From contig JBBTVY010000005.1 in the NCBI GenBank assembly GCA_038063055.1, positions 2,444 through 66,443 on the forward strand: a stretch of 64,000 nt of DNA. Reading direction: 5' to 3'. The DNA comes from Patescibacteria group bacterium (GTDB lineage: Bacteria; Patescibacteriota; Minisyncoccia; UBA6257; 2-01-FULL-56-20). A program made the position numbers and the translations under genes. Each line of letters begins with the position of its first letter. Positions within the stretch are counted from its first letter, which is position 1. The notes under the pieces are model-generated. The model was not told where the DNA came from. It searched no databases and saw nothing but the letters and a program-made list of their open reading frames with translations. This document shows positions 1 to 64,000 of the stretch, piece by piece.

Positions 1-124
1 TTGGATGTGGCGGGCTTGGCCAGATTATTCGGGAAAAGAAAATTTCTGGCATAGCCGTCGCTGACATCCTTCACTTCGAGGCGCTTTCCTATATTCCTGA
101 CGTCTTCGGTTAAAATAACTTTCA

Positions 125-1390
125 TTAAGATTTATTTGCTATTTCCTGCTTTATAATTTCCATGGCTTTGTCGAGCTGCGGGTCGCGTTTATTTTGAAAA
201 TCTTCGTCGGTCATTTTCACTTCAATGTCGGGATCCAGTCCCTCATTTTCAAGTATCTTTCCGTTCGGCAAAACCCAGTGCGCTATGGTCAGTTTTATCG
301 TCGAACCGTCAGCCAGCGATATCAGGCGCTGAACAGTGCCTTTTCCGAAACTTTTTTCGCCGATAAGTTTTATTCCCCTGTCGTCGTGAAGCGCTCCCGC
401 CAGAATTTCGGCGGCCGAAGCTGAACCGCCGTTTATGAGAACCACGACCGGAAAATCGGCCAGGGCGCCGTTTCCGTTCGCCCGTAATTCTTCAATATTC
501 CCGTCCCTGGATTCTTCCTTAACTATCAACGTGTTTTTCGGCAAGAACCAGCCGCCGAGATCAACGGCGACTTCCAGATACCCTCCCGGGTTGTTCCGCA
601 AATCCAAAATCATGCCTTTGGCGCCGCCCGAAAAAGCTTTCGAAGCCGCTTCGTAGAAAAGATATCCCGCGTTGGCGTTAAAGCTGTAAAGCTGAACATA
701 AGCGACTTCGCCGTCTTTCATCGCGAAGTCGAGTGTAGGCACGGTTATCGTCCCGCGGGTTATTTTAAAATCTTTCGGTTGGTCCCAGTCGTCACGCAAT
801 ATCGAAAGCGTTACTTCCGTGTTTTCCGGGCCGCGTATCATCCTAACGGCCTCGTCGACGGCCATTCCGTCCGTAGATGTGGAATTTACTTTAAGTATGA
901 TGTCGCCCGGTTTCAGGCCGGCTTTGCTGGCCGGAGTATCTTTTAGCGGAGCCACAATGACAATTTGATTTTTCTTTACGCCGATTTCGGCGCCGATGCC
1001 TCCGAAATTGCCCTGCACGTCTTGTTGAAATTTTTCGTTGTCGTTCGGGGAAAGAAAAATTGAATACGGGTCCTTGAGAGATTCTACAAGTCCGCTTATC
1101 GCGCCGTATACTTTATTCTGGGCGCCGATTTTGTCGGCTCTCAGATAATTATTATTAACCGCCTCCCAGGCCTGCCAGAAAGTTCCGAAATTTACGGCCG
1201 ACGGCTGTCCCGAAAAAGTATTGGTTAATTCTTTTACGATTATGGTTTGCGGAAACATCTCGCCTGACCTGAACCCTAGAGCGAAACCGCTGGCTATAAA
1301 AGCCGCGGCCGCTACGGCCGCCAAAACCCACCAAACTATTTTTTTGCCGGCATGGAGTTTCCTCTTTACGGAGTGGAGTATATTTTTCAT
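125..1390 (-). CDS. Carboxy-terminal processing (tail-specific) protease, S41 family, with PDZ domain
   Basis: N-terminal TM segment; PDZ-like '[40 protein letters not shown]'; S41 catalytic-region similarity '[13 protein letters not shown]'. Confidence 0.8.
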
Positions 1391-1492
1391 ATTGCTTAGT
1401 CAGTAAATTTTACAACCGACGCTCTTTTTTCGCAAATAAAAGACAGTATCAATATAAATTGAAATTTTCTGAAAATGCCTTAGAATGAAGCC

Positions 1493-1786
1493 GTGGCGCT
1501 TACGGAAGATTATATTAAAGAGCTCAGAAAAAGAGCCAGCCAATCCAAGGTTTACAGGAAATATCAGTTGGTGGGACTTGAAATATCCCAGCTTCTCGAA
1601 GACGAAGAACATAAGTCGCTATACATAAAGCTTGCAAAGCAAAACGACGCCGACAGGCTTCTTGCCATAGCAAAAGACATATCACAGAAAAAAAACGTCA
1701 AAAATAAAGGCGCTTATTTCATGAAAGTATGCCAGGCAGTGAAAATTCGACAGAAACAGCAATTACAAAATAAAGCAAAACTGTGA
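1493..1786 (+). CDS. Hypothetical lysine-rich small protein
   Basis: ORF only; no recognisable motif; start uncertain. Confidence 0.3.
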   Translation: MALTEDYIKELRKRASQSKVYRKYQLVGLEISQLLEDEEHKSLYIKLAKQNDADRLLAIAKDISQKKNVKNKGAYFMKVCQAVKIRQKQQLQNKAKL

Positions 1787-1926
1787 TTTAAAAATAATCG
1801 TCAGATAAATAAACAACATTAAAATACTAAGACACGAAAACAGTCGAATTCCTGTTGCCTGGTATGGTTCTGCCTGGTATGGTTTGATGCGACTCACCAT
1901 AAATGTTTCGATAAAACTCAACATAA

Positions 1927-2523
1927 ATGGAAGACAAAATCCTAATTGTAGAAAATAAAAAAGAGGAGAAATTTTTGCGGACAAAAATCCGGGAATTCGA
2001 TTTCAAAAAATTTACCAAGCGCGAAATAAACGACTTTGTCGGGCGGATGAAGAAAGCGATGAAACTGGCCAATGGAATCGGATTGAGCGCGAACCAGATT
2101 GGTCTGGATATGAGGGTTTTTGTCGCCCAAGTTCCTAAAACGCGGATTAACGCAGATGAAACGCAGATAGGCGCAGATGGTATCCGCGAAAATCCGCGTA
2201 AGCATCAGCGGGAATCAGCGTTTTACGCTATTTTCAATCCTGAAATAATAAAATTCTCCAAAGAAAAGACCCGACTGGAAGAAGGATGTTTGAGTATTCC
2301 GAAGGTTTACGGAAGCGTTGAACGCCCGGAAAAATTGACATTGGCCGGGTTCGACAAAAGCGGAAAAAAAATAAAAATAAAAGCATGGGGTCTTTTGGCC
2401 AAAGTTTTCCAGCATGAAATGGACCATTTGAACGGAAAACTTTTCATAGACAGAGCGGATAAAATATATCGCGTCCCCTCTTCCGAACGCCTGAAGGAAC
2501 GTCTCAAAGACCTCGAAAATTAA
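1927..2523 (+). CDS. def: Peptide deformylase
   Basis: The three PDF motifs 'GIGLSANQIG', 'EGCLSIP' and 'HEMDHLNG'. Contains an insertion between motifs 1 and 2. Confidence 0.85.
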   Translation: MEDKILIVENKKEEKFLRTKIREFDFKKFTKREINDFVGRMKKAMKLANGIGLSANQIGLDMRVFVAQVPKTRINADETQIGADGIRENPRKHQRESAFYAIFNPEIIKFSKEKTRLEEGCLSIPKVYGSVERPEKLTLAGFDKSGKKIKIKAWGLLAKVFQHEMDHLNGKLFIDRADKIYRVPSSERLKERLKDLEN

Positions 2524-2531
2524 AAACTAAT

Positions 2532-3383
2532 ATGAAGTACGTTTTCTTCGGCACGCCTGAATTTGCGGCCATTATAATTGAAAAGCTCGCGGATGCGGGT
2601 TTAATGCCGGCGGCCGTGATTTCAAACCCCGACAGACCCGCGGGAAGGAAAAAGATAATGACCCCTCCTCCGGCGAAGCTAATCGCAAACAGAAAGAACC
2701 TGAAAATTCTTCAGCCGGAAAATCCATCTTCGATAATCGAGGAATTATCGGAATTAAAAGCGGATTTTTTTGTCGTCGCGGCATACGCGAAAATACTTCC
2801 GAAAGAAATAATTGGTATCCCCCGACTTGGAACAATAGGCGTTCACCCTTCTCTTTTGCCGAAGTACCGGGGGGCTTCTCCAATTCAAAGCGTTATTCTG
2901 GCCGGAGAAACTGAAACTGGAGTTACCCTTTATCTAATGGACGAGAAAATGGACCATGGGCCAATTCTCGAAAATTCCAAATTCCAAATTCCAAATTCCA
3001 AAATTACTTACGAGAAATTGCTTAAGGAGTTGGCGGAGCTAGCCGGCAATTTGCTTGTCGAAACATTGCCAAAATTTTTAAGCGGAAAAATAAAGCCGGT
3101 GCCGCAAAACGAATCTGAGGCGACTTACACAAATAAAATATCCACCAAAGACGCCTTTGTGGACGAAAAAAAACTTGAGGAGGCGGTCGGCGGCAAAAAT
3201 ACCAAAGCCGCTCAAGAGATAGACAAAAAAATAAGAGCGCTTACGCCAGAGCCGGGTGTTTGGACCCTTCGACAAGCTCAGGGCAAGCAGCAAAGAGTAA
3301 AGCTTTTGGAGGCCGAATTTGCCGGCGGAAAATTAACTCTCAAAAAGATTCAAATCGAAGGCCAAAAGCCCAAAACCGCATAA
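2532..3383 (+). CDS. fmt: Methionyl-tRNA formyltransferase
   Basis: N-terminal 'VFFGTPEFA' and 'HPSLLPKYRGASPIQ' formyltransferase motifs; adjacent to def. Confidence 0.85.
   Translation: MKYVFFGTPEFAAIIIEKLADAGLMPAAVISNPDRPAGRKKIMTPPPAKLIANRKNLKILQPENPSSIIEELSELKADFFVVAAYAKILPKEIIGIPRLGTIGVHPSLLPKYRGASPIQSVILAGETETGVTLYLMDEKMDHGPILENSKFQIPNSKITYEKLLKELAELAGNLLVETLPKFLSGKIKPVPQNESEATYTNKISTKDAFVDEKKLEEAVGGKNTKAAQEIDKKIRALTPEPGVWTLRQAQGKQQRVKLLEAEFAGGKLTLKKIQIEGQKPKTA
2975..3003 (+). repeat. Tandem heptamer (CCAAATT)x3-4 inside fmt coding sequence
   Basis: 'ccaaattccaaattccaaattccaaaatt' is in frame and encodes 'KFQIPNSK'. Confidence 0.8.
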
Positions 3384-3458
3384 TTTTATTACCTGTCCAC
3401 AGAATATCTCTCCGACGGCGGTCGGCGGTGATACCGCGCCGCTCTGCGGCGCGGTTAT

Positions 3459-5579
3459 TCATTTTTCCGCGGATTCGGCTGTCTCCCAAATTTCTTTGTT
3501 CACATATTGACTTACAGTTTCAAGGTCATTGAGTAATTTCTCCTCGCGCATCTTTTCCTCCACGGAAAGTTCATTTTTGAGTTTGGCGCGGCGCATTAGG
3601 TCAAGTTCCAATTCTATATCCTTTCGCAGAACGGCGAAACCCCTCTTTATCGAATCCTCGGCGTCCTTGATTGCTTGTTTTAGGCGCTGGTTTTTGAGAC
3701 GGACATGGTAACCATGATAAAGCACGAATGCCAACAACCCCACGAAAGCAAGCGCGAAGATAATGAGTAAAAACAGGTAGAAATCCTCATAACTTAAGCG
3801 GGCGCCGCCTATCTGGATAGCTGTTTTGGCAACCAGGAGGTCGAATTTAGGGCTTGGGGGACTCACATCATTGGCAACTTTAAGCTGTGTCCAAGCAATG
3901 TAGCGGCTGGCTTCCAAAAATCGCGGGAAAGAGTAGAACCAAGCGCCGTTTTCATCGGTAACCGCCACCCGATTTTCCGTGGCTCCGGTGTCAATGTTTT
4001 GCAGATAGATTAAAACCTGGGCTTGGGGCACTCCGGCATTGCCGCCGATATAGAGAATTTCATCATTGGAAATTGACTTTGGGAAAAGAGTTACCACCGG
4101 AGGGTCCAGACGAACGTTGCTTAGAGAATCCTCGGCGGCTTGGGCGTGAAGGGTAAGAATACCGAAATTCACGACAAACATCAGATAAATAAGCATTAAA
4201 CCCTTATCCACGCCCCCTTCGCCGAAGCCAGGGCGAGGAGGCGAGCCGTAATCTTTTTGTTTTTCTTTGAGTTCGGCCAGCTTCCCGGAGATATTGGGAT
4301 GTTTCAAAATGTCCTTGACAAGGTATTTATCGATTTGCAGATGTCGTTTCCAGATCCATATCATTAAATAAACCATTAATCCTAAAAGAGCCAGGGCTAA
4401 AATCAAAACGTATGGCCACCCGAAGGTAACCCCGCCGACACTCAATCCCCCCGAATAGATAACTCCCAAGAAAGGCGCGGTTATTGTAAGTTTGCTCTCT
4501 GCTTGAAAGTAGTTGCCCGCCTGGTCGTAGGCGCGGACGACAATGTCGTATTTGCCTTGGTCTAAAACCCTTGAATATGGCGAATAAGCTTCGATAAAGA
4601 ACGGCGTGGTATTTTGGGCAACCAGGGCTTCCGGCAAATCCAAAGATATAATCTTCAGTTCATAGTGGTTTATCCCGGACACAACATCGGTTGTGACAAA
4701 ATCTATAATCGGGCGGTTGTTGGAAGTAATATGGCCTGGTGAAAAATTAAGTTTGAAAGCGGCAGGCGGCGTGTTATCAACTCGAATCACGTAATCGGTA
4801 ATGCCGCCCCAAGCGCCTTGCCGCAGACTTTTAATGTGGAAATAATAAACGCCGTCGGCAAGATTATTATAAACAACGCGATTTCGCGCTTCCTCCGATA
4901 TGTCATCGGGTTCGCCCCCTGGTTCCTGGTCCAGGACATAGCTGTATCCCTGTATATCGGGCGGCGCCGTCCATTCCAGCGTCACAGTTTTTGTGTTGTA
5001 CCACTTCTCCTGGTCAATGTTAGTGCGGGAAGTGACAGTCGGCCCCTGCGGCGGCGGCAGGGTGAGATAGTAAATCCCGTTCGTAGTTTGGCCCAACGTG
5101 TCAGTTCCGCGGCCGTCATTCAGAAGCACTTTCGAATCATCCAAGATTTTCAAAACGGCAGTACCGGTGCTTTTTACGCGAAAAGTAACGGTGGAAAGCA
5201 AACCGGCGTCGGTGTTGATGCCGGGAGTCGGAATAGTTCCCTGGAACTTAAGCGTGCCGTCGGTATTGGAATAGCTTGGTTGAACGACCCAAATCTGGAT
5301 TAAAGATTTTCCCGTTGTCGGTGAAACCACCTGAAGTTTATCCGCCGGAAAACTTAGGTCCGCCTCAATCGCGTTTATTGCCTGACCGCCGGTATTGACA
5401 TAGATTGAGACCGTAAAAGTGCCGCCTAAGGTAAAAGTTCCCGATGGCGGGGCCACGTAAAGAGAGGCGGCCGCCTCGGCGGAAACTCCGGAGAAAAACA
5501 TAAAAAACGCGGCAAGCAAAATAGCGGTCTTTGCCGCTATCTCGTGGATTTTCGCCAAGTAATTCATGCGTTCAAACAA
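3459..5579 (-). CDS. Membrane-anchored surface protein with N-terminal cohesin-like domain, Ig/FN3-like region, two TM helices and a cytoplasmic coiled-coil tail
   Basis: Signal/TM at N-terminus. Cohesin-like pattern 'LYVAPPSGTFTLGGTFTVSIYVNTGGQAINAIEADLSFPADKLQVVSP...GTDGTLKFQGTIP'. Hydrophobic helices 'YVLILALALLGLMVYLMIWIW' and 'LFLLIIFALAFVGLLAFVLY'. K/E-rich C-terminus. Confidence 0.6.
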   Translation of the reverse strand: MFERMNYLAKIHEIAAKTAILLAAFFMFFSGVSAEAAASLYVAPPSGTFTLGGTFTVSIYVNTGGQAINAIEADLSFPADKLQVVSPTTGKSLIQIWVVQPSYSNTDGTLKFQGTIPTPGINTDAGLLSTVTFRVKSTGTAVLKILDDSKVLLNDGRGTDTLGQTTNGIYYLTLPPPQGPTVTSRTNIDQEKWYNTKTVTLEWTAPPDIQGYSYVLDQEPGGEPDDISEEARNRVVYNNLADGVYYFHIKSLRQGAWGGITDYVIRVDNTPPAAFKLNFSPGHITSNNRPIIDFVTTDVVSGINHYELKIISLDLPEALVAQNTTPFFIEAYSPYSRVLDQGKYDIVVRAYDQAGNYFQAESKLTITAPFLGVIYSGGLSVGGVTFGWPYVLILALALLGLMVYLMIWIWKRHLQIDKYLVKDILKHPNISGKLAELKEKQKDYGSPPRPGFGEGGVDKGLMLIYLMFVVNFGILTLHAQAAEDSLSNVRLDPPVVTLFPKSISNDEILYIGGNAGVPQAQVLIYLQNIDTGATENRVAVTDENGAWFYSFPRFLEASRYIAWTQLKVANDVSPPSPKFDLLVAKTAIQIGGARLSYEDFYLFLLIIFALAFVGLLAFVLYHGYHVRLKNQRLKQAIKDAEDSIKRGFAVLRKDIELELDLMRRAKLKNELSVEEKMREEKLLNDLETVSQYVNKEIWETAESAEK

Positions 5580-6507
5580 GGCGTTTCTTTAAAAATATTA
5601 GTACTATCAACGACAATATTATTATAATCCAAATCAAATTCTGTTTATACCAAGGCTGTGGATACCGGGGCGGCAAAACCGATATTCTTGAATTTCCCGA
5701 TTTATCCACTGCTTTAACAGTTATATCTTTATCAAGCGATTGGTATTTCAAAAGATAGGGGCTTTCGGCGACAATAAAATGGTCGGCTCCTTCTTTTACC
5801 TCATAATGGTCTATGCCGCTTCCTTTGTCTTGGGCGTTGAACGCCAAAAACCATTTCCCATCAAGAACAGATTGGTCGTTGCTTACAATCGGGGAAAACG
5901 GGTCGGGCGGAATCGTATCGGCAGGCAAGAGAAGATTGTCTGCTACGGGTGCCTCGGATATCATAAAACTAAGTGCGGAAACTTTAGTTTTTGCGGCAGT
6001 TCCGAGTCCGTCGTTTAGAAACGCTTTCACGTCTTTCATCGAAATCAGTCCGTCCGTGACCCTATCCCCTTTTACAACGAAAGAAAATAGAAATCCTTTT
6101 ATGCCATTATATCCTCCAGGTATTATGCCGGAAAAGAAAATTTCTCCGTCGCCGGAAAGATGCGGCTTTTCCACCCACAAATTGACTATGGAATTGCCGT
6201 CGTGTATTTCCTTTAAATCGAGAATGTCGTGCGGGAACACAACTTTTCCCTGAACCGCATTTATTCTCTCATAATCGGAATTGAGGAAAACGGATACTTC
6301 GAAAAGCTGTCCCACTGCTGCGGTATTGGCCAGCGATGAAAATTCAAAAGTGGCGGCCCGGGCTGTTGATAATGTGCCAGCCGCGATAGACAAAGCAAGC
6401 AAAAAAGCAACAGCAATACGCAATGTCTGTGAATTTGAAATTTTGAATCTGGAATTTGGCATAAATGATTTATAATTAGAATTCTCTAGTTTTTTTAATA
6501 AAAGCAT
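5572..6507 (-). CDS. Cohesin-like domain protein with C-terminal TM anchor, paralogue of the adjacent gene
   Basis: Signal peptide. 'ATFEFSSLANTAAVGQLFEVSVFLNSDYERINAVQGKVVFPHDILDL' parallels the N-terminus of 3459..5579. C-terminal 'LIWIIIILSLIVLIFL'. 8-nt overlap with the downstream gene. Confidence 0.55.
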   Translation of the reverse strand: MLLLKKLENSNYKSFMPNSRFKISNSQTLRIAVAFLLALSIAAGTLSTARAATFEFSSLANTAAVGQLFEVSVFLNSDYERINAVQGKVVFPHDILDLKEIHDGNSIVNLWVEKPHLSGDGEIFFSGIIPGGYNGIKGFLFSFVVKGDRVTDGLISMKDVKAFLNDGLGTAAKTKVSALSFMISEAPVADNLLLPADTIPPDPFSPIVSNDQSVLDGKWFLAFNAQDKGSGIDHYEVKEGADHFIVAESPYLLKYQSLDKDITVKAVDKSGNSRISVLPPRYPQPWYKQNLIWIIIILSLIVLIFLKKRLV

Positions 6508-6853
6508 TTAGCAACTTATGAACGACAATTGACTGCTTCGAGAGATTGTCAAAATCTTCAGAATTAATATATTTAATGTCCCGCGCTATCAAAATTTGAT
6601 TTTGTAATTCTGTCAACGAGCCATGAGATATTGAATAGAATTGGATTTTCTCTTTCGCAGAATGTCTGGAAAACCCTTCGGCAATATTGGAAGTTATAGA
6701 AACCGCTGCGCGCCTAAGCTGTGAAATCAACCCAAAAGTTTCTTCTCTTGGAAAAGATTTAGTTAAACCATAAATCATTAAAACTAGTTTATGGGATTCT
6801 CTCCATACCTCTAAATCGGTAAATGATTTTATTTTGCTAATGCTATATTCCAT
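6476..6853 (-). CDS. Four-helix-bundle protein (23S rRNA intervening-sequence protein / Avd-like family)
   Basis: 125 aa. Motif 'EVWRESHKLVLMIYGLTKSFPREETFGLISQLRRAAVSITSNIAEGFSRHS' typical of TIGR02436/PF05635. Confidence 0.7.
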   Translation of the reverse strand: MEYSISKIKSFTDLEVWRESHKLVLMIYGLTKSFPREETFGLISQLRRAAVSITSNIAEGFSRHSAKEKIQFYSISHGSLTELQNQILIARDIKYINSEDFDNLSKQSIVVHKLLNAFIKKTREF

Positions 6854-6882
6854 ATTCTAAATTCTAAATTCCAGATTCCATA

Positions 6883-7986
6883 CTAACCTGTCCAGTAGAA
6901 CGCGAGTACGCTGAAATCGTCCAAATTAATCTTATTGTCGACTTTTAAGTCCAGACTGGATGGCGGATCCGAACGATTATACCAGTAGGCCAGTATCGAA
7001 AAATCGACAATGTTGATTTTGCAATCACCGTTCAGGTCCCTGAACAAGCTGGAACAGGAAACCTGCTGTTTGGCGGTCACATTTTTGGTTCCGACAATAA
7101 AGTTAACAATATTTCCGTAACCGCTGGCTTCAAGATTTCCTATGGAAGCTTTTGATTTCGCCGAGTACGAGCCATAATCGAGAACGGTCGTGTCGAAATT
7201 ATATAAATAAACTCCGTTCTTGTCCGAAATTGTCTTGCCAAAAAAATTTGGACTGGAAGATATCGTTATGACAATATCGGATTGCGGCGAACTTTGGCCG
7301 AAAATAATTATATCGTCCCCTCTTTTCACTTCCTCTTTGTCGACCTTGATTGTGGGCGCTATAAAAATACCGGTAACGTTCATGGTTATCCCATAAATCA
7401 CGCTGACCGGAAAAGCAAGGAGGCTGGAACGGACGTCGTTTTTGTCTTCGCCATAAAAAGAAAAAATATAATTTCCCGCGGAAATATTAGATAAGGTTAT
7501 CTGAAACAAAGCGTCGCTTCCGGCGATTGTCGTCGCCGCAACCTGAGCGTCTTTAAGAAGAGTCACTTCGCTTGAAGGATAGGCTCTTCCTGAAAAAACA
7601 ACTTGCGTCGGTGAGATAAAATATCCTCCCCCGCCACCAACGCCGACAACTCCACCACCGCCTCCGCCGCCAACGGTGCACGCGGAGGTGTCGAATGTGC
7701 AATCGACTTTACATCCTAAAATTCCTCCGCTAAATCCCTGACTGACGCAAGATTGTCCGCCAAGCGCGGCATCATCGCATTGCTCGCCTGCATCCAATAT
7801 CGCGTTTCCACACACTGAAGGAATCGAAGCGCTGATGTTTACGGAAGCCGCGAAAACAACTTGGTTATAATTTAGAAAATAGTCCGCCAAAGGCGTATCC
7901 GCTTCCGACGGAAAAACCAAAAATAAAATCGAGGCGAAAAATATTATCAGGGAAATCAATAAAAACCTGGAATAATTATTTGTCAT
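6883..7986 (-). CDS. Secreted/membrane-anchored Cys- and Gly-rich protein with C-terminal type-I dockerin module
   Basis: N-terminal TM. Cys-rich block 'CGNAILDAGEQCDD'; poly-Gly tract. Two dockerin Ca-binding repeats 'DLNGDCKINIVDFSILAYWY' and 'DLKVDNKINLDDFSVLAFYW'. Confidence 0.6.
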   Translation of the reverse strand: MTNNYSRFLLISLIIFFASILFLVFPSEADTPLADYFLNYNQVVFAASVNISASIPSVCGNAILDAGEQCDDAALGGQSCVSQGFSGGILGCKVDCTFDTSACTVGGGGGGGVVGVGGGGGYFISPTQVVFSGRAYPSSEVTLLKDAQVAATTIAGSDALFQITLSNISAGNYIFSFYGEDKNDVRSSLLAFPVSVIYGITMNVTGIFIAPTIKVDKEEVKRGDDIIIFGQSSPQSDIVITISSSPNFFGKTISDKNGVYLYNFDTTVLDYGSYSAKSKASIGNLEASGYGNIVNFIVGTKNVTAKQQVSCSSLFRDLNGDCKINIVDFSILAYWYNRSDPPSSLDLKVDNKINLDDFSVLAFYWTG

Positions 7987-8120
7987 TTATTTGTTGAATC
8001 TACGGGAATTAAAATTTTATGGGTTTCCATATCTTTTATTTTATTCCTTAATTTTCAAGATGCCAAAGCGCCCGCTTGATTAATCCGGACTTCTGAAAAT
8101 CGGTCATTCTTTCAAGATTT

Positions 8121-9092
8121 CTACTCCTTGTTTTCTATTTTCATATATCTCTCAATAACTCGCTGGTTATATTTTTTTACACCCCTCGTGGCTATCCAGA
8201 ATATCAAAAGCAACAGAAGCACGATGGGGACGATAATCTGCCAGGTCACCACGAAAAAACCGATTTCACCGTTAACCTGTTTATTCATGTTCCCGCCGTA
8301 ATTCAAAGACAAAACAGCCCTGTAAAAGCCGAATCCGAAGCCGCCCCATCCCGCTGATTCCGGAGTCGCTCTTATTTCTTTTTGGGAACGCGGGAGTATT
8401 TCCGCCCCATATCTGTTCACCGAAAGAATGGCGCTGGTTATTCCGAATACGTTTTTTATTACTATCTTTCCGCTCGGTTTAAGGTACACGTTGCCCGTGT
8501 TTTTAAAAACTATGTTGAAATTATCGGGTATTCGACTGAAAAGCCTGCTCCCGTCGGCGGTGTCGAATTTGTCTATCAGCGCGGTTTCCTGAATCTGGCC
8601 CGAAACATTCAGATAAACCAATATGCCCGCCCTGGTGACTATCGACGTGCCTCCGCCGCTGTTGTCGGGGGGTGAAGTTCCCCACCAGATGACCGCGAAA
8701 TGCCCGCCCGGCGGGGCGTCTTCGGGTATCTTTAAAATGTACGGCACGTCTTTGGATTCCCCGGTTTTTAGCGGCACGCCGTTTTCAATTTTAAACCAGG
8801 AACTCAAATCGGTGCGCTCGCCGGCCAAAAATTGTTTCTCGCCGTTCGTTTCCGTAAATTTTTCAAAAGAAGGATAAAGGGTCTGCTTTTCTCCTCCTTC
8901 GTTCATTAAAAAAAGTTTTCCTTCGATAACGCTCCCGGGGTCAAGACTGAATTCCATTTTAGCCGGGCCGACTGTCAGCGCCCTGGAAACATTCGGCAAA
9001 AAACCGGCGAACGCCAACAATGTCACGAAAATCGCCGAAAGAAACTTATTCTTCATTATGAAAAGAATACCACCCGCGAAGAGATTTTTCAA
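8121..9092 (-). CDS. Surface protein with signal peptide, Ig-like/PapD-like extracellular region and C-terminal TM anchor. Candidate assembly chaperone (DUF916-like)
   Basis: Signal 'FLSAIFVTLLAFAGFL'; beta-rich 'MEFSLDPGSVIEGKLFLMNEGGEKQTL'; C-terminal 'IIVPIVLLLLLIFWIA' followed by a basic tail. Confidence 0.45.
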   Translation of the reverse strand: MKNLFAGGILFIMKNKFLSAIFVTLLAFAGFLPNVSRALTVGPAKMEFSLDPGSVIEGKLFLMNEGGEKQTLYPSFEKFTETNGEKQFLAGERTDLSSWFKIENGVPLKTGESKDVPYILKIPEDAPPGGHFAVIWWGTSPPDNSGGGTSIVTRAGILVYLNVSGQIQETALIDKFDTADGSRLFSRIPDNFNIVFKNTGNVYLKPSGKIVIKNVFGITSAILSVNRYGAEILPRSQKEIRATPESAGWGGFGFGFYRAVLSLNYGGNMNKQVNGEIGFFVVTWQIIVPIVLLLLLIFWIATRGVKKYNQRVIERYMKIENKE

Positions 9093-9110
9093 CCGAACGA
9101 TTGAACTGGT

Positions 9111-9776
9111 TCAGTTAGCAAGGCAACTATAGGTGATAGTATCGACATACGTTGCGCCTGGAGTGGAAGAGGCAATGGCCGCGCCGTGAGTCACAATTAT
9201 TTCCCTGGCGCTTGTTGTGGCGCTCGTTGAGGCAAGAATTTGCGTGGTCGTAGTTAATCCTCCGAATATTAAAGTAGTTGTCGCGTAATTGTATCTTGGT
9301 CCCATTGAAAATTGTGCTCCCGCTCCGATGGTCGTTGTAGCCGACTGTACGCCGTATCCTTCCGTTCCTGCAGCGAGCGTTGCCGAAGCGTTAAAGGCCG
9401 CGTTAGGAGATTCGATAAGACTGTTACTGCTTGAAGAGTACAGTCCTCCGCCGGTCGTGCTGCTTCCGGTGTCGTTGATGCTCAAAGTGCAGCCGAGAGA
9501 ACTATTGGAGCAAGCCATCGTGCTGGAAACCTGTGGAGTTGAAGTCGAAATGCCGGTCAGGGTCCCGAACAAGGTGGTTGTCGTGCTGACGCTGCAGCTT
9601 ATGCTTACCGCCACCGAGGCGTTGACGTTCACGGCGGAAGAAGTGGCGGCGGTCGCGAATTCCGGCGAAATTGCCTGCCTGAGGAGGTCGCCGAACCAGC
9701 TTAAAACAACAAAAGCAAAAACCAAACCGATAGCCGACCAAAAACCGATGTTTTCTTTATTATTAAAACTCGTCAT
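9111..9776 (-). CDS. SCPU (spore coat protein U / Csu-type pilin) domain protein with N-terminal TM/signal
   Basis: 'ISCSVSTTTTLFG' (C..s....FG) and C-terminal 'GATYVDTITYSCLAN' (G.Y.DT.T motif). T/S/A-rich beta-protein. Confidence 0.55.
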   Translation of the reverse strand: MTSFNNKENIGFWSAIGLVFAFVVLSWFGDLLRQAISPEFATAATSSAVNVNASVAVSISCSVSTTTTLFGTLTGISTSTPQVSSTMACSNSSLGCTLSINDTGSSTTGGGLYSSSSNSLIESPNAAFNASATLAAGTEGYGVQSATTTIGAGAQFSMGPRYNYATTTLIFGGLTTTTQILASTSATTSAREIIVTHGAAIASSTPGATYVDTITYSCLAN

Positions 9777-9914
9777 TTGATTGAATTGATTTAATCAATG
9801 ATAATATGATGCTTTTCGACTTGGGTAGATTATAACATATGAGGTTTTAAGAAGATGTGGATAACTCCAACAGGGTAATAGGGTTTTAGGGGTTAGGGTA
9901 TAGAGTATGCGGAT

Positions 9915-10274
9915 TTAGCGTTTATTTTTTAGTTTTTTAATTAAAACAAACAACATTTTTTGAATCTCTGTAAGTAAATTTCCGGCTTTTAAAACATCAA
10001 CTTCGGGGTAAATGCTTTTGATGAGAATAATTTGTGTTTCTAATTCTGCGGCCGAAGCATCTGCAACACTCAAAAATTGTAAATATTCTCCTAACCCATG
10101 CCTTTTATAGCCTTCCGCAATATTTGATGGTACAGAAACAGCCGATCGTCTTATTTGACTAACCAATCCATAAATTTCACTTTTGGGAAGTTTATTGCTT
10201 AAATCGTAAACCTCTTTTACTAATAAAATAGATTTCTTCCAAACTTCTAATTCTTTATAAGATTTTAAATACAT
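9915..10274 (-). CDS. Four-helix-bundle protein (23S rRNA IVS protein / Avd-like), second copy
   Basis: 'ELEVWKKSILLVKEVYDLSNKLPKSEIYGLVSQIRRSAVSVPSNIAEGYKRHG' matches the PF05635/TIGR02436 pattern. Confidence 0.7.
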   Translation of the reverse strand: MYLKSYKELEVWKKSILLVKEVYDLSNKLPKSEIYGLVSQIRRSAVSVPSNIAEGYKRHGLGEYLQFLSVADASAAELETQIILIKSIYPEVDVLKAGNLLTEIQKMLFVLIKKLKNKR

Positions 10275-10324
10275 TTGTATTATACCCCCTACCCTTTTAC
10301 CCTACTACCCTATAACCCTATACC

Positions 10325-13114
10325 CTAGTTACTAACACAGCTAAACGTAATCGTGTCCGCATAGACCCCGCCGGTTGCGCTTGCTCCTACTGTGGCTTTG
10401 TGGGTAACCACTACTTCCCTGTTGGTTACGGCGGCAGTTGAAGAAGCGAGAATCACCGTAGTCGTGGCAAGGCCTCCCACCGTGTTGCCGCTTTGGAGAT
10501 AGCGGATATTCAGAGTAAGCGTTCCTCCGCTCCCGGCTGTTGTCGTGGCTCCCTGAATTCCGTAACCGTCGGTATTCGCGGCAAGGGTCGCGGTGGCGTT
10601 AAAAGCGGCATCCGGCGATTTGATTAAGTAGTTGATTGTCGTGGACGCGTACAATCCCCCGCCGGTGGTACTGCTGCCGTTATCGTTGACATAAAGAACA
10701 CAGCCAAGCGCTCCGTCGCAAGACATGGAAGTCGATGCGTTGGGAGAAGAAGTGAAGATGCCAGTCGTGTCTATCGTGCCGAAATCCGTGCTCGAAGCGC
10801 TGGCGGAACAGGAAACGGTTGCAGTCGGAGTGAAAGATGCGACTGCGTAAACGGAATAAGTCGTTAAACCCGTTCCGGCGTCGCTTACTCTGAAATAATA
10901 AGTCGCCGAAGAGGCGTTGGAAGTGGACATAATTGAATATTCAACTTCGGTAAATCGGATTCCGCTCAGAAGTTCGGAGTTCGCCTGATTTCTGCTTGTG
11001 GTCGCCACAACTTCGGCGGCGTTGAAAATTATGTTTTCGTCGGTCGTTCCTCCGGTGGAAGTGGCGATGTTCGTGGTTGCCGTGCCATCGGCAACCAAAC
11101 TCGACGTGGACATTTGCCACTCTCTCGTGCCTGCGGTCGAAGTCGCCAGTTGCGTCCACGTTCCGGAAGTAGAGTTGGCCTGATATTCTATTCTGAATTG
11201 GGCCGAACTGGTGGCATCGCCCTCGTTTGAAATTTCAAAACGCAGGCGCTTGACGGTTCCGATTCCTTGTATCGACAACGAAGTGTCTTCGCTGGCCGCC
11301 GCCGTCGAGGTCGCTTCACTGCCGTCGTCGTTGCGCCAATGGTAGTGGATTTGGGTCATGTTGGCGGCAAGGATGCTGGTTTGGCCGTATATGTTATAGC
11401 TGGCGTCGTTAATGCAGCTGCTTGTGCACCGGACTGAATTGACAACACTAGCCGAGAAGCCGGCCGACGAAGTGGCTGAAAAGGACTCGCCATAAGTATT
11501 TTCTAAGGTATTCGGGAAGCTGTAACTCGTGGTCGCGTTGTTTATACCCAATTCGAGAAATTGGGCCGCGACACCGTTGCCGGAGCTGCTGTCGTCGTAT
11601 TCGCCGTCAAGCCAGGCCCATTTGGCCGTGGTTGATGAGTCGGCGAGGGTTGTATTTATGCTTGTCGTTGCAAAACTGGTTCCGACCGACATATTCGATT
11701 GCGCCAAAAAAGAAAGATAATTGTTAAGGTTGGCGTTCGCCACCGGAGAGTTCGTATGGTCATAGCTCCAAAAAAGTTTCATGCCGCGTATGCTTGTGGC
11801 GCCAGAAGTGCTGAACGCCGAACAAACTATTTTGTCGCCGCCCGTTGTGGTCGCCAAATTGGCGGCAACGTTCCAAACAGGAGTTGCGTAACCGGTGGTG
11901 TCGTTGGCGGGCGGCGTTTCGGTTATGGCGGTTGTCGTCAGGTTTGTGCAGGGCGTGCCAGGGCCGAGAGTCGCGTTCATACCCGGATTCGCGGTTGCGG
12001 TGAAATTTGTCCTGCCTAAAAGAAACGCGTTAGTTGATGAAGGAGAGGTTTCTGGAATATTTATCGTGGTAGTCGCCAGCAGCGTAGCCGTACTCGCGGT
12101 GTTGGTATTTTGCATTAGCCAAACCTGGATGTTTTTGCGGAGTTTCGAACTTGCGTTGAAATTGAAAGTGTATGTGGCGACTGCGACTGCGTTGGGGTTG
12201 CTTAAAGAATTACTACTTATACTTTGCATTTTAAAAGTGTGATTGCCGGAAGGAGAAGCATCAGCGGTTGTCGGACTATTCAACATTAAAACGCTGTAAG
12301 AATCCCCTAATTGCGCGAAAGTAGCGGCGCTTGTCGCCTCCGAATCCCATCCTACGCCGACCGTTATCGCCGTCGTAGTCGAAATCCTCGCCCTGAATTC
12401 GGCCCAAAATTGGTTCGAGGAACTCGCGCCAACGGAAAAAGTCGTTGTGGCGCCGCTTTCCGGCAAACCGAAATTGAAATTCGCCGAAGTTACCAGCGCC
12501 TTGCCCATCTGCGAGCTGGTGGCGAACACGAATCTATAGTCGGTGTTTACCTGCGTGGGGGCAAACGGGTCATAGTCATAAGTAATAATAAGTTTTGCGC
12601 TTTCCGCGGACCGCGTGGGACCGGTAATTTTCGTGGTAAATATCATCGCGTAAGTTCCGCTGGCGTTGCCGATTAACGTTTGCATGGCGCTTGTCGCGTC
12701 AAGCCGAAAAGCAATCCATCTGTTCTCGGCGCTGTCGGTCAAAGTGCTCGGACAAGTCAAACTCTGGGCGATTCCGCCCTGAACGTTCAAAGTAAATGTA
12801 CAGGCCGAAATGCTTGCGGTGCTTGGGTGCGTATTATAAGAAATATACGCCGAACGGATTGGCTGGGAGGTGGGAACCATATCCGGAAGCGCGATGACAA
12901 ACGCGTAAGTCGACGTTACTCCGTTTGCGATGGGGGTCGTGGAAATAATCGAACCGATAAAAAACTCGATTGTCTTGGTTTTTGCGGCGGCTTCGGCGAC
13001 TTGAACCTGAAGAGTTAGGTCGCGCGATTTGAAACTCGATAAAAAATCAACCGGCGCGGGAATGGCGATAGTGGAAATCAAAAGCGCTACCAGAAATTTT
13101 CTTTTGGTATTCAT
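10325..13114 (-). CDS. Giant (929 aa) secreted T/S/A-rich adhesin-like protein ending in an SCPU/Csu-pilin-like domain
   Basis: Signal peptide 'LVALLISTIAIPAP'. C-terminus 'VSCSASASSTDFGTIDTTG...GGVYADTITFSCVSN' is paralogous to the C-terminus of 9111..9776. Confidence 0.6.
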   Translation of the reverse strand: MNTKRKFLVALLISTIAIPAPVDFLSSFKSRDLTLQVQVAEAAAKTKTIEFFIGSIISTTPIANGVTSTYAFVIALPDMVPTSQPIRSAYISYNTHPSTASISACTFTLNVQGGIAQSLTCPSTLTDSAENRWIAFRLDATSAMQTLIGNASGTYAMIFTTKITGPTRSAESAKLIITYDYDPFAPTQVNTDYRFVFATSSQMGKALVTSANFNFGLPESGATTTFSVGASSSNQFWAEFRARISTTTAITVGVGWDSEATSAATFAQLGDSYSVLMLNSPTTADASPSGNHTFKMQSISSNSLSNPNAVAVATYTFNFNASSKLRKNIQVWLMQNTNTASTATLLATTTINIPETSPSSTNAFLLGRTNFTATANPGMNATLGPGTPCTNLTTTAITETPPANDTTGYATPVWNVAANLATTTGGDKIVCSAFSTSGATSIRGMKLFWSYDHTNSPVANANLNNYLSFLAQSNMSVGTSFATTSINTTLADSSTTAKWAWLDGEYDDSSSGNGVAAQFLELGINNATTSYSFPNTLENTYGESFSATSSAGFSASVVNSVRCTSSCINDASYNIYGQTSILAANMTQIHYHWRNDDGSEATSTAAASEDTSLSIQGIGTVKRLRFEISNEGDATSSAQFRIEYQANSTSGTWTQLATSTAGTREWQMSTSSLVADGTATTNIATSTGGTTDENIIFNAAEVVATTSRNQANSELLSGIRFTEVEYSIMSTSNASSATYYFRVSDAGTGLTTYSVYAVASFTPTATVSCSASASSTDFGTIDTTGIFTSSPNASTSMSCDGALGCVLYVNDNGSSTTGGGLYASTTINYLIKSPDAAFNATATLAANTDGYGIQGATTTAGSGGTLTLNIRYLQSGNTVGGLATTTVILASSTAAVTNREVVVTHKATVGASATGGVYADTITFSCVSN

Positions 13115-13236
13115 CCCGTTAGAGACAGGCCGCCTTTAGACGGCCGTAAACCAGCGGCTATAACCGCAGCATACTTTTTTGATTTGCTACAAGAATATTT
13201 CATAAATTGTCATTGCTTAGTTGTCTCTAACGGGAT
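13113..13236 (-). promoter_or_regulatory. 15-bp perfect inverted repeat with a ~94-nt loop; the 3' arm covers the RBS region and AU of the start codon of 10325..13114. Contains a mini-uORF (MNPVRDN*)
   Basis: Arms 'atcccgttagagaca' at 13113..13127 and 'tgtctctaacgggat' at 13222..13236. Confidence 0.5.
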
Positions 13237-13310
13237 TCATCACAAACAATTCGGTCATATAATTTCCCCTTGTCGGCAATTCTATTTTTTATCTGCAAAT
13301 ACGTAGAGGT

Positions 13311-13649
13311 TCATTTCTTTTTCGCCGCCGCAAGCGCGAACCAGTCGAAATATGGCATAAGTCCGTTAAGCGTGCTTCCATAGAGCTTGCCGCCATAAAC
13401 CGCGTCCCCGAAAACTTCTCTGGCTCTGGCGATTTCCCGAAGCCGCCCTTTCCATCGAGGGTCATCGAGAGTCAAATCAAAAAGTTCAAAAGCGCGCTCC
13501 GCCGCCATTTGGAAATTTTCTTCGTTTTTGCCTTGCGCCGCGGCGGCGGCGCGAAAAACTTCACTACCGATATTGCCCATTTGTTCGGCCAAAGAAAGTT
13601 TCTGCCATTTCCCCGCGGCAAGTCCGCTATGAATAAATTTTTCGTTCAT
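13311..13649 (-). CDS. Hypothetical all-alpha protein, weakly MazG/HisE-like NTP pyrophosphatase
   Basis: 112 aa; weak match to the NTP-PPase helical pattern; 4-nt overlap with the upstream gene. Confidence 0.35.
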   Translation of the reverse strand: MNEKFIHSGLAAGKWQKLSLAEQMGNIGSEVFRAAAAAQGKNEENFQMAAERAFELFDLTLDDPRWKGRLREIARAREVFGDAVYGGKLYGSTLNGLMPYFDWFALAAAKKK

Positions 13650-14032
13650 TGTTTTATCAATTTTTTTACAACTTGTCTTATTTTTTCTTTCACAGCATCG
13701 CTTTCAACGTTCCGCGACCTGTTTCCGAAAGCGGGCTTCAAATTAATCATTGAATCAAATTCAATCCGTTCATCTTCCCTGCCTTCGCCAAGGCTTCGGA
13801 GGGCAGGCGGTTTTTTGGGATAGATATTTATTCCCCAAGTATTTTCCCGTTTCGAATTTTCTTGTTCCATAAGAATCGCTTCTTCGTCTGCGTGCAATTC
13901 GCCGCCAATGGCCATAATTTCTTGAGCTATATCCACCGCCGCTTTTACAAGGTCTCCAAATCCCTCGTTCGCCATCCGGAGAAGCTCTGAAATTTCAATC
14001 GGTTTTTCTGTTTTTATTATTCTGATATCCAT
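13646..14032 (-). CDS. Hypothetical conserved protein (DUF5674-like)
   Basis: 128 aa; 'IMAIGGELHADEEAILMEQENSKRENTWGINIYP...RIEFDSMINLKPAFGNRSR' resembles a conserved uncharacterised CPR/archaeal family. Confidence 0.4.
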   Translation of the reverse strand: MDIRIIKTEKPIEISELLRMANEGFGDLVKAAVDIAQEIMAIGGELHADEEAILMEQENSKRENTWGINIYPKKPPALRSLGEGREDERIEFDSMINLKPAFGNRSRNVESDAVKEKIRQVVKKLIKQ

Positions 14033-14044
14033 AATTTTGGTCTA

Positions 14045-15727
14045 TCACGGCCAATCGAACATCTGCGCCGGTATAAGATGCCGTGTCTGCGAATCGTAAT
14101 AAGCGGCGTCTACGGCGTATTTTCCAGGTATCATTTCAGATGTTTTTATCCCGTAATCAGGATTCGCGTCTGGAGCCACAATATCGAATTCCGCCTGCTT
14201 GGTAATCGGGTCGAAATCTTTCGCATAGAGCTGGGCAGAATCAAGAAATGACTTGTCTTGTACTCCGCCAAAGGAAAAGCCATTATCGGTGCCGTTTCTA
14301 TATAACTCGATATCGGCCGGGTAAAGGAAGACATTCAACGATTGTCCATAGAAATCACCGAGATACTGGATTTTAACGTGGACTGTGTCCGCTGTTTTCG
14401 TTATGGAAACGATTGTCGGCGGCGGAACGAACGGCGCGGGAACCGGCGGCGGGATTTCCATTGTCACATTCGGACTTACTTGTATTATCCGCGGCTGTTC
14501 CAGCTCGATATTTGCGGTGTTCGCGAAAGCCGGTGGCACGTCGTAATTGACCTTAAGAAGCATTCCGTCGAGGTATATAACCGGAACAGGGTTAAGGGAA
14601 GTCAGTATTATTTTTGCCTGGATTTGGAGCGTTTTCAACTCGTCCCATTTTGAAACCGGAATTGTCAGTTTAAGGTCGCGCCAGTTCTGCGGGCTAACTT
14701 TTTGAAGCTCAACCCAGTTCTGACCGTCCGTGCTGTAATTTATTTGAATAAAGTTTTCGTCCGGAATCGGAGCTTGAATTGGTATCGCGATGTCCGATTG
14801 CCCGCCCTGCTTGTCCCGAGTTATATCGAGGGGAGCCGCGTCGAAGGGCTCGCCCGAAGAAGATGATTTGGTTGAACTACCTGTTTCCGGAGAATTTTCC
14901 TGCGAAAATATGTTCAGTATGTTCGCGGATTCAAGAGAATCATTTTTTGCGTTTGGAGCTTGGCTCGGCGCGTCTGTTGTTGTAGCATCCGTTGTGTTTT
15001 CACTACTCGCAGAAACGGGTTGTTGCGTAGCCGTGTTGTCTTGCGGTGTTTGCCCGCCGGAAGTCGTTGAAGAAACTTCCTGCGCGAAGGCCTTGTTCAA
15101 AAATTTTGAAAATATATTAAAGAGAAAAGAAGTCGTAGAAGAAGAATTTTCGGGCGTCGAGGTTGGCGTTGTTTCCGGGACGACTGAATCGGAAGAACTT
15201 GGCGATGGCGCCGGCGGAGTTTCTCCGGACGAAATTATTTCTGTTTCGGATTGAACGTTCGTCTGAACGCTCTCCCCTATTTGCCAAACAAGCGACAACG
15301 CGACATTTTTGACATCTCCCTTAACCTCAAAATCGGAAGGAATAAAACTGCCGCAGAAGATAATTTTATCTCCCTCTGAATCAGATTGTCTGTAAACGGC
15401 GGAGTTCGATTCGTTAAACGAAGGGCTGACATTATCAATGGTTTCCGGAAGGCCTTGCGCGCCTGACGGATTTTGCCAGGTTCCAAGGCACGTTGCCGGA
15501 TAGAAATCCGCCAGTTCAGCTTTGGTAAGCACGTTGCGTATCATGAAAGTTCCGCCGATTACGATGGCCACAACCACGAGCAGAAACACGGGGCGATACT
15601 TTTCATAAAAAGAAGGTTTTAAGTTTACCGTAAAATCGTGAAATCGCCGGAAAATACCCCTTGATTTCGGCGCGGGATGGATATCCGAAAAACTGCGAGT
15701 CTGCTTCGCTTTTCCTGAAGCTTTCAT
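14045..15727 (-). CDS. Membrane-anchored protein with long S/T/P-rich low-complexity linker and C-terminal globular domain
   Basis: TM 'VFLLVVVAIVIGGTFMI'; about 150 aa of S/T/P/E-rich sequence. Confidence 0.5.
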   Translation of the reverse strand: MKASGKAKQTRSFSDIHPAPKSRGIFRRFHDFTVNLKPSFYEKYRPVFLLVVVAIVIGGTFMIRNVLTKAELADFYPATCLGTWQNPSGAQGLPETIDNVSPSFNESNSAVYRQSDSEGDKIIFCGSFIPSDFEVKGDVKNVALSLVWQIGESVQTNVQSETEIISSGETPPAPSPSSSDSVVPETTPTSTPENSSSTTSFLFNIFSKFLNKAFAQEVSSTTSGGQTPQDNTATQQPVSASSENTTDATTTDAPSQAPNAKNDSLESANILNIFSQENSPETGSSTKSSSSGEPFDAAPLDITRDKQGGQSDIAIPIQAPIPDENFIQINYSTDGQNWVELQKVSPQNWRDLKLTIPVSKWDELKTLQIQAKIILTSLNPVPVIYLDGMLLKVNYDVPPAFANTANIELEQPRIIQVSPNVTMEIPPPVPAPFVPPPTIVSITKTADTVHVKIQYLGDFYGQSLNVFLYPADIELYRNGTDNGFSFGGVQDKSFLDSAQLYAKDFDPITKQAEFDIVAPDANPDYGIKTSEMIPGKYAVDAAYYDSQTRHLIPAQMFDWP

Positions 15728-15887
15728 ACGTTAAATTATAACACCTGAAGACGGAATATCTCCAAAAAAAATTGTGGAAAAACGGCATATCCGTTTAACA
15801 TAATGATAACGATGCGAAACCCTATGCGAATAACGCAAAATTTTTTCGCATAATTCGCACGGTTAATTCGATAATTTCGCATTATGT

Positions 15888-15992
15888 CTAACGAAGAGGT
15901 ATGTTGGATATTCCGAGAAAACCGACAGCCACCACTATTATCAGCATTACCAGAATGGCCACGACAATTATCTTTTTGCCTTTCTTTGCCAT
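15888..15992 (-). CDS. Small single-TM membrane protein (34 aa; internal start preferred)
   Basis: 'MAKKGKKIIVVAILVMLIIVVAVGFLGISNIPLR'; the listed 62-aa ORF has an implausible N-terminal extension. Confidence 0.25.
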   Translation of the reverse strand: MAKKGKKIIVVAILVMLIIVVAVGFLGISNIPLR

Positions 15993-16126
15993 TTCCGTTA
16001 AATTATAAACGACATTTTGCCTGCCTGCTATTATATCCCGCTTATAACTGGGAGGTTGTCTAACTCGCCCCGCCAAATATAATATGAATTGCCGCCTTTA
16101 ACATATAAGAAACTTCTGCGCATTGC

Positions 16127-16197
16127 TGCGGGATCGTCTAATGGTAGGACACCGGCCTTTGAAGCCGGGTATGATGGTTCGAATCCATCTCCCGCAG
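16127..16197 (+). tRNA. tRNA-Gln (anticodon UUG)
   Basis: Cloverleaf with U1:A72, 7-bp acceptor TGCGGGA/TCCCGCA, anticodon loop CTTTGAA, T-loop TTCGAAT, G73. CCA not encoded. Confidence 0.75.
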
Positions 16198-16357
16198 CAA
16201 TGCGCAGAAGCTCGGGGCAGGAAAAGCTACTTATCCGGATAACACTGCTTGCAGTATTTATAGTTATCGGAGTCGGGCGAGCCGACATAGAAACAACTTG
16301 GAGTGGAAGCGAAAGCGGGAGCGCCGCCTGCCTGTCGGCAGGCAGGTATCCAGAGAA

Positions 16358-16396
16358 GAAAAACCGCTGATTAACTTCAGCGGTTTTTCTTTTGTG
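16358..16396. terminator. Rho-independent (bidirectional) terminator hairpin
   Basis: 'aaaaaccgctga ttaac ttcagcggttttt' flanked by A- and T-runs. A second hairpin 'gcctgcctgtcggcaggcagg' lies just upstream. Confidence 0.65.
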
Positions 16397-16417
16397 AAGA
16401 TTAAACGAGCCAGACTC

Positions 16418-19213
16418 TTATCGAATTCCTAATAACGGCCCAAAGGCACTTAACACTTGGGCGAAAAATCCCTGATTAACCGGTTCAATCATTGAACCCG
16501 GGCCGAACTGCTGGCATGCCGGATCCTGATAATTTTGCATGCAGTAGGCCTGGCATTCTTCGGGAGTTTTGCAGCCGCCTGGTCCAGTAAAATCAGCGCC
16601 ACCATCTCCCGATGTCGGCGTTTGCGATTGATATGCAGTACAACGAGAGTCACCTATATTGGCCTTACAAAATTCTTCCCATGAAGAGTATCCCTGCGGA
16701 ATCGCCGACTGGTCCCCGCCTTGTTGCTGTTGTACCCCACTATCTCCGCCCTTGGGCTGGCAGGACTGAAATTTAGCTTGAACAGACGGGTCGGGTGTTC
16801 CCTGCTGTTGTTCTCCGTCGCCACCGCCACCGCCTAAAGAATTAAGGCAGGCCTGAAATTCACCGCATGATTTAGTAAGACACGCGTTAACTTTTTCTTT
16901 TTGGCAGGCCTGGACTTTCGCATTAACTTTTGGATCGGGCGTACCTTGCGCTTGTGGCTGGCCGCTCGGCGCTTGATCGCCACCTTGCTGGAGAGACTTC
17001 ATGCAGGCGTCAAATTCCGAGCAAGAAAACGCAAGGCAAATATCTATCTTCTCCCGAAGACAGGATAACGCTCTTGCCTGTACTTTTTTCCCGCTTTCGT
17101 CCTGTGGTCCTTCTTGTCCGGATGATTGCTGATTGCCCTTAGGCAAAGCGTCAAAACACGAGTTGAACTCGGCACAGGTGGCTTTACTTAAACAGACCTC
17201 AATTTCTTTACGGATATCCTGACCCATCAAGCTCTCGCATTTTCTCTGTGCTGTTTCTAAGGCGGGTGACTTTGCTTCTGATTGTGTTATTTTTCCGGCC
17301 TTGAATCGTCCAAAAAAAGAGGGACCCAATTCTTTCTCCATGCAGGCAAGCCACTCTGGAGGAGCTTTATCAAGTGATGTCATAAACTTACGCTGTTCTT
17401 CAATGTTTTTAAGATCTTCTTCGCTGAGCATGCCGTGGTCCTTAGCCCAGTTAAAGCAGGTGTCCTGGTTAATGACACAGAATGCCTCACAGTCGGCTTT
17501 GCTCTTGCAACCGCCGGGGCCCGAGGTGATTTTAAATTTTTTGGCCATTTCCGCTTCTTCTTTTGAGATAAAGCCGGCGCGCACCGCAAAATCCACACAC
17601 TCATCAATGTGCGCTTCACTTTTGCAGTAACTGTCACACGCCTCTCGCGACCTGCAATTCCCCGGACCCTTACCGCCGGTTTTCTTCACGATATCGGCTT
17701 CCTCTCTTGTCATAAAACCAACTTTCACTGCAAAATCAATGCACTCATTAGTGTGAGTGTCGCTCGCGCAATAGGCATCGCATGATTCTTTTGTCGTGCA
17801 TCCGCCGGGCAACTTTCCGCCGCTCTTAAGATACGGGAGTATTTTATTGACCGCCTCGGCGTCTTCTTTTGGTATAAATCCGGCTTTCTGGGCAAATTCC
17901 ATGCACACAACCGCATTAGCCGAGTTTTCACAATACTTCAAACAACTTTCTTTGGTTTTGCAGTTTCCCGGAAACGCCACGCCCGCCTTTTTAACATCGG
18001 TTATCTTGCGTATTTCTTTTAATTCGTCGGCACTGGCCAATTTAAACTTTTCCACAAAATTGACGCATTCCTCCAGGTGGTCAATGTCTTCGCAGTATGT
18101 TCGGCAGGCAACCTCATCTTTGCACTGGCCGGGACTTTCTCCTTTTTCCATTGCCGCAAAAACACCTTTTTTCTCCTCAGGCACTTCTATCGTTAATCCG
18201 ACTTTTTTGGCAAATGTGACACATTTTGAGTAATTGCTTGATACACTGCAGTAGGTTTTGCAATCTTCTTGGCTACCACAACTCCCCAACTCTACTACCG
18301 GGTATGCAATGGCCACTGGTTCAGGTATTAACATTCCCCGTGGTTCAGATGTCTGTGGTTCAGACCCTAGATACGACTGACACCTGCTATCGTTGCCCAC
18401 ATTGAATGTGGACACAATTTCTGATTGACTCAACGTCCTGTTGTATACGGAAACCCCACCGATCACGCCGAAGAAAGGTTCGGCAGCGCCACCCCGGTCC
18501 CATGCCCCGAGCGTGAATGGCGCCTCGCTTGTGGTGTTGGCGCCCGGAGCTTCGGCGGTTCCTTTCAGCTTGCCATCTACATATAATTTCATGGTACCGG
18601 AGCCGTCTCTCGTAGCAACGACATGGTACCAAGTATCCGTGTTAATAGTCGTAGTGATTTTACCTCGGGATTCGCCAGAGATACCGGCGGATTCTCCTGC
18701 AAAAAACTCCAACATTCGATCATCCCCGCCCGCTTTCAGCCAATATCCATACCCGGGACCTCTCACTGGATAATTTGACTTTCTGATGATGTTACCTGCG
18801 GGTATTCCACTGCCGCGGAGCCCCAAACGAAACCAAACTTCCAATGAAAACGGGCCTGTTCCAAAATTTAAACTCTTGGAATTTTCCATCCTGATATATC
18901 CGCTGGATCCATCAGGATGAAAATTATTCCCATTTTCCCAAGAACGAATAGTGACTCCGCCATGGATCGTTCCATTATTTCTCGCCTTCATATCCGCGAC
19001 GGTTTTCATCTCCGAGGCGGTTTTCCCCGTAACCGTATCTCCATTCCACCGACTAACCAAACCAGAAGGGGGTTCTGGGCAAATCTTTCCAGATAGTGAG
19101 GTCTGTCCAATTCCTTCTCCTTCGTTTTGAGCAAAAACGATATAAGTGCTGACTAAAAACAACAAGACTATTATTGATGGGAATATAAAAGTTTTCTTCG
19201 GAGAGATTGGCAT
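16418..19213 (-). CDS. Large secreted protein: N-terminal signal, LamG/concanavalin-like domain, about 8 tandem Cys-containing ~45-aa repeats, C-terminal Cys-rich Q/G-rich region
   Basis: 'MPISPKKTFIFPSIIVLLFLVSTYIVFA' signal (internal start preferred over the listed 19429 start). 'WYHVVATRDGSGTMKLYVDGKL' LamG hallmark. Repeats of 'C..YC......C..FA.K.G....E'. Confidence 0.6.
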   Translation of the reverse strand: MPISPKKTFIFPSIIVLLFLVSTYIVFAQNEGEGIGQTSLSGKICPEPPSGLVSRWNGDTVTGKTASEMKTVADMKARNNGTIHGGVTIRSWENGNNFHPDGSSGYIRMENSKSLNFGTGPFSLEVWFRLGLRGSGIPAGNIIRKSNYPVRGPGYGYWLKAGGDDRMLEFFAGESAGISGESRGKITTTINTDTWYHVVATRDGSGTMKLYVDGKLKGTAEAPGANTTSEAPFTLGAWDRGGAAEPFFGVIGGVSVYNRTLSQSEIVSTFNVGNDSRCQSYLGSEPQTSEPRGMLIPEPVAIAYPVVELGSCGSQEDCKTYCSVSSNYSKCVTFAKKVGLTIEVPEEKKGVFAAMEKGESPGQCKDEVACRTYCEDIDHLEECVNFVEKFKLASADELKEIRKITDVKKAGVAFPGNCKTKESCLKYCENSANAVVCMEFAQKAGFIPKEDAEAVNKILPYLKSGGKLPGGCTTKESCDAYCASDTHTNECIDFAVKVGFMTREEADIVKKTGGKGPGNCRSREACDSYCKSEAHIDECVDFAVRAGFISKEEAEMAKKFKITSGPGGCKSKADCEAFCVINQDTCFNWAKDHGMLSEEDLKNIEEQRKFMTSLDKAPPEWLACMEKELGPSFFGRFKAGKITQSEAKSPALETAQRKCESLMGQDIRKEIEVCLSKATCAEFNSCFDALPKGNQQSSGQEGPQDESGKKVQARALSCLREKIDICLAFSCSEFDACMKSLQQGGDQAPSGQPQAQGTPDPKVNAKVQACQKEKVNACLTKSCGEFQACLNSLGGGGGDGEQQQGTPDPSVQAKFQSCQPKGGDSGVQQQQGGDQSAIPQGYSSWEEFCKANIGDSRCTAYQSQTPTSGDGGADFTGPGGCKTPEECQAYCMQNYQDPACQQFGPGSMIEPVNQGFFAQVLSAFGPLLGIR

Positions 19214-19214
19214 A

Positions 19215-19454
19215 TTATTCAAAAGGGTTTTTATAAATTGTATCAAAGGGATTTTTTTGTTCTTTGAAGGGATTAGTATCCGGCACCTGACCCTGAAGTT
19301 GGTTTTGTGTCTTGTCAAAAATTTCGCTCCCCAGCGAAGGAACTCCTTCCGAAGACGGGGCTTGCTTACTCTTTGACCAATACCAAAAACCGACCCCGCC
19401 GACCGCGAGAACCAATACAGCGACAACAATAGAGATGAGTTTCTTATTACCCAC
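19215..19454 (-). CDS. Small single-TM membrane protein
   Basis: 'LISIVVAVLVLAVGGVGFWYW' TM; abuts the start of the large protein. Confidence 0.4.
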   Translation of the reverse strand: MGNKKLISIVVAVLVLAVGGVGFWYWSKSKQAPSSEGVPSLGSEIFDKTQNQLQGQVPDTNPFKEQKNPFDTIYKNPFE

Positions 19455-19662
19455 AGTTATTATTTTATTATATTTTAATTATACCTTATTATACCTTATA
19501 CCAAAATTATCGACGCGAGAGGCACAACCCAAACTTGGAGGCCCGCTAATAACGATTTTATCGAGAGGCCGAATAGCCCTGAAAACGCTCAATAAACGCT
19601 CAATAAACCGATTTATTTCACCGACTTGACAGACCGCTGATTTCGGCCTACCGTTAAAACAT

Positions 19663-20904
19663 ATGAAAAAAATACTTTTCCTTACTCTTATTGCGGTCAT
19701 CGCGCTGGTTTCCGTAAGCGCGGTCTTGGTCGCCTCAAGCGCCAGCGACCGTTTACCCGGGCAGGTGCTCGTCAAATTTAAAGAAGGTACGCCCGCGCAT
19801 ACAGTTGAAGCGGTTATTAATTCCGGCAGAGGAAAAATTGCCGATAGAATCGAAGCGCTCGGCGTTTTGGTGGTAAGCGTTCCGGCGGCTCAAGAAGAGA
19901 GAGTCGTCGCCGCGCTTTCCCGCAATCCGCACGTTGAGTACGCGGAGTTGGATTATCTCGCCTTCGCCGTGCTTACTCCAAACGACCCATCTTTTGCGCC
20001 GAATCAGTGGGGATTGGAAAACACGGGACAGAGTATAGGAGGACAGGAGGGTTCGGTGGATGCTGATATTGATGCTCCCACTGCCTGGAATACGACTCTG
20101 GGTAGCAGTAGCGTGCGGATAGCCATTCTCGATTCCGGTATTGACCAAGACCATGAGGACCTCTCCGCTAAAATTGTTGTTCATCGGAATTTTACGACTT
20201 CTACCACAACTGACGACCTCTACGGTCATGGCACTCATGTAGGAGGAATAGCGGCGGCTATAACCAATAATGGAATTGGAGTTGCCGGGGGCTGTCCGAA
20301 TTGCGTTTTAATGAACGGGAAGGTGCTGGGCGATAACGGCTCCGGAGCATACTCGTGGATAACCAATGGAATCATCTGGGTGGCTGACAACGGCGCCAAA
20401 GTGATTAACTTGAGCCTCGGCGGAACCTCTCCTTCCAAGACACTGGAGAGAGCGGTGAATTATGCCTGGAACAAGGGCGTGGTGGTAGTGGCAGCGGCAG
20501 GAAACTGCGGCTGCAGGCAGAAAATTTATCCCGCCGCATATAAGAACGTGATTGCGGTTGCCGCAACCAACAATCTGGATAAAAAAGCGTCTTTCTCGAG
20601 TTATGACGCGCGCTGGGTGGATATAGCGGCGCCCGGAGAAAACATCTTCTCGACTTTTCCGAACCACGCATTTTACATCCAGACACTATACGGCCGCTCC
20701 CAGAACTACGATTTTGCGAACGGGACCTCCATGGCTTCCCCAATGACTGCCGCCGCAGCCGCGCTTGTTTGGTCAACCCCTTACGGGACATCGGCCGCGG
20801 CAGTGCGGTCGCGCTTGGAACAAACAGCCGACAAGATTGGCGGCACCGGAACATATTGGTTCTCGGGACGGGTCAACGCCGGCGCGGCGGTTGCGCCTCA
20901 ATAA
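19663..20904 (+). CDS. Subtilisin-like serine protease (S8) with signal peptide and propeptide
   Basis: Asp/His/Ser triad motifs 'DSGIDQDHEDL', 'HGTHVGGIAAA' and 'GTSMASP'. Confidence 0.85.
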   Translation: MKKILFLTLIAVIALVSVSAVLVASSASDRLPGQVLVKFKEGTPAHTVEAVINSGRGKIADRIEALGVLVVSVPAAQEERVVAALSRNPHVEYAELDYLAFAVLTPNDPSFAPNQWGLENTGQSIGGQEGSVDADIDAPTAWNTTLGSSSVRIAILDSGIDQDHEDLSAKIVVHRNFTTSTTTDDLYGHGTHVGGIAAAITNNGIGVAGGCPNCVLMNGKVLGDNGSGAYSWITNGIIWVADNGAKVINLSLGGTSPSKTLERAVNYAWNKGVVVVAAAGNCGCRQKIYPAAYKNVIAVAATNNLDKKASFSSYDARWVDIAAPGENIFSTFPNHAFYIQTLYGRSQNYDFANGTSMASPMTAAAAALVWSTPYGTSAAAVRSRLEQTADKIGGTGTYWFSGRVNAGAAVAPQ

Positions 20905-20926
20905 GCCGACTAAACGCTGATTTCCA

Positions 20927-20965
20927 AAACAAATAGCGCCTAACGGCGCTATTTGTTTTTATTTT
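20927..20965. terminator. Bidirectional rho-independent terminator between convergent genes
   Basis: 'aaacaaatagcgcc taac ggcgctatttgttttt'. Confidence 0.65.
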
Positions 20966-20995
20966 TCCGGCCGCAGATAACTCGCTCCTTTGAAT

Positions 20996-22258
20996 TTACC
21001 TTCTCCTCCATTTCGGGGGATTGAATCGGCGCTGTTGCGGGCGTCCCTGGTATCGGCTGAAACTGGAACCGGGACGGCCGCGGCCCGGAACGGGACGCCT
21101 TGCCCCGGCGTAAGACGGAGCGGAAGATGTCATCATTCGCGCCGGAGGAAGTTCGGGAAGTTTTGAAAGCGGCAGGACGGAACGGATAAGGCGCTCAATG
21201 TCGCGGACGTCGCCTTTCTGGCTGGGCATGGCGAATGAAATTGCGTGACCGGCGCCGCCCGCGCGCGCGGTCCGCCCGATGCGATGGACGTAATCTTCCG
21301 AGCTTTGCGGAAGGTCGTAATTAAGAACGAGTTCTATTCCCTTCACGTCTATGCCTCTCGCGGCAATGTCGGTCGCGACAAGAATGCGGTATTTGCCGTT
21401 GCGAAATCCTTCAAGCGCCTCTTTCCGCTGTCCGAGCGAGCGATTGGAGTGCAATTCGGCGGATGAATATCCGAGTGAGCGGATTCCGGCGGCAAGTTTT
21501 TTGGCTCCGTGTTTAGTTCGGGAAAAAACGAGCGCCGAACCGCGGTATTCCCCCAATATTTTTTCCAAAAGCCGCGACTTGTCATGTTTCTCCACAAAGA
21601 AAAGTTCCTGGGTGACTTTCTCGACAGTAGTGCCGGAAGGAGCGATTTCTATTCGCACGGGGAGTTTCATGTAACCCCTCGCTATCGCGACGATTGCCTG
21701 GGGCATCGTCGCCGAAAAAAGCATTGTCTGCCGTTCGCGGGGAAGAACGTTCAATATCCGTTTCAGTTGCGGAGCGAAACCCATATCGAGCATCCGGTCG
21801 GCTTCATCGAGCACGAGAATGGCCACCGACTTCAAAGAAACCGTCTTTTGTTCCATATGGTCGATGATTCTTCCCGGCGTTCCGATAACGATTTGCGGAT
21901 TTTTGCGGAGCGCTTGAATCTGGCGGCCGATTGGTTCGCCGCCTATCAAAACCGCGGCCCTTACCCCGAGAGTCGTTCCAACTTTATGAAAAACATCGTG
22001 TACTTGAAGGGCAAGTTCCCGGGTCGGCAGGATAACAAGTCCCTGCTTCCCGCTAAGAGCCATCTGAAGCATGGGTACTCCGAAAGCCAGGGTTTTTCCG
22101 GTTCCCGTTTGCGCGACGCCTATGAGGTCTTTCCCTTCGATTGCCGGAGGAATCGATTTTTCCTGAATAGGGGTGGGAATCTTAAAGTGAAGGCGGTCGA
22201 GCACCCCCAAAATATTCGGCGCGATGCCCAGATTATGGAAACCGGAATGTTGGTTCAT
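20996..22258 (-). CDS. DEAD-box ATP-dependent RNA helicase with Arg-rich C-terminal tail
   Basis: 'AQTGTGKT', 'DEAD', 'SAT', 'HRIGRTARAG'. Confidence 0.85.
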   Translation of the reverse strand: MNQHSGFHNLGIAPNILGVLDRLHFKIPTPIQEKSIPPAIEGKDLIGVAQTGTGKTLAFGVPMLQMALSGKQGLVILPTRELALQVHDVFHKVGTTLGVRAAVLIGGEPIGRQIQALRKNPQIVIGTPGRIIDHMEQKTVSLKSVAILVLDEADRMLDMGFAPQLKRILNVLPRERQTMLFSATMPQAIVAIARGYMKLPVRIEIAPSGTTVEKVTQELFFVEKHDKSRLLEKILGEYRGSALVFSRTKHGAKKLAAGIRSLGYSSAELHSNRSLGQRKEALEGFRNGKYRILVATDIAARGIDVKGIELVLNYDLPQSSEDYVHRIGRTARAGGAGHAISFAMPSQKGDVRDIERLIRSVLPLSKLPELPPARMMTSSAPSYAGARRPVPGRGRPGSSFSRYQGRPQQRRFNPPKWRRR

Positions 22259-22345
22259 ATTATGAATACCATAACATAAAATCCCCGACCGAAAATAATG
22301 TCAGAAATCAGAACGCAAAAAAGTTTCATCGTGACAATTCCATAA

Positions 22346-23362
22346 TTATAGAATTTTTATTTGGGACAAAGAAACATACTGGTTGATGAGTAAAATGCCG
22401 ACAACAAGAAGAAGAATTAGAAGTCCATTCATTATAAGGCGCGCGTGCTGAACTTCTATTTTTACGAATATATTAAGCGCAAGGGCGATAATGGTGAGGA
22501 GTCCGGCCGCATAAAATAGGTAATTTAAAGTTTTTCTCGGAGATGCCGTAATTGATTCTATGCTTCCCGTCTTATCCGAAACGCCCGCTATGGTTCCGGG
22601 CCTTGAAACCGAAGAAGAATCAGCCGCAACTTCATCTCCTTTTACGGCAACAAACCCCGCGGAACCGGAAGTACCGGCAACTGTTTCATCTTTTATGATT
22701 GAAAGCTGGGCAGGATAACCGGCAGCCGATGTCTGTTTTATTCCCGGCAACGGCGCTTCGGCGGCATAGGACTTTGCCGGTCTGCCGAAAAACTGCACAA
22801 CAAAATTTGCCTCCCGTCCCTTATAGATTCCCTTAGCGGCGGCAACGCCTATTTCGGTAAAATTGACGCTTAAAACATTTTCCCTGTGCGACGGCGAACT
22901 CATCCACGCGTTTACCACGTCGCTTGAATCAATGAAATTAACCGCCAAATTTTCCCCGGCGTAAGAAAACTTGTAGCCGACATCCGCGAACCAATACCAT
23001 GGCGCAACGCCGTCAGGACTTGTATGCGCGAAATACCCTTTTTCGGCCATATCTTTGACCTTTTCCATCGCAGCCGCATCAAGGAGAGAATTTCTTTTAA
23101 GCGAAGTTAGATTATAAAGCTCCCTGCTTGTATTTGTTTCATCGACAATCGCGCCGGGCATTATAAGCCCAAAAAATCTCGAATCCGGGAGAATAAAAAA
23201 CGCGCCCAGCAAAAACATGATTTCCGCGCCGGCAAGGATAATTGCCAGAAAAAGCACCGATTTGCTTCTCAAAATATGCGGTTGGTCGTCGTTTTCCTCA
23301 TGAGGAATGAAATATTTTTTGAACCAGGCGAACACGTCCGCATTATACAATACAACAAACAA
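22346..23362 (-). CDS. Membrane-anchored CAP (SCP/PR-1-like) domain protein
   Basis: N- and C-terminal TM segments. 'HTSPDG...GENLA...WMSSPSHRENVL' CAP-domain signature. Confidence 0.6.
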   Translation of the reverse strand: MFVVLYNADVFAWFKKYFIPHEENDDQPHILRSKSVLFLAIILAGAEIMFLLGAFFILPDSRFFGLIMPGAIVDETNTSRELYNLTSLKRNSLLDAAAMEKVKDMAEKGYFAHTSPDGVAPWYWFADVGYKFSYAGENLAVNFIDSSDVVNAWMSSPSHRENVLSVNFTEIGVAAAKGIYKGREANFVVQFFGRPAKSYAAEAPLPGIKQTSAAGYPAQLSIIKDETVAGTSGSAGFVAVKGDEVAADSSSVSRPGTIAGVSDKTGSIESITASPRKTLNYLFYAAGLLTIIALALNIFVKIEVQHARLIMNGLLILLLVVGILLINQYVSLSQIKIL

Positions 23363-23433
23363 AAATTCAACCCCGTGTATTTCCGGGGCTGAATCGAGGT
23401 TTTCGCGCCGCTGTCTTTCGGGACTCCCGTTTT

Positions 23434-26400
23434 TTATCCGGGAACTTGAGACCTAAGAATTTCGGACAATTGCTGCAACAGGCCGAGAAGCTTGACTTGT
23501 AGCGCCAAAACTTGGGCGTTGAGAGCTTCTCGGCTGGCCGAGGTCGTGCTGGCTCCGGCAACCTGACTGCCGTTCAGTCGCGCTCGGGTAAGCGGGCCGA
23601 CAAATCCAGTAGCGGAAATGCCGTATTTTTGCTGATAGGCCTTTACTCCTTTTTCGGTCAGCGGGCCGAAGTATCCCGTAACTCCTCCGGAATAAATTCC
23701 CTCTTCCGCGAGCCGTTTTTGAAGCTCCTCGACATCTGAACCGCGCGAGCCGACTTTAAGGTTTTGAGTGAACTGGAAGACAGAAACTCCGAGTACTTGT
23801 CCGGATGGCAAGGCGGAAGCAGGAACTGGAGTTGGGGCTTCTTGCGTCTGGATAAAACCACCGCCTCCGCCTCCTCCAGTGCCGCCACCGCCGCTATTGG
23901 CCGGAGGACCGCCTACCACCGGTCCTTGAGTGTATGTAGTGAAACTGGTGAAGTGCTTGGTCCAAATTACCAGGTCGGAACCAACGTCAATCTTGCAGTC
24001 CCCCGCCGTTCCAAGCTGGGCATCAACCGCCGCTTGGTTGTCCGCATCGCAAACGGTGGTTATGTTCGTGAACGCGCCACCGCGGGAATAACCCGCATAT
24101 TTGCCCGCCTGTCCCGCTATAAGAATTCTCACGGCTTTGCTAAAGAGCAATTCGGTGTCCCCATAACCAATTTCTATAACCGAGGATACATCAGCGGTGT
24201 TGCCGGGCAGAGGTACGGGGTTTACGCTTGAATTTGCTTTGACCTGCGGAAGGTTCACGATGCCTGTCCATTCGGAACCGCTCGGCGCAGTGATAGTCGT
24301 ACCGGACGAAATGGCTACACTGACATTCCCCACAGTTGTATCGGAATTCACGGTAATGGCAACTGGAAGAGTTGCCGAATCGCCGCTTTGAAGCGCGGCA
24401 ACATTGAGAGTTGCGTCATTAACATCTTCCGGCACCGTGATTGTTGAGTCGCCGACAACAGAACCGTCCACAACGGCTTCCGTAAAAGTTACATCGAGAG
24501 TCGTGCTGGGAGCAAGAATTACTTGGTCTTCTAAGAGAACATTAACAGTCACCGTATGCGTTCCCACCACCAAATTGTCAGCGGTATCCACCAGTTCGTA
24601 TGTAATGGTGTAGGAGCCGGCCGGTGCGTTGGAGTTGAATTTGATTTTGTCTGCGTTGGTGAAGACGTCGTTTGTAACCAATGAAAATCCGATATCGGTA
24701 GTGCAAGTATTGGGATCATCATGACCGCTCGGGAGTACCGCATCGCAGGAGCCGGTAGCGACTAAATCATTGCCAACTGCCGCAAGCGGATAATGATATG
24801 CGTCGGTTAAGGAATCAGTTTGATCTTTCCAACCGACTTCATCCAAGTCCACCATGTCGGCGGTAAGAGCCGATGGCCCGTTAACCGTCACTTTCCATTT
24901 GATGGTTTCGGGGTCTCCAGTTCCAATCGCAGGGCCGGTATAAGTTGTGGCGCGGCCGATGTATGCGTCACTGCCACGGGCAAGAGTTGAACCGATTTGA
25001 GGAGAAAAATCCACGTTGACATCAGCTGGGTCAGCGAGAGTGATGACAGAGGTAATAACCTCAACCGTTACCACATGCGTTCCCACCACCGAATTGTCAG
25101 CGGTATCCACCAGTTCGTATGTAATGGTGTAGGAGCCGGCCGGTGCGTTGGAGTTGAATTTGATTTTGTCTGCGTTGGTGAAGACGTCGTTCGCATCAAG
25201 CGAGAAGCCAACCAGAGTGGCGCAACCATTGTCGTGCAAGTCGGCGACATCGCAAGAGCCAGTTACGATAAGATTGACGCCCACTTGTGTAAATGGATAA
25301 TGGAATGTGCTCGCGACTATTCCGGCGCCGTCAGGGTCATTGAACCCGACTTCGTCTAAATCCACCATGTTCGGTGTAAGAACCCCAGGCCCGCTAACCG
25401 TCACTTTCCATTTGATGGAGTCAGTGTCTGCTCCGAGAACAGGGCCTGTGTAGGTCGTGGCGCGGCCGATGTATGCGTCACTGCCACGGGCAAGAGTGGT
25501 GTCGATTTGAGGAATGAAAATTTCACTGACTACAGTCGGATTCGCAATGGTGATGATGGCGGGATAAACAACTTCAATCGTTGCAGCGGTAAGTTCGTTG
25601 GAAACTGGACCGCTACCATTTGCATATACTAATTGGCGTTTAATTGTGTAAGTGCCGAGAGGCGCTAAGTTCGTAAATCTTATTCTATCTACATTGGTAA
25701 AATTATCATTAAGGTCAACCCCAAAGGAATCTACTGCTCCTCCTCCATGATCAGGTGTAGATTCAGAACCTTGCGCTACTAAAGTGCCGCTTCCCGTAAA
25801 TGGGTAATGGAAAGTTTCAATATTAGTGGTAACTAAATCTTTCCAACCAATCTCGTCTAAATCCACCATGCTGGAGACGAATCCCGCTGGACCTTCTATT
25901 GTAATTTTCCATTGAACACCTGGAATGATTTCAGCAAAACTTGAAACTGAATTAATGCTATAATAAGCATTTATGTTTTGAGCTAAGGGACTTTCAAGCG
26001 CCGGTTCAAATGTTGTAGCGTTAATTGTAAGATCATCAGGACTCGGTCGTGTTAGGGTAACTTCTCCCGTAACGTTCACATTTACGACGTAGGCATTACT
26101 TAATACAAAATCTGGGTCTGGAGATGTATTTACAAGTTCGTAGGTAATAATGTAATTACCCAGCGAAGCATTGGAATTGAATTTAATTTTGTCGGCGTTG
26201 GTGAAGACATCGTTTTCATCAAGCGAGAAGCCAATATCGGTCGCGCAATCGGTATGGTCGGTCATATCAACCGTATCGTCGCAGGAGCCGGTGGCAACAA
26301 GACTGCCATCCTCTTGTTCCATAAATGGATAATGGAATACATCGGTTGGGGCGGAGGAATCGGTTTGGTCAGTCCAACCAACCTCGTCCAAATCCACCAT

Positions 26401-27105
26401 GTCAGAGGTGAGAGCGGAAGGCCCGTTAACCGTCACTTTCCATTTGATGGAATCGGTCTCTGCTCCAAGAACAGGACCTATGTAGTTCGTGGTGCGGCCG
26501 AGATACGCTTCACTGCCCCGGGCAAGAGTGGTGTCGATTTGAGGAATGAAATCTTCATTGACATCAGCTGGATCGGCGGAAGCGATGGAGGCAACATACC
26601 CCTTTGTAGGTGTAGAAGTTATAGACCAAGAAGTGCCGTCGAAGACCGCGGACTGAACTACAGATGGCGCGGAAACGTCTACCCCGGGATCACTGCCGTA
26701 GCTAACGCTGTGAATGGGAGTGTCAGTGTCATCAAATATAGTAATCGTTTCCGTATCGGGAGTATTATTCAGCCAGCCGGAGGCGTGCTCAAAAACGACA
26801 ATGCCATTCGCTGGGATAGTGCCGAGGTCGGAAAGTAATTGAGGATTAGCTAAATCCTGAATAGTCCATCCAGTCAAATCAACCGGACTTGCGGTTGTAT
26901 TCAATAACTCCACCCATTCCGGGTCAGAAGCCGATGAAAATTCATTGATAACGACATCGCCATCGCCGGGGCTTACGGCAAAAACAGGCGTGTAAAAAAA
27001 GCCGCTCATTGCCACCAATGCCACGGCTGTAAAAATTAAAGCCGACTTTTTAATCTTGCTACCCCCCACTAATACGACACGAAACGCAGATTCAATCTGG
27101 TTCAT
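23434..27105 (-). CDS. Giant (1223 aa) cell-surface protein: signal peptide, lamin-tail domain, four ~175-aa tandem repeats, Gly-rich linker, PG_binding_1 domain, C-terminal coiled coil
   Basis: 'VVINEFSSASDPEWVELLNTTASPVDLTGWTIQD' is LTD-like. Repeats begin 'DFIPQIDTTLARGS.AY.GR'. 'GYFGPLTEKGVKAYQQKYGISATGFVGPLTRARL' is a peptidoglycan-binding domain. Confidence 0.7.
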   Translation of the reverse strand: MNQIESAFRVVLVGGSKIKKSALIFTAVALVAMSGFFYTPVFAVSPGDGDVVINEFSSASDPEWVELLNTTASPVDLTGWTIQDLANPQLLSDLGTIPANGIVVFEHASGWLNNTPDTETITIFDDTDTPIHSVSYGSDPGVDVSAPSVVQSAVFDGTSWSITSTPTKGYVASIASADPADVNEDFIPQIDTTLARGSEAYLGRTTNYIGPVLGAETDSIKWKVTVNGPSALTSDMVDLDEVGWTDQTDSSAPTDVFHYPFMEQEDGSLVATGSCDDTVDMTDHTDCATDIGFSLDENDVFTNADKIKFNSNASLGNYIITYELVNTSPDPDFVLSNAYVVNVNVTGEVTLTRPSPDDLTINATTFEPALESPLAQNINAYYSINSVSSFAEIIPGVQWKITIEGPAGFVSSMVDLDEIGWKDLVTTNIETFHYPFTGSGTLVAQGSESTPDHGGGAVDSFGVDLNDNFTNVDRIRFTNLAPLGTYTIKRQLVYANGSGPVSNELTAATIEVVYPAIITIANPTVVSEIFIPQIDTTLARGSDAYIGRATTYTGPVLGADTDSIKWKVTVSGPGVLTPNMVDLDEVGFNDPDGAGIVASTFHYPFTQVGVNLIVTGSCDVADLHDNGCATLVGFSLDANDVFTNADKIKFNSNAPAGSYTITYELVDTADNSVVGTHVVTVEVITSVITLADPADVNVDFSPQIGSTLARGSDAYIGRATTYTGPAIGTGDPETIKWKVTVNGPSALTADMVDLDEVGWKDQTDSLTDAYHYPLAAVGNDLVATGSCDAVLPSGHDDPNTCTTDIGFSLVTNDVFTNADKIKFNSNAPAGSYTITYELVDTADNLVVGTHTVTVNVLLEDQVILAPSTTLDVTFTEAVVDGSVVGDSTITVPEDVNDATLNVAALQSGDSATLPVAITVNSDTTVGNVSVAISSGTTITAPSGSEWTGIVNLPQVKANSSVNPVPLPGNTADVSSVIEIGYGDTELLFSKAVRILIAGQAGKYAGYSRGGAFTNITTVCDADNQAAVDAQLGTAGDCKIDVGSDLVIWTKHFTSFTTYTQGPVVGGPPANSGGGGTGGGGGGGFIQTQEAPTPVPASALPSGQVLGVSVFQFTQNLKVGSRGSDVEELQKRLAEEGIYSGGVTGYFGPLTEKGVKAYQQKYGISATGFVGPLTRARLNGSQVAGASTTSASREALNAQVLALQVKLLGLLQQLSEILRSQVPG
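24400..26560. repeat. Four tandem ~530-bp coding repeats inside the giant surface-protein gene
   Basis: Near-identical stretches, e.g. 'gtgaagacgtcgtt...ggtgtaggagccggccggtgcgttggagttgaatttgattttgtctgcgttggtgaagacgtcgtt', recur around 24600 and 25130 and more diverged around 26170. Confidence 0.7.
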
Positions 27106-27290
27106 ATAAATTTACTTATGGTTTATTATTGGCCTTTGCGTGAGAATACCCCCCCTAAAAGCCTGTCAAGGGAAAAGTGGTATAAGGGGTGTATAATTTG
27201 TGCATTAGTAAAACGCTTTTGAGATTCTGACAATAGGACTGATAGCGCAACAATACCTAATTTAAAATCCAATTTGGTATAATATTACGG

Positions 27291-27755
27291 ATGGTTAAAA
27301 AAGATATTATTATCGCTGCGGCGGCGATTGTCATCGTCGGAGCCGGCTGGCTGTTTTATTCCGGCCAGCGGCAGTTTGTTCAACAGGCAATAACCCAGCA
27401 AACGACGGATGTGTCGGCAAGTGCCGCGCAAGCTAAAAACTTAATAATAGGCCAGTTTAACGTAGCGATGGTGACTTATACCGATAAAGGCTTTTCGCCT
27501 TCGGTCGCTACGATACCAAAAGGAGGGGTGGTTATCTTCGGGAATTTTTCTTCAAAAAATCTGCGAATGGCTTCAAATCCGCACCCCTCGCACGAAGGAT
27601 ATCCGACCACGAACGGCTGCGTCGGAAGCACATTCGATTCATGTAGCAACATTCCTCCAAAAGTTTCCTGGTCGTTTATTTTCAACGTTACCGGCGCCTG
27701 GGGTTATCACAATCATTTAAATCCGGGCATGAGCGGGATAGTTGTGGTTGAATAG
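27291..27755 (+). CDS. Membrane-anchored cupredoxin-like domain protein (possibly degenerate copper site)
   Basis: N-terminal TM; 'FSPSVATIPKGGVVIFGNFS...NPHPSH' and C-terminal 'YHNHLNPGMSGIVVV' resemble a plastocyanin-like fold. Confidence 0.4.
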   Translation: MVKKDIIIAAAAIVIVGAGWLFYSGQRQFVQQAITQQTTDVSASAAQAKNLIIGQFNVAMVTYTDKGFSPSVATIPKGGVVIFGNFSSKNLRMASNPHPSHEGYPTTNGCVGSTFDSCSNIPPKVSWSFIFNVTGAWGYHNHLNPGMSGIVVVE

Positions 27756-27782
27756 CTGATTTTTAAAATTTTTGCGGCAAAG

Positions 27783-27815
27783 AAAAACGTTCCGACATCA
27801 GTCGGAACGTTTTTC
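27783..27815. terminator. Bidirectional rho-independent terminator
   Basis: 'aaaaacgttccgac atcag tcggaacgttttt'. Confidence 0.65.
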
Positions 27816-27838
27816 ACAATCAAGCTTGTTTATCCTGA

Positions 27839-28285
27839 TTAGCGCGTAATCGAAATGCTCTGTCCGAGTTCGGCCGCCGGCGCGTCAACAGTCACGCGGC
27901 TGGTGCTGCTGGACACAAAAACATTATAGCCCGCGTCGTAATCAGTAACGCTCGTCCAGTGGGCTCCGCTGGCCGACGGGTCGAAAGGCATGCTTGGCAA
28001 GTACGTTGGAACCAGACACCCGGCAATGTCATAAGTGCTTGTGGACATCTTAGTCGTGCTTGACGGAAGCGATCCGGCTGAGCACGTGAAAATTCCCCTG
28101 TTGTCGGCCATATTCTGCCCAATGCCGTTAAGTATGGCGAGAACGTTGGCCTGTCTTTGCGTGTTCCTGGCCTGGGCGAACTGTCTTGCCGGGTTCAAGG
28201 CAACGATAACTATCGCGGCCAGAATGGCGATAATTCCGATTACGACGAGAAGCTCTATCAAAGTAAAACCTTTTCTTGAATTCAT
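27839..28285 (-). CDS. Type IV pilin (candidate major pilin)
   Basis: Class III signal 'MNSRKG|FTLIELLVVIGIIAILAAIVIVALNPA'; internal start at 28285 preferred over the listed 28357. Confidence 0.7.
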   Translation of the reverse strand: MNSRKGFTLIELLVVIGIIAILAAIVIVALNPARQFAQARNTQRQANVLAILNGIGQNMADNRGIFTCSAGSLPSSTTKMSTSTYDIAGCLVPTYLPSMPFDPSASGAHWTSVTDYDAGYNVFVSSSTSRVTVDAPAAELGQSISITR

Positions 28286-28369
28286 AAAATTATCGAAATC
28301 TTTTGCGACCTTTTTATTAAGTGAATTATAACAAAAAAGCGGATAATTTTTATCCACAAGCCGCCATTT

Positions 28370-28771
28370 TCAGAAATTCGGCAATTCCTCCCACGATACG
28401 ATGGAAAGAGTGCTGGAATTGACGGCTACGCGAAGATTGGTGAATGAACTTTGAATTTGAGCCTGCGTCGAAATTACCTTCTGGGCCGTGCCGCTCGCGA
28501 CCACGGAAATTATCCGGCATGTGTCGCTCGCGACCGCGATTGTTTCGTTTCCGGAGTAAGAAGGATTCTGGGCGAGATTGAAAAAGGTTTTCTGGACGCA
28601 AGCCCTGGCAAGCGAATAACTCATTTCCTTGAAAGAACCCGTTGAAATGTTCAATCTGGCCAAAAAAGAACCCATGCTGATTACCAAAACAATCACGAAG
28701 AGCATAATGCTGATGAGAATTGCGGCGGTCACGGCGATATAACCTTTTTTGTTTTTTAAAAAATAAATCAC
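28370..28771 (-). CDS. Pilin-like/minor pseudopilin membrane protein
   Basis: N-terminal hydrophobic helix within the pilin operon; lacks the canonical G-F-T-L-I-E motif. Confidence 0.4.
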   Translation of the reverse strand: MIYFLKNKKGYIAVTAAILISIMLFVIVLVISMGSFLARLNISTGSFKEMSYSLARACVQKTFFNLAQNPSYSGNETIAVASDTCRIISVVASGTAQKVISTQAQIQSSFTNLRVAVNSSTLSIVSWEELPNF

Positions 28772-29304
28772 GGCAAGTAGATGGTGTTTTGGAGAGTTGT
28801 CGAAGCTTTTCTGATGTTTTCCGAAGTGGAAGCGACAATTGATATTGAAATCCGGACTGCCTCCGTTTGCGAACCGGACGGCGGAAAATGAGAAAAAAGC
28901 AGCTGGCTTACCGTCACGCTGCCGTTGGTCAGAGAAACAGGGGTTCCTGCGGCGCGGCTCAGCCGCGCCGTTCCCGAATACGCGTCGAACGTCAACGGAT
29001 TTTGCGAAAAGCCGTATTTATTCAAAGTCAAAACAGACGAAGTGGCGCCGACCGCGGGTTGAGAAACGCTTTGCGCGGAAGACAAAGCCCAGGTTATTTT
29101 TCTCATAAGGAAATCCGCTTCCGTCTCGACTTCGCGTCTCGCTCTGTTTTGCGATTCCGAAGAAAGAACCTGATAAAAAATTATTATGGAAAAACCGATT
29201 ACCATTGAGAACAAAGCCGAATAAAGCAAAGTTTCGATAAGAGTAAATCCGGCGGTTGGCGGAAAATTTTTAGCGTAGCCCCGGAGAATCCCGTTTTTTT
29301 TCAT
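28768..29304 (-). CDS. Type IV minor pilin
   Basis: 'PTAG|FTLIETLLYSALFSMVIGF' prepilin signal. Confidence 0.6.
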   Translation of the reverse strand: MKKNGILRGYAKNFPPTAGFTLIETLLYSALFSMVIGFSIIIFYQVLSSESQNRARREVETEADFLMRKITWALSSAQSVSQPAVGATSSVLTLNKYGFSQNPLTFDAYSGTARLSRAAGTPVSLTNGSVTVSQLLFSHFPPSGSQTEAVRISISIVASTSENIRKASTTLQNTIYLP

Positions 29305-29305
29305 T

Positions 29306-30727
<1,422 letters not shown>

Positions 30728-30804
30728 ATTTCCCCTAAATTATAAGACTTTTTTAATATTTTCAAATTCTATTTTCTATTTGCTACTTTCTAGATTCTAG
30801 TTTT

Positions 30805-31278
30805 TCACCAATCTATTCTGCCTTCCGAATTAACGCCGATGTCCAGCGACTTTATGCCGTTTGAAACGGAAATTGTTCCGGAAACGCTGGAGCCGGCGTC
30901 CAATGAAGAAAAGGTCAGCTCGTCCGGCCCGGTGAGATTCATGCCGCCCGTCCTGCTGAATATCTCGTCATAGGCGTTGTTTCTTGACGCATAGGTGTTG
31001 CCCTGGAAAATTACGTAACTTAAAGACAGGCCGAAATACACGCCGTGGTTCGATTGATTAACGTTATTTTGGGCTTCGTTGCGGGCTCTTTTAAGGACGG
31101 CCGCTATTGTTTCCCTTTCTGCCCCCAAAATCTTTTGTCTGTAAAAATCCATGCTGAAAATAAGGCCTAAAGAAAACAAAATGCCCATCAATCCGATGGC
31201 TATTAAAATTTCCCACAAAGTGAATCCCCCGCATAAATTCGTTATGTGGGGGATAAACCCCCTTTTATTCTTATCCAT
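30805..31278 (-). CDS. Pseudopilin (GspH/FimT-like minor pilin)
   Basis: 'GG|FTLWEILIAIGLMGILFSL'; start at 31278 (MDKNKRGF) or 31299. Confidence 0.55.
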   Translation of the reverse strand: MDKNKRGFIPHITNLCGGFTLWEILIAIGLMGILFSLGLIFSMDFYRQKILGAERETIAAVLKRARNEAQNNVNQSNHGVYFGLSLSYVIFQGNTYASRNNAYDEIFSRTGGMNLTGPDELTFSSLDAGSSVSGTISVSNGIKSLDIGVNSEGRIDW

Positions 31279-32356
31279 GTACGCCGGAAGTAACTTCATA
31301 AATCGGAGTGATAATCGAAAGAGCCACGAAACCGACGATTATTCCCATAACCAGAAGAAGAAGCGGTTCCAGAAGGCTCGTAAGGTTGCTGACCGTGATT
31401 CCGACTTCCTCGGAGTAGTATTCGGAAAGGTAAAAAAGATTGTCTTCGAGATTACCGGTGCTTTCCCCTATTTCGATGAGGCTTGAAAGAATCACCGGAA
31501 AAAGTTTTTTATCTTTGGAGATAAGGGCAACGAATTGCTCGCCTCGGCCCACGCTGTCGGCGGCATCAAGAAGAATTTTCCGGTAAACAAGATTGTCCAT
31601 CGTATAAGCGGTTACCTTAATGGCTTCAACTATTCTGACTCCGCTTTTCAGAAGCACGCCCATTGTCCTGGTGAAATTGGACATGGCGATGTTTATCGTC
31701 ATGGAAGAAATGACTGGGATGTAAAACAGAAACTTATGGAAAAAATATTTTATCGGCTGAAAGCGTATGGAAATCCTGAAGAGCGCGAAAACCGCCGCGA
31801 AACCGAGCGCCATAATCAACCAATAATTAAGCATGAAGTTGAAGACGGCGATGAGTATTTTTGTCGTCAGCGGCAATTCTATCCTGAGGCTCGAAAATAT
31901 CGGCAGGACTTTCGGGAAAATGGAAAACGTCAGAAGAGCCGTTATGCCGATTGTGGCCAGGAAAATTATTACCGGATAAACCATCGCGGAACGAATTTTA
32001 GTTTTAAGATCCTTGGATTTTTTCATTTCTTCGGACAAGTAAAGAAGATTCTGCGGAAGGGTGCCGCTTTGTTCGCCGATACGCACGATACTTACGAAAA
32101 AATCGTTGAAAATGTTTTTGTGTTTTTCAAGCACCTGCGCCAAAAATTGCCCGTTTTCCACGCCATCCATAAGGTCGCCGATTACCGCGTCCAGCGTTTT
32201 CGACTGGGTTTGCTTTTTCATTATCCTGAGAGCATCCATCAGAGGCAACCCGGCCCTGATGGTAAGGGAAAGATGGCGCGCGAAATTTATCTTTTCCTGG
32301 TCCGAAACGCGGCTGAAAATCCGGCTCCAGAAAAATTTTCCCCGTTTTTTATTCAT
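31271..32356 (-). CDS. pilC: Type IV pilus assembly platform protein PilC (GspF family)
   Basis: Two T2SSF-like halves and three TM regions; adjacent to pilB. Confidence 0.8.
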   Translation of the reverse strand: MNKKRGKFFWSRIFSRVSDQEKINFARHLSLTIRAGLPLMDALRIMKKQTQSKTLDAVIGDLMDGVENGQFLAQVLEKHKNIFNDFFVSIVRIGEQSGTLPQNLLYLSEEMKKSKDLKTKIRSAMVYPVIIFLATIGITALLTFSIFPKVLPIFSSLRIELPLTTKILIAVFNFMLNYWLIMALGFAAVFALFRISIRFQPIKYFFHKFLFYIPVISSMTINIAMSNFTRTMGVLLKSGVRIVEAIKVTAYTMDNLVYRKILLDAADSVGRGEQFVALISKDKKLFPVILSSLIEIGESTGNLEDNLFYLSEYYSEEVGITVSNLTSLLEPLLLLVMGIIVGFVALSIITPIYEVTSGVHG

Positions 32357-33578
32357 GTATTATTCTCAGAACTTCTTCTATCGTCGTGATTCCCTGTTTC
32401 GCTTTTTCAAGGCCATCTTGCAGCATCGTTGTCATTCCGGCGCGTACGGCTGCCTCCTTTATCTGCTGGGAGCTGGCGCGCGACATTATAAGGTCGCGTA
32501 TTTTTTCGTCTATTTCCAGAACTTCGCGTATGCCTATTCTACCCTCATAACCCGTATTGCCGCATTTATCGCAGCCAACGCCAACATAAAAAGTTTTCGT
32601 GTCGCCGATTTCCGGAATTATCTCTTTAAGGCTGGATAATTCCTCTTTGTTCATTGAGCGCCCGCTTTTACATTTCTGGCAAATAGTTCTGACAAGGCGC
32701 TGACCCATGGCGATGTTGACCGTCGAGGCCGCGAGAAACGGCGGAACACCCATGTCGATGAGGCGCGGAAAAGTAGTGGCGGCGTCGTTGGTGTGAAGAG
32801 TCGAAAGAACAAGGTGTCCGGTTAAAGAAGCGTTGACGGCGATATCGGCCGTTTCCTGGTCGCGGATTTCGCCGACCATAACCACGTTCGGGTCCTGGCG
32901 GAGAATGGAACGGAGGCCGTTGGCGAAGGTCAGCCCGACTTTATTGTCAACCTGAATCTGGGTCGTCCCCTCCAGTGAATATTCAATGGGGTCTTCTATG
33001 GTGATTATGGAAACTTCCGGGCTGTTAAGTTTTTTTAAAATCGTGTAGAGCGTTGTCGTTTTTCCGGAACCGGTCGGGCCGTTGGCGAGAATCATTCCGT
33101 ACGGCTTGGTCATTTCGCGTTTCACTTTTTCCAAATCTTTTTTGGCGAATCCCAAATCTTCAATGCTGAACGAGCTGGTTTCGGCAAGAATTCTGAGAAT
33201 GGCGTTTTCGCCGTAGTAAGTCGGCATTATGGAAACCCGGACATCAACGTTGCCAAATCCCTCTATTTCCACCCTGAAGCGGCCATCCTGCGGCAAAAGA
33301 TGTTCGTCGGTGCGAAGCCCCGACAGAACTTTGATGCGGCTGATAAACTCCTGATGGATGATTTTAGGAATCCCCTTTTCCAAAATGTCGCGGAGTATTC
33401 CGTCTATTCTGAAACGGAGCCGGACGGTTTCCGCCGTCGGTTCTATGTGTATGTCGGAAGCGCGCGAGCTGTAGGCGTATTCTATGAACAAATCTACGAC
33501 TTCAACCACGGAAACATCTTCGGCTTTGCCGGAGAGTTTCTTTTCAATCAACGTCCTGATAGTTTTTATGTCACGCAT
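32349..33578 (-). CDS. pilB: Type IV pilus assembly ATPase PilB/GspE (core only, no N-terminal GSPII domains)
   Basis: Walker A 'GPTGSGKTT'; His box; C-terminal tetra-Cys 'CQKC...CDKC'. Confidence 0.85.
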   Translation of the reverse strand: MRDIKTIRTLIEKKLSGKAEDVSVVEVVDLFIEYAYSSRASDIHIEPTAETVRLRFRIDGILRDILEKGIPKIIHQEFISRIKVLSGLRTDEHLLPQDGRFRVEIEGFGNVDVRVSIMPTYYGENAILRILAETSSFSIEDLGFAKKDLEKVKREMTKPYGMILANGPTGSGKTTTLYTILKKLNSPEVSIITIEDPIEYSLEGTTQIQVDNKVGLTFANGLRSILRQDPNVVMVGEIRDQETADIAVNASLTGHLVLSTLHTNDAATTFPRLIDMGVPPFLAASTVNIAMGQRLVRTICQKCKSGRSMNKEELSSLKEIIPEIGDTKTFYVGVGCDKCGNTGYEGRIGIREVLEIDEKIRDLIMSRASSQQIKEAAVRAGMTTMLQDGLEKAKQGITTIEEVLRIIHE

Positions 33579-33624
33579 TGGATTTTGTTAAGTTTATTAT
33601 AACACACAAAGAGGACAAAAAGAG

Positions 33625-33652
33625 CCCGATGTCGGGGCTTTTTAAAAATTCG
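33625..33652 (-). terminator. Possible terminator hairpin between ftsX and pilB
   Basis: 'gagcccgatgtcggggcttttt'. Confidence 0.4.
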
Positions 33653-33672
33653 ACGCGATTTTGGCGGCAAAA

Positions 33673-34581
33673 TCAGTTTTTAAGATAGCGCCTTACCGCT
33701 ATGAAACTCGAAAGTCCGCCTATCACGGCCGCGAGAAGAACCTGGTACATCGTCAGCCTAAAAACGCTTGAAGCAAAATAATTGAAAACATTAAGCTGCG
33801 GTATGAAGGAATTAAGATATGGCGAAGCCAAATAAATAATCGGCGCTGAAATTATCACGCTGGAAAGCGCGGCTATGACTCCGCCGACCACTCCCTCGAC
33901 TATATACGGACCGCGCACGAGGCCGTTGGAAGCCCCGACCGACCGCATTATGCCTATTTCATCGCGGTTCGAATATATGGCCAGGCGTATCGTGTTGAAA
34001 ACGACAAGTCCGGCCACCAGCGCTATGGTTATCGTCAAAACGATTCCGCCGCGGCTGACGTTCTGGATAATGGCGTTAAGCCTTTCTATAGCCAGCTGGT
34101 TTTTGGCGTAGCTGACGCTGTCCACGAATTTTTTCAAATCGGGAGCGTTGAAATAATCCGCGATAGCCGCGTACTGGTTCGGCTTCTTCGCCCTTATATT
34201 AAGAGAGGCCTCCAATGGATTGCTGTTAAGTTCGCTGATGGCCTGACTGATGGTCTGGTCGTCGCTGTGCTTGCTTTTGAAAATCTCCAGCGCCTGGTCG
34301 CTCGACACGTATTCGACGTTTTTAACTTCCGCCATGTTTTCAAGCGAATTTTTTATGTTAAGTATCTCGTCTTCCGGCGCGTTGGTTTTGAAATAAACGC
34401 TGATGTCTATTTTGTCCTGAATGGAAACCAGCGCCTCCTGCGTCACAAAATTGAAAATAATCAAGCCCATCGAGACGAGCAGCGCCAAAATCATGATTGC
34501 GACCGTGGCCGCGGACAGCCAGCCGTTCCTCCAGAAGTTTTTCATCCCGTATTGAAATATTCTTGAAATGACAGTGAACAT
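33673..34581 (-). CDS. ftsX: Cell-division ABC transporter permease FtsX
   Basis: 4-TM FtsX topology with a large extracellular loop; follows ftsE. Confidence 0.75.
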   Translation of the reverse strand: MFTVISRIFQYGMKNFWRNGWLSAATVAIMILALLVSMGLIIFNFVTQEALVSIQDKIDISVYFKTNAPEDEILNIKNSLENMAEVKNVEYVSSDQALEIFKSKHSDDQTISQAISELNSNPLEASLNIRAKKPNQYAAIADYFNAPDLKKFVDSVSYAKNQLAIERLNAIIQNVSRGGIVLTITIALVAGLVVFNTIRLAIYSNRDEIGIMRSVGASNGLVRGPYIVEGVVGGVIAALSSVIISAPIIYLASPYLNSFIPQLNVFNYFASSVFRLTMYQVLLAAVIGGLSSFIAVRRYLKN

Positions 34582-34630
34582 TAATTTAACAATTAGTTAA
34601 TTGAGCAATTGCGCAATTGCTTCTCTTTTA

Positions 34631-35314
34631 TTATACCAATATGTATTTTCCTTTTTCCTCGTCCCTTATTATTCTGCCTCTGTCTATCGTCACGACGCGC
34701 TTGCCGAGGTCGTTGATTATGTCTTTGTCGTGGGTCGCGAGAATCAGCGTCGTCCCGAGTTCATTTATCTTCTTCAGAAGCGCGATAATTTCGGATGTGT
34801 GAAAAGGGTCGAGATTTCCCGTCGGCTCGTCGGCGATGATAACTTCAGGCCGGTTGACCATGGCGCGCGCGATGGCGACCCTCTGCTGTTCGCCGCCTGA
34901 AAGTTCGTGCGGGAAGTTTTTAAACTTGTCGCTGAGGCCGACCATCTCGAGAACCTGCGGCACCATTTCTTTTATTTCGCTCTGCAGCCTGCCTGCGGCT
35001 TCCATGGCGAAAGCGACGTTTTCGTAGGTATTCTTGTTTGACAAAAGCCGGAAATCCTGGAAGACGACTCCGATATGACGCCTGAAAAGCGGAAGTTTAT
35101 GGTCGTCAAGTTTGTTCACTTCGTACTGTCCGAAAAATATGCGGCCGCGAGTCGGTTTTTCTTCGCCTATCAATAGCTTGATGGCTGTGGATTTTCCGGC
35201 CCCGGAACGTCCAACTAAACAAACAAATTCCCCCGGATTTATCCTGAGATTGAAGTCTTCAAGGGCCACCGAGTGGCTGTTATAGATTTTAAATATCGAT
35301 TGAAAGGCAATCAT
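34631..35314 (-). CDS. ftsE: Cell-division ABC transporter ATPase FtsE
   Basis: 'GRSGAGKST', '[14 protein letters not shown]', '[11 protein letters not shown]'. Confidence 0.85.
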
Positions 35315-35405
35315 AATGGGCGAGAATCTAGAAGCTAGAAAATGGAATCTAGAAACGATTTAACTCTCGTATTATAACCTAATTCAGATAAATTTATCAA
35401 CTTGA

Positions 35406-36460
35406 TTACAATTTTTCCACTTCTGCCTCGATAAAAACGTCTAAATTGCCGTTTAGCACTTCGTCCACCTGCGTCGTTTCGGCCTCCGTCCTGTGGTCTT
35501 TTACGAGCTTATACGGATTCATCACATAAGAGCGTATCTGGCTGCCCCATTCGGGTTTGACGTTGACGCGGAGGTTGGCCAGTTCTTCAACCTTGTGCTT
35601 TTCCATAAGTTGCGAGAGTTTGGATTTCAATAAGCTCAAGGCGCGCTGGCGGTTTTGTTCCTGCGAGCGTTCCGCGCGCGAACCAGCCGACAATCCCGTC
35701 GGAATATGGACTATTCTGACGGCGGTTTCAACTTTGTTGACGTTCTGTCCGCCTGGGCCCCCGGAACGTGAAAATTCCAGCTTCAAATCCTTTTCAGGAA
35801 TTTCTATTTTAGATTCTTCCACCGCGGGAAGTTCAGGCGTCACTTCAACCAGAGCGAAAGAAGTGTGCCGCAATTGTTTTGACGAAAACGGCGAAACTCT
35901 TACCAGCCGGTGGACGCCTGATTCGCCTTTCAAATATCCGAAAGCGTACTCCCCTTTTATTTCGAGCGTCCGCCGATTCGGCGTGTCGTCCAAAACTTCG
36001 GCTTTCCATCCGCGCCTGACCGCGTAGCTCTTGTACATATCAAAAAGCATCAAAGCCCAGTCGCCGGCGTCCTCTCCTCCCGCGCCGGGATAAACCGAGA
36101 CTACCGCCGTTTCTTTGTCGTACTTGCCCTTGAAAAGTTCCACGAGTTCCAGCTGCCTGAATTTTCTTTTGGCTTCGTGAAATTTATTTATGGTAAGCGG
36201 AGTCGAACCACTTTTGTTCAATTCCTTCTCGAGTTCTTCGATTAAATTTTCCACTTCGCGGTGACGCTTTATCAAAGCATCGAGCTCGCCGAAAGTTTTT
36301 ATTTTTTCGTCCGCCGTTTGCCTGTTCAGCCAAAAATCAGGCCGCGACATTCCGGCTTCGATTTCGTTCTTCAGTTTTTCTTTTCCGGCGACGTCAAAGC
36401 CGGCCGCCTAAACGGCGGCATTCGGTTTTAAGCTCCTGTAATTCTTGTTTGATATCCATG
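35406..36460 (-). CDS. prfB: Peptide chain release factor 2 with programmed +1 ribosomal frameshift (CUU UGA C) at about 36393..36399
   Basis: Frame 0 '[21 protein letters not shown]' then UGA. The +1 frame continues '[22 protein letters not shown]...' into the listed ORF. 'SPF' and 'GGQ' motifs present. Confidence 0.85.
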
Positions 36461-36466
36461 GGGAGA

Positions 36467-36712
36467 TTATAGTTCTTTTTTAATTTGATTCCAATCAACT
36501 TCGCTTATCTCTTCTAATTCTTTGAGTACATATTTTAAAGTTTGTTTGGGCAGATAAAAAGGAATAGTTACGGATTTCTGATTTCTCGGCCATATTGCTT
36601 TAAAATGGCTTCCGTTTCCGCCAACTTTATTAATTTCAAAACCTACCCTTTGCAGGGCTTTACAAAAACGATTCTGCTTAATTTCTCCAGGTAATTCACT
36701 AAGCGAGGGCAT
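36467..36712 (-). CDS. hicA: HicA-family mRNA interferase toxin
   Basis: YcfA/HicA-like 'LQRVGFEINKVGGNGSHFKAIWP...VTIPF'. Confidence 0.6.
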   Translation of the reverse strand: MPSLSELPGEIKQNRFCKALQRVGFEINKVGGNGSHFKAIWPRNQKSVTIPFYLPKQTLKYVLKELEEISEVDWNQIKKEL

Positions 36713-37025
36713 AGGCGTTCTGCCGTTCCCCTTCCCTAATTATTGCTGCCTCTTTTTTGTAAGAAGAAGGAACTTCGAATGAAGTCAAAATCGCATCTCT
36801 CACGTTTTTATCGAGTTCTTCCAAATTACGCCCATGGGCAATTATGCTGCCGTATTTAAAATTAGTACTAACAGAAACTATAAGACCATCGTCTTTATGA
36901 TTTTTGAATTCAATCGCGCCATACTGCCTGAAATATTTATTAAGCTCATAAAGCCCGCTGGGAACGACCGCCTTCCCCAACAAAACCTTTATCGCCTTGT
37001 CTTTTGCTACTTTAATTAAGTTCAT
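36699..37025 (-). CDS. hicB: HicB-family antitoxin (RNase H-like N-terminal domain)
   Basis: UPF0150-like 'YGAIEFKNHKDDGLIVSVSTNFKYGSIIAHGRNLEELDKNVRDAI'; 14-nt overlap with hicA. Confidence 0.5.
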   Translation of the reverse strand: MNLIKVAKDKAIKVLLGKAVVPSGLYELNKYFRQYGAIEFKNHKDDGLIVSVSTNFKYGSIIAHGRNLEELDKNVRDAILTSFEVPSSYKKEAAIIREGERQNAYALA

Positions 37026-37235
37026 TTATGGTGAGCTATGTCGAACTATTAGATGCTCTTTAATACGACCTAATTTAATATATGTCAATGCAATTTCTAT
37101 TTATTTTAAATTATAGCATATTCTATTCGCTTAGTCCTTGCTTGAGGTCCATGGGGAGATTATACATAAATTGTTGGATTTTGAAAGTTATAAAAATGAA
37201 GCAGGCATTGCCGAGTTCAGATATCTCGGTCAGAT

Positions 37236-37994
37236 TTAATTTTGAACCTTATAATCGTGGATGACGGCATCATCTGGCAAGGAAGAAATATCAAAGCCCG
37301 CTTCATTATAAGTTATAATTCTTTGTAGTTCTGTTTTATCAATGGGCTTTTTTTGGATTATTTTTCCAAAAATAATGCAGTTTGGATGCCAAACTCCCGG
37401 ATCACCATTTGTCACTTGTAAATGTAGGGCGATGGCGTGGTGATTTTTTTCAGCTTTTACGGTTTTGACAGCGATGCTCTGAGGCAAAATTTCTGATACT
37501 CTAGTAAAATCAAGTTCTACCGAAAGCTCGTAAAAACTGATTTGTGGGCATTGCACACTTTCCCATTCGAAAATTATCAAATCCTCACTTTCCCTTTTTG
37601 TTGCCAAATTATATTTAGGCAGATATTCACGTGGAGCTGGGGTAAAAACACAATGCAGGCGAAACCCATGCTCGTTAAATGGTTGAGGCTCGACTTCTTC
37701 TATCAGGTGTTCTTCCTTGCTTCCAATGCTTCTCCTTTTTAAATAAAGACGTTTTGGGTGAATAGAAAGGTGAATTTCCTCACCATTTTCGACTACCCGT
37801 TTTTTTAATTTGTTTGTAGAAAAATCGCCGAAAGATCTCAATAAATGAAACGGTTCAGCAACGTCGAGCGGAGTTTTTTCGTCTGCGAGATGGTTATATA
37901 AGAAATAACTTCCGTCCTTTCCTGAATAAAAAATGGACAAAAACTTGTAATAATCTTTTTTGGTTTTTAGGAGAACGATTATTCTTTTTCTCAT
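37236..37994 (-). CDS. Hypothetical protein (252 aa) between tRNA-Ile and hicAB
   Basis: ORF only; no recognisable motif. Confidence 0.45.
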   Translation of the reverse strand: MRKRIIVLLKTKKDYYKFLSIFYSGKDGSYFLYNHLADEKTPLDVAEPFHLLRSFGDFSTNKLKKRVVENGEEIHLSIHPKRLYLKRRSIGSKEEHLIEEVEPQPFNEHGFRLHCVFTPAPREYLPKYNLATKRESEDLIIFEWESVQCPQISFYELSVELDFTRVSEILPQSIAVKTVKAEKNHHAIALHLQVTNGDPGVWHPNCIIFGKIIQKKPIDKTELQRIITYNEAGFDISSLPDDAVIHDYKVQN

Positions 37995-38061
37995 AATAGT
38001 AGCATGGTCAGTTTCATAATATCCTAGAGTGGAAATGGTATCTCGATGAAAATATCGTTTG

Positions 38062-38134
38062 TGGGCCAGGAAGGACTCGAACCTTCGATCCTCAAGGTAT
38101 AAGCTTGATGCTTTAGCCGCTAAGCTACTGGCCC
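38062..38134 (-). tRNA. tRNA-Ile with UAU anticodon (reads AUA)
   Basis: Clean cloverleaf GGGCCAG/CTGGCCC, anticodon stem TCAAG/CTTGA, loop CTTATAC (U33, A37), T-loop TTCGAGT, A73. Confidence 0.7.
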
Positions 38135-38144
38135 AAAACTGAGA

Positions 38145-39980
<1,836 letters not shown>

Positions 39981-40162
39981 TTATTTAAAAAGTTTGGGTT
40001 AAATGAAACAGTAAGATTTTAACTTAATTTATGGACGCCGTCAAAAAAAGCAGTAGTCCGCTCCGGGCGGATCACTTATCGGAAAAAACAATGGCTCTTC
40101 GCGGAAAACTTCCCGCGAAGAGCCGGAACATACTGGCGCCCCAAACAGGTAAAGGGCTTGCC

Positions 40163-40576
40163 TTACTGCCCGACAAACACCGGGGTGTTGTAGGCCTTCT
40201 GGGCAAGCTGATGGCCTCGAACCGTAGCCACTTCTTCGCAAACGGCATCATAAAAAACGAGTCCGACGCCGAAATTGATTGCCTGAGCGATAAGTCCGCC
40301 ACCGGGAACAGAAAAACCCCACGTCTCCGTTACGGACAGTATGCCAATGACCGCGCAGAACACGAAGCATAGTTCGCTTACCAGGAAATACAATGCGGGC
40401 AAGTTCTTGTTGATAGTGCCCCCGCCGATATCCAGGAGGATTTTGAACGTTGACTCCGGCCGGAATTTTTCGTCCGGCGCGAAAAAGAGCAGCCACGACG
40501 CAAGAGCGATTGACGCCAAAATCAGCGCCGGACTGGCCAAAAAAGCCAGCAACAGCAAAAACTCATTCATATTCAT
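40163..40576 (-). CDS. Hypothetical membrane protein
   Basis: Hydrophobic ORF; competing ORFs on the same span judged less plausible. Confidence 0.35.
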   Translation of the reverse strand: MNMNEFLLLLAFLASPALILASIALASWLLFFAPDEKFRPESTFKILLDIGGGTINKNLPALYFLVSELCFVFCAVIGILSVTETWGFSVPGGGLIAQAINFGVGLVFYDAVCEEVATVRGHQLAQKAYNTPVFVGQ

Positions 40577-40856
40577 GATATTATTCCCTTTTCAAGTTTC
40601 TGTTTCTGTTCTCCACGGTAGAATTACCGCGAAGGCTATCCTTCAATGACCATAAAAAATACAACTTTTATTATGAAAAGTCAATTCTTCGACCTTGCTC
40701 AGGATTGACACTGAGCTTACTTGTGGTGAGCTTGCCCGCAGTGAGCTTGTCGAACCTGTCGAACCCATCGAATGTATCAAAAAAACGAGCACCTGGTGGA
40801 AAAACCATAGTGCTCGGCTGATTAAAATATTCCTGAAGCGCGGGGAATGTCCTTGT

Positions 40857-41555
40857 TTATTCGTTTTTGTTTTTGACGGCCGCCGCCAAAATTCGAAGCA
40901 GGAAAACGAGAATTATAAATAACGAAGATATCAAAGTAATGGAAATCAATCCGTACTGGTAGCTTGCCGGGTCGAACCATCCCTTGAAGCCCATGATGGC
41001 GACATGGAGAAGTGTGAAAAAATAAGCAAGATAACCCAGCCGTTGGACTGATTTCCAATGTCCGGGTTTCATTCTTTCTTCAATCGCCGGAACGGAAGCA
41101 ATGGAAACAGCGGAAAAAACAAGGAAAGCCAAAACTCCGAAAAGAAGAGAAGTTTCTCCGATAAAGTTCATTTTCCCGCCCAAATCGAAAAATCTCGGAT
41201 AGTAAGCCGGGCTAAGAATCGCGAGCGAAATGAGTGAATGCAGGGCGGCCGTGCCGAACCCCAGAACACCGAGCGGTTTCCTTAAATAAAGCTTTGAATC
41301 AAAAATTTGCGGCCAGAACCGCGCCAGTGGGCCAAGAACAAACGACAAACCGATAATTATTAAAGCGGAAAGTGCGATAGCTTTATTGGCTATGAAAAGC
41401 GGAATCTGCTCTAATGGAACATTGCGTACGATATTATATCGCACGAACGCATATAAAAAAGACAAGCCGAAAACCAGCAAAGAAATAAAAAATCCTTTTT
41501 TCCATCCCCCTGTCTGCGCAGGCAGGCCGGACTGATTTGGGTTCGTTACGTCCAT
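40857..41555 (-). CDS. Ferric-reductase-like transmembrane domain protein (YedZ/MsrQ-like, 6 TM, conserved His)
   Basis: Six predicted TM helices with His in 'AALHSLISL' and 'LLHVAIMG'. Confidence 0.4.
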   Translation of the reverse strand: MDVTNPNQSGLPAQTGGWKKGFFISLLVFGLSFLYAFVRYNIVRNVPLEQIPLFIANKAIALSALIIIGLSFVLGPLARFWPQIFDSKLYLRKPLGVLGFGTAALHSLISLAILSPAYYPRFFDLGGKMNFIGETSLLFGVLAFLVFSAVSIASVPAIEERMKPGHWKSVQRLGYLAYFFTLLHVAIMGFKGWFDPASYQYGLISITLISSLFIILVFLLRILAAAVKNKNE

Positions 41556-41606
41556 AAGATTATTTCTTGATGCGTTATAACAAATTTCTCGTAAGCGCGT
41601 CAGGAA

Positions 41607-41867
41607 TTATATTGCTGCCGTAAAGGCAGTTATTATTCCCAAAACAACGGCAGGCACGTTGCAGACGATAATCGGCCAAGATTTTTTTTCCAAGAAAGAG
41701 CCGTAGGTTGTCCACGCGGCTCCGTTTATCGCCGCAATAATCGGCAAAATGAGTGAGCCGGGATGTCCGGATAAATTCAATCTTATCTGGTCTATAAACG
41801 AAAAATACATGGCAATCGCCATCATGGAAGCGAACCATCCGATTCTTTCCACTATTTTTTGGTCCAT
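41607..41867 (-). CDS. SemiSWEET-like (PQ-loop/MtN3 family) small 3-TM transporter
   Basis: 86 aa; 'FIDQIRLNLSGHPGSLILPIIAAINGAAWTTYG' parallels the SemiSWEET 'Q.IK..R.......S......L.G...W..YG' pattern. Confidence 0.45.
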   Translation of the reverse strand: MDQKIVERIGWFASMMAIAMYFSFIDQIRLNLSGHPGSLILPIIAAINGAAWTTYGSFLEKKSWPIIVCNVPAVVLGIITAFTAAI

Positions 41868-41881
41868 AATCTTAAAGGATT

Positions 41882-42289
41882 TTATTTTCCTCTCTTAGCG
41901 TCCAAGCTCCACTGTCCGGCACCGGCCGCCGAGAAATAAAGGAATATGAAAGCGTAAAGAACCGCGGCGACTCCCCCGTTCATAACGGGCCAGAAACCGC
42001 CCGGGAAATGAAACTGGAAATAAGCCACGGCCATCATGCCGGAGAGAATAAACGCAACCGGGCGCGTAAAGAGCCCTAGGATTAGTAAAACGCCGCCGAC
42101 TACTTCAAGAATTCCAGCTATTCCCATCTGGGACATTAATTCCACGGTTCCGCCTGCCGGCGGGATTCCCGCCGGAAAAGCAAACAGTTTCATCGTGCCC
42201 GCGAGCAGGAACATGAATGCCGCGACTATCCTCAAAACGCTCTGGAAATAAGGGCTCCAGGAAACCCATTTTGATGTGATGTTGTTCAT
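41882..42289 (-). CDS. DoxX-family membrane protein
   Basis: 'LRIVAAFMFLLAGTMKL...GILEVVGGVLLILGLFTRPVAFIL' DoxX pattern. Confidence 0.65.
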   Translation of the reverse strand: MNNITSKWVSWSPYFQSVLRIVAAFMFLLAGTMKLFAFPAGIPPAGGTVELMSQMGIAGILEVVGGVLLILGLFTRPVAFILSGMMAVAYFQFHFPGGFWPVMNGGVAAVLYAFIFLYFSAAGAGQWSLDAKRGK

Positions 42290-42296
42290 GTCTGTA

Positions 42297-42536
42297 TTAT
42301 AGCAAATGCTTATTTCTAAACGCTATACCAGAACCAGTTTTGAGATATGATTCAAATTCCAGCGCTTGGCTCTTTTTAGGAAAAGCGCAGAACCAAACAA
42401 GTTTAAATGGATAGCGAGCTCGAGAATATCTTTGAGTGCCGGAGTTATGCTCATCTAATCGTCTGCGCAAATCACTTGTGATGCCAGTATAATAACTCTT
42501 GTCTTTTTCGCTGCGTAAAAGATATGTAAAATACAT
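42297..42536 (-). CDS. GIY-YIG nuclease-domain small protein
   Basis: 'FTYLLRSEKDKSYYTGITSDLRRRLDEHNSG'. Confidence 0.7.
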   Translation of the reverse strand: MYFTYLLRSEKDKSYYTGITSDLRRRLDEHNSGTQRYSRARYPFKLVWFCAFPKKSQALEFESYLKTGSGIAFRNKHLL

Positions 42537-42716
42537 TATAAATATAATAAAGCCCTCCTTCGCATAAAGCTATGGAGGACTACTTCGCTACCCAAAACAC
42601 AGGCTTTTGGTGAATGTTGCTAAAGAATCATAATGTAAGCGTGTGCTTAGCACTACGAAGCTTTAGCGAAGTAGTGCGTCGGGCAGGAATCTCACTACTG
42701 ACTATGCTGCTTGAGA

Positions 42717-42804
42717 TGGTGCGTGGGGCAGGATTCGAACCTGCGTAGCCCATTGGGCGTCAGATTTACAGTCTGATGCGATTGGCCGCTCCGCCACCCA
42801 CGCA
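42717..42804 (-). tRNA. tRNA-Tyr (anticodon GUA), long variable arm, CCA encoded
   Basis: GCGTGGG/CCCACGC acceptor, anticodon loop CTGTAAA, 16-nt variable arm, T-loop TTCGAAT. Confidence 0.8.
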
Positions 42805-42813
42805 CCATCTCAA

Positions 42814-43056
42814 TCAACGGTTTATTAATTTTTTAAAGGCTTCTCCGCCTTTGTATGCTTTTATTTCTCTTTCACGCCCAACTGCCCGGGCGCGAGTTCT
42901 AAAATTCTCTGCATACACTACCTTATATGGCGTACGCGACCTTGTAAAGCGGGAATGGCCTGCGTTGTGTCTTTTTAATCTAGATTTTAAATCACTAGTA
43001 GAACCGATATAATGCGAGCCGTCTTTAAGGCTCTTAATGATATAAACAAGGTACAT
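42814..43056 (-). CDS. GIY-YIG nuclease-domain small protein (second copy)
   Basis: 'MYLVYIIKSLKDGSHYIGSTSDLKSRLKRHNAGHS'; the listed N-terminal extension runs over a tRNA-fragment repeat, so the internal start is preferred. Confidence 0.65.
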   Translation of the reverse strand: MYLVYIIKSLKDGSHYIGSTSDLKSRLKRHNAGHSRFTRSRTPYKVVYAENFRTRARAVGREREIKAYKGGEAFKKLINR

Positions 43057-43091
43057 TTCAATAGCCAATTTGGGCGTCCCGCCAGCGGCGG

Positions 43092-43125
43092 GATGCGATT
43101 GGCCGCTCCGCCACCGACGCATTCA
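43092..43125. repeat. Partial direct repeat (~31 bp, 2-3 mismatches) of the tRNA-Tyr 5' half (42775..42806)
   Basis: 'gatgcgattggccgctccgccaccgacgca' versus 'gatgcgattggccgctccgccacccacgca'. Confidence 0.75.
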
Positions 43126-43208
43126 CGCCAATGATAATACTGATATCTATATTCGTCAAAAAACCTTATCAAAAATCAATATGTTCCTGTTCGAAAATAC
43201 GCAGAAAA

Positions 43209-43571
43209 CTAATTGTTTTCAGAACCAGATATCTTTTCCTTCTTTTCCTCGATTGCGGACGGAGAATCTTCAGCCAAATCTTTGAAATCTATCTTTGGTT
43301 TGCCGTTGCCATTAGGCGAAACTTTTTTGAGCTTGTCGTTGATGAAATTGTCCACCTTCATAAGAACGACTTTCATTTTCCGCAGGAATTTAGTCAAAAA
43401 ACCGTTGAAAGCGGCGTCTATTTTTTCCGGAATTTCCGAAGAAGAAAAACGTTCAAAAAAATCAGGTTTGTCCGAAAATTCTTCATCGACGCGCGGTAGC
43501 GAACGGACAACAAGATAAAGCATCGTTCCGAGAGACGCCATCAAAATCGTTGTTAAAATGAATTGGAGCAT
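43209..43571 (-). CDS. Hypothetical small membrane protein
   Basis: N-terminal TM 'ILTTILMASLGTMLYLVV'. Confidence 0.4.
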   Translation of the reverse strand: MLQFILTTILMASLGTMLYLVVRSLPRVDEEFSDKPDFFERFSSSEIPEKIDAAFNGFLTKFLRKMKVVLMKVDNFINDKLKKVSPNGNGKPKIDFKDLAEDSPSAIEEKKEKISGSENN

Positions 43572-43704
43572 GATTACTAAAATTTCTAAGCACTAATATC
43601 TAATTTCTAAATAAATTCCAATGTCTTAAAATTACAAATGTTTGAGAAATTGAAATTTGTGACTTTGTTTAGAATTTCGCGATTAGAATTTAGGATTTTA
43701 TAAA

Positions 43705-44151
43705 TTATAACTCCAATCTGGAAAAAGCTTTAACTTTTATATTTTCACCGACTTGGGCGATGGTCAGCTTTATAAGTTCGTCTATCGTTTTGGACTCGTC
43801 TTTAATATACGGCTGTTTCAAAAGTTCTTCAACATTGGCTGGGCCAATGGCCGCTATTTGCATGGCAAGTTCGTGGGCCAGTTTCCGGAACGGTTCGGAG
43901 CGAACCACGAAGTCCGTCTCCGCGCGGACATCAAGAACAACTCCTATACGCTCGTTATGCACATAAGATTCTATCAGGCCGGCTCCGGCTTCTCTGCCCG
44001 CTCTTTTTTCCACTTTTGCCAAACCGCGTTCGTGTATTATTTTGACAGCCGCGTCTAAATCGCCTTTGCTTTCCGCGAAAGCCCGCTTGCACTCCATTAC
44101 TCCCGCTCCCGTCATGTCGCGCAATTTTTTTATGGAATCAACGGCTGTCAT
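43705..44151 (-). CDS. tsf: Elongation factor Ts (short form)
   Basis: 'IKKLRDMTGAGVMECKRAF' UBA-like N-terminus; internal start preferred; downstream of rpsB. Confidence 0.8.
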   Translation of the reverse strand: MTAVDSIKKLRDMTGAGVMECKRAFAESKGDLDAAVKIIHERGLAKVEKRAGREAGAGLIESYVHNERIGVVLDVRAETDFVVRSEPFRKLAHELAMQIAAIGPANVEELLKQPYIKDESKTIDELIKLTIAQVGENIKVKAFSRLEL

Positions 44152-44164
44152 AAAATATATCGAT

Positions 44165-44938
44165 TCAACTTGTTTTTGTTTCCGAAACCGCTTCAGCCGG
44201 TTCCTTCGGCTGGGCAACCACTGCGGCCCTGCCTTCTTTAATCGTTTCACTCATTTTACCCAAAAACCAAATGATGCTTTTTCTCGCCTTTGTGTTTCCG
44301 ACAATCGGGTACTCAACGATTCCAGGGTCTATATCGGTGTTTACGTAAGCGACAACCGGAATTCCGGCACGGTTGGCTTCGAGGACGGCAGTCATGTGCT
44401 GAGTCGTGTCAATGACAATAAGAACTTCCGGAAGGGCGGCGTAATTTTCAAGTCCGCCGAAAAGTTCCTCAAGGCGCCGTAATTCTTTTTCAAAACCAAG
44501 CTGTTCTTTTTTGGTGTATTTCCCCAGGGCGCCGCTTTTAAGTTCCGATTTTAATTTCCTGTAATATTCTATCCTTTTTGAAAGCACTTTGAAATTGGTT
44601 ATAAGCCCGCCGAGCCAGCGCACGTTGACGTACAGCAGATTCAGTTCTTTGGCGAAATCCGTCACCGCGTCGGACGCCTGAGGCTGCGTTCCGACAATCA
44701 TAACCGTTCCCCCGTTCCTGACTTTTTCTTTTACGAATGCGGACGCTTTTTCGAGTCCGTCAACGGTCTTTTGGAGGTTGATTATTTCTATTTCGTTACG
44801 CGTCGTCAGAATGTAGGGCTTCATCCGCGGATGCGTTTTTGTTTTTTTGCGTCCGAGAAAAACGCCCGCCTCGGTCAGGTCTTTGAACGCTCCTTCCGGG
44901 TAAAGGTCGGTTAAATTGTCCTGTTTTGTTTCTTCCAT
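44165..44938 (-). CDS. rpsB: 30S ribosomal protein S2
   Basis: 'LTEAGVFLGRKKTKTHPRMKPYI' S2 signature. Confidence 0.9.
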   Translation of the reverse strand: MEETKQDNLTDLYPEGAFKDLTEAGVFLGRKKTKTHPRMKPYILTTRNEIEIINLQKTVDGLEKASAFVKEKVRNGGTVMIVGTQPQASDAVTDFAKELNLLYVNVRWLGGLITNFKVLSKRIEYYRKLKSELKSGALGKYTKKEQLGFEKELRRLEELFGGLENYAALPEVLIVIDTTQHMTAVLEANRAGIPVVAYVNTDIDPGIVEYPIVGNTKARKSIIWFLGKMSETIKEGRAAVVAQPKEPAEAVSETKTS

Positions 44939-44985
44939 TGGTTACTAATTTACAGATTTTTACGAATATACGAATAGATTTTATT
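44939..44985. repeat. Truncated copy of the 78-bp palindromic 5'-UTR element, directly upstream of the rpsB start
   Basis: 'ggttactaatttacagatttttacgaatatacgaata' has 2 mismatches against 50621..50657. Confidence 0.7.
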
Positions 44986-45081
44986 TACTCATTACGTAAA
45001 ATCGCGCATTGTTATTTGGGGTTTATTGAGATTACGGTTAATAATTGTAAGCGATAACGGCTTTTTTTGCAAATCATTTTT

Positions 45082-45609
45082 TCAGAACTCTATTCCGTAT
45101 TTCGCGAGCTCGCCGTCGTTGAAGGGATGTTTTATTTCCTTCATTTCGGTCACCAGATTGGCAATATCAACGAATTCCTGCGGTGCGTTCCGTCCGCTCA
45201 AAATGAGCAAATTTTCTTTTGGATAATCCTTTATGGCCTCGAGAACACGCTCAGCATTGAGAATCCCGATTGAAACGGCGACATTGATTTCGTCAAGAAC
45301 TATCAACTGCCATTTTCCCGAAGCCGCCTCTTTTTTAAAAAACTCCAGCGCTTTTTCCGCCGCCTTCCGGTGTTCTTCGCGGGGCAATTTGTCGCCGAGT
45401 ATTCCGACGAACCCAAGACCCATTTTTACAATCTTAAATCTTAAATCATCAATCTTAAATCTTTCTCCGAACTCGTCTTCGCCTGAACGCCACGGACCCT
45501 TGATGAACTGAATCATCAAGGCGTTTTTGCCTCTGCCGATAACACGCACCATCTGCCCCAATGAAGCGGTCGTTTTTCCTTTACCATTCCCTGTAAATAA
45601 TAAAATCAT
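45082..45609 (-). CDS. ATP:cob(I)alamin adenosyltransferase (CobO/BtuR family)
   Basis: 'FTGNGKGKTTAS', 'QFIKG', 'GE', 'LDE', 'SGR', 'KHPF' in E. coli BtuR order. Contains an in-frame (AATCTTAAATC)x3 mini-repeat. Confidence 0.75.
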   Translation of the reverse strand: MILLFTGNGKGKTTASLGQMVRVIGRGKNALMIQFIKGPWRSGEDEFGERFKIDDLRFKIVKMGLGFVGILGDKLPREEHRKAAEKALEFFKKEAASGKWQLIVLDEINVAVSIGILNAERVLEAIKDYPKENLLILSGRNAPQEFVDIANLVTEMKEIKHPFNDGELAKYGIEF

Positions 45610-45610
45610 T

Positions 45611-46849
45611 TTATTTTATTACTCCACCACCGAGCACTTCCATGTCCTCCGTAGCCTCGGCGAAGGAGGAACTTGATTTCGAACCCGCCGTCGTTAAAGC
45701 TTTGGCGGGCACGTAGAATACCGCGGACTGGCCTGCGGCAACGAATTTTTGGGGCTTGTCGAAAACAAGCTTCAGTTCTCTGCCTTTTTCAAATTCGAGC
45801 GACGCTCTAAAAAGCGGCTGACGGTAGCGGACTCTGGCAAATACGGAAATCGGCAATTTGTCATCGGTTATTTGGTTGATGAAATTCAAATCCGTCAGCC
45901 CAACTTCTTCCCTGAAAAGCGATTCGTCGCTTTCGCCTTCGGCAACTACTAAGGTGTTATTGCGGACGTTTTTGCCAGAAACGTAAAACGGCTTGTTCCC
46001 TTCGTCAGTCCTTTTCCAGTCGCCAGAATAAAGCCCATGCCTTTGTCCAATGGTATAGAAATGCGCGCCGGAATGTTTTCCTATTTTCTTTCCGGAGACG
46101 TTTAAAACAACTCCCTTTTTGACCGGCAAATAATTTCTCAAAAAATCAGAGAGGGTCACTTTGCCGAGAAAACAAATTCCCTGCGAATCTTTCTTTTCGG
46201 CCGTGGGTAAGCCGGCTTTTTTAGCGATTGCTCTGACTTCCGGTTTTAAGTAATCGCCTATTGGAAAAAGACAATGCTTAAGCTGCTCCTGGTTCAAAGT
46301 CCACAAAAAATAACTCTGGTCCTTGCTCTTGTCTTTGGCTGCATAAAGCGAAAAACGGCCGTTTTTTTCTTTGATTCTTACGTAATGTCCGGTAGCCACG
46401 TAATCCGCTCCGAACTTCAGCGCTTTTTCAAGAAACAGGCCGAATTTTATTTCTTTGTTGCACATTACGTCCGGATTCGGGGTGAGCCCGCGGCGGTAGC
46501 CGTCAACCATGTAATCGACGACTTTCTTTTTATATTCCTCCTCGAAATCCCAGACATAGAAAGGAATGCCGAGTTTTCCGGCGACGCGGCGCGCGTCTTC
46601 CGCGTCGGTTTCGGCGCAGTTTACCCCGAGCGATTTATCCCGAGCCGCGTCGAGGGAAGTCGAGGGGCCGTTATCGCTTCCCAAGCAACGCATAAAAACG
46701 CCGATTACGTCGTAACCTTTTTTTTTGAGCAAAAGGGCGGCCACCGACGAATCAACGCCTCCCGACATGGCGACAAAAACCAATTTCTTTTTTGAAACTG
46801 ATTTGCGCTTGGACATTCCGACAAATACGTTTTCTCCTTTAGACATCAA
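45611..46849 (-). CDS. mnmA: tRNA 2-thiouridylase MnmA
   Basis: PP-loop 'SGGVDSS'; length and motifs typical of MnmA. Confidence 0.85.
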   Translation of the reverse strand: MMSKGENVFVGMSKRKSVSKKKLVFVAMSGGVDSSVAALLLKKKGYDVIGVFMRCLGSDNGPSTSLDAARDKSLGVNCAETDAEDARRVAGKLGIPFYVWDFEEEYKKKVVDYMVDGYRRGLTPNPDVMCNKEIKFGLFLEKALKFGADYVATGHYVRIKEKNGRFSLYAAKDKSKDQSYFLWTLNQEQLKHCLFPIGDYLKPEVRAIAKKAGLPTAEKKDSQGICFLGKVTLSDFLRNYLPVKKGVVLNVSGKKIGKHSGAHFYTIGQRHGLYSGDWKRTDEGNKPFYVSGKNVRNNTLVVAEGESDESLFREEVGLTDLNFINQITDDKLPISVFARVRYRQPLFRASLEFEKGRELKLVFDKPQKFVAAGQSAVFYVPAKALTTAGSKSSSSFAEATEDMEVLGGGVIK

Positions 46850-48117
46850 TCTTTGCCTTCATATTCCCTCGCCAGAAGCTGAGAATCAATCTGCCGCATC
46901 ATATCGAGAACAACCGCGACGACGATAAGAAGCGCCGTTCCGCTTACGTTCAAAACAGATATTTTGGTGAACGCCTGAACCACCAGCGGCAAAATCGCTA
47001 TCGTCCCGAGAGCCACCGCTCCGAGAAAAGTAACCCTGCCAATCAGCTTGGAAAAATAATTTGCCGTCGCTTCGCCCGGCCTGATGCCCGGCACGAAACC
47101 GCCGCTCCTCTGAAGATTTTTTGAAACTTCTTCCGGATTGAAAGTTATCGCCGTGTAAAAATACGTGAAAAGAACAACCAGCAAAAAGTAAAAAATTCCG
47201 TAAAAAAGTGTATTGTTCAAAAAACCGGTAACCAGGTCGTTGAGTTTCAACGCCAAATTAACTGAAAAAATAGACGTTATCTGGGCCAAAAACTGGGGAA
47301 ACAGAAGGACGGAAATGGCGAATATAAGCGGAATCATTCCGGCCTGGTTGACTTTAAGCGGGAGATAGCTTTGCACTCCTCCGAACATTTTCATTCCCCT
47401 GACACGCCTGGCGTAAGCCACGGGAACTTTTCTCTGGCCTTCGTTCAGATAAACGACGCCCGCCACCAAAAACAACGTTACTAAAATGAAACCGATGTAA
47501 GTAGGCAGAGCGGACGGAGTATACGACAAAAGCGCCTGCTGAACCCCGACGGGCAAACTGCTTACGATGCCCGCTAAAATTATAAGGGAAACTCCGTTGC
47601 CGATTTTCTGTTCGCTTATGAGTTCGCCGAACCAGAGAGCTATCATGGAACCGGCGGTAATCGCGAGAACGTTTCCTATCATGTCGAAAGCGCTCGGTCG
47701 CTGAATGATATTTTGCGAAATCAGGAGGCTCAAAAAACCGTAGGCCTGAAGAAAGGCGAGCGGGACGGTCAACATGCGCGAATACTGGTTGAATTTGGCC
47801 TGTCCTCTGGCGCCTTCTTCGTACATCATTTCTTTGAGGCGCGGAAAAATAATCGTTAAAAGCTGCATTATGATTGTCGCCGTGATGTAGGGGCCAACTC
47901 CCAACATCGCCACCGACAGTGTGGATAAACCGCCGCCGGAGAAAATATTAAGAAAACCGAAAAGCTGGTTAGACGAGAAAAACTGTTCAAGGCGCAACGC
48001 GTCTATTCCAGGAATCGGCACCGCGGCCAAAACACGGAAAGAAACCAGAAGCCCGAGAACTACGAGAATTTTCTTCCGCAAATCCTTGATTTTAAATATC
48101 TGCAAGAAACGGTTCAT
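46846..48117 (-). CDS. secY: Preprotein translocase subunit SecY
   Basis: 10-TM SecY pattern; positioned after rplO. Confidence 0.9.
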   Translation of the reverse strand: MNRFLQIFKIKDLRKKILVVLGLLVSFRVLAAVPIPGIDALRLEQFFSSNQLFGFLNIFSGGGLSTLSVAMLGVGPYITATIIMQLLTIIFPRLKEMMYEEGARGQAKFNQYSRMLTVPLAFLQAYGFLSLLISQNIIQRPSAFDMIGNVLAITAGSMIALWFGELISEQKIGNGVSLIILAGIVSSLPVGVQQALLSYTPSALPTYIGFILVTLFLVAGVVYLNEGQRKVPVAYARRVRGMKMFGGVQSYLPLKVNQAGMIPLIFAISVLLFPQFLAQITSIFSVNLALKLNDLVTGFLNNTLFYGIFYFLLVVLFTYFYTAITFNPEEVSKNLQRSGGFVPGIRPGEATANYFSKLIGRVTFLGAVALGTIAILPLVVQAFTKISVLNVSGTALLIVVAVVLDMMRQIDSQLLAREYEGKD

Positions 48118-48141
48118 TTAAAAAATATCAAAAAGAATTTT

Positions 48142-48630
48142 TTACTTTTTGGACTTTGATTTTTCATTTTTTATTTCGGCCTTTGGACTTTGAATTTCCA
48201 GTTTACCGCCGGCTTTTTCTATCTTTTCGCCGGCCGACTTGGAAAAATGAATCCCCTTGATTGAAACGGGAGAATCTATGTTGCCGCCCAAAATCTTGAC
48301 TTCTCCCCGATAATACATCGGCAAAATTCCTATTTCTTTCAGAAAGTTCCTGTCGATTTCAACTATTTTCTTTTCTTTGGAAAAGATACCGATTTTTTTG
48401 GATAATTCAGAAAGACCGACAATGAACGGCTTTTCCGAAACCGGCCGGTTCTGGTATCCGCGCCTTTTCGGCAGGCGGAGAATAAGATCCCTTATCGCCG
48501 GCCTTATTCTGCGGCCAGCCCTGGATTTTTGCCCCTTCGTTCCGCGTCCGGAAAAGGTTCCACGTTTGCCGCCTCGGCCGATGCGCTTCTTGGATTTTTT
48601 ATTTCTAGGAATTAAATTATGGAGCTGCAT
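48142..48630 (-). CDS. rplO: 50S ribosomal protein L15
   Basis: 'RIGRGGKRGTFSGRGTKGQKSRAG'. Confidence 0.9.
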   Translation of the reverse strand: MQLHNLIPRNKKSKKRIGRGGKRGTFSGRGTKGQKSRAGRRIRPAIRDLILRLPKRRGYQNRPVSEKPFIVGLSELSKKIGIFSKEKKIVEIDRNFLKEIGILPMYYRGEVKILGGNIDSPVSIKGIHFSKSAGEKIEKAGGKLEIQSPKAEIKNEKSKSKK

Positions 48631-48640
48631 GATTTTATTT

Positions 48641-49123
48641 TTATTGCATCGCTTTGCCCGGCGCTTCGGATCTCAGTTTCTTCAAGGCTTCAATCGTAGC
48701 CATAGCATTGGTAAGTTTGTTTGATGTGCGGCCCAAACATTTGGCGGTTGCGTCACGAACGCCGGAAAGCGCCAAAACCGAACGCACCGCTCCCCCGGCT
48801 TTTAACCCGTGTCCCGCAACCGCCGGTTTTATCAAAACTTTCGCGGCGCTGTATTTGGCATCGACTTCATGCGGAATAGTCCTGTTGTCTTTGAGATGGA
48901 TAAAAATAATCTTTTTCTTGGCGGCCGTTTTCGCCTTTTCAACCGAGCTTTGAACATCAAGTCCCTTAGCTACACCCACGCCGATTCTTCCCTTTTCGTC
49001 GCCTATAACTACGGTCGCCCTGAAACGGAAACGCTTTCCGCCGGCGACAACGCGAGTTACCCTCCGAATGTCGAGCACTTTTTCCTTAAATTCTTCTTTT
49101 TTTACGTATCTTTCTCTTCTCAT
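48641..49123 (-). CDS. rpsE: 30S ribosomal protein S5
   Basis: 'RVTRVVAGGKRFRFRATVVIGDEKGRIGVGVAKG'; directly abuts rplO with no L30 gene. Confidence 0.9.
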   Translation of the reverse strand: MRRERYVKKEEFKEKVLDIRRVTRVVAGGKRFRFRATVVIGDEKGRIGVGVAKGLDVQSSVEKAKTAAKKKIIFIHLKDNRTIPHEVDAKYSAAKVLIKPAVAGHGLKAGGAVRSVLALSGVRDATAKCLGRTSNKLTNAMATIEALKKLRSEAPGKAMQ

Positions 49124-49240
49124 GCCAATTTTATTTGTGAAAACAAGTTTAACTCATTAACTCAGTTTGAGCAAGCATAAAATTGAGCACCATGTTAGAT
49201 AGAAAATTCTTCGCTTTCAGCTCTAATTTTTTAACAAACT

Positions 49241-49603
49241 CTAAATTTTTAAGCCGCCTTTTTTTGCTCCTTCGGCGATTGCCTTAACGCGGCCGTGATA
49301 TTTGTACGAACCACGGTCAAAAATTGCCTGCTTGACTCCCGCGGCCATGGCTTTTTTCGCGAGTTCTTCTCCGACGCGCGAAGCCTGCGCCGTTTTCGAA
49401 TCCTTATGCGCCGATTTTTTTATTCCGGGCGCCGAAACACCCGCCAGAGTACGACCCTTTTCATCGTCGATCAGCTGCGCATAAACATACCGGTTGCTCC
49501 TAAAAACTGAAAGTCTCGGTTTTTGCGCTGTTCCGAAAATTTTAGCCCTTGTTCTTCTTTGTCGCCGCGTTTTTATTTCATTTAATATTTTTTTCTGATT
49601 CAT
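49241..49603 (-). CDS. rplR: 50S ribosomal protein L18
   Basis: 'RLSVFRSNRYVYAQLIDDEKGRTLAG'. Confidence 0.9.
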   Translation of the reverse strand: MNQKKILNEIKTRRQRRTRAKIFGTAQKPRLSVFRSNRYVYAQLIDDEKGRTLAGVSAPGIKKSAHKDSKTAQASRVGEELAKKAMAAGVKQAIFDRGSYKYHGRVKAIAEGAKKGGLKI

Positions 49604-49609
49604 GTTTCT

Positions 49610-50155
49610 TTATGCCGCGGCTGTGGCTACTTTCTTGCCGGCCTTTCTTCTGATGACTTCATTTTTATAACGGATGCCTTTGCCCTTGTAAGGTTCCGGT
49701 TTTTTAAGCTGTCTTATTTTAGCCGCCGTTTCTCCCACGAGTTGCTTGTCCATCCCGGACACCGTGATTACGTTTTTTTCGACGGTTATCGAAATGCCCT
49801 CCGGAACCTCGAATTTTACCGGTTTTACGTATCCGAGCGACAGCATGAGATTTTTGCCTTCTGTGTTCGCGCGATAACCTATTCCCTCTATTTCAAGAAT
49901 TTTAGAAAAGCCGGCTGAAACTCCCTGCGAGGCGTTTTTAACAAGAGACCACATTGTGCCGGCGTTGGCGCGCGCCTGTCTGACATTATTGGTCTGTGAA
50001 ATTTCCGCCAAGCCGCCATCGGTCTTTATTTTCAAAAAAGGCAGAATAGAAACCTTCAATTCGCCTTTCGGCCCCTTTAAAAACAAAATTCCGGATTCCT
50101 CCCTAACCGTCACTCCTTCGGGCAATATTACTGGTTTTTTTGCTAGTCTGCTCAT
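49610..50155 (-). CDS. rplF: 50S ribosomal protein L6
   Basis: 'MSRLAKKPVILPEGVTV'; internal start preferred. Confidence 0.85.
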   Translation of the reverse strand: MSRLAKKPVILPEGVTVREESGILFLKGPKGELKVSILPFLKIKTDGGLAEISQTNNVRQARANAGTMWSLVKNASQGVSAGFSKILEIEGIGYRANTEGKNLMLSLGYVKPVKFEVPEGISITVEKNVITVSGMDKQLVGETAAKIRQLKKPEPYKGKGIRYKNEVIRRKAGKKVATAAA

Positions 50156-50237
50156 GAATCGTTTCTGCAAATGGTGCGGGGTAAGGTTTGGCAACCAATC
50201 GCACTGCGCTTATTGCTTGCGCTCTTGGGCCAAGCCC

Positions 50238-50618
50238 TTACCATATTTCGAACAAATATTCCCCGCCGACTTTTTTCTTGCGCGCGTCGCGGTCCGCCAA
50301 AATTCCCTGGGTCGTGGAAAACATGCCAAGCCCGTATCCCTGCTTCACTTTCCTGACTTCTCCGCTTCTGACGTAAATATGGCGGCTTGGACGGCTTATT
50401 ATTTTAAAATCGTTGAATGATGAAGAATTGTTTTTGTAATTAATTTTTATTTCGATGAAATTTCTGTTTCCCACCGTTTTTTTCTGGACATCCTTCAAAT
50501 ATCCGTTGGCGGCGAGAATTTTTGCCACCTCGAAATCAAAATTAGAAAAAGGAGTTGAAAAATTTTCCTTTTTCGCGTTGACTGCGTTTTTAATTTTTGC
50601 CAAAAGGTCGTAGTACAT
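50238..50618 (-). CDS. rpsH: 30S ribosomal protein S8
   Basis: S8 family pattern and operon position. Confidence 0.9.
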   Translation of the reverse strand: MYYDLLAKIKNAVNAKKENFSTPFSNFDFEVAKILAANGYLKDVQKKTVGNRNFIEIKINYKNNSSSFNDFKIISRPSRHIYVRSGEVRKVKQGYGLGMFSTTQGILADRDARKKKVGGEYLFEIW

Positions 50619-50625
50619 TGGGTTA

Positions 50626-50703
50626 CTAATTTACAGATTTTTATGAATATACGAATAAAAATTTTGTTTATTTATAAAATTCGTATATTCGTACTGATTC
50701 GTA
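50626..50703. repeat. 78-bp palindromic element in the rpsH 5' UTR, identical to 53996..54073
   Basis: 'ctaatttacagatttttatgaatatacgaataaaaattttgtttatttataaaattcgtatattcgtactgattcgta' contains the inverted repeat gaatatacgaata/tattcgtatattc. Confidence 0.85.
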
Positions 50704-50713
50704 CTTCGTAAAA

Positions 50714-50899
50714 TCACCATGAAGCTTTTTTAACGCCCGGTATCTCGCCCCGGCTGGCCATTTCCCTGAAACAAATCCTGCACAGGCCAAAAGTTCTCAT
50801 ATATCCCCTTTTTCGTCCGCACCGAAAACAGCGCCTTACGGACCTTGTGGAAAATTTTGGAGTTTTTTTGCTCCGGGCTATTACTGAAAGTTTTGCCAT
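50714..50899 (-). CDS. rpsN: 30S ribosomal protein S14 (type Z, zinc-binding)
   Basis: 61 aa with '[23 protein letters not shown]'. Confidence 0.9.
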
Positions 50900-50900
50900 T

Positions 50901-51422
50901 TTATTTTTTCAGCGGCACGCCAAGACGGCGATATTCGCCTATTGCTTCTTCGCGGTTTTTTTTCTTCGGCACGACGTTGATTCCAAAAGAAAAAATGATT
51001 GGCGATTCTTCCGGGTTTATTTCCGGAAACACCATTTGCTCCGGAAAACCGAGGTTAAGCGTTCCTACCTTGTCTATAAAATCCTGATCAACGCCCCTGA
51101 AATCGCGCACGCGGGGCAATACTATTGTAATCAGGCGCTCAAAAAAATCAACCATTTTATGGCGACGCAGGGTTACCTTGATTCCGACAATTTGCCCTTC
51201 CCTGACTTTGAATCCGGCGATTGATTTTTTCGCTTTTGCCGTTTCTGGTCTCTGCCCTGCGATCGCCGAAATATCACGGATTAACTGCGGCAGGATCTTT
51301 TCGTCAAAATTCGGCTGTTGGCTCAAACGGCCAACGCCGGCGTTGATTACTATCTTTTCCAGAAACTTGGAAATTTCTGGTTTGCGTCCTGTTTTTATTT
51401 TTGAAACGTTAATTTTGGTCAT
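50901..51422 (-). CDS. rplE: 50S ribosomal protein L5
   Basis: L5 family pattern and operon position. Confidence 0.9.
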
Positions 51423-51454
51423 CTTGTGGTGAGTTTTATCGAACCATTTTTATT

Positions 51455-51772
51455 TCAGATTTTGGCTCCGCATTTTTTGCAGTGGCGCGTTTTTAGTCCG
51501 CCGCCCGACGAACCTTCAATTTGGAAACCGACGCGGGTATGCTTTTTGCAGTTCGGGCAGATAATCATCGCGTTTGAAGACGAAAACGGCCTGGAGACCA
51601 TTACCGTTTCTCCTTTTTCTCCCTGGCGGCGGGGTTTTACCCGCTTTTTGTAGATATTGACTCCCTCCACGGTTATTCTGGATTCCTCCGGAAAAACGCG
51701 GATAACGGCCCCGGTTTTGCCGCGGTCTTTCCCGCTGATTATTTTAACTTGGTCTCCTTTTTTTATTTTCAT
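51455..51772 (-). CDS. rplX: 50S ribosomal protein L24 with C-terminal zinc-ribbon extension
   Basis: KOW 'KIKKGDQVKIISGKDRGKTGAV' followed by 'CPNCKKH...CKKCGAKI'. Confidence 0.85.
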   Translation of the reverse strand: MKIKKGDQVKIISGKDRGKTGAVIRVFPEESRITVEGVNIYKKRVKPRRQGEKGETVMVSRPFSSSNAMIICPNCKKHTRVGFQIEGSSGGGLKTRHCKKCGAKI

Positions 51773-51818
51773 GTTAGTTTTTCTTAACGAACGTAAGTGA
51801 GTTTAGAAACAACTTACA

Positions 51819-51929
51819 CCCCGCACCTTTGCTGCAAAAATTCAGAATGCGACCCAAAATAAAGCGGAGCGATTCGCCTGCGGCTTTGTTTTGATTTGTT
51901 TTCATAATCTTTGCCATAAAGGTGCGGGG
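51819..51929 (-). repeat. 12-bp perfect inverted repeat with an 87-nt loop in the rplN-rplX spacer (long structured 5' UTR of rplX)
   Basis: 'ccccgcaccttt' at 51819..51830 pairs with 'aaaggtgcgggg' at 51918..51929; the 193-bp spacer is otherwise atypical in this compact operon. Confidence 0.55.
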
Positions 51930-51965
51930 TTTAGAACTTGTAATTCGCTTCGCTCATAACAATTT

Positions 51966-52334
51966 CTAAACTATTTCTTCGGCCATCGTCATTATTTTTT
52001 CAAAACCCCTGCCTTTCAGTTCCCGCGGCAAAGGCCCGAAAATTCTGGTTGCCACGGGTTCTTTTTTGGCGTCGACAATAACGGCGGCGTTTTCGTCAAA
52101 GCGTACATAGGAACCGTCCGCTCTTCTGTACGGCTTTCTGCTTCTCACAAGAACCGCCCTGACAATGTCTTTATTTTTTATGTTTTTTCTTGGTTCGGCT
52201 TCCTGTACGGACGCTATGAAAATATCTCCGATTCCGGCATAGCGGCGTCTGGTTCCCCCCAAAATGCGGAAACAGCGTATTTTTTTCGCACCGCTGTTAT
52301 CAGCGACTTTTAATATTGAACGTTCCTGAATCAT
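51966..52334 (-). CDS. rplN: 50S ribosomal protein L14
   Basis: 'MIQERSILKVADNSGAKK'. Confidence 0.9.
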   Translation of the reverse strand: MIQERSILKVADNSGAKKIRCFRILGGTRRRYAGIGDIFIASVQEAEPRKNIKNKDIVRAVLVRSRKPYRRADGSYVRFDENAAVIVDAKKEPVATRIFGPLPRELKGRGFEKIMTMAEEIV

Positions 52335-52338
52335 TTTA

Positions 52339-52623
52339 TTATTCCGATTCTTTTCTTTTTTCCGACAGACCGATAATCGTCCACCTTTTATCCTTTGACA
52401 GCGGCCTGGTTTCCTCGATAACGACTTTATCGCCGGCGCGGTATTCGTTTTTTTCGTCGTGCGCCTTGAATTTGGCGGTGACTTTATAGTACTTCAGATA
52501 TTTCGGATGTTTTTTCAGGCGGGTAACCGCAATCACCCGGGTCTTTTGCATTTTGTCCGAAACAATCATGCCGGTTAATCTCCTTTTTCTTTTTTGGGTT
52601 TCTTTAGTCATTTTGATATTCAT
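52339..52623 (-). CDS. rpsQ: 30S ribosomal protein S17
   Basis: S17 family pattern and operon position. Confidence 0.85.
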
Positions 52624-52829
52624 ATTTTCCCGCCGTCCGATTTACCTTTAATGAAAGTGATGGTTCTGGCAATGTCTTTTTTAAGAGAGCGGAGGTCCTT
52701 CACGTTTTTAACTTTGCCTGCAGCCAGATCGAATTTTAAAACGCGGAGCTTCTCCCTGGAATCTTTGACGAATTTTTCCAATTCCGCGAGCGGTTTGTTT
52801 TTTAATTCTGTTATTTCTTTTCTTTTCAT
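52620..52829 (-). CDS. rpmC: 50S ribosomal protein L29
   Basis: 69 aa helical; operon position. Confidence 0.85.
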
Positions 52830-52842
52830 GTTTTCCCGGTTA

Positions 52843-53262
52843 TTAAGCTTTTGGTTTTGAAACCACGCGGCTCTTGAACGGCAGCTTGTGGGCGGCCCGG
52901 CGAAGCGCTTCGCGAGCCACTTCTTCTCCGACTCCGTCCACCTCGAGAATTATCCTTCCCGGCCTGACTGGGAAAACATAATGGTCGACGCTACCCTTGC
53001 CTCCGCCCATCGTGGTTTCCGGCGGACGCTTGGTAATCGGCTTGTCCGGAAAAACCCTTATCCAAAGCCTGCCTTGTCTCTTAAGAAAATGGGTGACGGC
53101 GCGGCGCGCGGCTTCTATTTGCCGAGAAGTAAGCCAAGCCGCTTCCGTGGCCTTCAATCCGAATTCACCGTAATTAATGAGCACCCCTCTTCCTTCTTTA
53201 AGGCGGCCGCGAGACCTGCCTTTTTGCCATTTCCTGTGTTTTACTTTTTTTGGTATAAGCAT
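52843..53262 (-). CDS. rplP: 50S ribosomal protein L16
   Basis: '[16 protein letters not shown]'. Confidence 0.9.
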
Positions 53263-53304
53263 GTTAGTTTCTAAATTTGTAAGGTTAATTTATAATTTAT
53301 AACT

Positions 53305-53988
53305 TTATGAACTTTTAACTTTTGAAAATACTTCGCCCTTATATATCCAAACTTTTATTCCGATGGTTCCGTAAGTGGTAAAAGCTGTTGCCGTCCCGTA
53401 ATCAATATCGGCGCGAAGATTTTGCAAAGGCAAAGCGCCTTTCTTCAGCGATTCGTCTCTGGCGATTTCAGCGCCGCCAAGGCGGCCCGCCAAAAGAATC
53501 TTTGCTCCCTTTACTTCCCTGTTCTGCACCATCTGCTCCATATATTTTTTCATGGTCCTGCGGAAAGGCATGCGTTTTTCCAAATCCCAGGCTATTTGTT
53601 GAGCCACGTAAGGCGCTGCGATTTCAGACCTCTTGAGTTCTTCAATATTGACGCTCACGTTGACCCGACCCTTGGCTTCTTTTCCTTTTTTGAGAGAATC
53701 TTCCAAAGCTTTCGTGAACTCTTCGATTCCTTTTCCGCCGCGTCCGATTATGAATCCGGGCCGCGCCGCCTTGATGAAAACTTTCAGGTTGTTTATGGTT
53801 CTTTCTATTTCAACCGAAGCGATGCCGGCCATATTCAGTTTCTCGCGTATAAGTTTTCTGATTATCTCGTCTTCGGCGAGATATTTTGGGTAAGTGGAAC
53901 GTCCTCCCTTGTCCGGCAAAAACCAGCGAACCGGCCAGTTCTTTATTATTCCTAAACGAAAAGATTGTGGATTTATTTTCTGTCCCAT
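53305..53988 (-). CDS. rpsC: 30S ribosomal protein S3
   Basis: 'MGQKINPQSFRLGI' and KH domain. Confidence 0.9.
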   Translation of the reverse strand: MGQKINPQSFRLGIIKNWPVRWFLPDKGGRSTYPKYLAEDEIIRKLIREKLNMAGIASVEIERTINNLKVFIKAARPGFIIGRGGKGIEEFTKALEDSLKKGKEAKGRVNVSVNIEELKRSEIAAPYVAQQIAWDLEKRMPFRRTMKKYMEQMVQNREVKGAKILLAGRLGGAEIARDESLKKGALPLQNLRADIDYGTATAFTTYGTIGIKVWIYKGEVFSKVKSS

Positions 53989-53995
53989 GGTGTTG

Positions 53996-54073
53996 CTAAT
54001 TTACAGATTTTTATGAATATACGAATAAAAATTTTGTTTATTTATAAAATTCGTATATTCGTACTGATTCGTA
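53996..54073. repeat. 78-bp palindromic element in the rpsC 5' UTR, identical to 50626..50703
   Basis: Exact 78/78 match by eye. Confidence 0.85.
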
Positions 54074-54083
54074 ATTTCGCATA

Positions 54084-54614
54084 CTAAACTGATTTTCTTC
54101 TGAAAATCTTTTTGAAGAAACCCGGTTTCTGGTGGGTGGCCTGTTCCGCCGACTTTCTTTCTGCAGAAAGTTTCTTTTCTTTTTTTGGTTCTTCCTGCGC
54201 GGTTTTTTTGGTTTTTTTCCTGATTTCCATCCTGAAGCGGGCTTTCTTTAATTCGGGATTTTCGGACAAAACAAGGGTAACATGACTCATTTTCTTTTGG
54301 ATAGGGGTGGCTATTCCTTTCGCCCGCGGCAGTATTCTTTTGAGCATCGGGCCCTGGTCGACGCGAATGCTTTCAATGTAAAGTTTGTCCGGACTGGATT
54401 TGAAATTACGTACGGCTCCGGCAACCGCAGAACGCAGCAATTTCAAAATCGGCTTGGCGGCCCGTCTGTTTTGAACGACAAGCTGAGCTTCGGCTTCGTT
54501 TACCGTCAAGCCCTTCAACAAACCGGCAATGGCTCTTGCTTTTCGTGGCGCCATCCGCAGATAACTCAAACGGGCCGTTTCTTTCATTTTTTTGTCGGCA
54601 GTTTGTTCGGTCAT
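54084..54614 (-). CDS. rplV: 50S ribosomal protein L22 with Lys-rich C-terminal extension
   Basis: 'RMAPRKARAIAGLLKGLTVNEAEAQL'. Confidence 0.85.
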   Translation of the reverse strand: MTEQTADKKMKETARLSYLRMAPRKARAIAGLLKGLTVNEAEAQLVVQNRRAAKPILKLLRSAVAGAVRNFKSSPDKLYIESIRVDQGPMLKRILPRAKGIATPIQKKMSHVTLVLSENPELKKARFRMEIRKKTKKTAQEEPKKEKKLSAERKSAEQATHQKPGFFKKIFRRKSV

Positions 54615-54617
54615 GTT

Positions 54618-54935
54618 TTAAGAAGTTTTAGCCGCCGGTTTTTGGGCTGTTTCGGTCTTTTGTTCCAATTCTTTCTGCATCTTTCCGCCGTGCCTCACGA
54701 ACTTTCTTGTCGGAGAAAATTCTCCGAGACGGTGCCCGACCATATCTTCGTTTACCCTGACCTCAATGAAATTTTTTCCGTTGTGGACGGAAAAAACATA
54801 CCCGACCATTTCTGGCGAAATTTCCGAAGCGCGCGACCAGGTTTTTATGGGACTTCCCTCGCCGGCTTTTTGGCGGGAAATTTTTTTCAGAATATCAGAC
54901 GCCACGTAGGGCGGTTTTTTTGATGAACGCGACAT
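54618..54935 (-). CDS. rpsS: 30S ribosomal protein S19
   Basis: '[16 protein letters not shown]...[13 protein letters not shown]'. Confidence 0.9.
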
Positions 54936-55031
54936 AATCGTTTTGTGGTATCGATACCAATATACGTAATGATGCTAATTATACAAATACAATTCGTATC
55001 ATTAGTAAATTAGTATATTCGCATCGATACA

Positions 55032-55853
55032 TTACTTTCTTCGTTTAATTATCATCTTACTCGACCACTTTTTCTTATTTCTGGTTTTTCTTCCGCCGGT
55101 AATTTTACCCCAAAGCGTTTTCGGGCGGCGCGTGCCTCGCGGCTGTCTGCCTTCGCCTCCGCCGTACGGATGGTCAACCGGGTTCATGGCCGTGCCTCTT
55201 ACCGTCGGCCTGATGCCGAGCCAGCGTGAACGCCCTGCTTTGCCGATAACCGTAAGATTGTGCTCGGAATTCGAAACTTTTCCCAACGAAGCATAGCCGC
55301 CCCACTGGACGCGTCTTATTTCACCGGAAGAAAGCTTAAGGTCGGTGTATCCGCCGTCGTTGGCCAGAACTTCCGCGAAAGAACCGGCCGACCTGGCCAT
55401 TTGGCCGCCGCGGCCCGGAGTAAGCTCAACGTTGTGAACCTGATATCCAACTGGTATGTTTTTCAGCATCAGCCTGTTGCCGGTTTTCAGCGGCGCCGAT
55501 TCGGCCGAAATTATTTCGGAGCCGATTTCGAGCCCACTCGGAGCAAGAACGTAGCGGCGTTCTCCGTCTTTGTATTTCAACAGGACTATGAAAGCGGTGC
55601 GATACGGGTCATATTCCAATGTTTCCACCCTGGCCGATTGATTGAACTTGTTCTGCCTGAAATCTATATCGCGATAAAGCTTTTTGTGTCCGCCGGATTG
55701 ATGGCGCGTCGTTATTCTGCCCTGGCTGTTCCGGCCGGCGTGCGCCTTAAGCCGCCTAGTAAGCTGTTTTCGCGGTTTTGTTTTTGAAAGACCGGAATAA
55801 TCCGGATGGGTGGTTTGCCGCCTGGAAGGGGTTGTCGGTGAATAAGTTTTCAT
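55032..55853 (-). CDS. rplB: 50S ribosomal protein L2
   Basis: 'GGGEGRQ' and L2 family pattern. Confidence 0.9.
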   Translation of the reverse strand: MKTYSPTTPSRRQTTHPDYSGLSKTKPRKQLTRRLKAHAGRNSQGRITTRHQSGGHKKLYRDIDFRQNKFNQSARVETLEYDPYRTAFIVLLKYKDGERRYVLAPSGLEIGSEIISAESAPLKTGNRLMLKNIPVGYQVHNVELTPGRGGQMARSAGSFAEVLANDGGYTDLKLSSGEIRRVQWGGYASLGKVSNSEHNLTVIGKAGRSRWLGIRPTVRGTAMNPVDHPYGGGEGRQPRGTRRPKTLWGKITGGRKTRNKKKWSSKMIIKRRK

Positions 55854-55854
55854 T

Positions 55855-56130
55855 TTAGTTTATTTCTATTTTTTGTCCTTCCTTAAGGGTTACGATGGCT
55901 TTCTTGTGGCCGGACCTGGCGCCTGCTTTGTTCCGGAATTTCTTTACTTTCGGATGACGCGTCACTGTCTTGATTTTCACGACATCGATTCCATAAATCT
56001 TTTTAAGCGCTTTTTTTATTTCGTTTTTTGTGGACGAAAGTTCTACCATAAAAACATATTTTCCGGCTTTGCTCAAATCAGTGGCTTTCTCGGTGATATG
56101 CGGCTTTTTTATGACAAATGAGCTTTTCAT
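55855..56130 (-). CDS. rplW: 50S ribosomal protein L23
   Basis: Operon position and L23 pattern. Confidence 0.85.
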   Translation of the reverse strand: MKSSFVIKKPHITEKATDLSKAGKYVFMVELSSTKNEIKKALKKIYGIDVVKIKTVTRHPKVKKFRNKAGARSGHKKAIVTLKEGQKIEIN

Positions 56131-56194
56131 TTTAGTTTGTAATTAAACTTTTGTTTAATCAATCGGTTCGCTCGGCTAAAATTAAAATAGAATT

Positions 56195-56854
56195 TCATTT
56201 TACTCCTCGCTGCCGATTGTAATGCTTGGTTATCGACGGAACGGCTTTCTGGTCTATGAAAACGTTTTTGTGTTTCATTATTTCGTAAACATTAAGCGAT
56301 TCCGGACTTATTACTCCTGCCTTTTGAAGGTTAGCGGCCGCCCTGAAAATTTTTTTATTCTCCATATCCGGAACGAAAAGAATGTCGTACTTATTTGAAT
56401 TTTTCCGGAGTTTAACGAGATTTTTCAAAAGCTCCGCGAGGATTTTTGTTTTAGCCGATTCTATTTCCAGCGTTTCAAAAAATTTGACTTCGCCGTCATT
56501 GAGTTTTTTCGAAAGAAGGCTCATAAGCGCGATGCGGCGCATTTTTTTGTTCACTTTTTGCGAATAATCCCTCTCCTTGCTCGGTCCGTGGGCTTTGCCG
56601 CCGCCCTTCCAGAGCGGAGAGCGTATTGAGCCGTGACGGGCGCGTCCGGTTCCTTTTTGCCTCCACGGTTTCTTGCCTCCTCCTCTGACTTCGCCTCTTC
56701 CTTTGGCGTGCGCCCAGGGACGGCGCAAATTGGCGAGTTGCGCGCTGAGAATCTGGGCGATGAGAGATGCTTTCCACGGCGCGCCGAAAACCTTCTCCGG
56801 CAAATCTATCTCGCCGACTTTTTCATTTTTCCAGTTGTAGATATTCGTTTTCAT
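56195..56854 (-). CDS. rplD: 50S ribosomal protein L4
   Basis: L4 family pattern; start at 56854 (MKTNIYNW) preferred over the listed 56917, which would run into a palindromic spacer. Confidence 0.8.
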   Translation of the reverse strand: MKTNIYNWKNEKVGEIDLPEKVFGAPWKASLIAQILSAQLANLRRPWAHAKGRGEVRGGGKKPWRQKGTGRARHGSIRSPLWKGGGKAHGPSKERDYSQKVNKKMRRIALMSLLSKKLNDGEVKFFETLEIESAKTKILAELLKNLVKLRKNSNKYDILFVPDMENKKIFRAAANLQKAGVISPESLNVYEIMKHKNVFIDQKAVPSITKHYNRQRGVK

Positions 56855-56929
56855 GAAAATTGATTTATGATTTAAGATTTTGGATTTAAGAATAATTATT
56901 TCGTGTTCATAATTCATAAATCATAATTC

Positions 56930-57502
56930 TTAAATCTTTTGTATCTCAAGTAGTCCTCCGCGGGCTCCCGGAACGGCTCCTTTTATCATTAAAATGTTTT
57001 TATCCACGTCGACTCCGGCTACGGTGAGATTTTTGACGGTAACGCGGTCGCCGCCCATCCGTCCGGCCATTTTCCTTCCCGGAAAAACTTTTTGCGGAGC
57101 GGTTGAACCTATCGAACCGGGGGCGCGCAAGCGGTTCTTCTGCCCGTGCGTTTTTGGACCACCATGGAAACCGTGCCTTTTGACTACGCCCTGGAATCCG
57201 CGCCCCTTGGAAACTCCGCTTACTCTGACAATGTCGCCTTCCTTGAAAACGGAAATGTTAACAGCATCGTCAACTTTGAACTTTTCCGCCAGAGGCGGAT
57301 CCGCCTTCGGCGGAGAACTTTGAACTTTGAACTCTCGCTTTCGTTTGCCGAAAGCGAGCTGGACGGCTTCATAACCGTCTTTTTCTTTTGTGCGGACGAG
57401 AGTTACCTTGTTTTTGGAAACTTCAACCAAAGTCACCGGAATGACCTTGTCTTCTTTCCAAATCTGGCTCATGTTCAGTTTTTTGCCCAATATGAAAGAC
57501 AT
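56930..57502 (-). CDS. rplC: 50S ribosomal protein L3
   Basis: 'MSFILGKKLNMSQIW'; internal start preferred. Confidence 0.85.
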   Translation of the reverse strand: MSFILGKKLNMSQIWKEDKVIPVTLVEVSKNKVTLVRTKEKDGYEAVQLAFGKRKREFKVQSSPPKADPPLAEKFKVDDAVNISVFKEGDIVRVSGVSKGRGFQGVVKRHGFHGGPKTHGQKNRLRAPGSIGSTAPQKVFPGRKMAGRMGGDRVTVKNLTVAGVDVDKNILMIKGAVPGARGGLLEIQKI

Positions 57503-57590
57503 CTTGGTTTTCTGCGAAAATCGGTATGTATACGATTTGGCGCATGCCGGAATATTGTATACAAACAAACGGCTCCCGTCAATATGGGTA

Positions 57591-57634
57591 ATAAAAAAAA
57601 TGAATCGCCGGGCTTCCCGAAGGAAGTCCCGGCT
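57591..57634 (-). terminator. Rho-independent terminator on the minus strand, downstream of the inserted 107-aa gene
   Basis: 'gccgggacttccttcgggaagcccggc' followed by 'gattcatttttttt' on the minus strand. Confidence 0.7.
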
Positions 57635-57722
57635 TGATGCTTGGAGATATGTTGATGTACTATAGTATGTCGACTCAATGCCCTCCTCGCTTTTGCATTA
57701 GCCCTTTTTGCCGGATGCTATC

Positions 57723-58046
57723 TTAGAAAGCGTCGATGGCACGAGCTTTTTTCCTTCTCGCCTCCTGGTATTCAGAGGTGCACCGGGTTTTTTCGGCAGC
57801 GATATGGGTGAATAAGTTTTCCCGCCCAGGCAGACCTTGATCCCTGAATTTTTGCTCGAACACATTATGAATGGCGTCATGATTTGCCGGAATGACGGAT
57901 GACTGAACAATGTCCGCCAATGCTGAAAGCACAGCCACATCAATCGTTCTTGTGTTGTGGTCTCTTCTGCCGGATTGGTTGACCCAGTTCGACGTGCTGT
58001 TGACTTGTAACACTATTGCTTCGTGAAACGGTTTCGGCGCTGACAT
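57723..58046 (-). CDS. Hypothetical 107-aa protein inserted between rpsJ and rplC; atypical composition; candidate autoregulated DNA-binding protein
   Basis: Not lysine-rich. Preceded by a canonical AGGAG Shine-Dalgarno (58056..58060) that native genes lack, and by the 18-bp palindrome 'catggcgaatttgccatg' (58069..58086). Has its own terminator. Confidence 0.5.
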   Translation of the reverse strand: MSAPKPFHEAIVLQVNSTSNWVNQSGRRDHNTRTIDVAVLSALADIVQSSVIPANHDAIHNVFEQKFRDQGLPGRENLFTHIAAEKTRCTSEYQEARRKKARAIDAF

Positions 58047-58125
58047 AGCAGGAAACTCCTAATATTCACATGGCGAATTTGCCATGATTATTAAAACACT
58101 AGAAACTAAAAACTACAAGCGTAGA

Positions 58126-58250
58126 TTTTCGGTTTAAGAGAAGCTATCGCAGACACAAAAAGCTTGGTCTCGCGGAGCGAGTTTTTGTGTCGAGATGCAA
58201 GAATGCCCATCCGCTGGAGATGGGCAATTCTGGTTCTCTTAAACCGAAAA
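58126..58250 (-). other. Structured non-coding leader: 17-bp perfect inverted repeat enclosing two nested hairpins
   Basis: 'ttttcggtttaagagaa' at 58126..58142 pairs with 'ttctcttaaaccgaaaa' at 58234..58250. Inner stems gcccat/atgggc and gacacaaaaa/tttttgtgtc. Confidence 0.55.
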
Positions 58251-58262
58251 TTGGAGCCCCCT

Positions 58263-58592
58263 TTAAGCCATTTTTATCTCTATATCAACACCGGCGGGAA
58301 GATTCAGGTTCGAGAGCGATTCTATTATCTTCTGGTTTGGATTGGAGATGTCTATCAGGCGCTTATGTATTCTCAGCTCGAATTGTTCGCGGGAGTCCTT
58401 ATGGACGAAAGTCGAGCGGTTGACGGTAAATCTTTTTATTTCCGTCGGAAGAGGAATCGGGCCGGTAATTTTGGCATCGTTTCTTTCGGCGGCTTCTATA
58501 ATCTGGCGCGCCGAATTGTCTATGAGCTTGTGGTCGTAGGACTTCAAGCGTAAGCGGAGTTTCTGGGGAAGCTCGTTGTCTTTCTTGGCCAT
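58263..58592 (-). CDS. rpsJ: 30S ribosomal protein S10
   Basis: S10 family pattern; follows tuf. Confidence 0.9.
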
Positions 58593-58704
58593 GTTCGTTT
58601 TACTTCATCAGCGAATAACGAATAATTTTCGAATTTACGAATGGATTTCGACTTTGCTCATCATAAATTCGTATATTCGTAATGGATTCGTTATTCGTTG
58701 ATGG

Positions 58705-59904
58705 TTACTTCAATATTTTGGTTACGACACCGGCGCCCACTGTTTTTCCTCCTTCCCTGATTGCGAATCTCTGTTTTTCTTCAAGGGCAACCGGGGAAAT
58801 AAGCTTGCCGGTTACGTTGACTGTGTCTCCGGGCATTACCATTTCCGTTCCTTGAGGGAGAGTCACGTCGCCGGTTACGTCAGTGGTCCTGATGTAGAAC
58901 TGCGGCTTGTATCCCGTGAAAAACGGAGTGTGTCGTCCGCCTTCCTCTTTGCTGAGCACGTAAACTTCGGCTTCGAATTCGGTGTGCGGAGTCACGCTGC
59001 CGGGTTTCGCGATAACTTGTCCCCTCTCGACGTCCTCTTTCTTTAGTCCGCGGAGTAGGATTCCGACGTTGTCGCCCGCGAGCCCTTCATCGAGAAGCTT
59101 GTTGAACATTTCGATTCCCGTGACGACGGTCTTCTGGGTCGGTTTCAGTCCGATTACTTCCACTTCTTCGTTGACTTTTATCCTACCGCGCTCGGCCCTG
59201 CCGGTGACAACCGTACCTCGGCCTTCGATTGAGAAAATGTCTTCAACCGGCATAAGAAAAGGTTTGTCGAGTTCGCGGACCGGCTCGGGGATGTAATCGT
59301 CAAGGGCTTTTACCAAATCCAAAATCGGTTTCGCGTCCGGGTCGTCGGGGGACTTTGCATTCAAGGCCTTAAGTGCCGAACCGCGTATGACCGGGGTGGC
59401 GTCGCCGTCATAGTTGTATTTTTTCAAAAGCTCCCTTACTTCCGATTCAACGAGGTCAATCAGTTCTTTGTCCTCGACCTGGTCTACCTTGTTCAAAAAC
59501 ACGACGATTTTAGGCACGCCTACCTGATAAGCGAGCAGAATGTGCTCTCTTGTCTGAGGCATCGGGCCGTCGGTGGCCGCGACCACGAGAATCGCGCCGT
59601 CCATCTGGGCGGCGCCCGTTATCATGTTTTTGATGTAGTCCGCGTGTCCCGGAGCGTCGATGTGCGCGTAGTGGCGCTTCTCCGATTCGTATTCGGAGTG
59701 GTGAAGGGCGATAGTGATGCCGCGCGCTTTTTCTTCTGGCGCGTTGTCAATCTGATCGATGCCTTCCTCTTTTTTCGCCAGACCCTTCATAAAAAGGATG
59801 TGGGTCATCGCCGCGGTCAATGTGGTTTTGCCGTGGTCGACATGACCTATGGTGCCGACGTTTACGTGCGGCTTGCCTCTTGTAAACTTTTCTTTTTCAG
59901 CCAT
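58705..59904 (-). CDS. tuf: Elongation factor Tu
   Basis: '[10 protein letters not shown]', 'DAPGHADY', 'NKVD'. Confidence 0.95.
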
Positions 59905-59969
59905 TTTTTAAAATTTATACTTTTTTATTTATTCCTAAGTTTTTCGACCTAGTTTTCGACAGTTCGGTA

Positions 59970-59997
59970 ATTTTAACGCCAAACCGAGAATTGTCAA
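59970..59997 (-). promoter_or_regulatory. Candidate sigma70-type promoter for tuf in the fusA-tuf spacer
   Basis: Minus-strand TTGACA (59992..59997), 16-nt spacer, TAAAAT (59970..59975). Confidence 0.5.
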
Positions 59998-60029
59998 CCC
60001 CCGTGCCATAACGGCGATGGGACATACCG

Positions 60030-62135
60030 CTACTTCCTTTTACCCTCGATTATTAATTGCGCGATATTGTTTGGTGTGGGTTCATAACTGCTAAATTCCA
60101 TGCTAAAACTGCCTCGTCCCTGCGTCAGCGAGCGGAGCGCCGTGGCGTAACCGAACATTTCCGACAGCGGGACTTTGGCGTCTATAACTTTGATATTGGC
60201 CCTGTCGCCGATGGTTTCTATTTTGCCGCGCCTGGAATTTATATCCCCCGTTGTTTCTCCGAGAAAGTCCTGCGGGATTATTACCTGTGTTTTCATTATC
60301 GGTTCGAGAATAACGGCTTTGGCGCGCTTGGCGGCTTCCTGAAAAGCCATTGAACCGGCGATTTTGAAAGCGGCCTCCGAAGAGTCCACTTCATGAAATG
60401 AACCGTCGTAGAGCGACACTTCGACGTCAACCACCGGATAGTGCGCGAGCACGCCTCTGTCCAGCGCTTCCTTTACTCCTTTCTCGACGGCGGGAATGAA
60501 TTCGTTCGGGATTATTCCTCCTCTAATCTTGTTAACGAAAACAAAACCCTGTCCGCGCTCGAGCGGCTTTACTTTCAGCCAGACATGGCCGTACTGGCCG
60601 CGGCCGCCGGACTGGCGGATATATTTGCCTTCGGCTTCGGCTTCGCCGCTGATTGTTTCCTTGTATGCGACCTGCGGGCGGCCGACATTGGCTTCGACGC
60701 CGAATTCCCTTTTCATTCTGTCAACGATTATTTCCAAGTGAAGTTCGCCCATGCCGGAAATTATCGTCTCTCCGGTTTCAGGGTCGCCGGCGACGCGGAA
60801 AGTCGGGTCTTCGTCGGCCAGGCGGTGCAACGCGGTACCCATTTTTTCCTGGTCGGCTTTTGTCTTGGGTTCGATTCTGATGCCGATAACCGGTTCCGGA
60901 AATATTATTCTTTCCAGAATTATCGGGGAATCTGGATTGCATATGGTGTCGCCCGTACCCGTGTTTTTCAATCCGACTATGGCGGCTATTTCTCCGGCGT
61001 AAACTTCTTCCACTTCTTCGCGCTGGTTGGCGTGCATCCTTACGATACGCCCGACGCGCTCCTGCTCGCCTTTTGTGGCGTTCAAAACGTAAGAGCCGCG
61101 CTTAATAACCCCCGCGTAATTCCTGAAATAAGTCAGACTGCCGACGTAAGGGTCGTTCGCTATCTTGAAAGCGAGAGCGGTGAACGGTTCTCCGTCATCC
61201 GCCTTTCTGAAAATTTCTTCTCCTGTTTTTAAATCGATTCCCTTGACCGGTGGCAAATCCGAAGGCGAAGGAAGATAATCGACTACCGCGTCCAGAACCA
61301 GCTGAACTCCTTTATTCTTCAGCGCCGAACCGGTGAACACCGGAATTATTTTGTTTTCGATAGTCGCTTTTCTCAGGGCGCGCCTCAGGTCGTCGATGTG
61401 AATTTCTTCTCCGGCAAGATATTTTTCCATGAGCGCGTTGTCGTTGTCGACAACTGCTTCAATCAGTTTCCGGCGATATTTTTCCATATCCGCTTTCATT
61501 TCTTCCGGAATCGGTATTTCAACGACGCGCTCGCCGTGTTCTCCCTGGAATTCGAAAGCTTTCTTTTGCAATAAATCGACGAGCCCGCGGAAATTTGATT
61601 CCGAGCCGATTGGCAGCTGGACTGGAAAAGCGCAGTTGGTCAGGCGCTCTTTTATGGAAGCCAGGCTTTTTTCGAAACTCGCGCCCATGCGGTCCAGTTT
61701 GTTTATGAAGCAGACCCTCGGAACTTTGTATTCTTCGGCGTAATGCCAGTTCGTTTCCGACTGCGGCTCCACGCCGGCGACGCCGTCGAAAACCACCACG
61801 GCTCCGTCGAGAACGCGCAACGAACGCTTTACTTCAACGGTGAAATCGATGTGACCCGGAGTGTCTATGAGGTTTATGCGGTATTCGAAATTTTTGTCGC
61901 CGTCGCGGTAAGTGGGAACCCAGAAAGCGGTTGTGGCCGCGGCGGTAATGGTAATGCCGCGTTCCCTTTCCTGCTCCATCCAGTCCATGACCGTGTCGCC
62001 CTCATGCACTTCTCCGATTTTGTGCGAAACGCCGGTGTAAAAAAGAACGCGTTCGCTGACGGTGGTTTTTCCCGCGTCAATGTGGGCGATTATTCCTATA
62101 TTCCTTGTTTTTTCGATGGGATATTGTCTGGGCAT
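60030..62135 (-). CDS. fusA: Elongation factor G
   Basis: 'AHIDAGKTT', 'DTPGHIDF' and EF-G domains. Confidence 0.95.
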
Positions 62136-62228
62136 AATCTTAAAGAATCTAGAATCTAGAAAATAGAATCTAGTAGGATTTTTTTAAAACTAATCTGAAT
62201 TCTGGATTCTAGTTTCTGATTTCTGAAT

Positions 62229-62696
62229 TTACCTGGCGAAATGCGCGAAAGCTCTGTTGGCTTCGGCCTGGCGGTGCATGTCCTGTTTTTTCTTGACCGC
62301 GTCTCCTTCGTTTTTGGACGCGGCAATTATTTCGGTTGCCAGCTTATCGGCTATCGGCTTTCCCTTTTTTGCTCTGGCGGCCTGGATTATCCAGCGCACC
62401 CCCAAAATGAAACGCCGCTCCGGTCTGACCTCGCGCGGCACCTGATAATTGGCTCCTCCTACGCGCTTCGAAAAAACCTCGAGCATCGGCGAAGCGTTGG
62501 CCAGCGCCTGTTCGAAAATTTCCATCGGTTCTTTTTTGGTTTCTTTCTTTATTTTTTCAAAAGCTCCATAAACGGCTTTACGCGCGATAGTTTTCTCGCC
62601 TTTCCGCATTACGTAATTTATGAAACGCCCGACGTCCACCCGGTTATATTTAGAATCCGCCTGATGATATTTTTTGTAAACTCGTTTCTTCCTCAT
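62229..62696 (-). CDS. rpsG: 30S ribosomal protein S7
   Basis: S7 family pattern; str operon position. Confidence 0.9.
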   Translation of the reverse strand: MRKKRVYKKYHQADSKYNRVDVGRFINYVMRKGEKTIARKAVYGAFEKIKKETKKEPMEIFEQALANASPMLEVFSKRVGGANYQVPREVRPERRFILGVRWIIQAARAKKGKPIADKLATEIIAASKNEGDAVKKKQDMHRQAEANRAFAHFAR

Positions 62697-62796
62697 AAGA
62701 TTAAAATTCGAAATTACAATATCGAAATTCTAAACAATATTTAAATTACAATTATTCAAACGTTTAAAATTTGAGATTTGAAACATTGGAATTTGT

Positions 62797-63231
62797 TTAG
62801 GATTTAGAATTTCGTGCTTCGGATTTCGGCCGTTTTGCTCCATACTTTGACCTCTGCTGCTTTCTACCTTCGACGCCTGTCGTGTCGAGGACGCCGCGAA
62901 CTATATGATAGCGGATTCCCGGCAGGTCTTTTACGCGTCCGCCGCGGATAACAACGATTGAGTGCTCCTGCAACTGATGGCCTTCACCGGGAATATAAGC
63001 GGTCACTTCCATGCCGTTTGTCAGCCGCACGCGGGCGACCTTCCGGAGAGCCGAGTTCGGCTTCTTCGGAGTGGTGGTGAAAACTTTCAGGCAAACCCCT
63101 CTTTTGAACGGCGAGCTGGAATATACGGGACGATTATCAATGGTATTGAAATAATACGACAAAGCGGGCGATTTCGTTTTTGATTTCGTCTTTTTTCTGC
63201 CTTTCTTTATGAGTTGGGTTACTGTCGGCAT
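62797..63231 (-). CDS. rpsL: 30S ribosomal protein S12
   Basis: '[12 protein letters not shown]...'; short basic C-terminal extension. Confidence 0.9.
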
Positions 63232-63290
63232 TTATTTTTAGTTGTAATTAAATGATTAACAAAATAAGCTGCGGGTCGCAGCCGATGAAA

Positions 63291-63320
63291 ATTTTAAACC
63301 AATAGGCATCCCTATGTCAA
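63291..63320 (-). promoter_or_regulatory. Candidate str-operon promoter upstream of rpsL
   Basis: Minus-strand TTGACA (63315..63320), 18-nt spacer, TAAAAT (63291..63296); 5'-UTR hairpin gctgcg/cgcagc. Confidence 0.5.
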
Positions 63321-63346
63321 ACTTGAGTTTGCTAAAAGGTCGTTCG

Positions 63347-63988
63347 CTAAAAACCGGTAATTATCTTAAAAATCCAGTGAATTATAGGCGCTATAAGACC
63401 GAATCCAAAAAATATAAAAATCAGAAGAAAAAATAAACCGTAACGCTCAAGAAAAATTATCAGTCGCAAGCTTGTTTCGCCCGGCGGCAACAGCGAAAAA
63501 AGAACTTTAGAACCGTCGAGCGGCGGCAGGGGCACAAAATTAAAAACGGCAAGAAGAATGTTTATGTAAACGATTGAGCCAAAAAAGACGTAAAGCGTCG
63601 AATCGGCCGGATATCCGAACAGCGGCATAATCCGCAAAAGAATTCCGAATGTCGCGGCGATTATCAGATTGCTGACGGGTCCGGCTAACGCTATTTTGCC
63701 TCCGCCTGTTTTCGGATTCTTCAGATAAGCCGGGTTGTATGGCACCGGTTTCGCCCAACCGAAAATAATTGACGATTGTCCAAAAAAAATCGGGATTGAA
63801 AGAATTAACGGCAATATCACGGAACCGAAAGGGTCGATGTGCTTCGCCGGATTAAGCGTCAGCCGCCCCGCCAGGCGCGCCGTCGGGTCTCCGAGATGCT
63901 CGGCGACGTATCCGTGAGAAATCTCGTGGAGCATCACCGAAAAAATCAGAACAGCGAGCTGGAAAATAAGAAAAGTTATTTGGTCCAT
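63347..63988 (-). CDS. Site-2 protease family (peptidase M50-like) membrane metalloprotease
   Basis: 'HEISHG' HExxH in a TM helix; multiple TM segments; 213 aa. Confidence 0.65.
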   Translation of the reverse strand: MDQITFLIFQLAVLIFSVMLHEISHGYVAEHLGDPTARLAGRLTLNPAKHIDPFGSVILPLILSIPIFFGQSSIIFGWAKPVPYNPAYLKNPKTGGGKIALAGPVSNLIIAATFGILLRIMPLFGYPADSTLYVFFGSIVYINILLAVFNFVPLPPLDGSKVLFSLLPPGETSLRLIIFLERYGLFFLLIFIFFGFGLIAPIIHWIFKIITGF

Positions 63989-64000
63989 AGTTAAATAATA

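Follow-up and report, generated by a model that had tools for sequence, protein, structure and literature searches.

What is the origin of a locus in which a single intact tRNA-Tyr gene is flanked on both sides by genes for GIY-YIG proteins of only 79-80 amino acids, with an incomplete copy of the same tRNA beside them? The locus lies in the window, the whole 64,000-nucleotide stretch of a Patescibacteria group bacterium genome that was analyzed, and all of its features are encoded on the minus strand. The gene upstream of the tRNA is referred to here as family A and the downstream gene as family B.

Anatomy of the tRNA-Tyr locus

42297..42536, minus strand: family B GIY-YIG gene, 79 aa, C-terminal motif YLKTGSGIAFRNKHLL (PF01541, E = 7e-19)
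42537..42677, minus strand: structured leader of the family B element (inverted repeat, fold and covariation)
about 42675..42691, minus strand: outer tRNA-Tyr 3' fragment, whose sequence complements the outer 5' fragment (repeat analysis)
42708..42727, minus strand: 3' arm of an extended stem, made of the acceptor 3' strand, CCA and the trailer TCTCAA (inverted repeat and fold)
42717..42803, minus strand: intact tRNA-Tyr (GTA) with encoded CCA and acceptor stem GCGTGGG/CCCACGC (ARAGORN; Rfam tRNA, 60.8 bits)
42797..42816, minus strand: 5' arm of the extended stem, which lengthens the tRNA-Tyr acceptor stem by about 10 bp and includes the family A stop codon (20-nt inverted repeat)
42814..43056, minus strand: family A GIY-YIG gene, 80 aa, C-terminal motif YKGGEAFKKL (PF01541 and alignment)
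43061..43120, minus strand: outer tRNA-Tyr 5' fragment (tRNA*), with acceptor GCGTCGG, an intact D arm, a hairpin and a variable-arm-like stretch (repeat analysis)
43077..43093, minus strand: GC hairpin TCCCGCC-GCT-GGCGGGA, which replaces the anticodon arm of the outer 5' fragment (sequence)
43131..43159, minus strand: promoter-like site, TTGACG and TATCAT separated by 17 nt, immediately upstream of the outer 5' fragment (10/12 consensus matches)

The arrangement described in the earlier note, two small GIY-YIG genes on either side of tRNA-Tyr, is borne out: both proteins score above the curated cut-off of PF01541 (68.3 and 53.2 bits versus 22.6), and the tRNA is identified by ARAGORN as well as Rfam. 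The open reading frame of family A spans 42814..43122 (PF01541, E = 4e-14), its 5' extension to 43122 running through the tRNA-like fragment. The gene most likely starts at the ATG at 43056, giving an 80-aa product that is 100% identical, over its full length, to an 80-aa NCBI protein (P0001).

The imperfect copy of the tRNA 5' region is real, with positions 42775-42804 and 43092-43121 forming a direct repeat of 30 nt at 97% identity. Neither ARAGORN nor Rfam calls the outer 5' fragment as a tRNA; they return one tRNA only in 41500-44000 and no cloverleaf at 43060-43125, so the copy is not part of a complete second tRNA gene. Its GC hairpin is 17 nt long, exactly the length of the anticodon arm that it replaces, and is followed by the variable-arm-like stretch at 43076..43061. 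A counterpart absent from the earlier note lies downstream of the intact tRNA-Tyr. This 17-nt outer 3' fragment runs from the second half of the T loop through the 3' strand of the T stem and that of the acceptor stem, CCGACGC, to the discriminator A, and, relative to the inner tRNA, its C-to-G change compensates a G-to-C change in the upstream copy. What had been proposed to be a duplicated target of about 31 bp is thus rather a split tRNA-Tyr whose 5' and 3' parts flank an intact one, and the arrangement is therefore nested. With its anticodon arm and T-stem 5' strand missing, the split copy cannot yield a reassembled tRNA, unlike the exons on either side of a group I intron.

Comparison with related loci supports this description. 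The outer 5' fragment corresponds in sequence and position to the 5' end of the resident tRNA-Tyr of locus L083, and the acceptor sequence of the outer 3' fragment is the same as in that gene. In L001, an independent assembly with the same nested arrangement as the window, the outer 5' fragment is identical except for a D-loop insertion, the outer 3' fragment is identical, and the GC hairpin has an identical stem with a different loop. Since the outer fragments and the hairpin stem are identical in the window and L001 although dS is about 1, they are constrained, as would be expected of homology arms or processing signals.

The intact tRNA-Tyr is itself embedded in a longer structure: the two 20-nt arms of its extended acceptor stem (42797..42816 and 42708..42727) are 95% complementary, are paired in the minimum-free-energy fold and show one compensatory change relative to L001 (G/C versus A/T). 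The promoter-like site at 43131..43159 retains both hexamer regions in L001 and probably represents the original promoter of tRNA-Tyr, from which the entire unit may be transcribed; a scan of the locus found no terminator-like site on the minus strand before 42267. Searching the locus with Rfam at E = 10 returned only the tRNA, with no riboswitch or known leader and, even at this threshold, no match to any intron family; at the gathering score only tRNA and tmRNA were found in ten related loci. No tyrosine or serine recombinase is encoded between the repeats, where the GIY-YIG genes are the sole family-matching open reading frames.

The spacer between the intact tRNA and the family B gene had been noted for its alternative stems, and these are real. 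A perfect 12-bp inverted repeat (42579-42590 / 42664-42675) is present, and the RNA has a minimum free energy of -48.4 kcal/mol (z = -4.67), with 0/200 shuffles folding as well. In one conformation, P1 pairs 42677-42671 with 42656-42650; in the alternative, 42675-42664 pairs over a long range with 42590-42579. A distal hairpin joins 42578-42574 to 42558-42554. The suggestion of a structured RNA holds in that the fold is conserved with covarying pairs across family B loci, the same leader following the tRNA-Tyr of L083 and the tmRNA of L086; it is not an independent RNA gene but the leader of the family B element, its start coinciding exactly with the discriminator of the outer tRNA 3' fragment. 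No Rfam family matches it. A role for the distal hairpin in sequestering the Shine-Dalgarno sequence was rejected, as anything from about 4 to 41 nt separates its 3' arm from the ATG, depending on the locus.

Two nuclease families and their tRNA partners

The two proteins are not duplicates of each other; they represent different families, 38% identical, with distinctive C-terminal motifs (YKGGEAFKKL in family A, YLKTGSGIAFRNK in family B) and mirror-image architectures, on the 5' and the 3' side of the tRNA respectively. Residues Y5, Y16, G18, R26, H30 and E62 are invariant in an alignment across both families, and Y5, Y16, R26, H30 and E62 align with the GIY-YIG catalytic positions. The model of the family A protein (pLDDT 92) shows the order strand-strand-helix-strand-helix-helix, a three-stranded sheet with flanking helices. 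Structure comparison gives TM scores of 0.66-0.73 for Slx1 versus 0.53-0.57 for I-TevI and 0.59 for UvrC, and the best sequence matches are 1zg2 (E = 3.5e-13) and 1ywl (4.7e-11), followed by Slx1. Based on these comparisons, both proteins are closest to the minimal Slx1/UPF0213 lineage, not to the UvrC or I-TevI lineage. At 79-80 aa the catalytic domain makes up the whole protein, with no auxiliary or DNA-binding domain. The dN/dS ratios, 0.11 for family A (against L001) and 0.14 for family B (against L083), at dS of about 1, indicate purifying selection on both genes.

Searches of NCBIfam, PADLOC and PHROGs gave weak, generic homing-endonuclease matches for family A and none for family B. For instance, the NCBIfam model grpIintron_endo aligned with residues 4-40 of the family A protein at 25.4 bits (cut-off 56), and PADLOC yielded no significant defence match, its best being a generic homing-endonuclease model (E = 0.0015, family A). 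The likeness to homing endonucleases raised in the earlier note is thus an analogy and not a membership, because the proteins are bare Slx1/UPF0213 nuclease domains without a DNA-binding domain.

Exact-sequence look-ups of both window proteins found no record, and genomic context was taken from homologues, which associate with tRNA or tmRNA genes in well over a hundred independent loci when both families are considered; the partner tRNA varies among genomes. Family A has 418 relatives in species-representative genomes of Patescibacteria, Bacteroidota and other phyla. In Patescibacteria the gene lies directly 5' of a tRNA, and a hairpin-modified tRNA copy precedes it. A same-strand tRNA call is directly adjacent to 71 of the 103 gene copies; at most of the others no tRNA was called because of a tandem array, a contig end or read-through into the tRNA, and the array copies of L038 are tRNA-like by Rfam (43.6 bits). 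The gap between stop codon and tRNA is -15 to +10 nt in 37/42 cases. In nearly all Patescibacteria-type loci the upstream copy begins at tRNA position 1, its end varying from the D arm to the T loop, and tandem arrays reach up to 8 units.

The GC hairpin is a hallmark of family A loci. The pattern CCGCC-N3-6-GGCGG occurs within 200 nt of the gene at 63/81 family A loci versus 0/82 family B loci and is 24-fold enriched near the family A gene. Its stems are conserved in sequence across phyla; the loop varies in length (3, 4 or 5 nt), and a variant with a bulged A recurs. These two variations disfavor an interrupted palindrome bound by a dimer in double-stranded DNA, and they favor a hairpin that would form in single-stranded nucleic acid. 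Mismatches in the stems were compared for a bias towards G-T, as expected of sense-strand RNA, over A-C: there are 18 of the former and 10 of the latter, counted in a set into which genuine tRNA stems had also entered.

A hairpin pair is also present, in frame, within the L3 gene of the window, where, by comparison with solved L3 proteins, it sits in a variable region of the protein.

Family B has at least 566 relatives in metagenome contigs. In 50 of 65 loci its gene lies beyond the 3' end of a same-strand tRNA or tmRNA, which is at most 360 nt upstream, and the partners comprise 22 isoacceptor types as well as tmRNA. Downstream of the gene, exact repeats of the tRNA 3' terminus of 10-20 nt were found at 14/54 loci; 12 of these 14 are 12-20 nt long, and most start in or directly after the T loop. 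The copy in the window has no such distal repeat.

Presence of each gene differs among relatives. Next to the orthologous upstream gene, only family A occurs in L001, only family B in L083 and L084 (where an intact tRNA-Tyr carries the downstream gene alone), and both in the window, which implies at least one loss or lateral transfer. The part of the earlier proposal that envisaged insertion of GIY-YIG genes finds support in this polymorphism, which the comparison of related tRNA-Tyr loci brought out for each gene. In two scans of viral contigs, one weak match was obtained for family A and one clear match for family B; with the elements almost absent there, a phage origin is unsupported and no vector is evident.

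Candidate origins of the nested locus

We lean, with a confidence only somewhat above an even chance, towards reading the locus as a nested pair of tRNA-gene-targeting mobile mini-elements, each encoding a minimal nuclease of the Slx1/UPF0213 type. This reading starts from the observed anatomy, the association with tRNA and tmRNA genes, the tRNA-derived repeats, the polymorphism, the purifying selection and the Slx1-like fold. Each of these selfish-looking elements measures about 0.3-0.4 kb, and its sole gene encodes an 80-residue Slx1-like GIY-YIG nuclease. The starting point would have been a resident tRNA-Tyr with the acceptor stem GCGTCGG/CCGACGC, still intact in L083. The family B element, consisting of leader and nuclease gene, would have entered exactly at its 3' end, after which a family A cassette carrying its nuclease gene and a complete tRNA-Tyr would have interrupted the resident gene at a point between its variable arm and its T loop. 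A promoter-proximal 5' fragment, its anticodon arm now a GC hairpin, and the 17-nt 3' fragment would be the result.

The elements are probably transcribed from the tRNA promoter as a single precursor. The nuclease would cut tRNA-gene DNA and may recognize structure, as Slx1 does, either an extruded hairpin or cloverleaf or the T-loop region; the element would then be copied in by recombination, with the retained tRNA-derived repeats serving as homology. Host cost would be low because elements in or against a tRNA supply or preserve a working one. Several points weigh against mobility. The proteins lack a DNA-binding domain, which leaves target recognition unexplained; an intact tRNA would have to be protected from a neighboring nuclease directed at tRNA genes; the exact 3' repeat is kept at only about a quarter of family B loci; and the hairpin stems are conserved in sequence across phyla. 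The tRNA-derived repeats also differ in extent between loci, which is at odds with both a fixed staggered cut and a single homing junction.

A more specific proposal, which we put forward as possible but doubtful, is that the elements form a previously unrecognized class of minimal transposable elements of about 0.3-0.4 kb, with a structure-recognizing Slx1-like nuclease and with the tRNA-derived repeats as target duplications. The nuclease would recognize extruded hairpin or cloverleaf DNA at tRNA and tmRNA genes instead of a sequence, family A entering on the 5' side of the tRNA and family B on the 3' side. The CCGCC-N3-GGCGG hairpins could be its recognition structures or non-autonomous partners that it moves, the latter suggested by the pair found in frame in the L3 gene.

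It is unlikely, in our assessment, that the nucleases serve the host by processing, repairing or controlling the quality of the tRNA and tmRNA precursors with which they would be co-expressed, with the tRNA-like fragments and the leader as processing or regulatory signals. The apparent single transcription unit from the tRNA promoter, the conserved alternative pairings of the family B leader from the tRNA discriminator onward and the constraint on the outer fragments would all suit such a role; the patchy distribution, even between close relatives, the change of partner tRNA between genomes and the tandem arrays of up to 8 gene copies would not, and partial tRNA duplications and frequent assembly breaks mark mobile DNA rather than a gene with a housekeeping role. 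Classical homing, to which we give a slightly lower, clearly small probability, would have each nuclease recognize a long site in one tRNA gene and spread by double-strand-break repair, with co-converted flanks and the modified tRNA copy as a cleavage-immune allele. The precedent is T4 SegB, a GIY-YIG homing endonuclease that resides, and cuts, in a tRNA gene region (PMC2330249). The presence/absence polymorphism and the weak profile matches of the family A protein point the same way, and the hairpin, which disrupts the copy exactly in the arms, could mark the recognition site. Yet bare domains nearer to Slx1/UPF0213 than to I-TevI make poor candidates for such enzymes, the 22 tRNA types and tmRNA at which family B occurs make a long sequence specificity improbable, phage contigs are essentially devoid of the elements, and the neighboring intact tRNA would stay cleavable.

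An addictive, non-transposing module of the toxin-antitoxin or defence type, in which the hairpin-modified tRNA-like RNA acts as decoy or antitoxin to a nuclease toxin, is very improbable. In its favor, the nuclease gene is closely coupled to a non-coding tRNA-like RNA that is structured and under constraint, units of which flank the gene repeatedly in arrays; against it, known defence and toxin families gave no significant match, family B has no tRNA-like decoy, and precise junctions at tRNA ends together with tRNA-derived direct repeats would be left unexplained. Hardly any weight falls on the absence of an element altogether, that is, on a tandem duplication of tRNA-Tyr, arisen by chance or in decay, near unrelated small genes or on a chimeric metagenome assembly at repeated tRNA sequence. 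The source is a metagenome-assembled genome, tRNA repeats break assemblies, and many loci end at the element; against this stand the recurrence in L001 and across independent loci, and a 30-nt repeat that, together with its compensating 3' fragment, lies far beyond chance.

If the preferred reading as mobile mini-elements is correct, they would rank with the smallest known autonomous DNA elements, and widespread bacterial stand-alone Slx1-like GIY-YIG proteins, so far without a function, would gain a concrete role. Mobility would also explain tRNA copies that are partial or "pseudo", unusual tRNA calls in which a hairpin stands in for an arm, and the tandem tRNA-like arrays and assembly breaks at tRNA loci of Patescibacteria and Bacteroidota. 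The system poses the questions of how an essential single-copy tRNA gene can be colonized without being lost, here by an insert that carries or preserves a working tRNA, and of whether DNA or RNA structure can guide a nuclease that lacks a DNA-binding domain to its target. Two new candidate structured RNAs, neither of them in Rfam, emerge from the locus: the tRNA-like RNA with its hyper-stable hairpin, and the leader that starts at the tRNA 3' end and can pair in alternative ways.

Relation to known systems

We found no published description of an association between mini-nucleases and tRNA genes in the full-text literature that was searched, which takes in only a minority of subscription journals. 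A close parallel is T4 SegB (PMC2330249), a GIY-YIG gene among or against tRNA genes that is present or absent between relatives; for the free-standing GIY-YIG homing endonucleases of T4-like phages, too, the presumed route of spread is recombination that a break induces and that uses homology in the flanks. SegB-type enzymes, however, exceed 200 aa, possess DNA-binding domains, are phage-borne and act on a specific sequence, whereas the proteins described here are 80-aa bare Slx1/UPF0213 domains. Families A and B also depart from SegB in their setting: they are chromosomal and nearly missing from viral contigs, they occur with many different tRNAs, and partial tRNA copies, GC hairpins or a structured leader lie beside them.

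The stand-alone Slx1-like/UPF0213 proteins BH0048 (1zg2) and EF2693 (1ywl) share the same minimal domain and are the best matches, but families A and B differ from them in their distinctive C-terminal motifs and fixed genomic context. An Slx1 cluster of GIY-YIG proteins appears in the survey by Dunin-Horkawicz et al. 2006 (PMC1564403), the searched text of which makes no mention of linkage to tRNA genes.

Family B resembles integrase islands and prophages in its position at tRNA and tmRNA 3' ends, in the short direct repeat of that end and in leaving the tRNA intact. Unlike them, families A and B encode no tyrosine or serine recombinase and span about 0.4 kb, not tens of kb; the left junction of family B lies at the discriminator/CCA, its repeat length ranges from 8 to 20 nt, and family A is the mirror image at the tRNA 5' end. 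In Archaea, disrupted, split or intron-bearing tRNA genes have been attributed to the integration of mobile elements, according to one report (PMC3293823). They resemble the present locus in that inserted DNA splits a tRNA gene with partial duplication, and they differ from it in that the host here is bacterial, the split copy cannot be reassembled and a complete replacement tRNA lies inside the insert.

REP/BIME sequences, which are associated with RAYT transposases, and the Rickettsia palindromic elements are small GC-rich palindromic repeats that colonize genes. They can be likened to the family A hairpins in being short, conserved in sequence, often paired and inserted into structured RNA genes. 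Unlike REP/BIME, no Y1 transposase is found at families A and B, and the hairpins, 13-17 nt in length, take the place of tRNA arms of equal length and go together with a GIY-YIG gene.

The tRNA-Tyr locus and its split copy

Pfam, ARAGORN and Rfam confirm that two small GIY-YIG genes flank tRNA-Tyr, as the earlier note had it. All features of the locus lie on the minus strand:

42803–42717, minus strand: tRNA-Tyr(GTA) with encoded CCA (ARAGORN and the Rfam tRNA model)
42536–42297, minus strand: downstream GIY-YIG ORF (family B), 79 aa, well over the Pfam GIY-YIG cut-off
43122–42814, minus strand: upstream GIY-YIG ORF (family A), likewise well over the Pfam GIY-YIG cut-off

The upstream gene most likely starts at the ATG at 43056, giving an 80-aa product that matches an 80-aa NCBI protein at 100% identity over its full length. 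A phmmer search against all six-frame ORFs found no further GIY-YIG gene in the window. According to an inverted-repeat search and folding, about 10 additional base pairs between leader and trailer enclose the intact tRNA-Tyr. ARAGORN also calls a tRNA-Ile with anticodon TAT at 38061–38134 on the minus strand; few bacteria use this anticodon, most reading AUA via a modified CAT anticodon.

The copy of the tRNA 5' part, previously described as about 31 bp long, is present as a direct repeat of 30 nt (42775–42804 versus 43092–43121, 97% identity), but it extends past the repeat and forms one end of a split tRNA. On the minus strand, this upstream copy runs through the acceptor 5' strand and D arm into TCCCGCC-GCT-GGCGGGA, a 17-nt hairpin of exactly the length of the anticodon arm it replaces, followed by a variable-arm-like stretch and then the upstream gene's start codon. 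A second repeat, not previously described, is GATTCCTGCCCGACGCA, located 25 nt downstream of the intact tRNA-Tyr, which copies the 3' half of the T loop and the 3' strands of the T stem and acceptor. Relative to the intact tRNA-Tyr, the acceptor of the upstream copy carries a G-to-C change and the downstream copy the complementary C-to-G. Both outer pieces therefore derive from one former tRNA-Tyr (GCGTCGG/CCGACGC), which, judging from these sequences, now brackets the upstream nuclease gene and a complete tRNA-Tyr (GCGTGGG/CCCACGC). The outer pieces are recognised as a tRNA by neither ARAGORN nor Rfam, and the repeat is thus not part of a second complete tRNA gene. A promoter-like site lies immediately upstream of the outer 5' fragment; no terminator-like site was found after it on the same strand within the unit.

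Related loci and sequence constraint

The nested arrangement is matched base for base in L001, a locus from an independent assembly whose nuclease is 82% identical to the window's upstream protein. The two share promoter hexamers, outer 5' fragment, hairpin (same stem, different loop), family A gene, tRNA with extended stem, spacer and outer 3' fragment, with one compensatory change in the extended stem (G/C versus A/T). The downstream gene is absent from L001, and similarity stops exactly at the start of the window's own spacer, between that gene and the intact tRNA. Two further loci, L083 and L084, each have a homologue (82% identical) of the downstream gene and lack the upstream GIY-YIG gene. 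Their order begins with the gene for the orthologous upstream protein (79% identity), continues with a tRNA-Tyr that is uninterrupted and has the "outer" acceptor sequence, and ends with the same leader followed by the downstream gene. There are therefore three states beside the same upstream gene, namely A only (L001), B only (L083/L084) and both (the window), which establishes the insertion polymorphism at tRNA-Tyr that the earlier note proposed to look for. The window's leader is joined to the outer 3' fragment rather than to the intact tRNA, suggesting that B was the earlier arrival, as in L083, with A splitting the resident tRNA afterwards; the alternative is the reverse order.

Purifying values of dN/dS were obtained for the window against L001 (0.11) and L083 (0.14), with dS about 1. 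Although synonymous sites are near saturation, no difference separates the window from L001 in the hairpin stem, in the outer 5' fragment or in the outer 3' fragment of 19 nt. The shared bases include an A-to-T change in the T-loop remnant that the intact tRNA lacks, so copying from the inner tRNA by gene conversion cannot account for the match; the "fossil" pieces are therefore under constraint.

Other details differ between loci. At 303–337, L001 has a 35-nt insertion in the D loop of its outer tRNA fragment, absent from the window's otherwise identical fragment. It consists of two hairpins, one of a bulged-A type and the other its partner in inverted orientation; by sequence comparison, the hairpins were gained or lost recently. 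In a Buchananbacteria genome (L008, 2380–3300), a family A gene, tRNA-Tyr and a second GIY-YIG gene lie inside one outer-fragment pair, and a complex hairpin-bearing upstream block occurs again downstream, a nesting unlike the window's.

Two families, their tRNA partners and the family B leader

The window's two proteins share 38% identity in the family alignment and differ in their C-terminal motifs, which marks their genes as members of two families rather than two copies. Family A has 418 relatives (one genome per species) in many Patescibacteria lineages, Bacteroidota, Calditrichota, Thermotogota and others, and the gene lies directly against a same-strand tRNA (79 loci fetched). In Patescibacteria it immediately precedes tRNA-Tyr, several tRNA-Ser species, Glu, Gly or Cys, and a copy of the same tRNA, from position 1, lies upstream of it; for 37 of 42 cases, the gap between stop codon and tRNA falls between -15 and +10 nt. 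The gene in Bacteroidota comes after an intact tRNA-Pro, and its stop codon falls within a second tRNA-Pro with its D arm replaced by a hairpin. Tandem arrays of gene and modified tRNA reach eight units, and the modified tRNA-Pro copies still score 43–46 bits with the Rfam tRNA model. The longest array (L038, 1534–4377, Bacteroidota) has a 347-bp period behind one intact tRNA-Pro; other Bacteroidota arrays (L017, L018, L011, L062) have 3–5 units of about 357–363 bp each.

The extent of the tRNA-derived repeats varies among loci. At four of them (L004, L076, L078, L010) the outer fragments overlap, with the hairpin on both sides, and in L004 the outer acceptor halves pair mutually and differ from the inner tRNA. 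At L070 (1–230), three partial tRNA-Thr copies, uninterrupted by any nuclease gene, follow tRNA-Thr(GGT), and in one of them a CCCGCC-GTT-GGCGGG hairpin replaces the T arm; further downstream come two family A genes in tandem at tRNA-Tyr.

Family B comprises at least 566 relatives on metagenome contigs. Where enough upstream sequence was available, a same-strand tRNA or tmRNA ends at most 360 nt upstream (50 of 65 loci), and the partners span 22 isoacceptor types and tmRNA, with Rfam adding one more tmRNA partner (L095). The leader starts at the discriminator or CCA. Downstream of the gene, an exact 10–20-nt repeat of the tRNA 3' terminus occurs at 14 of 54 loci (12–20 nt in 12), and most of these repeats start in, or right after, the T loop. 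Family B lies at the 3' end of tmRNA (ssrA) in L086 (2001–2790), L088, L092, L095, L105, L117 and L130; the L086 leader begins almost identically to that behind the window's tRNA-Tyr, and a 10-nt repeat of the tmRNA terminus follows.

The long stems noticed in the spacer hold up: it contains a perfect 12-bp inverted repeat and folds with z = -4.67 versus shuffles. This spacer is a structured family B leader, without a match to any Rfam family, whose plan is common to tRNA-Tyr, tRNA-Ala, tRNA-His and tmRNA loci:

Part 1: variable box, then CTTCGC
Part 2: loop
Part 3: GCTWCG, then the complement of the box (hairpin P1)
Part 4: CAAGCAC-like motif
Part 5, further downstream: GCGAAG and the box complement again, an alternative long-range pairing with the first segment
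Part 6: distal hairpin with a conserved internal loop

The exact reverse complement of the 5-nt box occurs in its own leader in 68% of 56 cases and in other leaders in 10%; for two or more such sites, the values are 29% versus 1.7%. Aligning 14 sequences gives 93% pairing for P1 and the distal hairpin, versus 79% in shuffles and about 40% when slid, the first figure being inflated by deriving the structure from the same sequences. The double-sided changes in 10 of 17 pairs are free of that inflation and corroborate the fold through covariation. The structure may act as RNA or as single-stranded DNA.

Contigs very often end a few hundred bases from family A or B genes, on the tRNA side (for example L015, L019, L021–L023, L026, L090, L124, L138 and L147). 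The tRNA-derived repeats thus appear to break metagenome assemblies, and the elements are therefore probably under-counted.

Nuclease type, hairpins and mode of spread

The aligned GIY-YIG catalytic positions (Y5, Y16, R26, H30, E62) are invariant in both families, and AlphaFold gives a confident model (pLDDT 92). Among solved proteins, the nearest in sequence are BH0048 and EF2693, structural-genomics proteins of UPF0213, and then Slx1; in structure, the best alignment is with the nuclease domain of Slx1 (TM about 0.7, rmsd 2.1–2.8 Å), ahead of I-TevI (TM about 0.55) and UvrC. Slx1 is described as a structure-specific endonuclease for branched DNA (PDB 6seh, 7cq4). A 2006 superfamily survey treats stand-alone prokaryotic Slx1-like domains as the minimal form, and the portion of its text searched makes no mention of tRNA linkage (PMC1564403).

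A CCGCC-N3-6-GGCGG hairpin lies within 200 nt of the family A gene in 63 of 81 loci, at 1.92 per kb versus 0.08 per kb in the remainder of the same loci; near family B genes it was never found. Its stem sequence is conserved across phyla. The varied loop length among distinct hairpins (3 nt, n=64; 4 nt, n=6; 5 nt, n=6) and a recurrent bulged-A variant point to a hairpin in single-stranded nucleic acid rather than a duplex palindrome. Together with the Slx1-like fold and the T-loop breakpoints, the hairpins suggest recognition of structure rather than sequence.

On balance, we lean towards a pair of selfish mini-elements, mirror images of each other in the way they colonise tRNA genes. A would enter at the tRNA 5' side and leave a hairpin-modified upstream copy, and B would enter at the 3' end and leave a short downstream copy. 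Each would keep a functional tRNA and ride its promoter; the nuclease would start the spread, and recombination on tRNA-derived repeats would complete it. Under this model, the intact tRNA next to the nuclease gene would need some protection from cleavage.

The homing-endonuclease-like insertion put forward in the earlier note survives in its insertion polymorphism, but both proteins fail a defining feature of classical homing endonucleases because they have no DNA-binding domain. Classical sequence-specific homing, as by T4 SegB, seems quite unlikely. Constraint on the outer pieces fits homology arms of a homing-type element. It is likewise compatible with a shared transcript that carries processing or stability signals, as a host RNA-processing role might require; we regard that role as unlikely, if a shade less so than sequence-specific homing. 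A toxin or decoy module is improbable, and chance or artefact is scarcely credible for an arrangement found in independent assemblies. In full-text literature that takes in only a minority of subscription journals, no account of a link between GIY-YIG genes and tRNA or tmRNA genes on bacterial chromosomes came to light, nor any of tRNA copies with substituted hairpins; T4 SegB, integrase islands at tRNA 3' ends and the disrupted tRNAs of archaea come closest as precedents.

The hairpin motif occurs 6 times in the window versus 0.45 expected. Two adjacent in-frame CCGCC-N3-GGCGG hairpins (57286–57313) lie in the ribosomal protein L3 gene (minus strand, 56930–57568), where they code for SSPPKADPPLAE and have AACTTTGAACTT repeats on both sides. 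This pair and the motif excess could mean that the hairpins are themselves small mobile palindromes; the L3 site is a variable region of the protein.

Follow-up and report, generated by a model that had tools for sequence, protein, structure and literature searches.

A heptad-repeat leader and hairpin element before unrelated genes in Patescibacteria, with two identical copies in a ribosomal-protein gene cluster

Why should two unrelated ribosomal-protein genes be preceded by the same palindromic sequence? The stretch of DNA analysed here (the window: 64,000 nt of a Patescibacteria group bacterium, GCA_038063055.1, contig JBBTVY010000005.1) contains two segments, 50626–50703 and 53996–54073, that are identical over exactly 78 bp as originally predicted; identity ends on either side, and a gapless alignment of the pair runs to 91 nt at 96%. 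Both lie on the minus strand, in the rpsN-rpsH and rplV-rpsC spacers. Pfam searches on the flanking genes bear out the gene names first assigned, and since S14/S8 and L22/S3 are unrelated, the pair is not a local duplication that includes coding sequence, the case that the original prediction had set against itself. The core is the inverted repeat that had been described, with AT-rich stems, and each of the two spacers, folded as RNA, reaches −17.1 kcal/mol, a value matched by 0/200 shuffles. In both copies an inner stem of 12–13 bp is joined by a weak, mostly degenerate outer stem, and the final ~26 nt ahead of the ATG remain single-stranded. The window contains the word TACGAATA eight times where 1.55 occurrences would be expected, seven of them within these ribosomal-protein spacers. 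Coordinates and evidence for all features are collected in Table 1.

Further relatives in the window differ in how much of the element they retain. Upstream of rpsB, a truncated copy had been placed at 44939–44985 with two mismatches; a recount gives seven mismatches there, and the solid match is 44940–44976 alone (37 nt, one mismatch to the rpsH copy), stopping 1 nt short of the rpsB ATG at 44938. Because all the genes lie on the minus strand, the part first called start-proximal is the 3′ arm in the mRNA sense. Related words had also been reported from three other places. The tuf-rpsJ spacer holds a true relative with the two-stem architecture of the full copies (−33.5 kcal/mol, z = −5.93): ACGAAT words build a 12-bp outer stem, which an internal loop separates from the inner one, and the arms are mutually complementary yet unlike the canonical ones. 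The rplB-rpsS hairpin shows partial similarity (word remnants GCGAATATAC, TACGAAT and GTATATT); the same spacer carries an intact element at the related locus L004, and the window hairpin, whose homology is weak, is possibly a decayed copy with co-evolved arms. The third place, 15810–15890, is built from another word, TGCGAAT.

Table 1. Features of the heptad element and associated signals in the window
Feature	Position	Strand	Evidence and remarks
Half element, 3′ arm alone, rpsB 5′ UTR	44940..44975	-	ATTCGTATATTCGTAAAAATCTGTAAATTAGTAACC; repeat alignment, HMM match
rpsB sigma-70-type promoter	45044..45073	-	Promoter scan; TTTGCA/TTGCAA, 17-18 nt, TACAAT
Full element, rpsN-rpsH spacer	50619..50713	-	Sequence, HMM match, fold z = −3.75
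rpsN-rpsH element, 3′ arm	50621-50656	-	Followed by CA and rpsH ATG at 50618
rpsN-rpsH element, apical loop	50657-50678	-	
rpsN-rpsH element, 5′ arm	50679-50713	-	Directly after rpsN stop TGA (50714-50716)
Full element, rplV-rpsC spacer	53989..54083	-	Sequence, Pfam neighbours, HMM match on 3′ arm, fold z = −3.99
rplV-rpsC element, 3′ arm	53991-54026	-	ATTCGTATATTCATAAAAATCTGTAAATTAGCAACA; followed by CC and rpsC ATG at 53988
rplV-rpsC element, apical loop	54027-54048	-	
rplV-rpsC element, 5′ arm	54049-54083	-	TATGCGAAATTACGAATCAGTACGAATATACGAAT
Hairpin >30 bp, rplB-rpsS spacer	54936..55031	-	Fold −31.6 kcal/mol, z = −6.25; alignment
Diverged relative, tuf-rpsJ spacer	58593..58704	-	Fold, alignment to rpsH copy, partial HMM match

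The conserved unit of this family is the gene-proximal 3′ arm, not the palindrome. The arm spans ~33–36 nt, stops a few nt ahead of the start codon and consists of four tandem AUUCGUA heptads, irregularly spaced (8, 10 and 7 nt, off helical phase), with an A-run following the second; in ~45% of copies it stands alone. The 5′ arm is optional, though frequent inside operons, and is an inverted copy, reverse-complementary to the 3′ arm over ~30 nt. Elements measure 70–100 nt, with a GC content of 19–39% in the spacers measured. Canonical copies form stems of 14 + 15 bp around a conserved, non-complementary internal loop (CAG versus AAA) and read CTACGAA...TTCGTAG, where the window copies instead have TAGTAAC and TAGCAAC. 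RNAalifold returns a two-stem consensus with compensatory changes at five pairs, variants of the spacers between heptads correspond from one arm to the other (AAT/ATT in 12/19, TT/AA in 13/20), and fold z-scores of the window spacers range from −3.75 to −6.25. Tests for an RNA-strand signal were negative, both in folding energy (sense −28.8 versus antisense −30.1 kcal/mol) and in G-U pairs, which show no excess over A-C mismatches (52 versus 50, inner and outer stems summed), so that arm pairing could also be that of a DNA-level palindrome. A terminator scan made no call on the element, whose AT-rich stems are followed by AUAAAAAUCUG or the start codon. The placement of the hairpin is precise: for 42 intercistronic hairpins the base lies a median of 1 nt from the stop codon and 6 nt from the ATG, with 8 nt (median) of a 91-nt spacer left unpaired. 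Copies lacking the hairpin are present in intercistronic spacers too, and the 5′ arm is hence dispensable between cistrons.

The arm recurs far beyond ribosomal-protein genes. Scanning of metagenome sequences yielded at least 119 stretches, which together with relatives' loci make 130 non-redundant copies. Among the copies listed, 109/130 have an ORF start 10–21 nt past the pattern end (peak 12), and ~10/130 are in the opposite orientation, including a hairpin that stands reversed ahead of rplC in L007 and others that abut the stop codon of an opposite-strand gene. Further, non-exact copies found by HMM precede ORF starts in 14/16 cases. The element marks no regulon: in many Patescibacteria contigs, named hosts of which include Ca. 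Liptonbacteria and Ca. Jorgensenbacteria, the arm precedes >100 unrelated genes, among them those for ribosomal proteins, EF-Tu, RpoC, GyrA, PyrG, Pth, RRF, SecDF and transporters, and the 84 downstream proteins scanned match 129 Pfam families. Motif-bearing L24, L5 and L22 orthologues are 44–57% identical to those of the window. The original interpretation is therefore upheld in seeing a shared, dispersed element that fills spacers of otherwise compact operons, and fails in regarding ribosomal-protein leaders as what had been colonised. Three window copies that all precede small-subunit protein genes would fit an autoregulatory leader, a mimic of an S8, S3 or S2 binding site common to rpsH, rpsC and rpsB. 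The gene census effectively refutes this idea: besides the breadth of Pfam families, relatives' arms precede tuf and other ribosomal-protein genes, including large-subunit ones. Rfam at gathering score finds only three tRNAs in the whole window, and even at E ≤ 5 over 43400–63400 it returns just spurious miRNA hairpin models in the tuf-rpsJ spacer, far under their thresholds.

Occupancy varies among genomes. The 74 kb covered of this genome contain three copies, and the predicted motif enrichment is absent there outside the ribosomal-protein cluster but present across the lineage. Locus L004 carries the element at rplB-rpsS, rpmC-rpsQ, rplN-rplX and other spacers, with up to eight copies in 20 kb; L005 has it at rpsN-rpsH and other spacers, and L007 at rpsC-rplP. 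The rpsB leader arm is kept in L004. Occupied spacers differ among close relatives (S3 79–90% identical), and copies within one genome are nearly identical. In two L005 copies a second palindrome, GC-rich and 20 nt long, lies nested at one shared TA^CGAAT position, and in contig L002 the repeat causes an assembly break. A literature search found no account of a heptad leader or hairpin element of this kind, and these sequences apparently form a large undescribed family in ultra-small groundwater Patescibacteria.

Canonical promoters lie upstream of the arm. Arm-only copies often sit directly behind a −10 box, with TATAAT-like hexamers starting 8–19 nt upstream (23 matches for 58 copies, versus 9 for 70 hairpin copies), and for promoter-proximal genes the predicted 5′ UTR consists of little more than the arm. 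At rpsB a canonical promoter precedes the half element, which is therefore predicted to be transcribed as leader and not to be the promoter. We consider it very unlikely that the element is an internal promoter cassette providing rpsC, rpsH and other genes with a transcription start of their own from TATATT or TAAAAAT as a −10 box. The arm does hold −10-like hexamers, and many arm-bearing genes come first in their transcription unit. However, the element has no conserved −35 at 16–18 nt, the promoter scan makes no sigma-70 call inside it, and clear promoters here are canonical (TTGACA-N16-18-TAAAAT or TACAAT) and stand upstream of the rpsB arm in both the window and L004; on other contigs full −35/−10 pairs end 3–15 nt ahead of the arm.

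The same position just downstream of the −10 box is classic for a repressor, and one possibility is that direct and inverted ATTCGTA heptads form a DNA operator array bound by a global transcription factor or nucleoid protein for housekeeping genes. Operators typically consist of short words repeated in tandem or inverted, as in the heptad repeats of CtsR and the hexamer arrays of Fur, and the absent G-U signal fits recognition of double-stranded DNA. Yet spacing is tight to the start codon (57/109 copies within 3 nt of one another) and loose to the −10 box, many copies lie between cistrons of one operon with no promoter, as in the densely occupied L004, and the heptads are not in phase with the helix. 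Complementarity of the arms moreover extends past the words themselves, including spacer length, around the CAG versus AAA internal loop, none of which mirrored protein sites would need. We regard an operator array as improbable.

The rpsB leader offers a comparison at orthologous positions. Between the window and L004, 34/37 arm positions and 28/30 promoter positions are identical, the stretch from promoter to arm cannot be aligned, and four-fold degenerate sites are identical at 47/91. The excess over four-fold sites indicates that the 3′ arm is under purifying selection in this leader. Identity across lineages could in part reflect horizontal spread rather than selection.

Mobility must nonetheless be weighed, since the element might be a functionless, non-autonomous selfish repeat of MITE, REP or ERIC type, tolerated in tight junctions as folding restores stop-start proximity. 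Near-identical copies within each genome, the differing spacers of close relatives, the nested palindromes in L005 and the L002 assembly break all fit such a repeat, as does the missing RNA-strand signal. The arms resemble the terminal inverted repeats of MITEs, the ~8 nt left unpaired are those expected after insertion into a short junction, and the canonical ends give a GTAG terminus as in GTAG-tagged REPs (PMC3733652). A freely oriented MITE is not expected, however, to lie in sense orientation just before an ORF start in 109/130 copies, nor would a selfish palindrome readily leave a lone 3′ arm with a sharp 5′ boundary in ~45% of copies, often right behind a promoter, keep that half under purifying selection at rpsB and retain the motif across lineages whose ribosomal proteins share 44–57% identity. 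Flanks of the intercistronic copies inspected by eye have no shared direct repeat indicative of a target-site duplication, an unsystematic look through 0.8 Mb of loci noticed no transposase or IS with these ends, and three copies per 74 kb of this genome are few. A purely selfish repeat therefore seems rather unlikely to us.

Comparison with known systems places the element between repeat families and leader structures. Like ERIC/IRU and Correia (CREE) sequences, imperfect palindromes of small size that are co-transcribed in operons, it is a dispersed, multi-copy palindrome of ~70–150 bp in transcribed spacers that yields long RNA hairpins and varies in presence among related genomes; those elements may affect mRNA processing or stability, and Neisseria Correia elements are RNase III substrates. 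They occur, however, in both orientations, at variable gene distance, with target-site duplications (TA for Correia) and in narrow taxa, whereas the heptad element has fixed orientation and start-codon distance, tandem heptads and one arm conserved alone as a leader. REP/BIME sequences, which RAYT transposases mobilise, share the extragenic palindromes within operons, the GTAG end of canonical heptad copies and a plausible role as exonuclease barrier, but are 20–40 bp, GC-rich, present in hundreds of copies and mostly located after genes; the heptad element is AT-rich, extends over 70–100 nt and lies close up against the start codon that follows. The phage T7 RNase III signals (R0.3, R1.1) likewise sit between cistrons of a polycistronic mRNA, shortly ahead of the following start, and form two stems around an internal loop, although they are unique sequences with no repeat family or single-arm form, and the heptad element is only a candidate RNase III site. 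Plastid intercistronic elements of the PPR10 type provide an analogy: a conserved single-stranded 5′ UTR or spacer segment, alternatively pairing with a complementary neighbour, sets the ends left by processing and holds the start region accessible, but such sites are gene-specific, in contrast to one sequence at >100 genes. Finally, structure-mediated coupling (E. coli rpmI-rplT, termination-reinitiation) likewise places a stop codon at one hairpin foot and the next start at the other, and the ~8-nt junction is akin to operon junctions at which genes overlap or nearly do. The examples known are single structures, each specific to its gene and sequestering a Shine-Dalgarno (SD) sequence, unlike a modular repeat in a genome almost lacking such sequences, whose window copies leave the start region unsequestered.

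The explanation we favour, at roughly an even chance, is that the element is a cis-acting mRNA leader and intercistronic expression element that spreads and is homogenised within genomes. The arm would act at the RNA level as a translation-initiation or mRNA-stability leader bound by a conserved putative partner. The operon-internal hairpin, starting at the upstream stop codon and ending ~6 nt ahead of the next start, would on folding shrink a ~90-nt spacer to an effective junction of ~8 nt and so may couple the downstream cistron to upstream termination; it may also, or instead, serve as an RNase III site or exonuclease block. RNase III, RNase J and PNPase are retained in CPR (PMC12641178). 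A loose SD or better precedes only 8/61 window genes. A coupling model of the sequestration type is less convincing at rpsH and rpsC, because there the outer stem is degenerate and the nucleotides before the ATG are unpaired. Homogenisation or re-seeding of copies inside each genome would account for both the 100% identity seen here and the differing spacers in relatives. More tentatively, the four AUUCGUA heptads before the start codon may be a common leader recognised by a dedicated putative partner, either protein or rRNA segment, that loads or stabilises mRNAs in Parcubacteria-type Patescibacteria, with their little SD use and often leaderless mRNAs; the hairpin would then be the operon-internal form for re-initiation across a folded spacer.

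Patescibacteria account for a large part of bacterial diversity, yet they are hard to culture; their ribosomes are reduced and their RNases few, and to our knowledge almost nothing is known about their gene expression. Some 33 nt that stay nearly invariant before >100 unrelated genes, while ribosomal proteins diverge to ~44–57% identity, point strongly to an expression signal that has gone unrecognised. Hairpin repeats of this kind lead to assembly breaks inside the marker ribosomal-protein operon of CPR phylogenomics. Even if merely selfish, a palindromic repeat in strict start-codon register would be unusual. The heptad arm can be used as bait in pull-down experiments and as a motif for gene-start annotation, and it is a candidate part for emerging Patescibacteria genetic systems. 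Modular hairpins that fill junctions bear on translational coupling in genomes nearly lacking Shine-Dalgarno sequences, and if the common-leader reading is true, the heptads would represent a lineage-specific translation-initiation signal, one of several word-repeat leader families.

Two full copies of the heptad-built repeat lie in the window, and the 78-bp identity proposed for them is exact, with 50626–50703 matching 53996–54073 and the identity ending on both sides; a gapless alignment extends over 91 nt at 96% identity (repeat family D6). All genes around the window copies are on the minus strand, and Pfam identifies the genes flanking the first copy as S14 and S8, in that order, and those flanking the second as L22 and S3; S2 follows the third, a solitary 3′ arm that the rpsB promoter precedes by 69 nt. 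The original prediction that the start-proximal part recurs before rpsB holds for 37 nt with one mismatch but not for the claimed 47 nt with two mismatches, over which we count seven. The word TACGAATA occurs eight times against 1.55 expected, with seven of these within the ribosomal-protein spacers concerned. As mRNA-sense RNA each full copy forms a hairpin of −17.1 kcal/mol (z about −3.8 to −4.0; 0/200 shuffles as stable), and the 5′ arm of the rpsN–rpsH copy begins immediately after the rpsN stop codon. Because the repeat excludes coding sequence, the copies do not reflect a local segmental duplication. Adding 10 kb beyond the window to the search gave no more copies. Among the spacers said to hold related words, that between tuf and rpsJ carries a diverged relative of the element (z = −5.9), while that between rplB and rpsS has a hairpin of more than 30 bp (z = −6.25) with mere remnants of its words.

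The element recurs in four related genomes compared across the S10–spc region (S3 79–90% identical). Conservation of position between the window and L004 (Ca. Liptonbacteria) is confined to the rpsB half copy, and elsewhere the element occupies other spacers. It precedes tuf, rplD, rpsS, rpsQ, rplX and rplO in L004; rpsG, rplX, rpsH, rplF and a SWEET-like gene in L005/L006; and rpsG and rplP in L007, which also has variants before fusA and rplX and a single inverted copy before rplC. Better-preserved copies have an outer stem GGTTACGAATTTAC/GTAAATTCGTAGCC, an inner stem TACGAATGTACGAAT/ATTCGTATATTCGTA, a variable apical loop and a conserved, noncomplementary internal loop (about CAG opposite AAA). 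Variants are lineage-specific, CTGTAAATT in the Liptonbacteria-like group and TTCGTAATT elsewhere, which together with the 100% identity of the window copies points to probable vertical inheritance with within-genome homogenization or re-seeding. Two different copies have a perfect GC palindrome of 20 nt, CCTGCCTGCCGGCAGGCAGG, nested in the 5′ arm at an identical TA^CGAAT position, a hint of either gene conversion or another small palindromic insertion sequence. The contig L002, from a different sample, begins within the element, an assembly break of the sort that repeats typically cause.

This large family is not specific to ribosomal-protein genes, in whose leaders the original prediction had placed it. 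Scanning the genome collection with a 23-nt pattern, probably too strict a one, gave one further locus (L003, with the arm before an M23 peptidase gene); a metagenome scan with ATTCGTAYRTTCRTAAAAATYNGTA gave at least 119 stretches, which with the relatives' loci yielded 130 nonredundant copies. An ORF starts 10–21 nt past the pattern end in 109/130 copies, with a peak at 12, and the common consensus is ATTCGTATATTCGTAAAAATTCGTAATTCGTAGGGTT-ATG, so conservation reaches beyond the search pattern. An arm HMM added 16 non-exact copies, of which 14 precede an ORF start. A Pfam scan of 84 downstream proteins gave matches to 129 families, including ribosomal proteins, EF-Tu, RpoC, GyrA, PyrG, Pth, KsgA, RRF, SecDF, transporters and methyltransferases, and this census contradicts autoregulation by ribosomal proteins. 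GroES/GroEL, DnaJ, YchF and pilins, recognized from their N-termini, presumably also lie downstream. One host protein comes from Ca. Jorgensenbacteria, and in other contigs the motif is followed by L24, L5 and L22 orthologs with only 44–57% identity to the window proteins. Viral contigs scanned with two patterns gave no matches, and there is therefore no evidence of phage carriage. A GC-rich structured segment (...GACCATGCC...CCTCGCTTAA...) is conserved upstream of the arm at four loci (L070, L079, L043 and L050), in the first two of which we take the following gene, from its N-terminal sequence, to be dnaJ.

The 3′ arm is the conserved unit of the element. A complementary 5′ arm is present in about 70 copies and absent in about 58, and TATAAT-like hexamers starting 8–19 nt upstream of the motif number 23 in 58 arm-less copies versus 9 in 70 hairpin copies; several arm-less copies have full −35/−10 pairs. 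Behind such a −10 box the arm is predicted to begin at about the transcription start and to constitute the whole 5′ UTR. In the rpsB leader, which we compared manually and by script in the window and L004 (the spacers differ by about 50 nt in length), the arm is identical at 34/37 positions and the promoter at 28/30, whereas four-fold degenerate sites of rpsB agree at only 47/91 and the stretch from promoter to arm is unalignable, a phylogenetic footprint showing that the arm is under constraint. Spacing from arm to start codon is tighter than that from arm to −10 box, which favors a function linked to translation or the mRNA over promoter control. A DNA operator is contradicted by specific tests, and an internal promoter was rejected, since the promoter scan gives no call and canonical promoters lie upstream of the element.

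The hairpin form shows compensatory change and a close fit to gene junctions. RNAalifold on 18 diverse copies recovered a two-stem structure with compensatory changes at five pairs, mostly basal, and in the outer stem the spacer between heptads co-varies across the arms, length included (3′ AAT with 5′ ATT in 12/19, TT with AA in 13/20); the inner stem in L007 has a matched T–A to C–G change. Among 42 intercistronic hairpins the median gaps are 1 nt from the upstream stop codon to the 5′ base and 6 nt from the 3′ base to the ATG, and only about 8 nt of the spacer (median length 91 nt) stay unpaired. Fold energies and G–U versus A–C counts are symmetric, giving no RNA-strand signature of pairing, and about ten copies are in reverse orientation. 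We rejected a restriction of the 5′ arm to intercistronic copies with absence only at promoters, as arm-less copies also immediately follow stop codons of co-directional genes. Were the palindromic repeat purely selfish, its turnover, inverted-repeat shape and neutral geometry would be explained, but not the strict register, the stand-alone arm or the rpsB footprint.

Most ribosomal-protein spacers in these genomes are filled by one of several hairpin or leader families of short tandem words (GAATTT, CTAGAAT, TGCGAAT, CTGACAC, GCTGAT and more), each multicopy and at junctions that differ among relatives. The window's rplN–rplX element is found in the rplV–rpsC spacer of L005 and L007, and its rplR–rpsE element before rpsH in L007. 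A separate recurrent leader that ends in CTGTYTCTAACGGG abuts the ATG of genes as unrelated as a 929-aa ORF, a Mur ligase and rpmC, often with a short GC hairpin ahead.

Coordinates of element copies and other features in the window and related loci
Feature	Position (window unless stated)	Strand	Details
Full copy, rpsN–rpsH spacer	50619–50713	−	mRNA sense: 5′ arm TTTTACGAAGTACGAATCAGTACGAATATACGAAT; loop TTTATAAATAAACAAAATTTTT; 3′ arm ATTCGTATATTCATAAAAATCTGTAAATTAGTAACC; then CA and ATG
Full copy, rplV–rpsC spacer	53989–54083	−	
Match in rpsB leader	44940–44976	−	
Nested GC palindrome	L005 ~740–760, ~19080–19100; also L006		
Other word families and two longer conserved modules	62697–62796, 62136–62228, 51773–51965, 49124–49240, 43500–43704, 15810–15890; L004/L005/L007 spacers		
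CTGTYTCTAACGGG-ending leader	start of 10325–13114; L127 ~18779–18840; L004 ~11250–11285		
Genes with TATAAT near ATG (examples)	9915–10274, 14045–15727, 27291–27755, 41882–42289		
rpsL leader	~63255–63346	−	
secY-mnmA-cobO-rpsB-tsf	45082–48117		
rpsJ–rplC ORF	57723–58046	−	
Spacer before rpsJ–rplC ORF	58047–58262		216 nt
bAvd/23S_rRNA_IVP-type genes	6476–6853, 9915–10274		
33-nt repeat family	7527, 10996, 11845		
1223-aa ORF	23434–27105	−	

A groundwater contig from Hainich (ERZ1292629 Hain_H43_01um_R1_12, 194,945 bp) is near-identical to the window (5 mismatches in 20.7 kb), and top S3 matches are labeled Patescibacteria group and Ca. Liptonbacteria. Even a loose Shine–Dalgarno tetramer precedes just 8/61 window genes, the genome being almost free of such sites, and TATAAT stands 4–8 nt before the ATG of several genes, which suggests leaderless mRNAs. 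Clear promoters are canonical (TTGACA-N16–18-TAAAAT for rpsL and tuf, TTGCAA-N17-TACAAT for rpsB, where the TACAAT box occupies 45044–45049). The rpsL leader resembles an attenuator or a terminator-like leader: its TTGACA-N18-TAAAAT promoter is followed by a GC hairpin (GGCTGCG...CGCAGCT) and then by a run rich in U. The L30 gene is absent between rpsE and rplO, and after the spc operon come secY-mnmA-cobO-rpsB-tsf, with adk, map, infA, rpmJ, rpsM, rpsK, rpsD, rpoA and rplQ missing from that place; secY-mnmA-cobO order is preserved in 4/4 relatives, with rpsB-tsf next in L004. The window and its four relatives all conserve an ORF of 84–107 aa between rpsJ and rplC; this ORF matches no Pfam family and is among a small number of genes whose start follows a clear AGGAG, and the spacer before it folds at −85 kcal/mol. 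Two small bAvd/23S_rRNA_IVP-type genes adjoin large ORFs that lack Pfam domains and contain a 33-nt repeat family, and may mark a candidate diversity-generating retroelement. The 1223-aa ORF has internal tandem repeats of about 510–1030 nt (60–86% identity; families D1–D5).

Rfam returned nothing relevant at the gathering threshold or at E ≤ 5, and the literature search found no paper with the exact sequence and no description of such elements in Patescibacteria/CPR. The nearest kinds are operon palindromes of the ERIC/Correia/REP type and intercistronic processing or coupling hairpins, from which this element differs in its fixed start-codon register, its heptad-built single-arm leader and its spread across deep CPR lineages. 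That it is a lineage-specific initiation signal seems to us unlikely. A cis-acting mRNA element fits the data best. The 3′ arm would be its conserved leader, and the optional 5′ arm would close this arm into a hairpin, the folding of which would restore a tight stop–start junction. The near-invariance of the arm would imply a specific recognizing partner; a 16S 3′ end, sought for complementarity to AUUCGUA, was present in none of the fetched loci. CPR bacteria retain RNase III, PNPase and RNase J (PMC12641178), and the element may serve one or more of three roles: termination–reinitiation or coupling across the folded spacer, processing of the hairpin by RNase III, or shielding of the mRNA from PNPase and RNase J.

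Follow-up and report, generated by a model that had tools for sequence, protein, structure and literature searches.

The genes for ribosomal proteins S10 and L3 (rpsJ and rplC) are separated by 760 nt (positions 57503-58262) in the 64-kb stretch of DNA that was analysed (hereafter the window), and the question that this locus raises is what fills the gap, i.e. a single inserted unit, as a preliminary description of the locus had it, or several elements that merely share a spacer. All features named in that description, the gene order and the length of the gap included, are confirmed at their given positions, and all genes in this part of the window lie on the minus strand. We consider it somewhat more probable than the reverse that the spacer combines three units that are independent of one another, namely a structured RNA element, a cassette built around a small gene (ORF107) and a promoter for rplC. 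The first would be a 3'-untranslated region (3'-UTR) element that is bound by protein or processed, and ORF107 would be an accessory gene that possibly regulates itself. In the direction of transcription, the features are the following.

58263..58592, minus strand: rpsJ (ribosomal protein S10), from the ORF list and a Pfam Ribosomal_S10 match on an identical contig (present in the Hainich groundwater samples ERZ1292629 and ERZ1292632); the RNA element lies in its 3' untranslated region.
58119..58254, minus strand: structured RNA element, matched by covariance model R1 with 136.7 bits; it starts 9 nt past the rpsJ stop, in sense orientation.
58090..58118, minus strand: putative ORF107 promoter, read from the sequence as TTGTAG (58113-58118), 17 nt and TTTAAT (58090-58095).
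58069..58086, minus strand: palindromic box CATGGCAAATTCGCCATG at the predicted transcript start, symmetric at 8 of 9 positions (hairpin of -8.8 kcal/mol).
58056..58060, minus strand: Shine-Dalgarno sequence AGGAG, 9 nt before the ATG at 58046.
57723..58046, minus strand: ORF107, 107 aa, unnamed family, ATG at 58046, with the motifs KPFHEAIV, IPxNHDAI and HIAAEKxR and a predicted four-helix fold.
57593..57633, minus strand: intrinsic terminator after ORF107, an 11-bp G+C-rich stem with one bulge (57607-57633) and U8 at 57593-57600.
57554..57582, minus strand: rplC promoter-like site from the promoter scan, TTGACG, 17 nt and TACAAT (10 of 12 consensus matches).
56930..57502, minus strand: rplC (ribosomal protein L3), ATG at 57502, which heads the downstream unit.

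The 216-nt spacer between rpsJ and ORF107 folds with -85.1 kcal/mol (z = -7.5), and the 133-nt element alone with -58.2 kcal/mol (z = -8.6), a value equalled by 0 of 200 shuffles. The preliminary description had noted a perfect 17-bp inverted repeat around two hairpins; the repeat is there and is perfect, its length being 18 bp. Together with the stems that flank tRNA-Gln and tRNA-Tyr, this closing helix (P1) makes up the three most perfect inverted repeats of the window, and it encloses two hairpins (P2 and the P3 arm).

58234..58251, minus strand: P1 closing helix, 5' strand, 18 bp, perfect (inverted-repeat search and fold).
58125..58142, minus strand: P1 closing helix, 3' strand (inverted-repeat search and fold).
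58200..58231, minus strand: P2 hairpin with one bulged U (from the folds) and a conserved loop C-U-CCAGC-G-G, with CCAGC at 58213-58217.
58143..58198, minus strand: P3 arm, from alignments A5-A7, with the stem ACACAAAAA/UUUUUGUGU.

In the P3 arm the junction strings GCAUCUC and CGAUAGC are conserved, with CUC pairing with GAU, and so is ACCAAGC on the 3' side of the internal loop. The architecture of the family as a whole (~130 nt) thus consists of P1, P2 with a CCNGC loop and P3 with ACCAAGC, joined by the junctions YCUC and CUSCGAKA, and the P2 loop reads CCNGC in 11 of the 11 matches that were found by the model alone. The covariation check that had been suggested for the leader was carried out, and 38 of the 43 pairs in the three helices were found to change on both sides (alignments A5-A7); with four sequences, RNAalifold finds compensatory changes in 29 of the 43. 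Cells in paired positions are indeed paired in 92.9% of cases for 11 sequences and in 91.6% for 81 distinct sequences, as compared to 37-48% in controls with slid partners, and the covariation score is 0.70-0.87 versus 0.06-0.20 in the controls, the observed value being reached by 0 of 500 shuffles. Per helix, 11 of the 13 P2 pairs covary, and helices 3-5 (the P3 arm) are 91-100% paired, 13-14 of their 16 pairs having changed on both sides. Every copy has a P1, which in other genomes is neither as long nor perfect (84-89% of cells paired). A pseudoknot search by mutual information among unpaired columns yielded an outward extension of P1 and nothing else. Judged from these alignments, the structure of the element is demonstrably under selection.

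At least 120 metagenome stretches match the RNA family, and the model has no match in viral contigs. A scan against Rfam 15 (region 57400-58750, E <= 10) returned no family over 58119-58254; at the gathering threshold the whole window yields three tRNAs, and the related copies in 20 loci yield tRNAs only. The literature that was searched gave no matching RNA motif for Patescibacteria or Parcubacteria, although a description may exist beyond that literature or Rfam 15. Several known RNAs were considered and rejected. Some copies are embedded in a larger RNA with, in its 5' flank, the string GGGCAGGGUGCC, which is reminiscent of RNase P RNA; Rfam, searched up to E <= 10, gives no match to RNase P, and the string forms a small hairpin (GGGCA-NNN-UGCCC) that is not constant among the copies. 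The size, the three-way junction and a CGAGAG string suggested 5S rRNA, SRP RNA, 6S RNA or a known ribozyme, and these were set aside on the lack of an Rfam match, the multiple copies in some loci and the variable distal hairpins. A BoxA-like antitermination site, which the 3' strand of P1 resembles, was discarded on the free covariation of P1, and a processive antitermination RNA on the convergent pairs of copies found in four loci (L106, L163, L097 and L168), which abut directly in L163.

The neighbourhood of the copies is informative. The gene that the element immediately follows is rpsJ in L012, L018 and L020, fusA in L028, L044 and L099, and rplC in L078 and L059, and the genes upstream of the various copies include those for S10, EF-G, L3, FtsZ, ClpP, GyrA, AhpC, a release factor, DnaB, RpoD and S18. 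Twenty copies start at most 32 nt past the stop codon of a co-directional gene, and six have a convergent gene that ends equally near their 3' end; the 5' neighbour is divergent in 20 of the 63 cleanly intergenic copies, and within the str-S10 loci one of 11 copies is inverted. A terminator was rejected as a regular companion, since a strict one is present within 130 nt downstream of only 8 out of 84 copies. On the strength of these matches and their positions, the RNA is one copy of a family that many Patescibacteria carry between their genes, usually a few bases past the stop codon of a housekeeping gene.

What such an element might do can be sketched as follows. It would form the end of the tuf-rpsJ transcript, a conserved partner may bind to the single-stranded, C-rich nucleotides that are invariant in it, and the long perfect P1 duplex may be a processing site, a suggestion that derives from its resemblance to the 20-21 bp duplexes flanking two tRNAs of the window. 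Cleavage at P1 would then release a stable small RNA or, alternatively, set the 3' end and the stability of the upstream message. RNAs that are excised via a leader-trailer duplex (i.e. by rRNA processing stems, or as 3'-UTR-derived small RNAs) are comparable in the probable co-transcription with a highly expressed upstream gene and in the 18-bp perfect closing duplex, which is similar to the stems that flank tRNA-Gln and tRNA-Tyr; unlike in those systems, P1 is shorter and imperfect in other genomes, and processing is here a conjecture. More broadly, we put forward, as a tentative proposal that we rate at somewhat below an even chance, that the element represents an undescribed RNA class, widespread in the 3' UTRs of housekeeping messages in Patescibacteria and released or acted on there. 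It could self-cleave or scaffold proteins and so set message boundaries, and a dedicated protein, Rho, or GGAG-containing RNAs (the ORF107 message, for instance) might bind to its repeated single-stranded CUCC motifs. Much of bacterial diversity belongs to the Patescibacteria, which are almost uncultured and whose RNA biology has hardly been explored. An element that combines strong covariation, unpaired nucleotides that do not vary, at least 120 instances and a marked preference for the positions just after the stop codons of core genes could therefore provide a handle on how messages are ended, processed and stabilised in reduced genomes.

The strand on which the element acts is less clear-cut. 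G-U pairs are rarer than A-C mismatches (40 versus 92 cells, and 12 versus 44 in P2 and P3 together), and in 79 of 93 copies it is the antisense strand that has the better fold, a signal equally compatible with a DNA-level element, an antisense RNA and a C-rich sense RNA. It is one of the observations that could be explained by a selfish or structural DNA repeat that has no function as RNA, i.e. a miniature inverted-repeat element or a folded single-stranded-DNA site that survives only in intergenic DNA. Such a repeat could likewise account for the size (~130 bp), the long terminal inverted repeats, the presence of more than one copy in several loci and the ability of both strands to fold, and the CTCC-like strings that flank P1 (17 and 14 out of 89, versus 2 and 5 in control windows) could be target-site remnants. 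These strings occur on both sides in a minority of copies and form no clean direct repeat. Nevertheless, we regard a DNA repeat as unlikely. Pairs of copies from the same locus are 38, 47, 55 and 79% identical, the between-locus mean being 46%, and yet their structure is kept by compensatory changes and their unpaired nucleotides are kept as well. Moreover, the window contains a single copy (model search with the filters off), no transposase is associated, the orientation of the element follows that of the neighbouring gene (20 versus 6), and the element is absent from viral contigs.

The comparison with known repeats points in the same direction. ERIC, Correia/NEMIS and REP/BIME are transcribed intergenic repeat elements with near-identical copies within a genome. 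The element resembles them in its ~130 nt, its long terminal inverted repeats, its intergenic location just after reading frames and its presence in several copies in some genomes. It differs in that its copies are 38-55% identical (save for the one same-locus pair at 79%), with helices kept by compensatory changes and with loops and junctions kept across distant genomes, and, unlike the ERIC-like elements, it is a single-copy feature of a 64-kb window. Integron attC sites, too, are folded imperfect palindromes a few bases past the stop of the preceding gene, but the genes that precede the RNA are essential housekeeping genes in conserved operons rather than cassettes, and the internal loops of the RNA are conserved in sequence, which those of attC are not known to be. 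Among the neighbouring genes examined no integrase was seen, nor, by eye, were RYYYAAC/GTTRRRY cores.

The 3'-UTR element is followed by ORF107, the only ORF in 57503-58262 whose coding status is supported. It belongs to a family of ~24 genuine clusters (80-190 aa) that share KPFHExIV near the N-terminus, IPxNHDAI in the middle and HIxAEKxR near the C-terminus; all three motifs are present in ORF107. Three long proteins (P0011, P0017 and P0024) were rejected as members, as they are artefacts of summed weak matches. Across 25 sequences of the family H56 never varies, and F7, H81, E85 and K86 hardly do; H8 and D57 are conserved as well. With respect to the ortholog in L001 the dN/dS ratio is 0.215, by which ORF107 is a real gene. 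The earlier statement that the protein has no recognisable family holds for Pfam, NCBIfam, PHROG and PADLOC, where the best PADLOC match (Cas10_Id, E 0.012, 12.1 bits, 49 of 795 profile positions) and the best PHROG match (phrog_17572, E 0.33) are at chance level. The suggested check by remote homology and structure prediction was also performed: an AlphaFold2 prediction from two sequences was uninformative (pLDDT 58.7), whereas the alignment of 28 family members gave a confident model of four helices (pLDDT 95.4, pTM 0.82). Foldseek found no structural match for this model at E < 0.4 and no match among viral structure models, and the model contains no recognisable DNA-binding fold.

The preliminary description regarded the gene as foreign, on account, among other things, of a composition that was said not to be lysine-rich, and suggested a horizontal acquisition. 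A foreign composition and a recent acquisition are not borne out. Its lysine content ranks 16th among 61 ORFs, and its GC and GC3 (0.491 and 0.537) are near the averages of the 61 ORFs of the window (0.471 +/- 0.048 and 0.515 +/- 0.079), i.e. native. The gene is found at the rpsJ-rplC spot in three close genomes, is absent at 80 other Patescibacteria rpsJ loci and occurs elsewhere in other genomes. Since the two other carriers, whose S10 proteins are 94% and 90% identical, hold the ortholog at the same place, ORF107 is inherited in this lineage rather than recently acquired, and its patchy occurrence fits an accessory gene in a variable spot. A phage origin was rejected as well, there being no relatives in IMG/VR and no viral structural match.

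The roles that had been proposed for ORF107 (antitoxin, Abi-like or ribosome-associated factor) found no support in a partner gene, a defence or toxin-antitoxin profile, a phage relative or a specific structural match. That it is part of a conflict system, be it as an antitoxin, an anti-defence protein or a regulator of abortive infection, would agree with its small size, fast evolution, patchy distribution and operator-like palindrome, and one remote member of the family (P0031) is encoded in an island that also contains HicA, SocA/Panacea and a diversity-generating retroelement. We nonetheless judge this to be quite improbable: the spacer contains no partner ORF, no match to PADLOC, Pfam or PHROG rises above chance (and searches for toxin-antitoxin families in Pfam, PADLOC and NCBIfam gave none), neither IMG/VR nor the viral models hold a relative, and the family members elsewhere adjoin ordinary genes. 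Autoregulated repressor and antitoxin cassettes are similar in their layout (promoter, palindrome over the transcript start, small ORF and terminator) and in their patchy distribution, but ORF107 has no helix-turn-helix or ribbon-helix-helix fold, no family or structural match and no toxin partner.

The accessory gene does appear to be equipped with signals of its own. Its promoter-like site was missed by the consensus scan due to the weak -35 hexamer; its relatives have the same layout, namely TTGCGC or TTGCAT, 17 nt, and TTTAAA, TTTGAT or TTTAAT. The palindrome starts 3 nt past the -10-like hexamer and corresponds to the 18-bp operator-like sequence reported earlier. No second copy with up to three mismatches occurs in the window, apart from one chance match with three, and the box is conserved before relatives that are 29-38% identical in protein (TCGGCACATTCGCCATA in L009 and TCGGCAAATTGCCATT in L014) as well as in L001 and L012, with a different stem register in L001. 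From its position and symmetry it may be either an operator or a 5' RNA hairpin. The AGGAG, rightly described as unusual for the window, is matched by a GGAG, GAGG or AGGA before the first start codon of just one other of ~65 ORFs, and every family member examined has a motif of this type (AGGAG, GAGG or GAGGAAG) ~3-9 nt before the start. In Patescibacteria at large, host genes are largely devoid of Shine-Dalgarno sites. The terminator stem, which was called partially in the scan and at which transcription presumably ends, has -21.7 kcal/mol (z = -4.6), with the U8 starting 6 nt past the stem, and homologous hairpins follow the orthologs in L001 and L012. That this is a self-contained small gene is thus sustained by relatives at other sites, which keep the promoter hexamers, the box and the AGGAG-type site. 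The cassette would accordingly comprise a weak sigma-70-type promoter, the palindromic box, the ribosome site, ORF107 and the terminator, with the palindrome serving as the operator through which the gene is repressed, ORF107 itself being the simplest candidate for the repressor; such self-regulation is a guess, given that no DNA-binding fold is recognisable and that Foldseek was empty at the above threshold. ORF107 may be of wider interest for its combination of a confidently predicted four-helix fold without structural relative and an apparently conserved promoter and operator-like box.

With both units characterised, the initial proposal of one horizontally acquired 760-bp unit, in which the RNA is a cis-regulatory leader of ORF107 (riboswitch-like or protein-binding), can be weighed. 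It is true that the RNA and an ORF107 ortholog share a spacer in two genomes (that of the window and L012), that the CUCC just 5' of P1 can pair with the AGGAG of ORF107 in the predicted fold, and that the ribosome site is unlike that of host genes. The two are nevertheless found apart far more often than together, which contradicts a role of the RNA as leader: over 90 RNA copies have no ORF107 relative nearby, their downstream genes being unrelated or absent, no relative of ORF107 occurs in 80 S10 loci of which 10 carry the RNA, and the relatives in L001, L009 and L014 have no RNA. Even in L012 a terminator and a gene for a 201-aa protein with an MGS domain separate the RNA from the ortholog, and a promoter-like site that is common to the relatives stands between RNA and ORF. 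Taking also the native composition into account, we find a single unit highly unlikely.

The third unit of the composite spacer is the promoter-like site before rplC, from which transcription of rplC would start independently. The preliminary description held that the strong terminator would decouple rplC from the upstream genes; the hairpin and the U8 are present, but such decoupling is the rule in this clade and not due to an insertion, since a terminator-like hairpin directly precedes rplC in most relatives. The presence in the S10 cluster of a structured RNA together with an intrinsic terminator, by which the expression of neighbouring ribosomal genes can be separated, is reminiscent of the E. 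coli S10 operon leader (L4-mediated attenuation). That leader, however, precedes rpsJ and is operon-specific, whereas the RNA follows rpsJ and many unrelated genes, has a gene, a terminator and a promoter between itself and rplC, and matches no Rfam leader. That the RNA would be an autoregulatory leader of the rplC-rplD operon, i.e. an rRNA mimic that binds L4 or L3, is hardly credible (the window and the loci compared contain no rRNA of this organism): 11 loci have it within the str-S10 cluster, and it has a three-way junction, an architecture common among the binding sites of ribosomal proteins, but within the cluster it follows fusA, rpsJ or rplC, so that no single gene is consistently downstream, it also follows ftsZ, clpP, gyrA, ahpC, dnaB, rpoD and others, a terminator and a promoter stand between it and rplC in the window, and the relatives have another conserved attenuator-like hairpin directly before rplC.

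Finally, the two genes had been described as normally adjacent, a statement that was checked by comparing synteny. It holds to the extent that most of 65 related loci have a gap of 70-250 nt; the full range is 70-2480 nt, and 12 of these loci have more than 600 nt. The same comparison showed the gap to vary among relatives, with the ORF107 ortholog being shared at the site by two of them. By gene order, the junction is a variable spot in this clade with different cargo per genome. It thereby appears to be a tolerated landing place for accessory genes within the most conserved gene cluster of bacteria, and ORFs unrelated to ORF107 occupy the gap in L017, L018, L020, L022, L025, L034, L046, L064 and L083.

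The str-S10 ribosomal cluster lies on the minus strand of the window, whose contig is also present in Hainich groundwater assemblies (labelled there as a Patescibacteria MAG), and the part of it that surrounds the 107-aa reading frame, ORF107, reads as follows:

60030-62135, minus strand: fusA
58705-59904, minus strand: tuf
58263-58592, minus strand: rpsJ
58234-58251 with 58125-58142, minus strand: perfect 18-bp inverted repeat around two hairpins, 3' of the rpsJ stop codon
between this inverted repeat and the palindrome, minus strand: T-rich stretch
58069-58086, minus strand: palindrome CATGGCAAATTCGCCATG
58056-58060, minus strand: AGGAG (Shine-Dalgarno)
57723-58046, minus strand: ORF107, 107 aa
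57593-57633, minus strand: strong hairpin (-21.7 kcal/mol) and then U8, 3' of ORF107
57554-57582, minus strand: promoter-like TTGACG, 17 nt, TACAAT, 5' of rplC
56930-57502, minus strand: rplC, followed by rplD, rplW and rplB

The preliminary description had read the features between rpsJ and rplC as a single foreign insert in which the hairpins formed the leader of ORF107. It was right on these features in every particular except the foreign composition: in GC, GC3 and lysine content alike, ORF107 lies within the variation shown by the 61 ORFs of the window.

Our main result is that the supposed leader is one copy of a widespread and strongly supported structured RNA that is absent from Rfam. 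The RNA element (58119-58254, minus strand) and ORF107 occur apart from each other. In a Liptonbacteria MAG (L001, S10 94% identical) the ORF107 ortholog lies between rpsJ and rplC without the RNA element, and in GCA_030699605.1 (L012, S10 90% identical) the RNA element directly follows rpsJ while the ORF107 ortholog comes further on, behind a terminator and a 201-aa gene (5345-5950) that encodes an MGS-like domain (Pfam PF02142). A leader of ORF107 is thus not what the RNA element is, and ORF107 itself, said to be acquired, has in this lineage been inherited at the same site. The L012 copy differs from that of the window by compensatory changes in all three helices (the closing helix P1, P2 and P3), and keeps the strings GCAUCUCG, ACCAAGC and CGAUAGCU.

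To these we compared 80 rpsJ loci from other Patescibacteria species (S10 63-85% identical), none of which encodes a relative of ORF107. A covariance model built from four copies recovered ten further copies of the RNA element there, among them copies 3' of rpsJ (L018, L020), 3' of fusA (L028, L044), 3' of rplC (L078, L059), inverted between rpsJ and rplC (L022) and close to the locus edge (L033, L094). In metagenomes, at least 120 stretches fitted a degenerate pattern made from the conserved strings, and among the matches listed the covariance model confirmed 82 copies in 80 loci; the same pattern had no match in the viral contigs scanned. The 64-kb window holds one copy, also with filters off.

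In the consensus, P1 (14-18 bp) leads through a junction AC into P2, a helix of about 13 bp that contains a bulged U and has C-U-CCNGC-G-G as its loop. A junction YCUC forms pairs with GAG or GAU in CUSCGAKA, the 3' junction, and P3, which ends in a variable hairpin, has an internal loop whose 3' side reads ACCAAGC (or ACCAUGC). Covariation, proposed earlier as a check, bears this structure out. In the 11 copies found by the model only, 92.9% of the cells (one base-pair position in one sequence) are paired, as against 41-48% after the helix partners were slid, and 38 of 43 pairs change on both sides. The 81 distinct metagenome copies, in which the search pattern biases the three conserved strings and not the helices, give 91.6%, 37-47% and again 38 of 43. 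In neither set did any of 500 shuffles attain the covariation score. Rfam 15 returned no family for the window copy and related copies even at E <= 10, and a literature search, a broad query included, found no description of such an RNA. We considered and rejected a riboswitch, a ribosomal-protein leader, an attC site, boxA, RNase P, SRP or 5S RNA and an antitermination RNA.

At about nine loci (L157 2890-3330; L119, L171, L131, L142, L122, L134, L173, L170) the RNA element is contained, as the distal portion, in a larger RNA of ~300 nt that is itself conserved. This larger RNA is closed by a stem; its 5' side bears a GGGCA-NNN-UGCCC hairpin and its 3' side GAGCG repeats and a likely pseudoknot (AAAUUCC with GGGGAAUUU). 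Rfam gave no match for it.

The position of the RNA element is unusual in its preference for the first bases past the stop codons of core genes. On a crude gene call, 20 copies start within 32 nt (typically 2-16 nt) past the stop codon of a co-directional gene, and only six have a convergent gene ending within 32 nt of their 3' end. The upstream neighbours are core genes (S10, EF-G, L3, FtsZ, ClpP, GyrA and peroxiredoxin, and also a release factor, DnaB, RpoD, S18, HtrA and adenylate kinase), and within str-S10 loci 10 of 11 copies have the orientation of the operon. Four loci hold two copies apiece, always convergent, plus strand and then minus: L106 (6703-6848/8164-8314), L163 (9860-9993/10030-10166, 36 nt apart), L097 (112-261/502-639) and L168 (1338-1477/3025-3164). 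Copies that share a locus are 38, 47, 55 and 79% identical, as against a between-locus mean of 46%. A recently spreading repeat is disfavoured by this divergence within loci, by placement and orientation and by the single copy in the window; the same observations favour selection, site by site, on the structure and the unpaired nucleotides. Since a strict terminator lies within 130 nt downstream of only 8 of 84 copies, the RNA element is not generally a pre-terminator module.

The strand on which it acts deserves separate consideration. In 79 of 93 copies it is the antisense strand that gives the better fold, and the sense strand is rich in C (33% C, 24% G). In the helices, A-C mismatches (92 cells) outnumber the rare G-U pairs (40 cells). 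CUCC recurs in the P2 loop, in the 3' junction and also, for a minority of the copies, on both flanks. This signal could betray a DNA-level element or an antisense RNA, or simply C-rich single-stranded segments. Action as the sense strand is nevertheless favoured, because the orientation follows the neighbouring gene and because inside ribosomal operons this strand is certainly the transcribed one.

As to function, which for both the RNA element and ORF107 we infer, the nucleotides that do not vary in the loop and the junctions suggest a putative conserved partner. The window's three most perfect inverted repeats are P1 and the leader-trailer duplexes at tRNA-Gln (21-bp) and tRNA-Tyr (20-bp), and by analogy with the latter two P1 may be a processing duplex. 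Cleavage at P1 would set free a stable RNA of ~100 nt or, alternatively, fix the 3' terminus of the message upstream of it.

The rpsJ-rplC junction is, by sequence comparison, a variable spot at which the uncoupling of rplC is normal. Both genes are present in 65 related loci, where mostly 70-250 nt separate them; in 12 of these loci the distance is 635-2480 nt. The larger gaps carry unrelated ORFs in either orientation, such as small membrane or exported proteins (L017, L018), a 304-aa ORF that from its sequence is aldo-keto-reductase-like (L064) and a coiled-coil ORF (L025). Most relatives have a terminator-like hairpin UAGCC...GGGCUAnnCCC and a U run directly 5' of rplC, which looks like an attenuator. 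The terminator reported in the window is present, with its U8; given the hairpins of most relatives, the predicted termination between rpsJ and rplC is not a disruption by an insert. In L001 and L012 the leader is longer, conserved and behind a TTGACA-type promoter; rplC in the window lacks it. Its own leader there is short and follows TTGACG, 17 nt, TACAAT, with the start codon 51 nt beyond TACAAT (a leader of ~45 nt if transcription begins 7 nt past the -10). In the conserved leader (L001 6290-6445; L012 6660-6790; most of L019-L096) an upstream UAGCC can pair with GGCUA inside the terminator hairpin, and a second type of leader starts CUAGUUAAAGUCCC; Rfam reported no family for the rplC leader in L012, L018, L020, L028 and L033. 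The P2 hairpin of the window (58205-58228) has UUGCCCAUCUC...AUGG in common with the start of this leader in L001 (about 6331-6355) and L012 (about 6691-6715), a similarity that may be fortuitous or may reflect a binding site common to both.

In the case of ORF107, sequence comparison identifies a real gene of an unnamed family. A word-indexed protein search recovered the identical protein and the Liptonbacteria ortholog only; an exhaustive profile search gave 27 clusters at E <= 1e-3, three of them repeat-protein artefacts and about 24 genuine, with small proteins of 80-186 aa. The suggested homology check thus yielded a family, but nothing in PDB sequences and Pfam for all members tried; IMG/VR holds no member. 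Three motifs mark the family: N-terminal KPFHExIV(D), central IPxNHDAI, and HIxAEKxR close to the C-terminus. H56 is invariant and F7, H81, E85 and K86 are nearly so. Against the L001 ortholog dN/dS is 0.215, with synonymous sites near saturation. An AlphaFold2 model from 28 sequences (pLDDT 95.4, pTM 0.82) predicts four helices (7-20, 30-48, 56-69, 76-106). Members lie between rpsJ and rplC in three genomes. GCA_900218045.1 has two paralogs, separated by 6 kb, in the neighbourhood of lepA, DUF4012 and a Mur ligase gene. Further contexts are an island that also contains HicA, SocA/Panacea and a diversity-generating retroelement, and a place beside sugar-metabolism genes.

Five family genes have a common upstream layout: TTGCGC, TTGCAT or TTGTAG, then 17 nt, TTTAAT, TTTGAT or TTTAAA, after 3-4 nt a box yGGCA(A/C)ATT(C)GCCAT, and an SD-type motif (AGGAG, GAGG or GAGGAAG) about 3-9 nt 5' of the start. 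This agrees with the earlier view of a small gene with self-contained signals, an operator-like palindrome among them; ORF107 is, on our reading, an accessory gene placed at a variable spot. The box, unique in the window, reads CATGGCAAATTCGCCATG there, TCGGCACATTCGCCATA in L009 and TCGGCAAATTGCCATT in L014, and is looser in L001 and L012; its conservation is meaningful because the L009 and L014 proteins are only 29-38% identical to ORF107. Binding of the box by ORF107 itself is guesswork, since its fold is not a known DNA-binding fold. Its Shine-Dalgarno does stand out, as had been noticed, almost no other gene of the window having one.

Examples of such starts are 15727(-), 27291(+), 10274(-), 30727(-) and 42289(-). 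Several genes have TATAAT 6-7 nt 5' of ATG, as in leaderless genes, which suggests leaderless messages; elsewhere the start regions are A/T-rich. tRNA-Gln (16127-16198) lies inside a perfect 21-bp inverted repeat (16113-16210), without an encoded CCA 3' of the gene, and tRNA-Tyr (42717-42803) inside a 20-bp one (95%; 42708-42816); in both cases the repeat prolongs the acceptor stem by some 9-14 bp formed between leader and trailer, which suggests unusual precursor processing. The tRNA-Ile at 38061-38134 has the anticodon UAU; the usual bacterial solution for AUA codons is a tRNA-Ile with CAU (lysidine). Between ribosomal genes there are long A/T-rich imperfect palindromes whose arms measure 33-52 nt (58606-58703, 53994-54081, 56862-56929, 62709-62828, 51815-51933, 30679-30806), and for these Rfam gave chance microRNA hits only; those at 58606-58703 (tuf-rpsJ) and 53994-54081 are made of repeated TACGAAT/ATTCGTA heptamers. 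Finally, the minus-strand starts at 44938, 50618 and 53988 have one 5' string, AAATCTGTAAATTAG(T/C)AAC, directly before each start codon.
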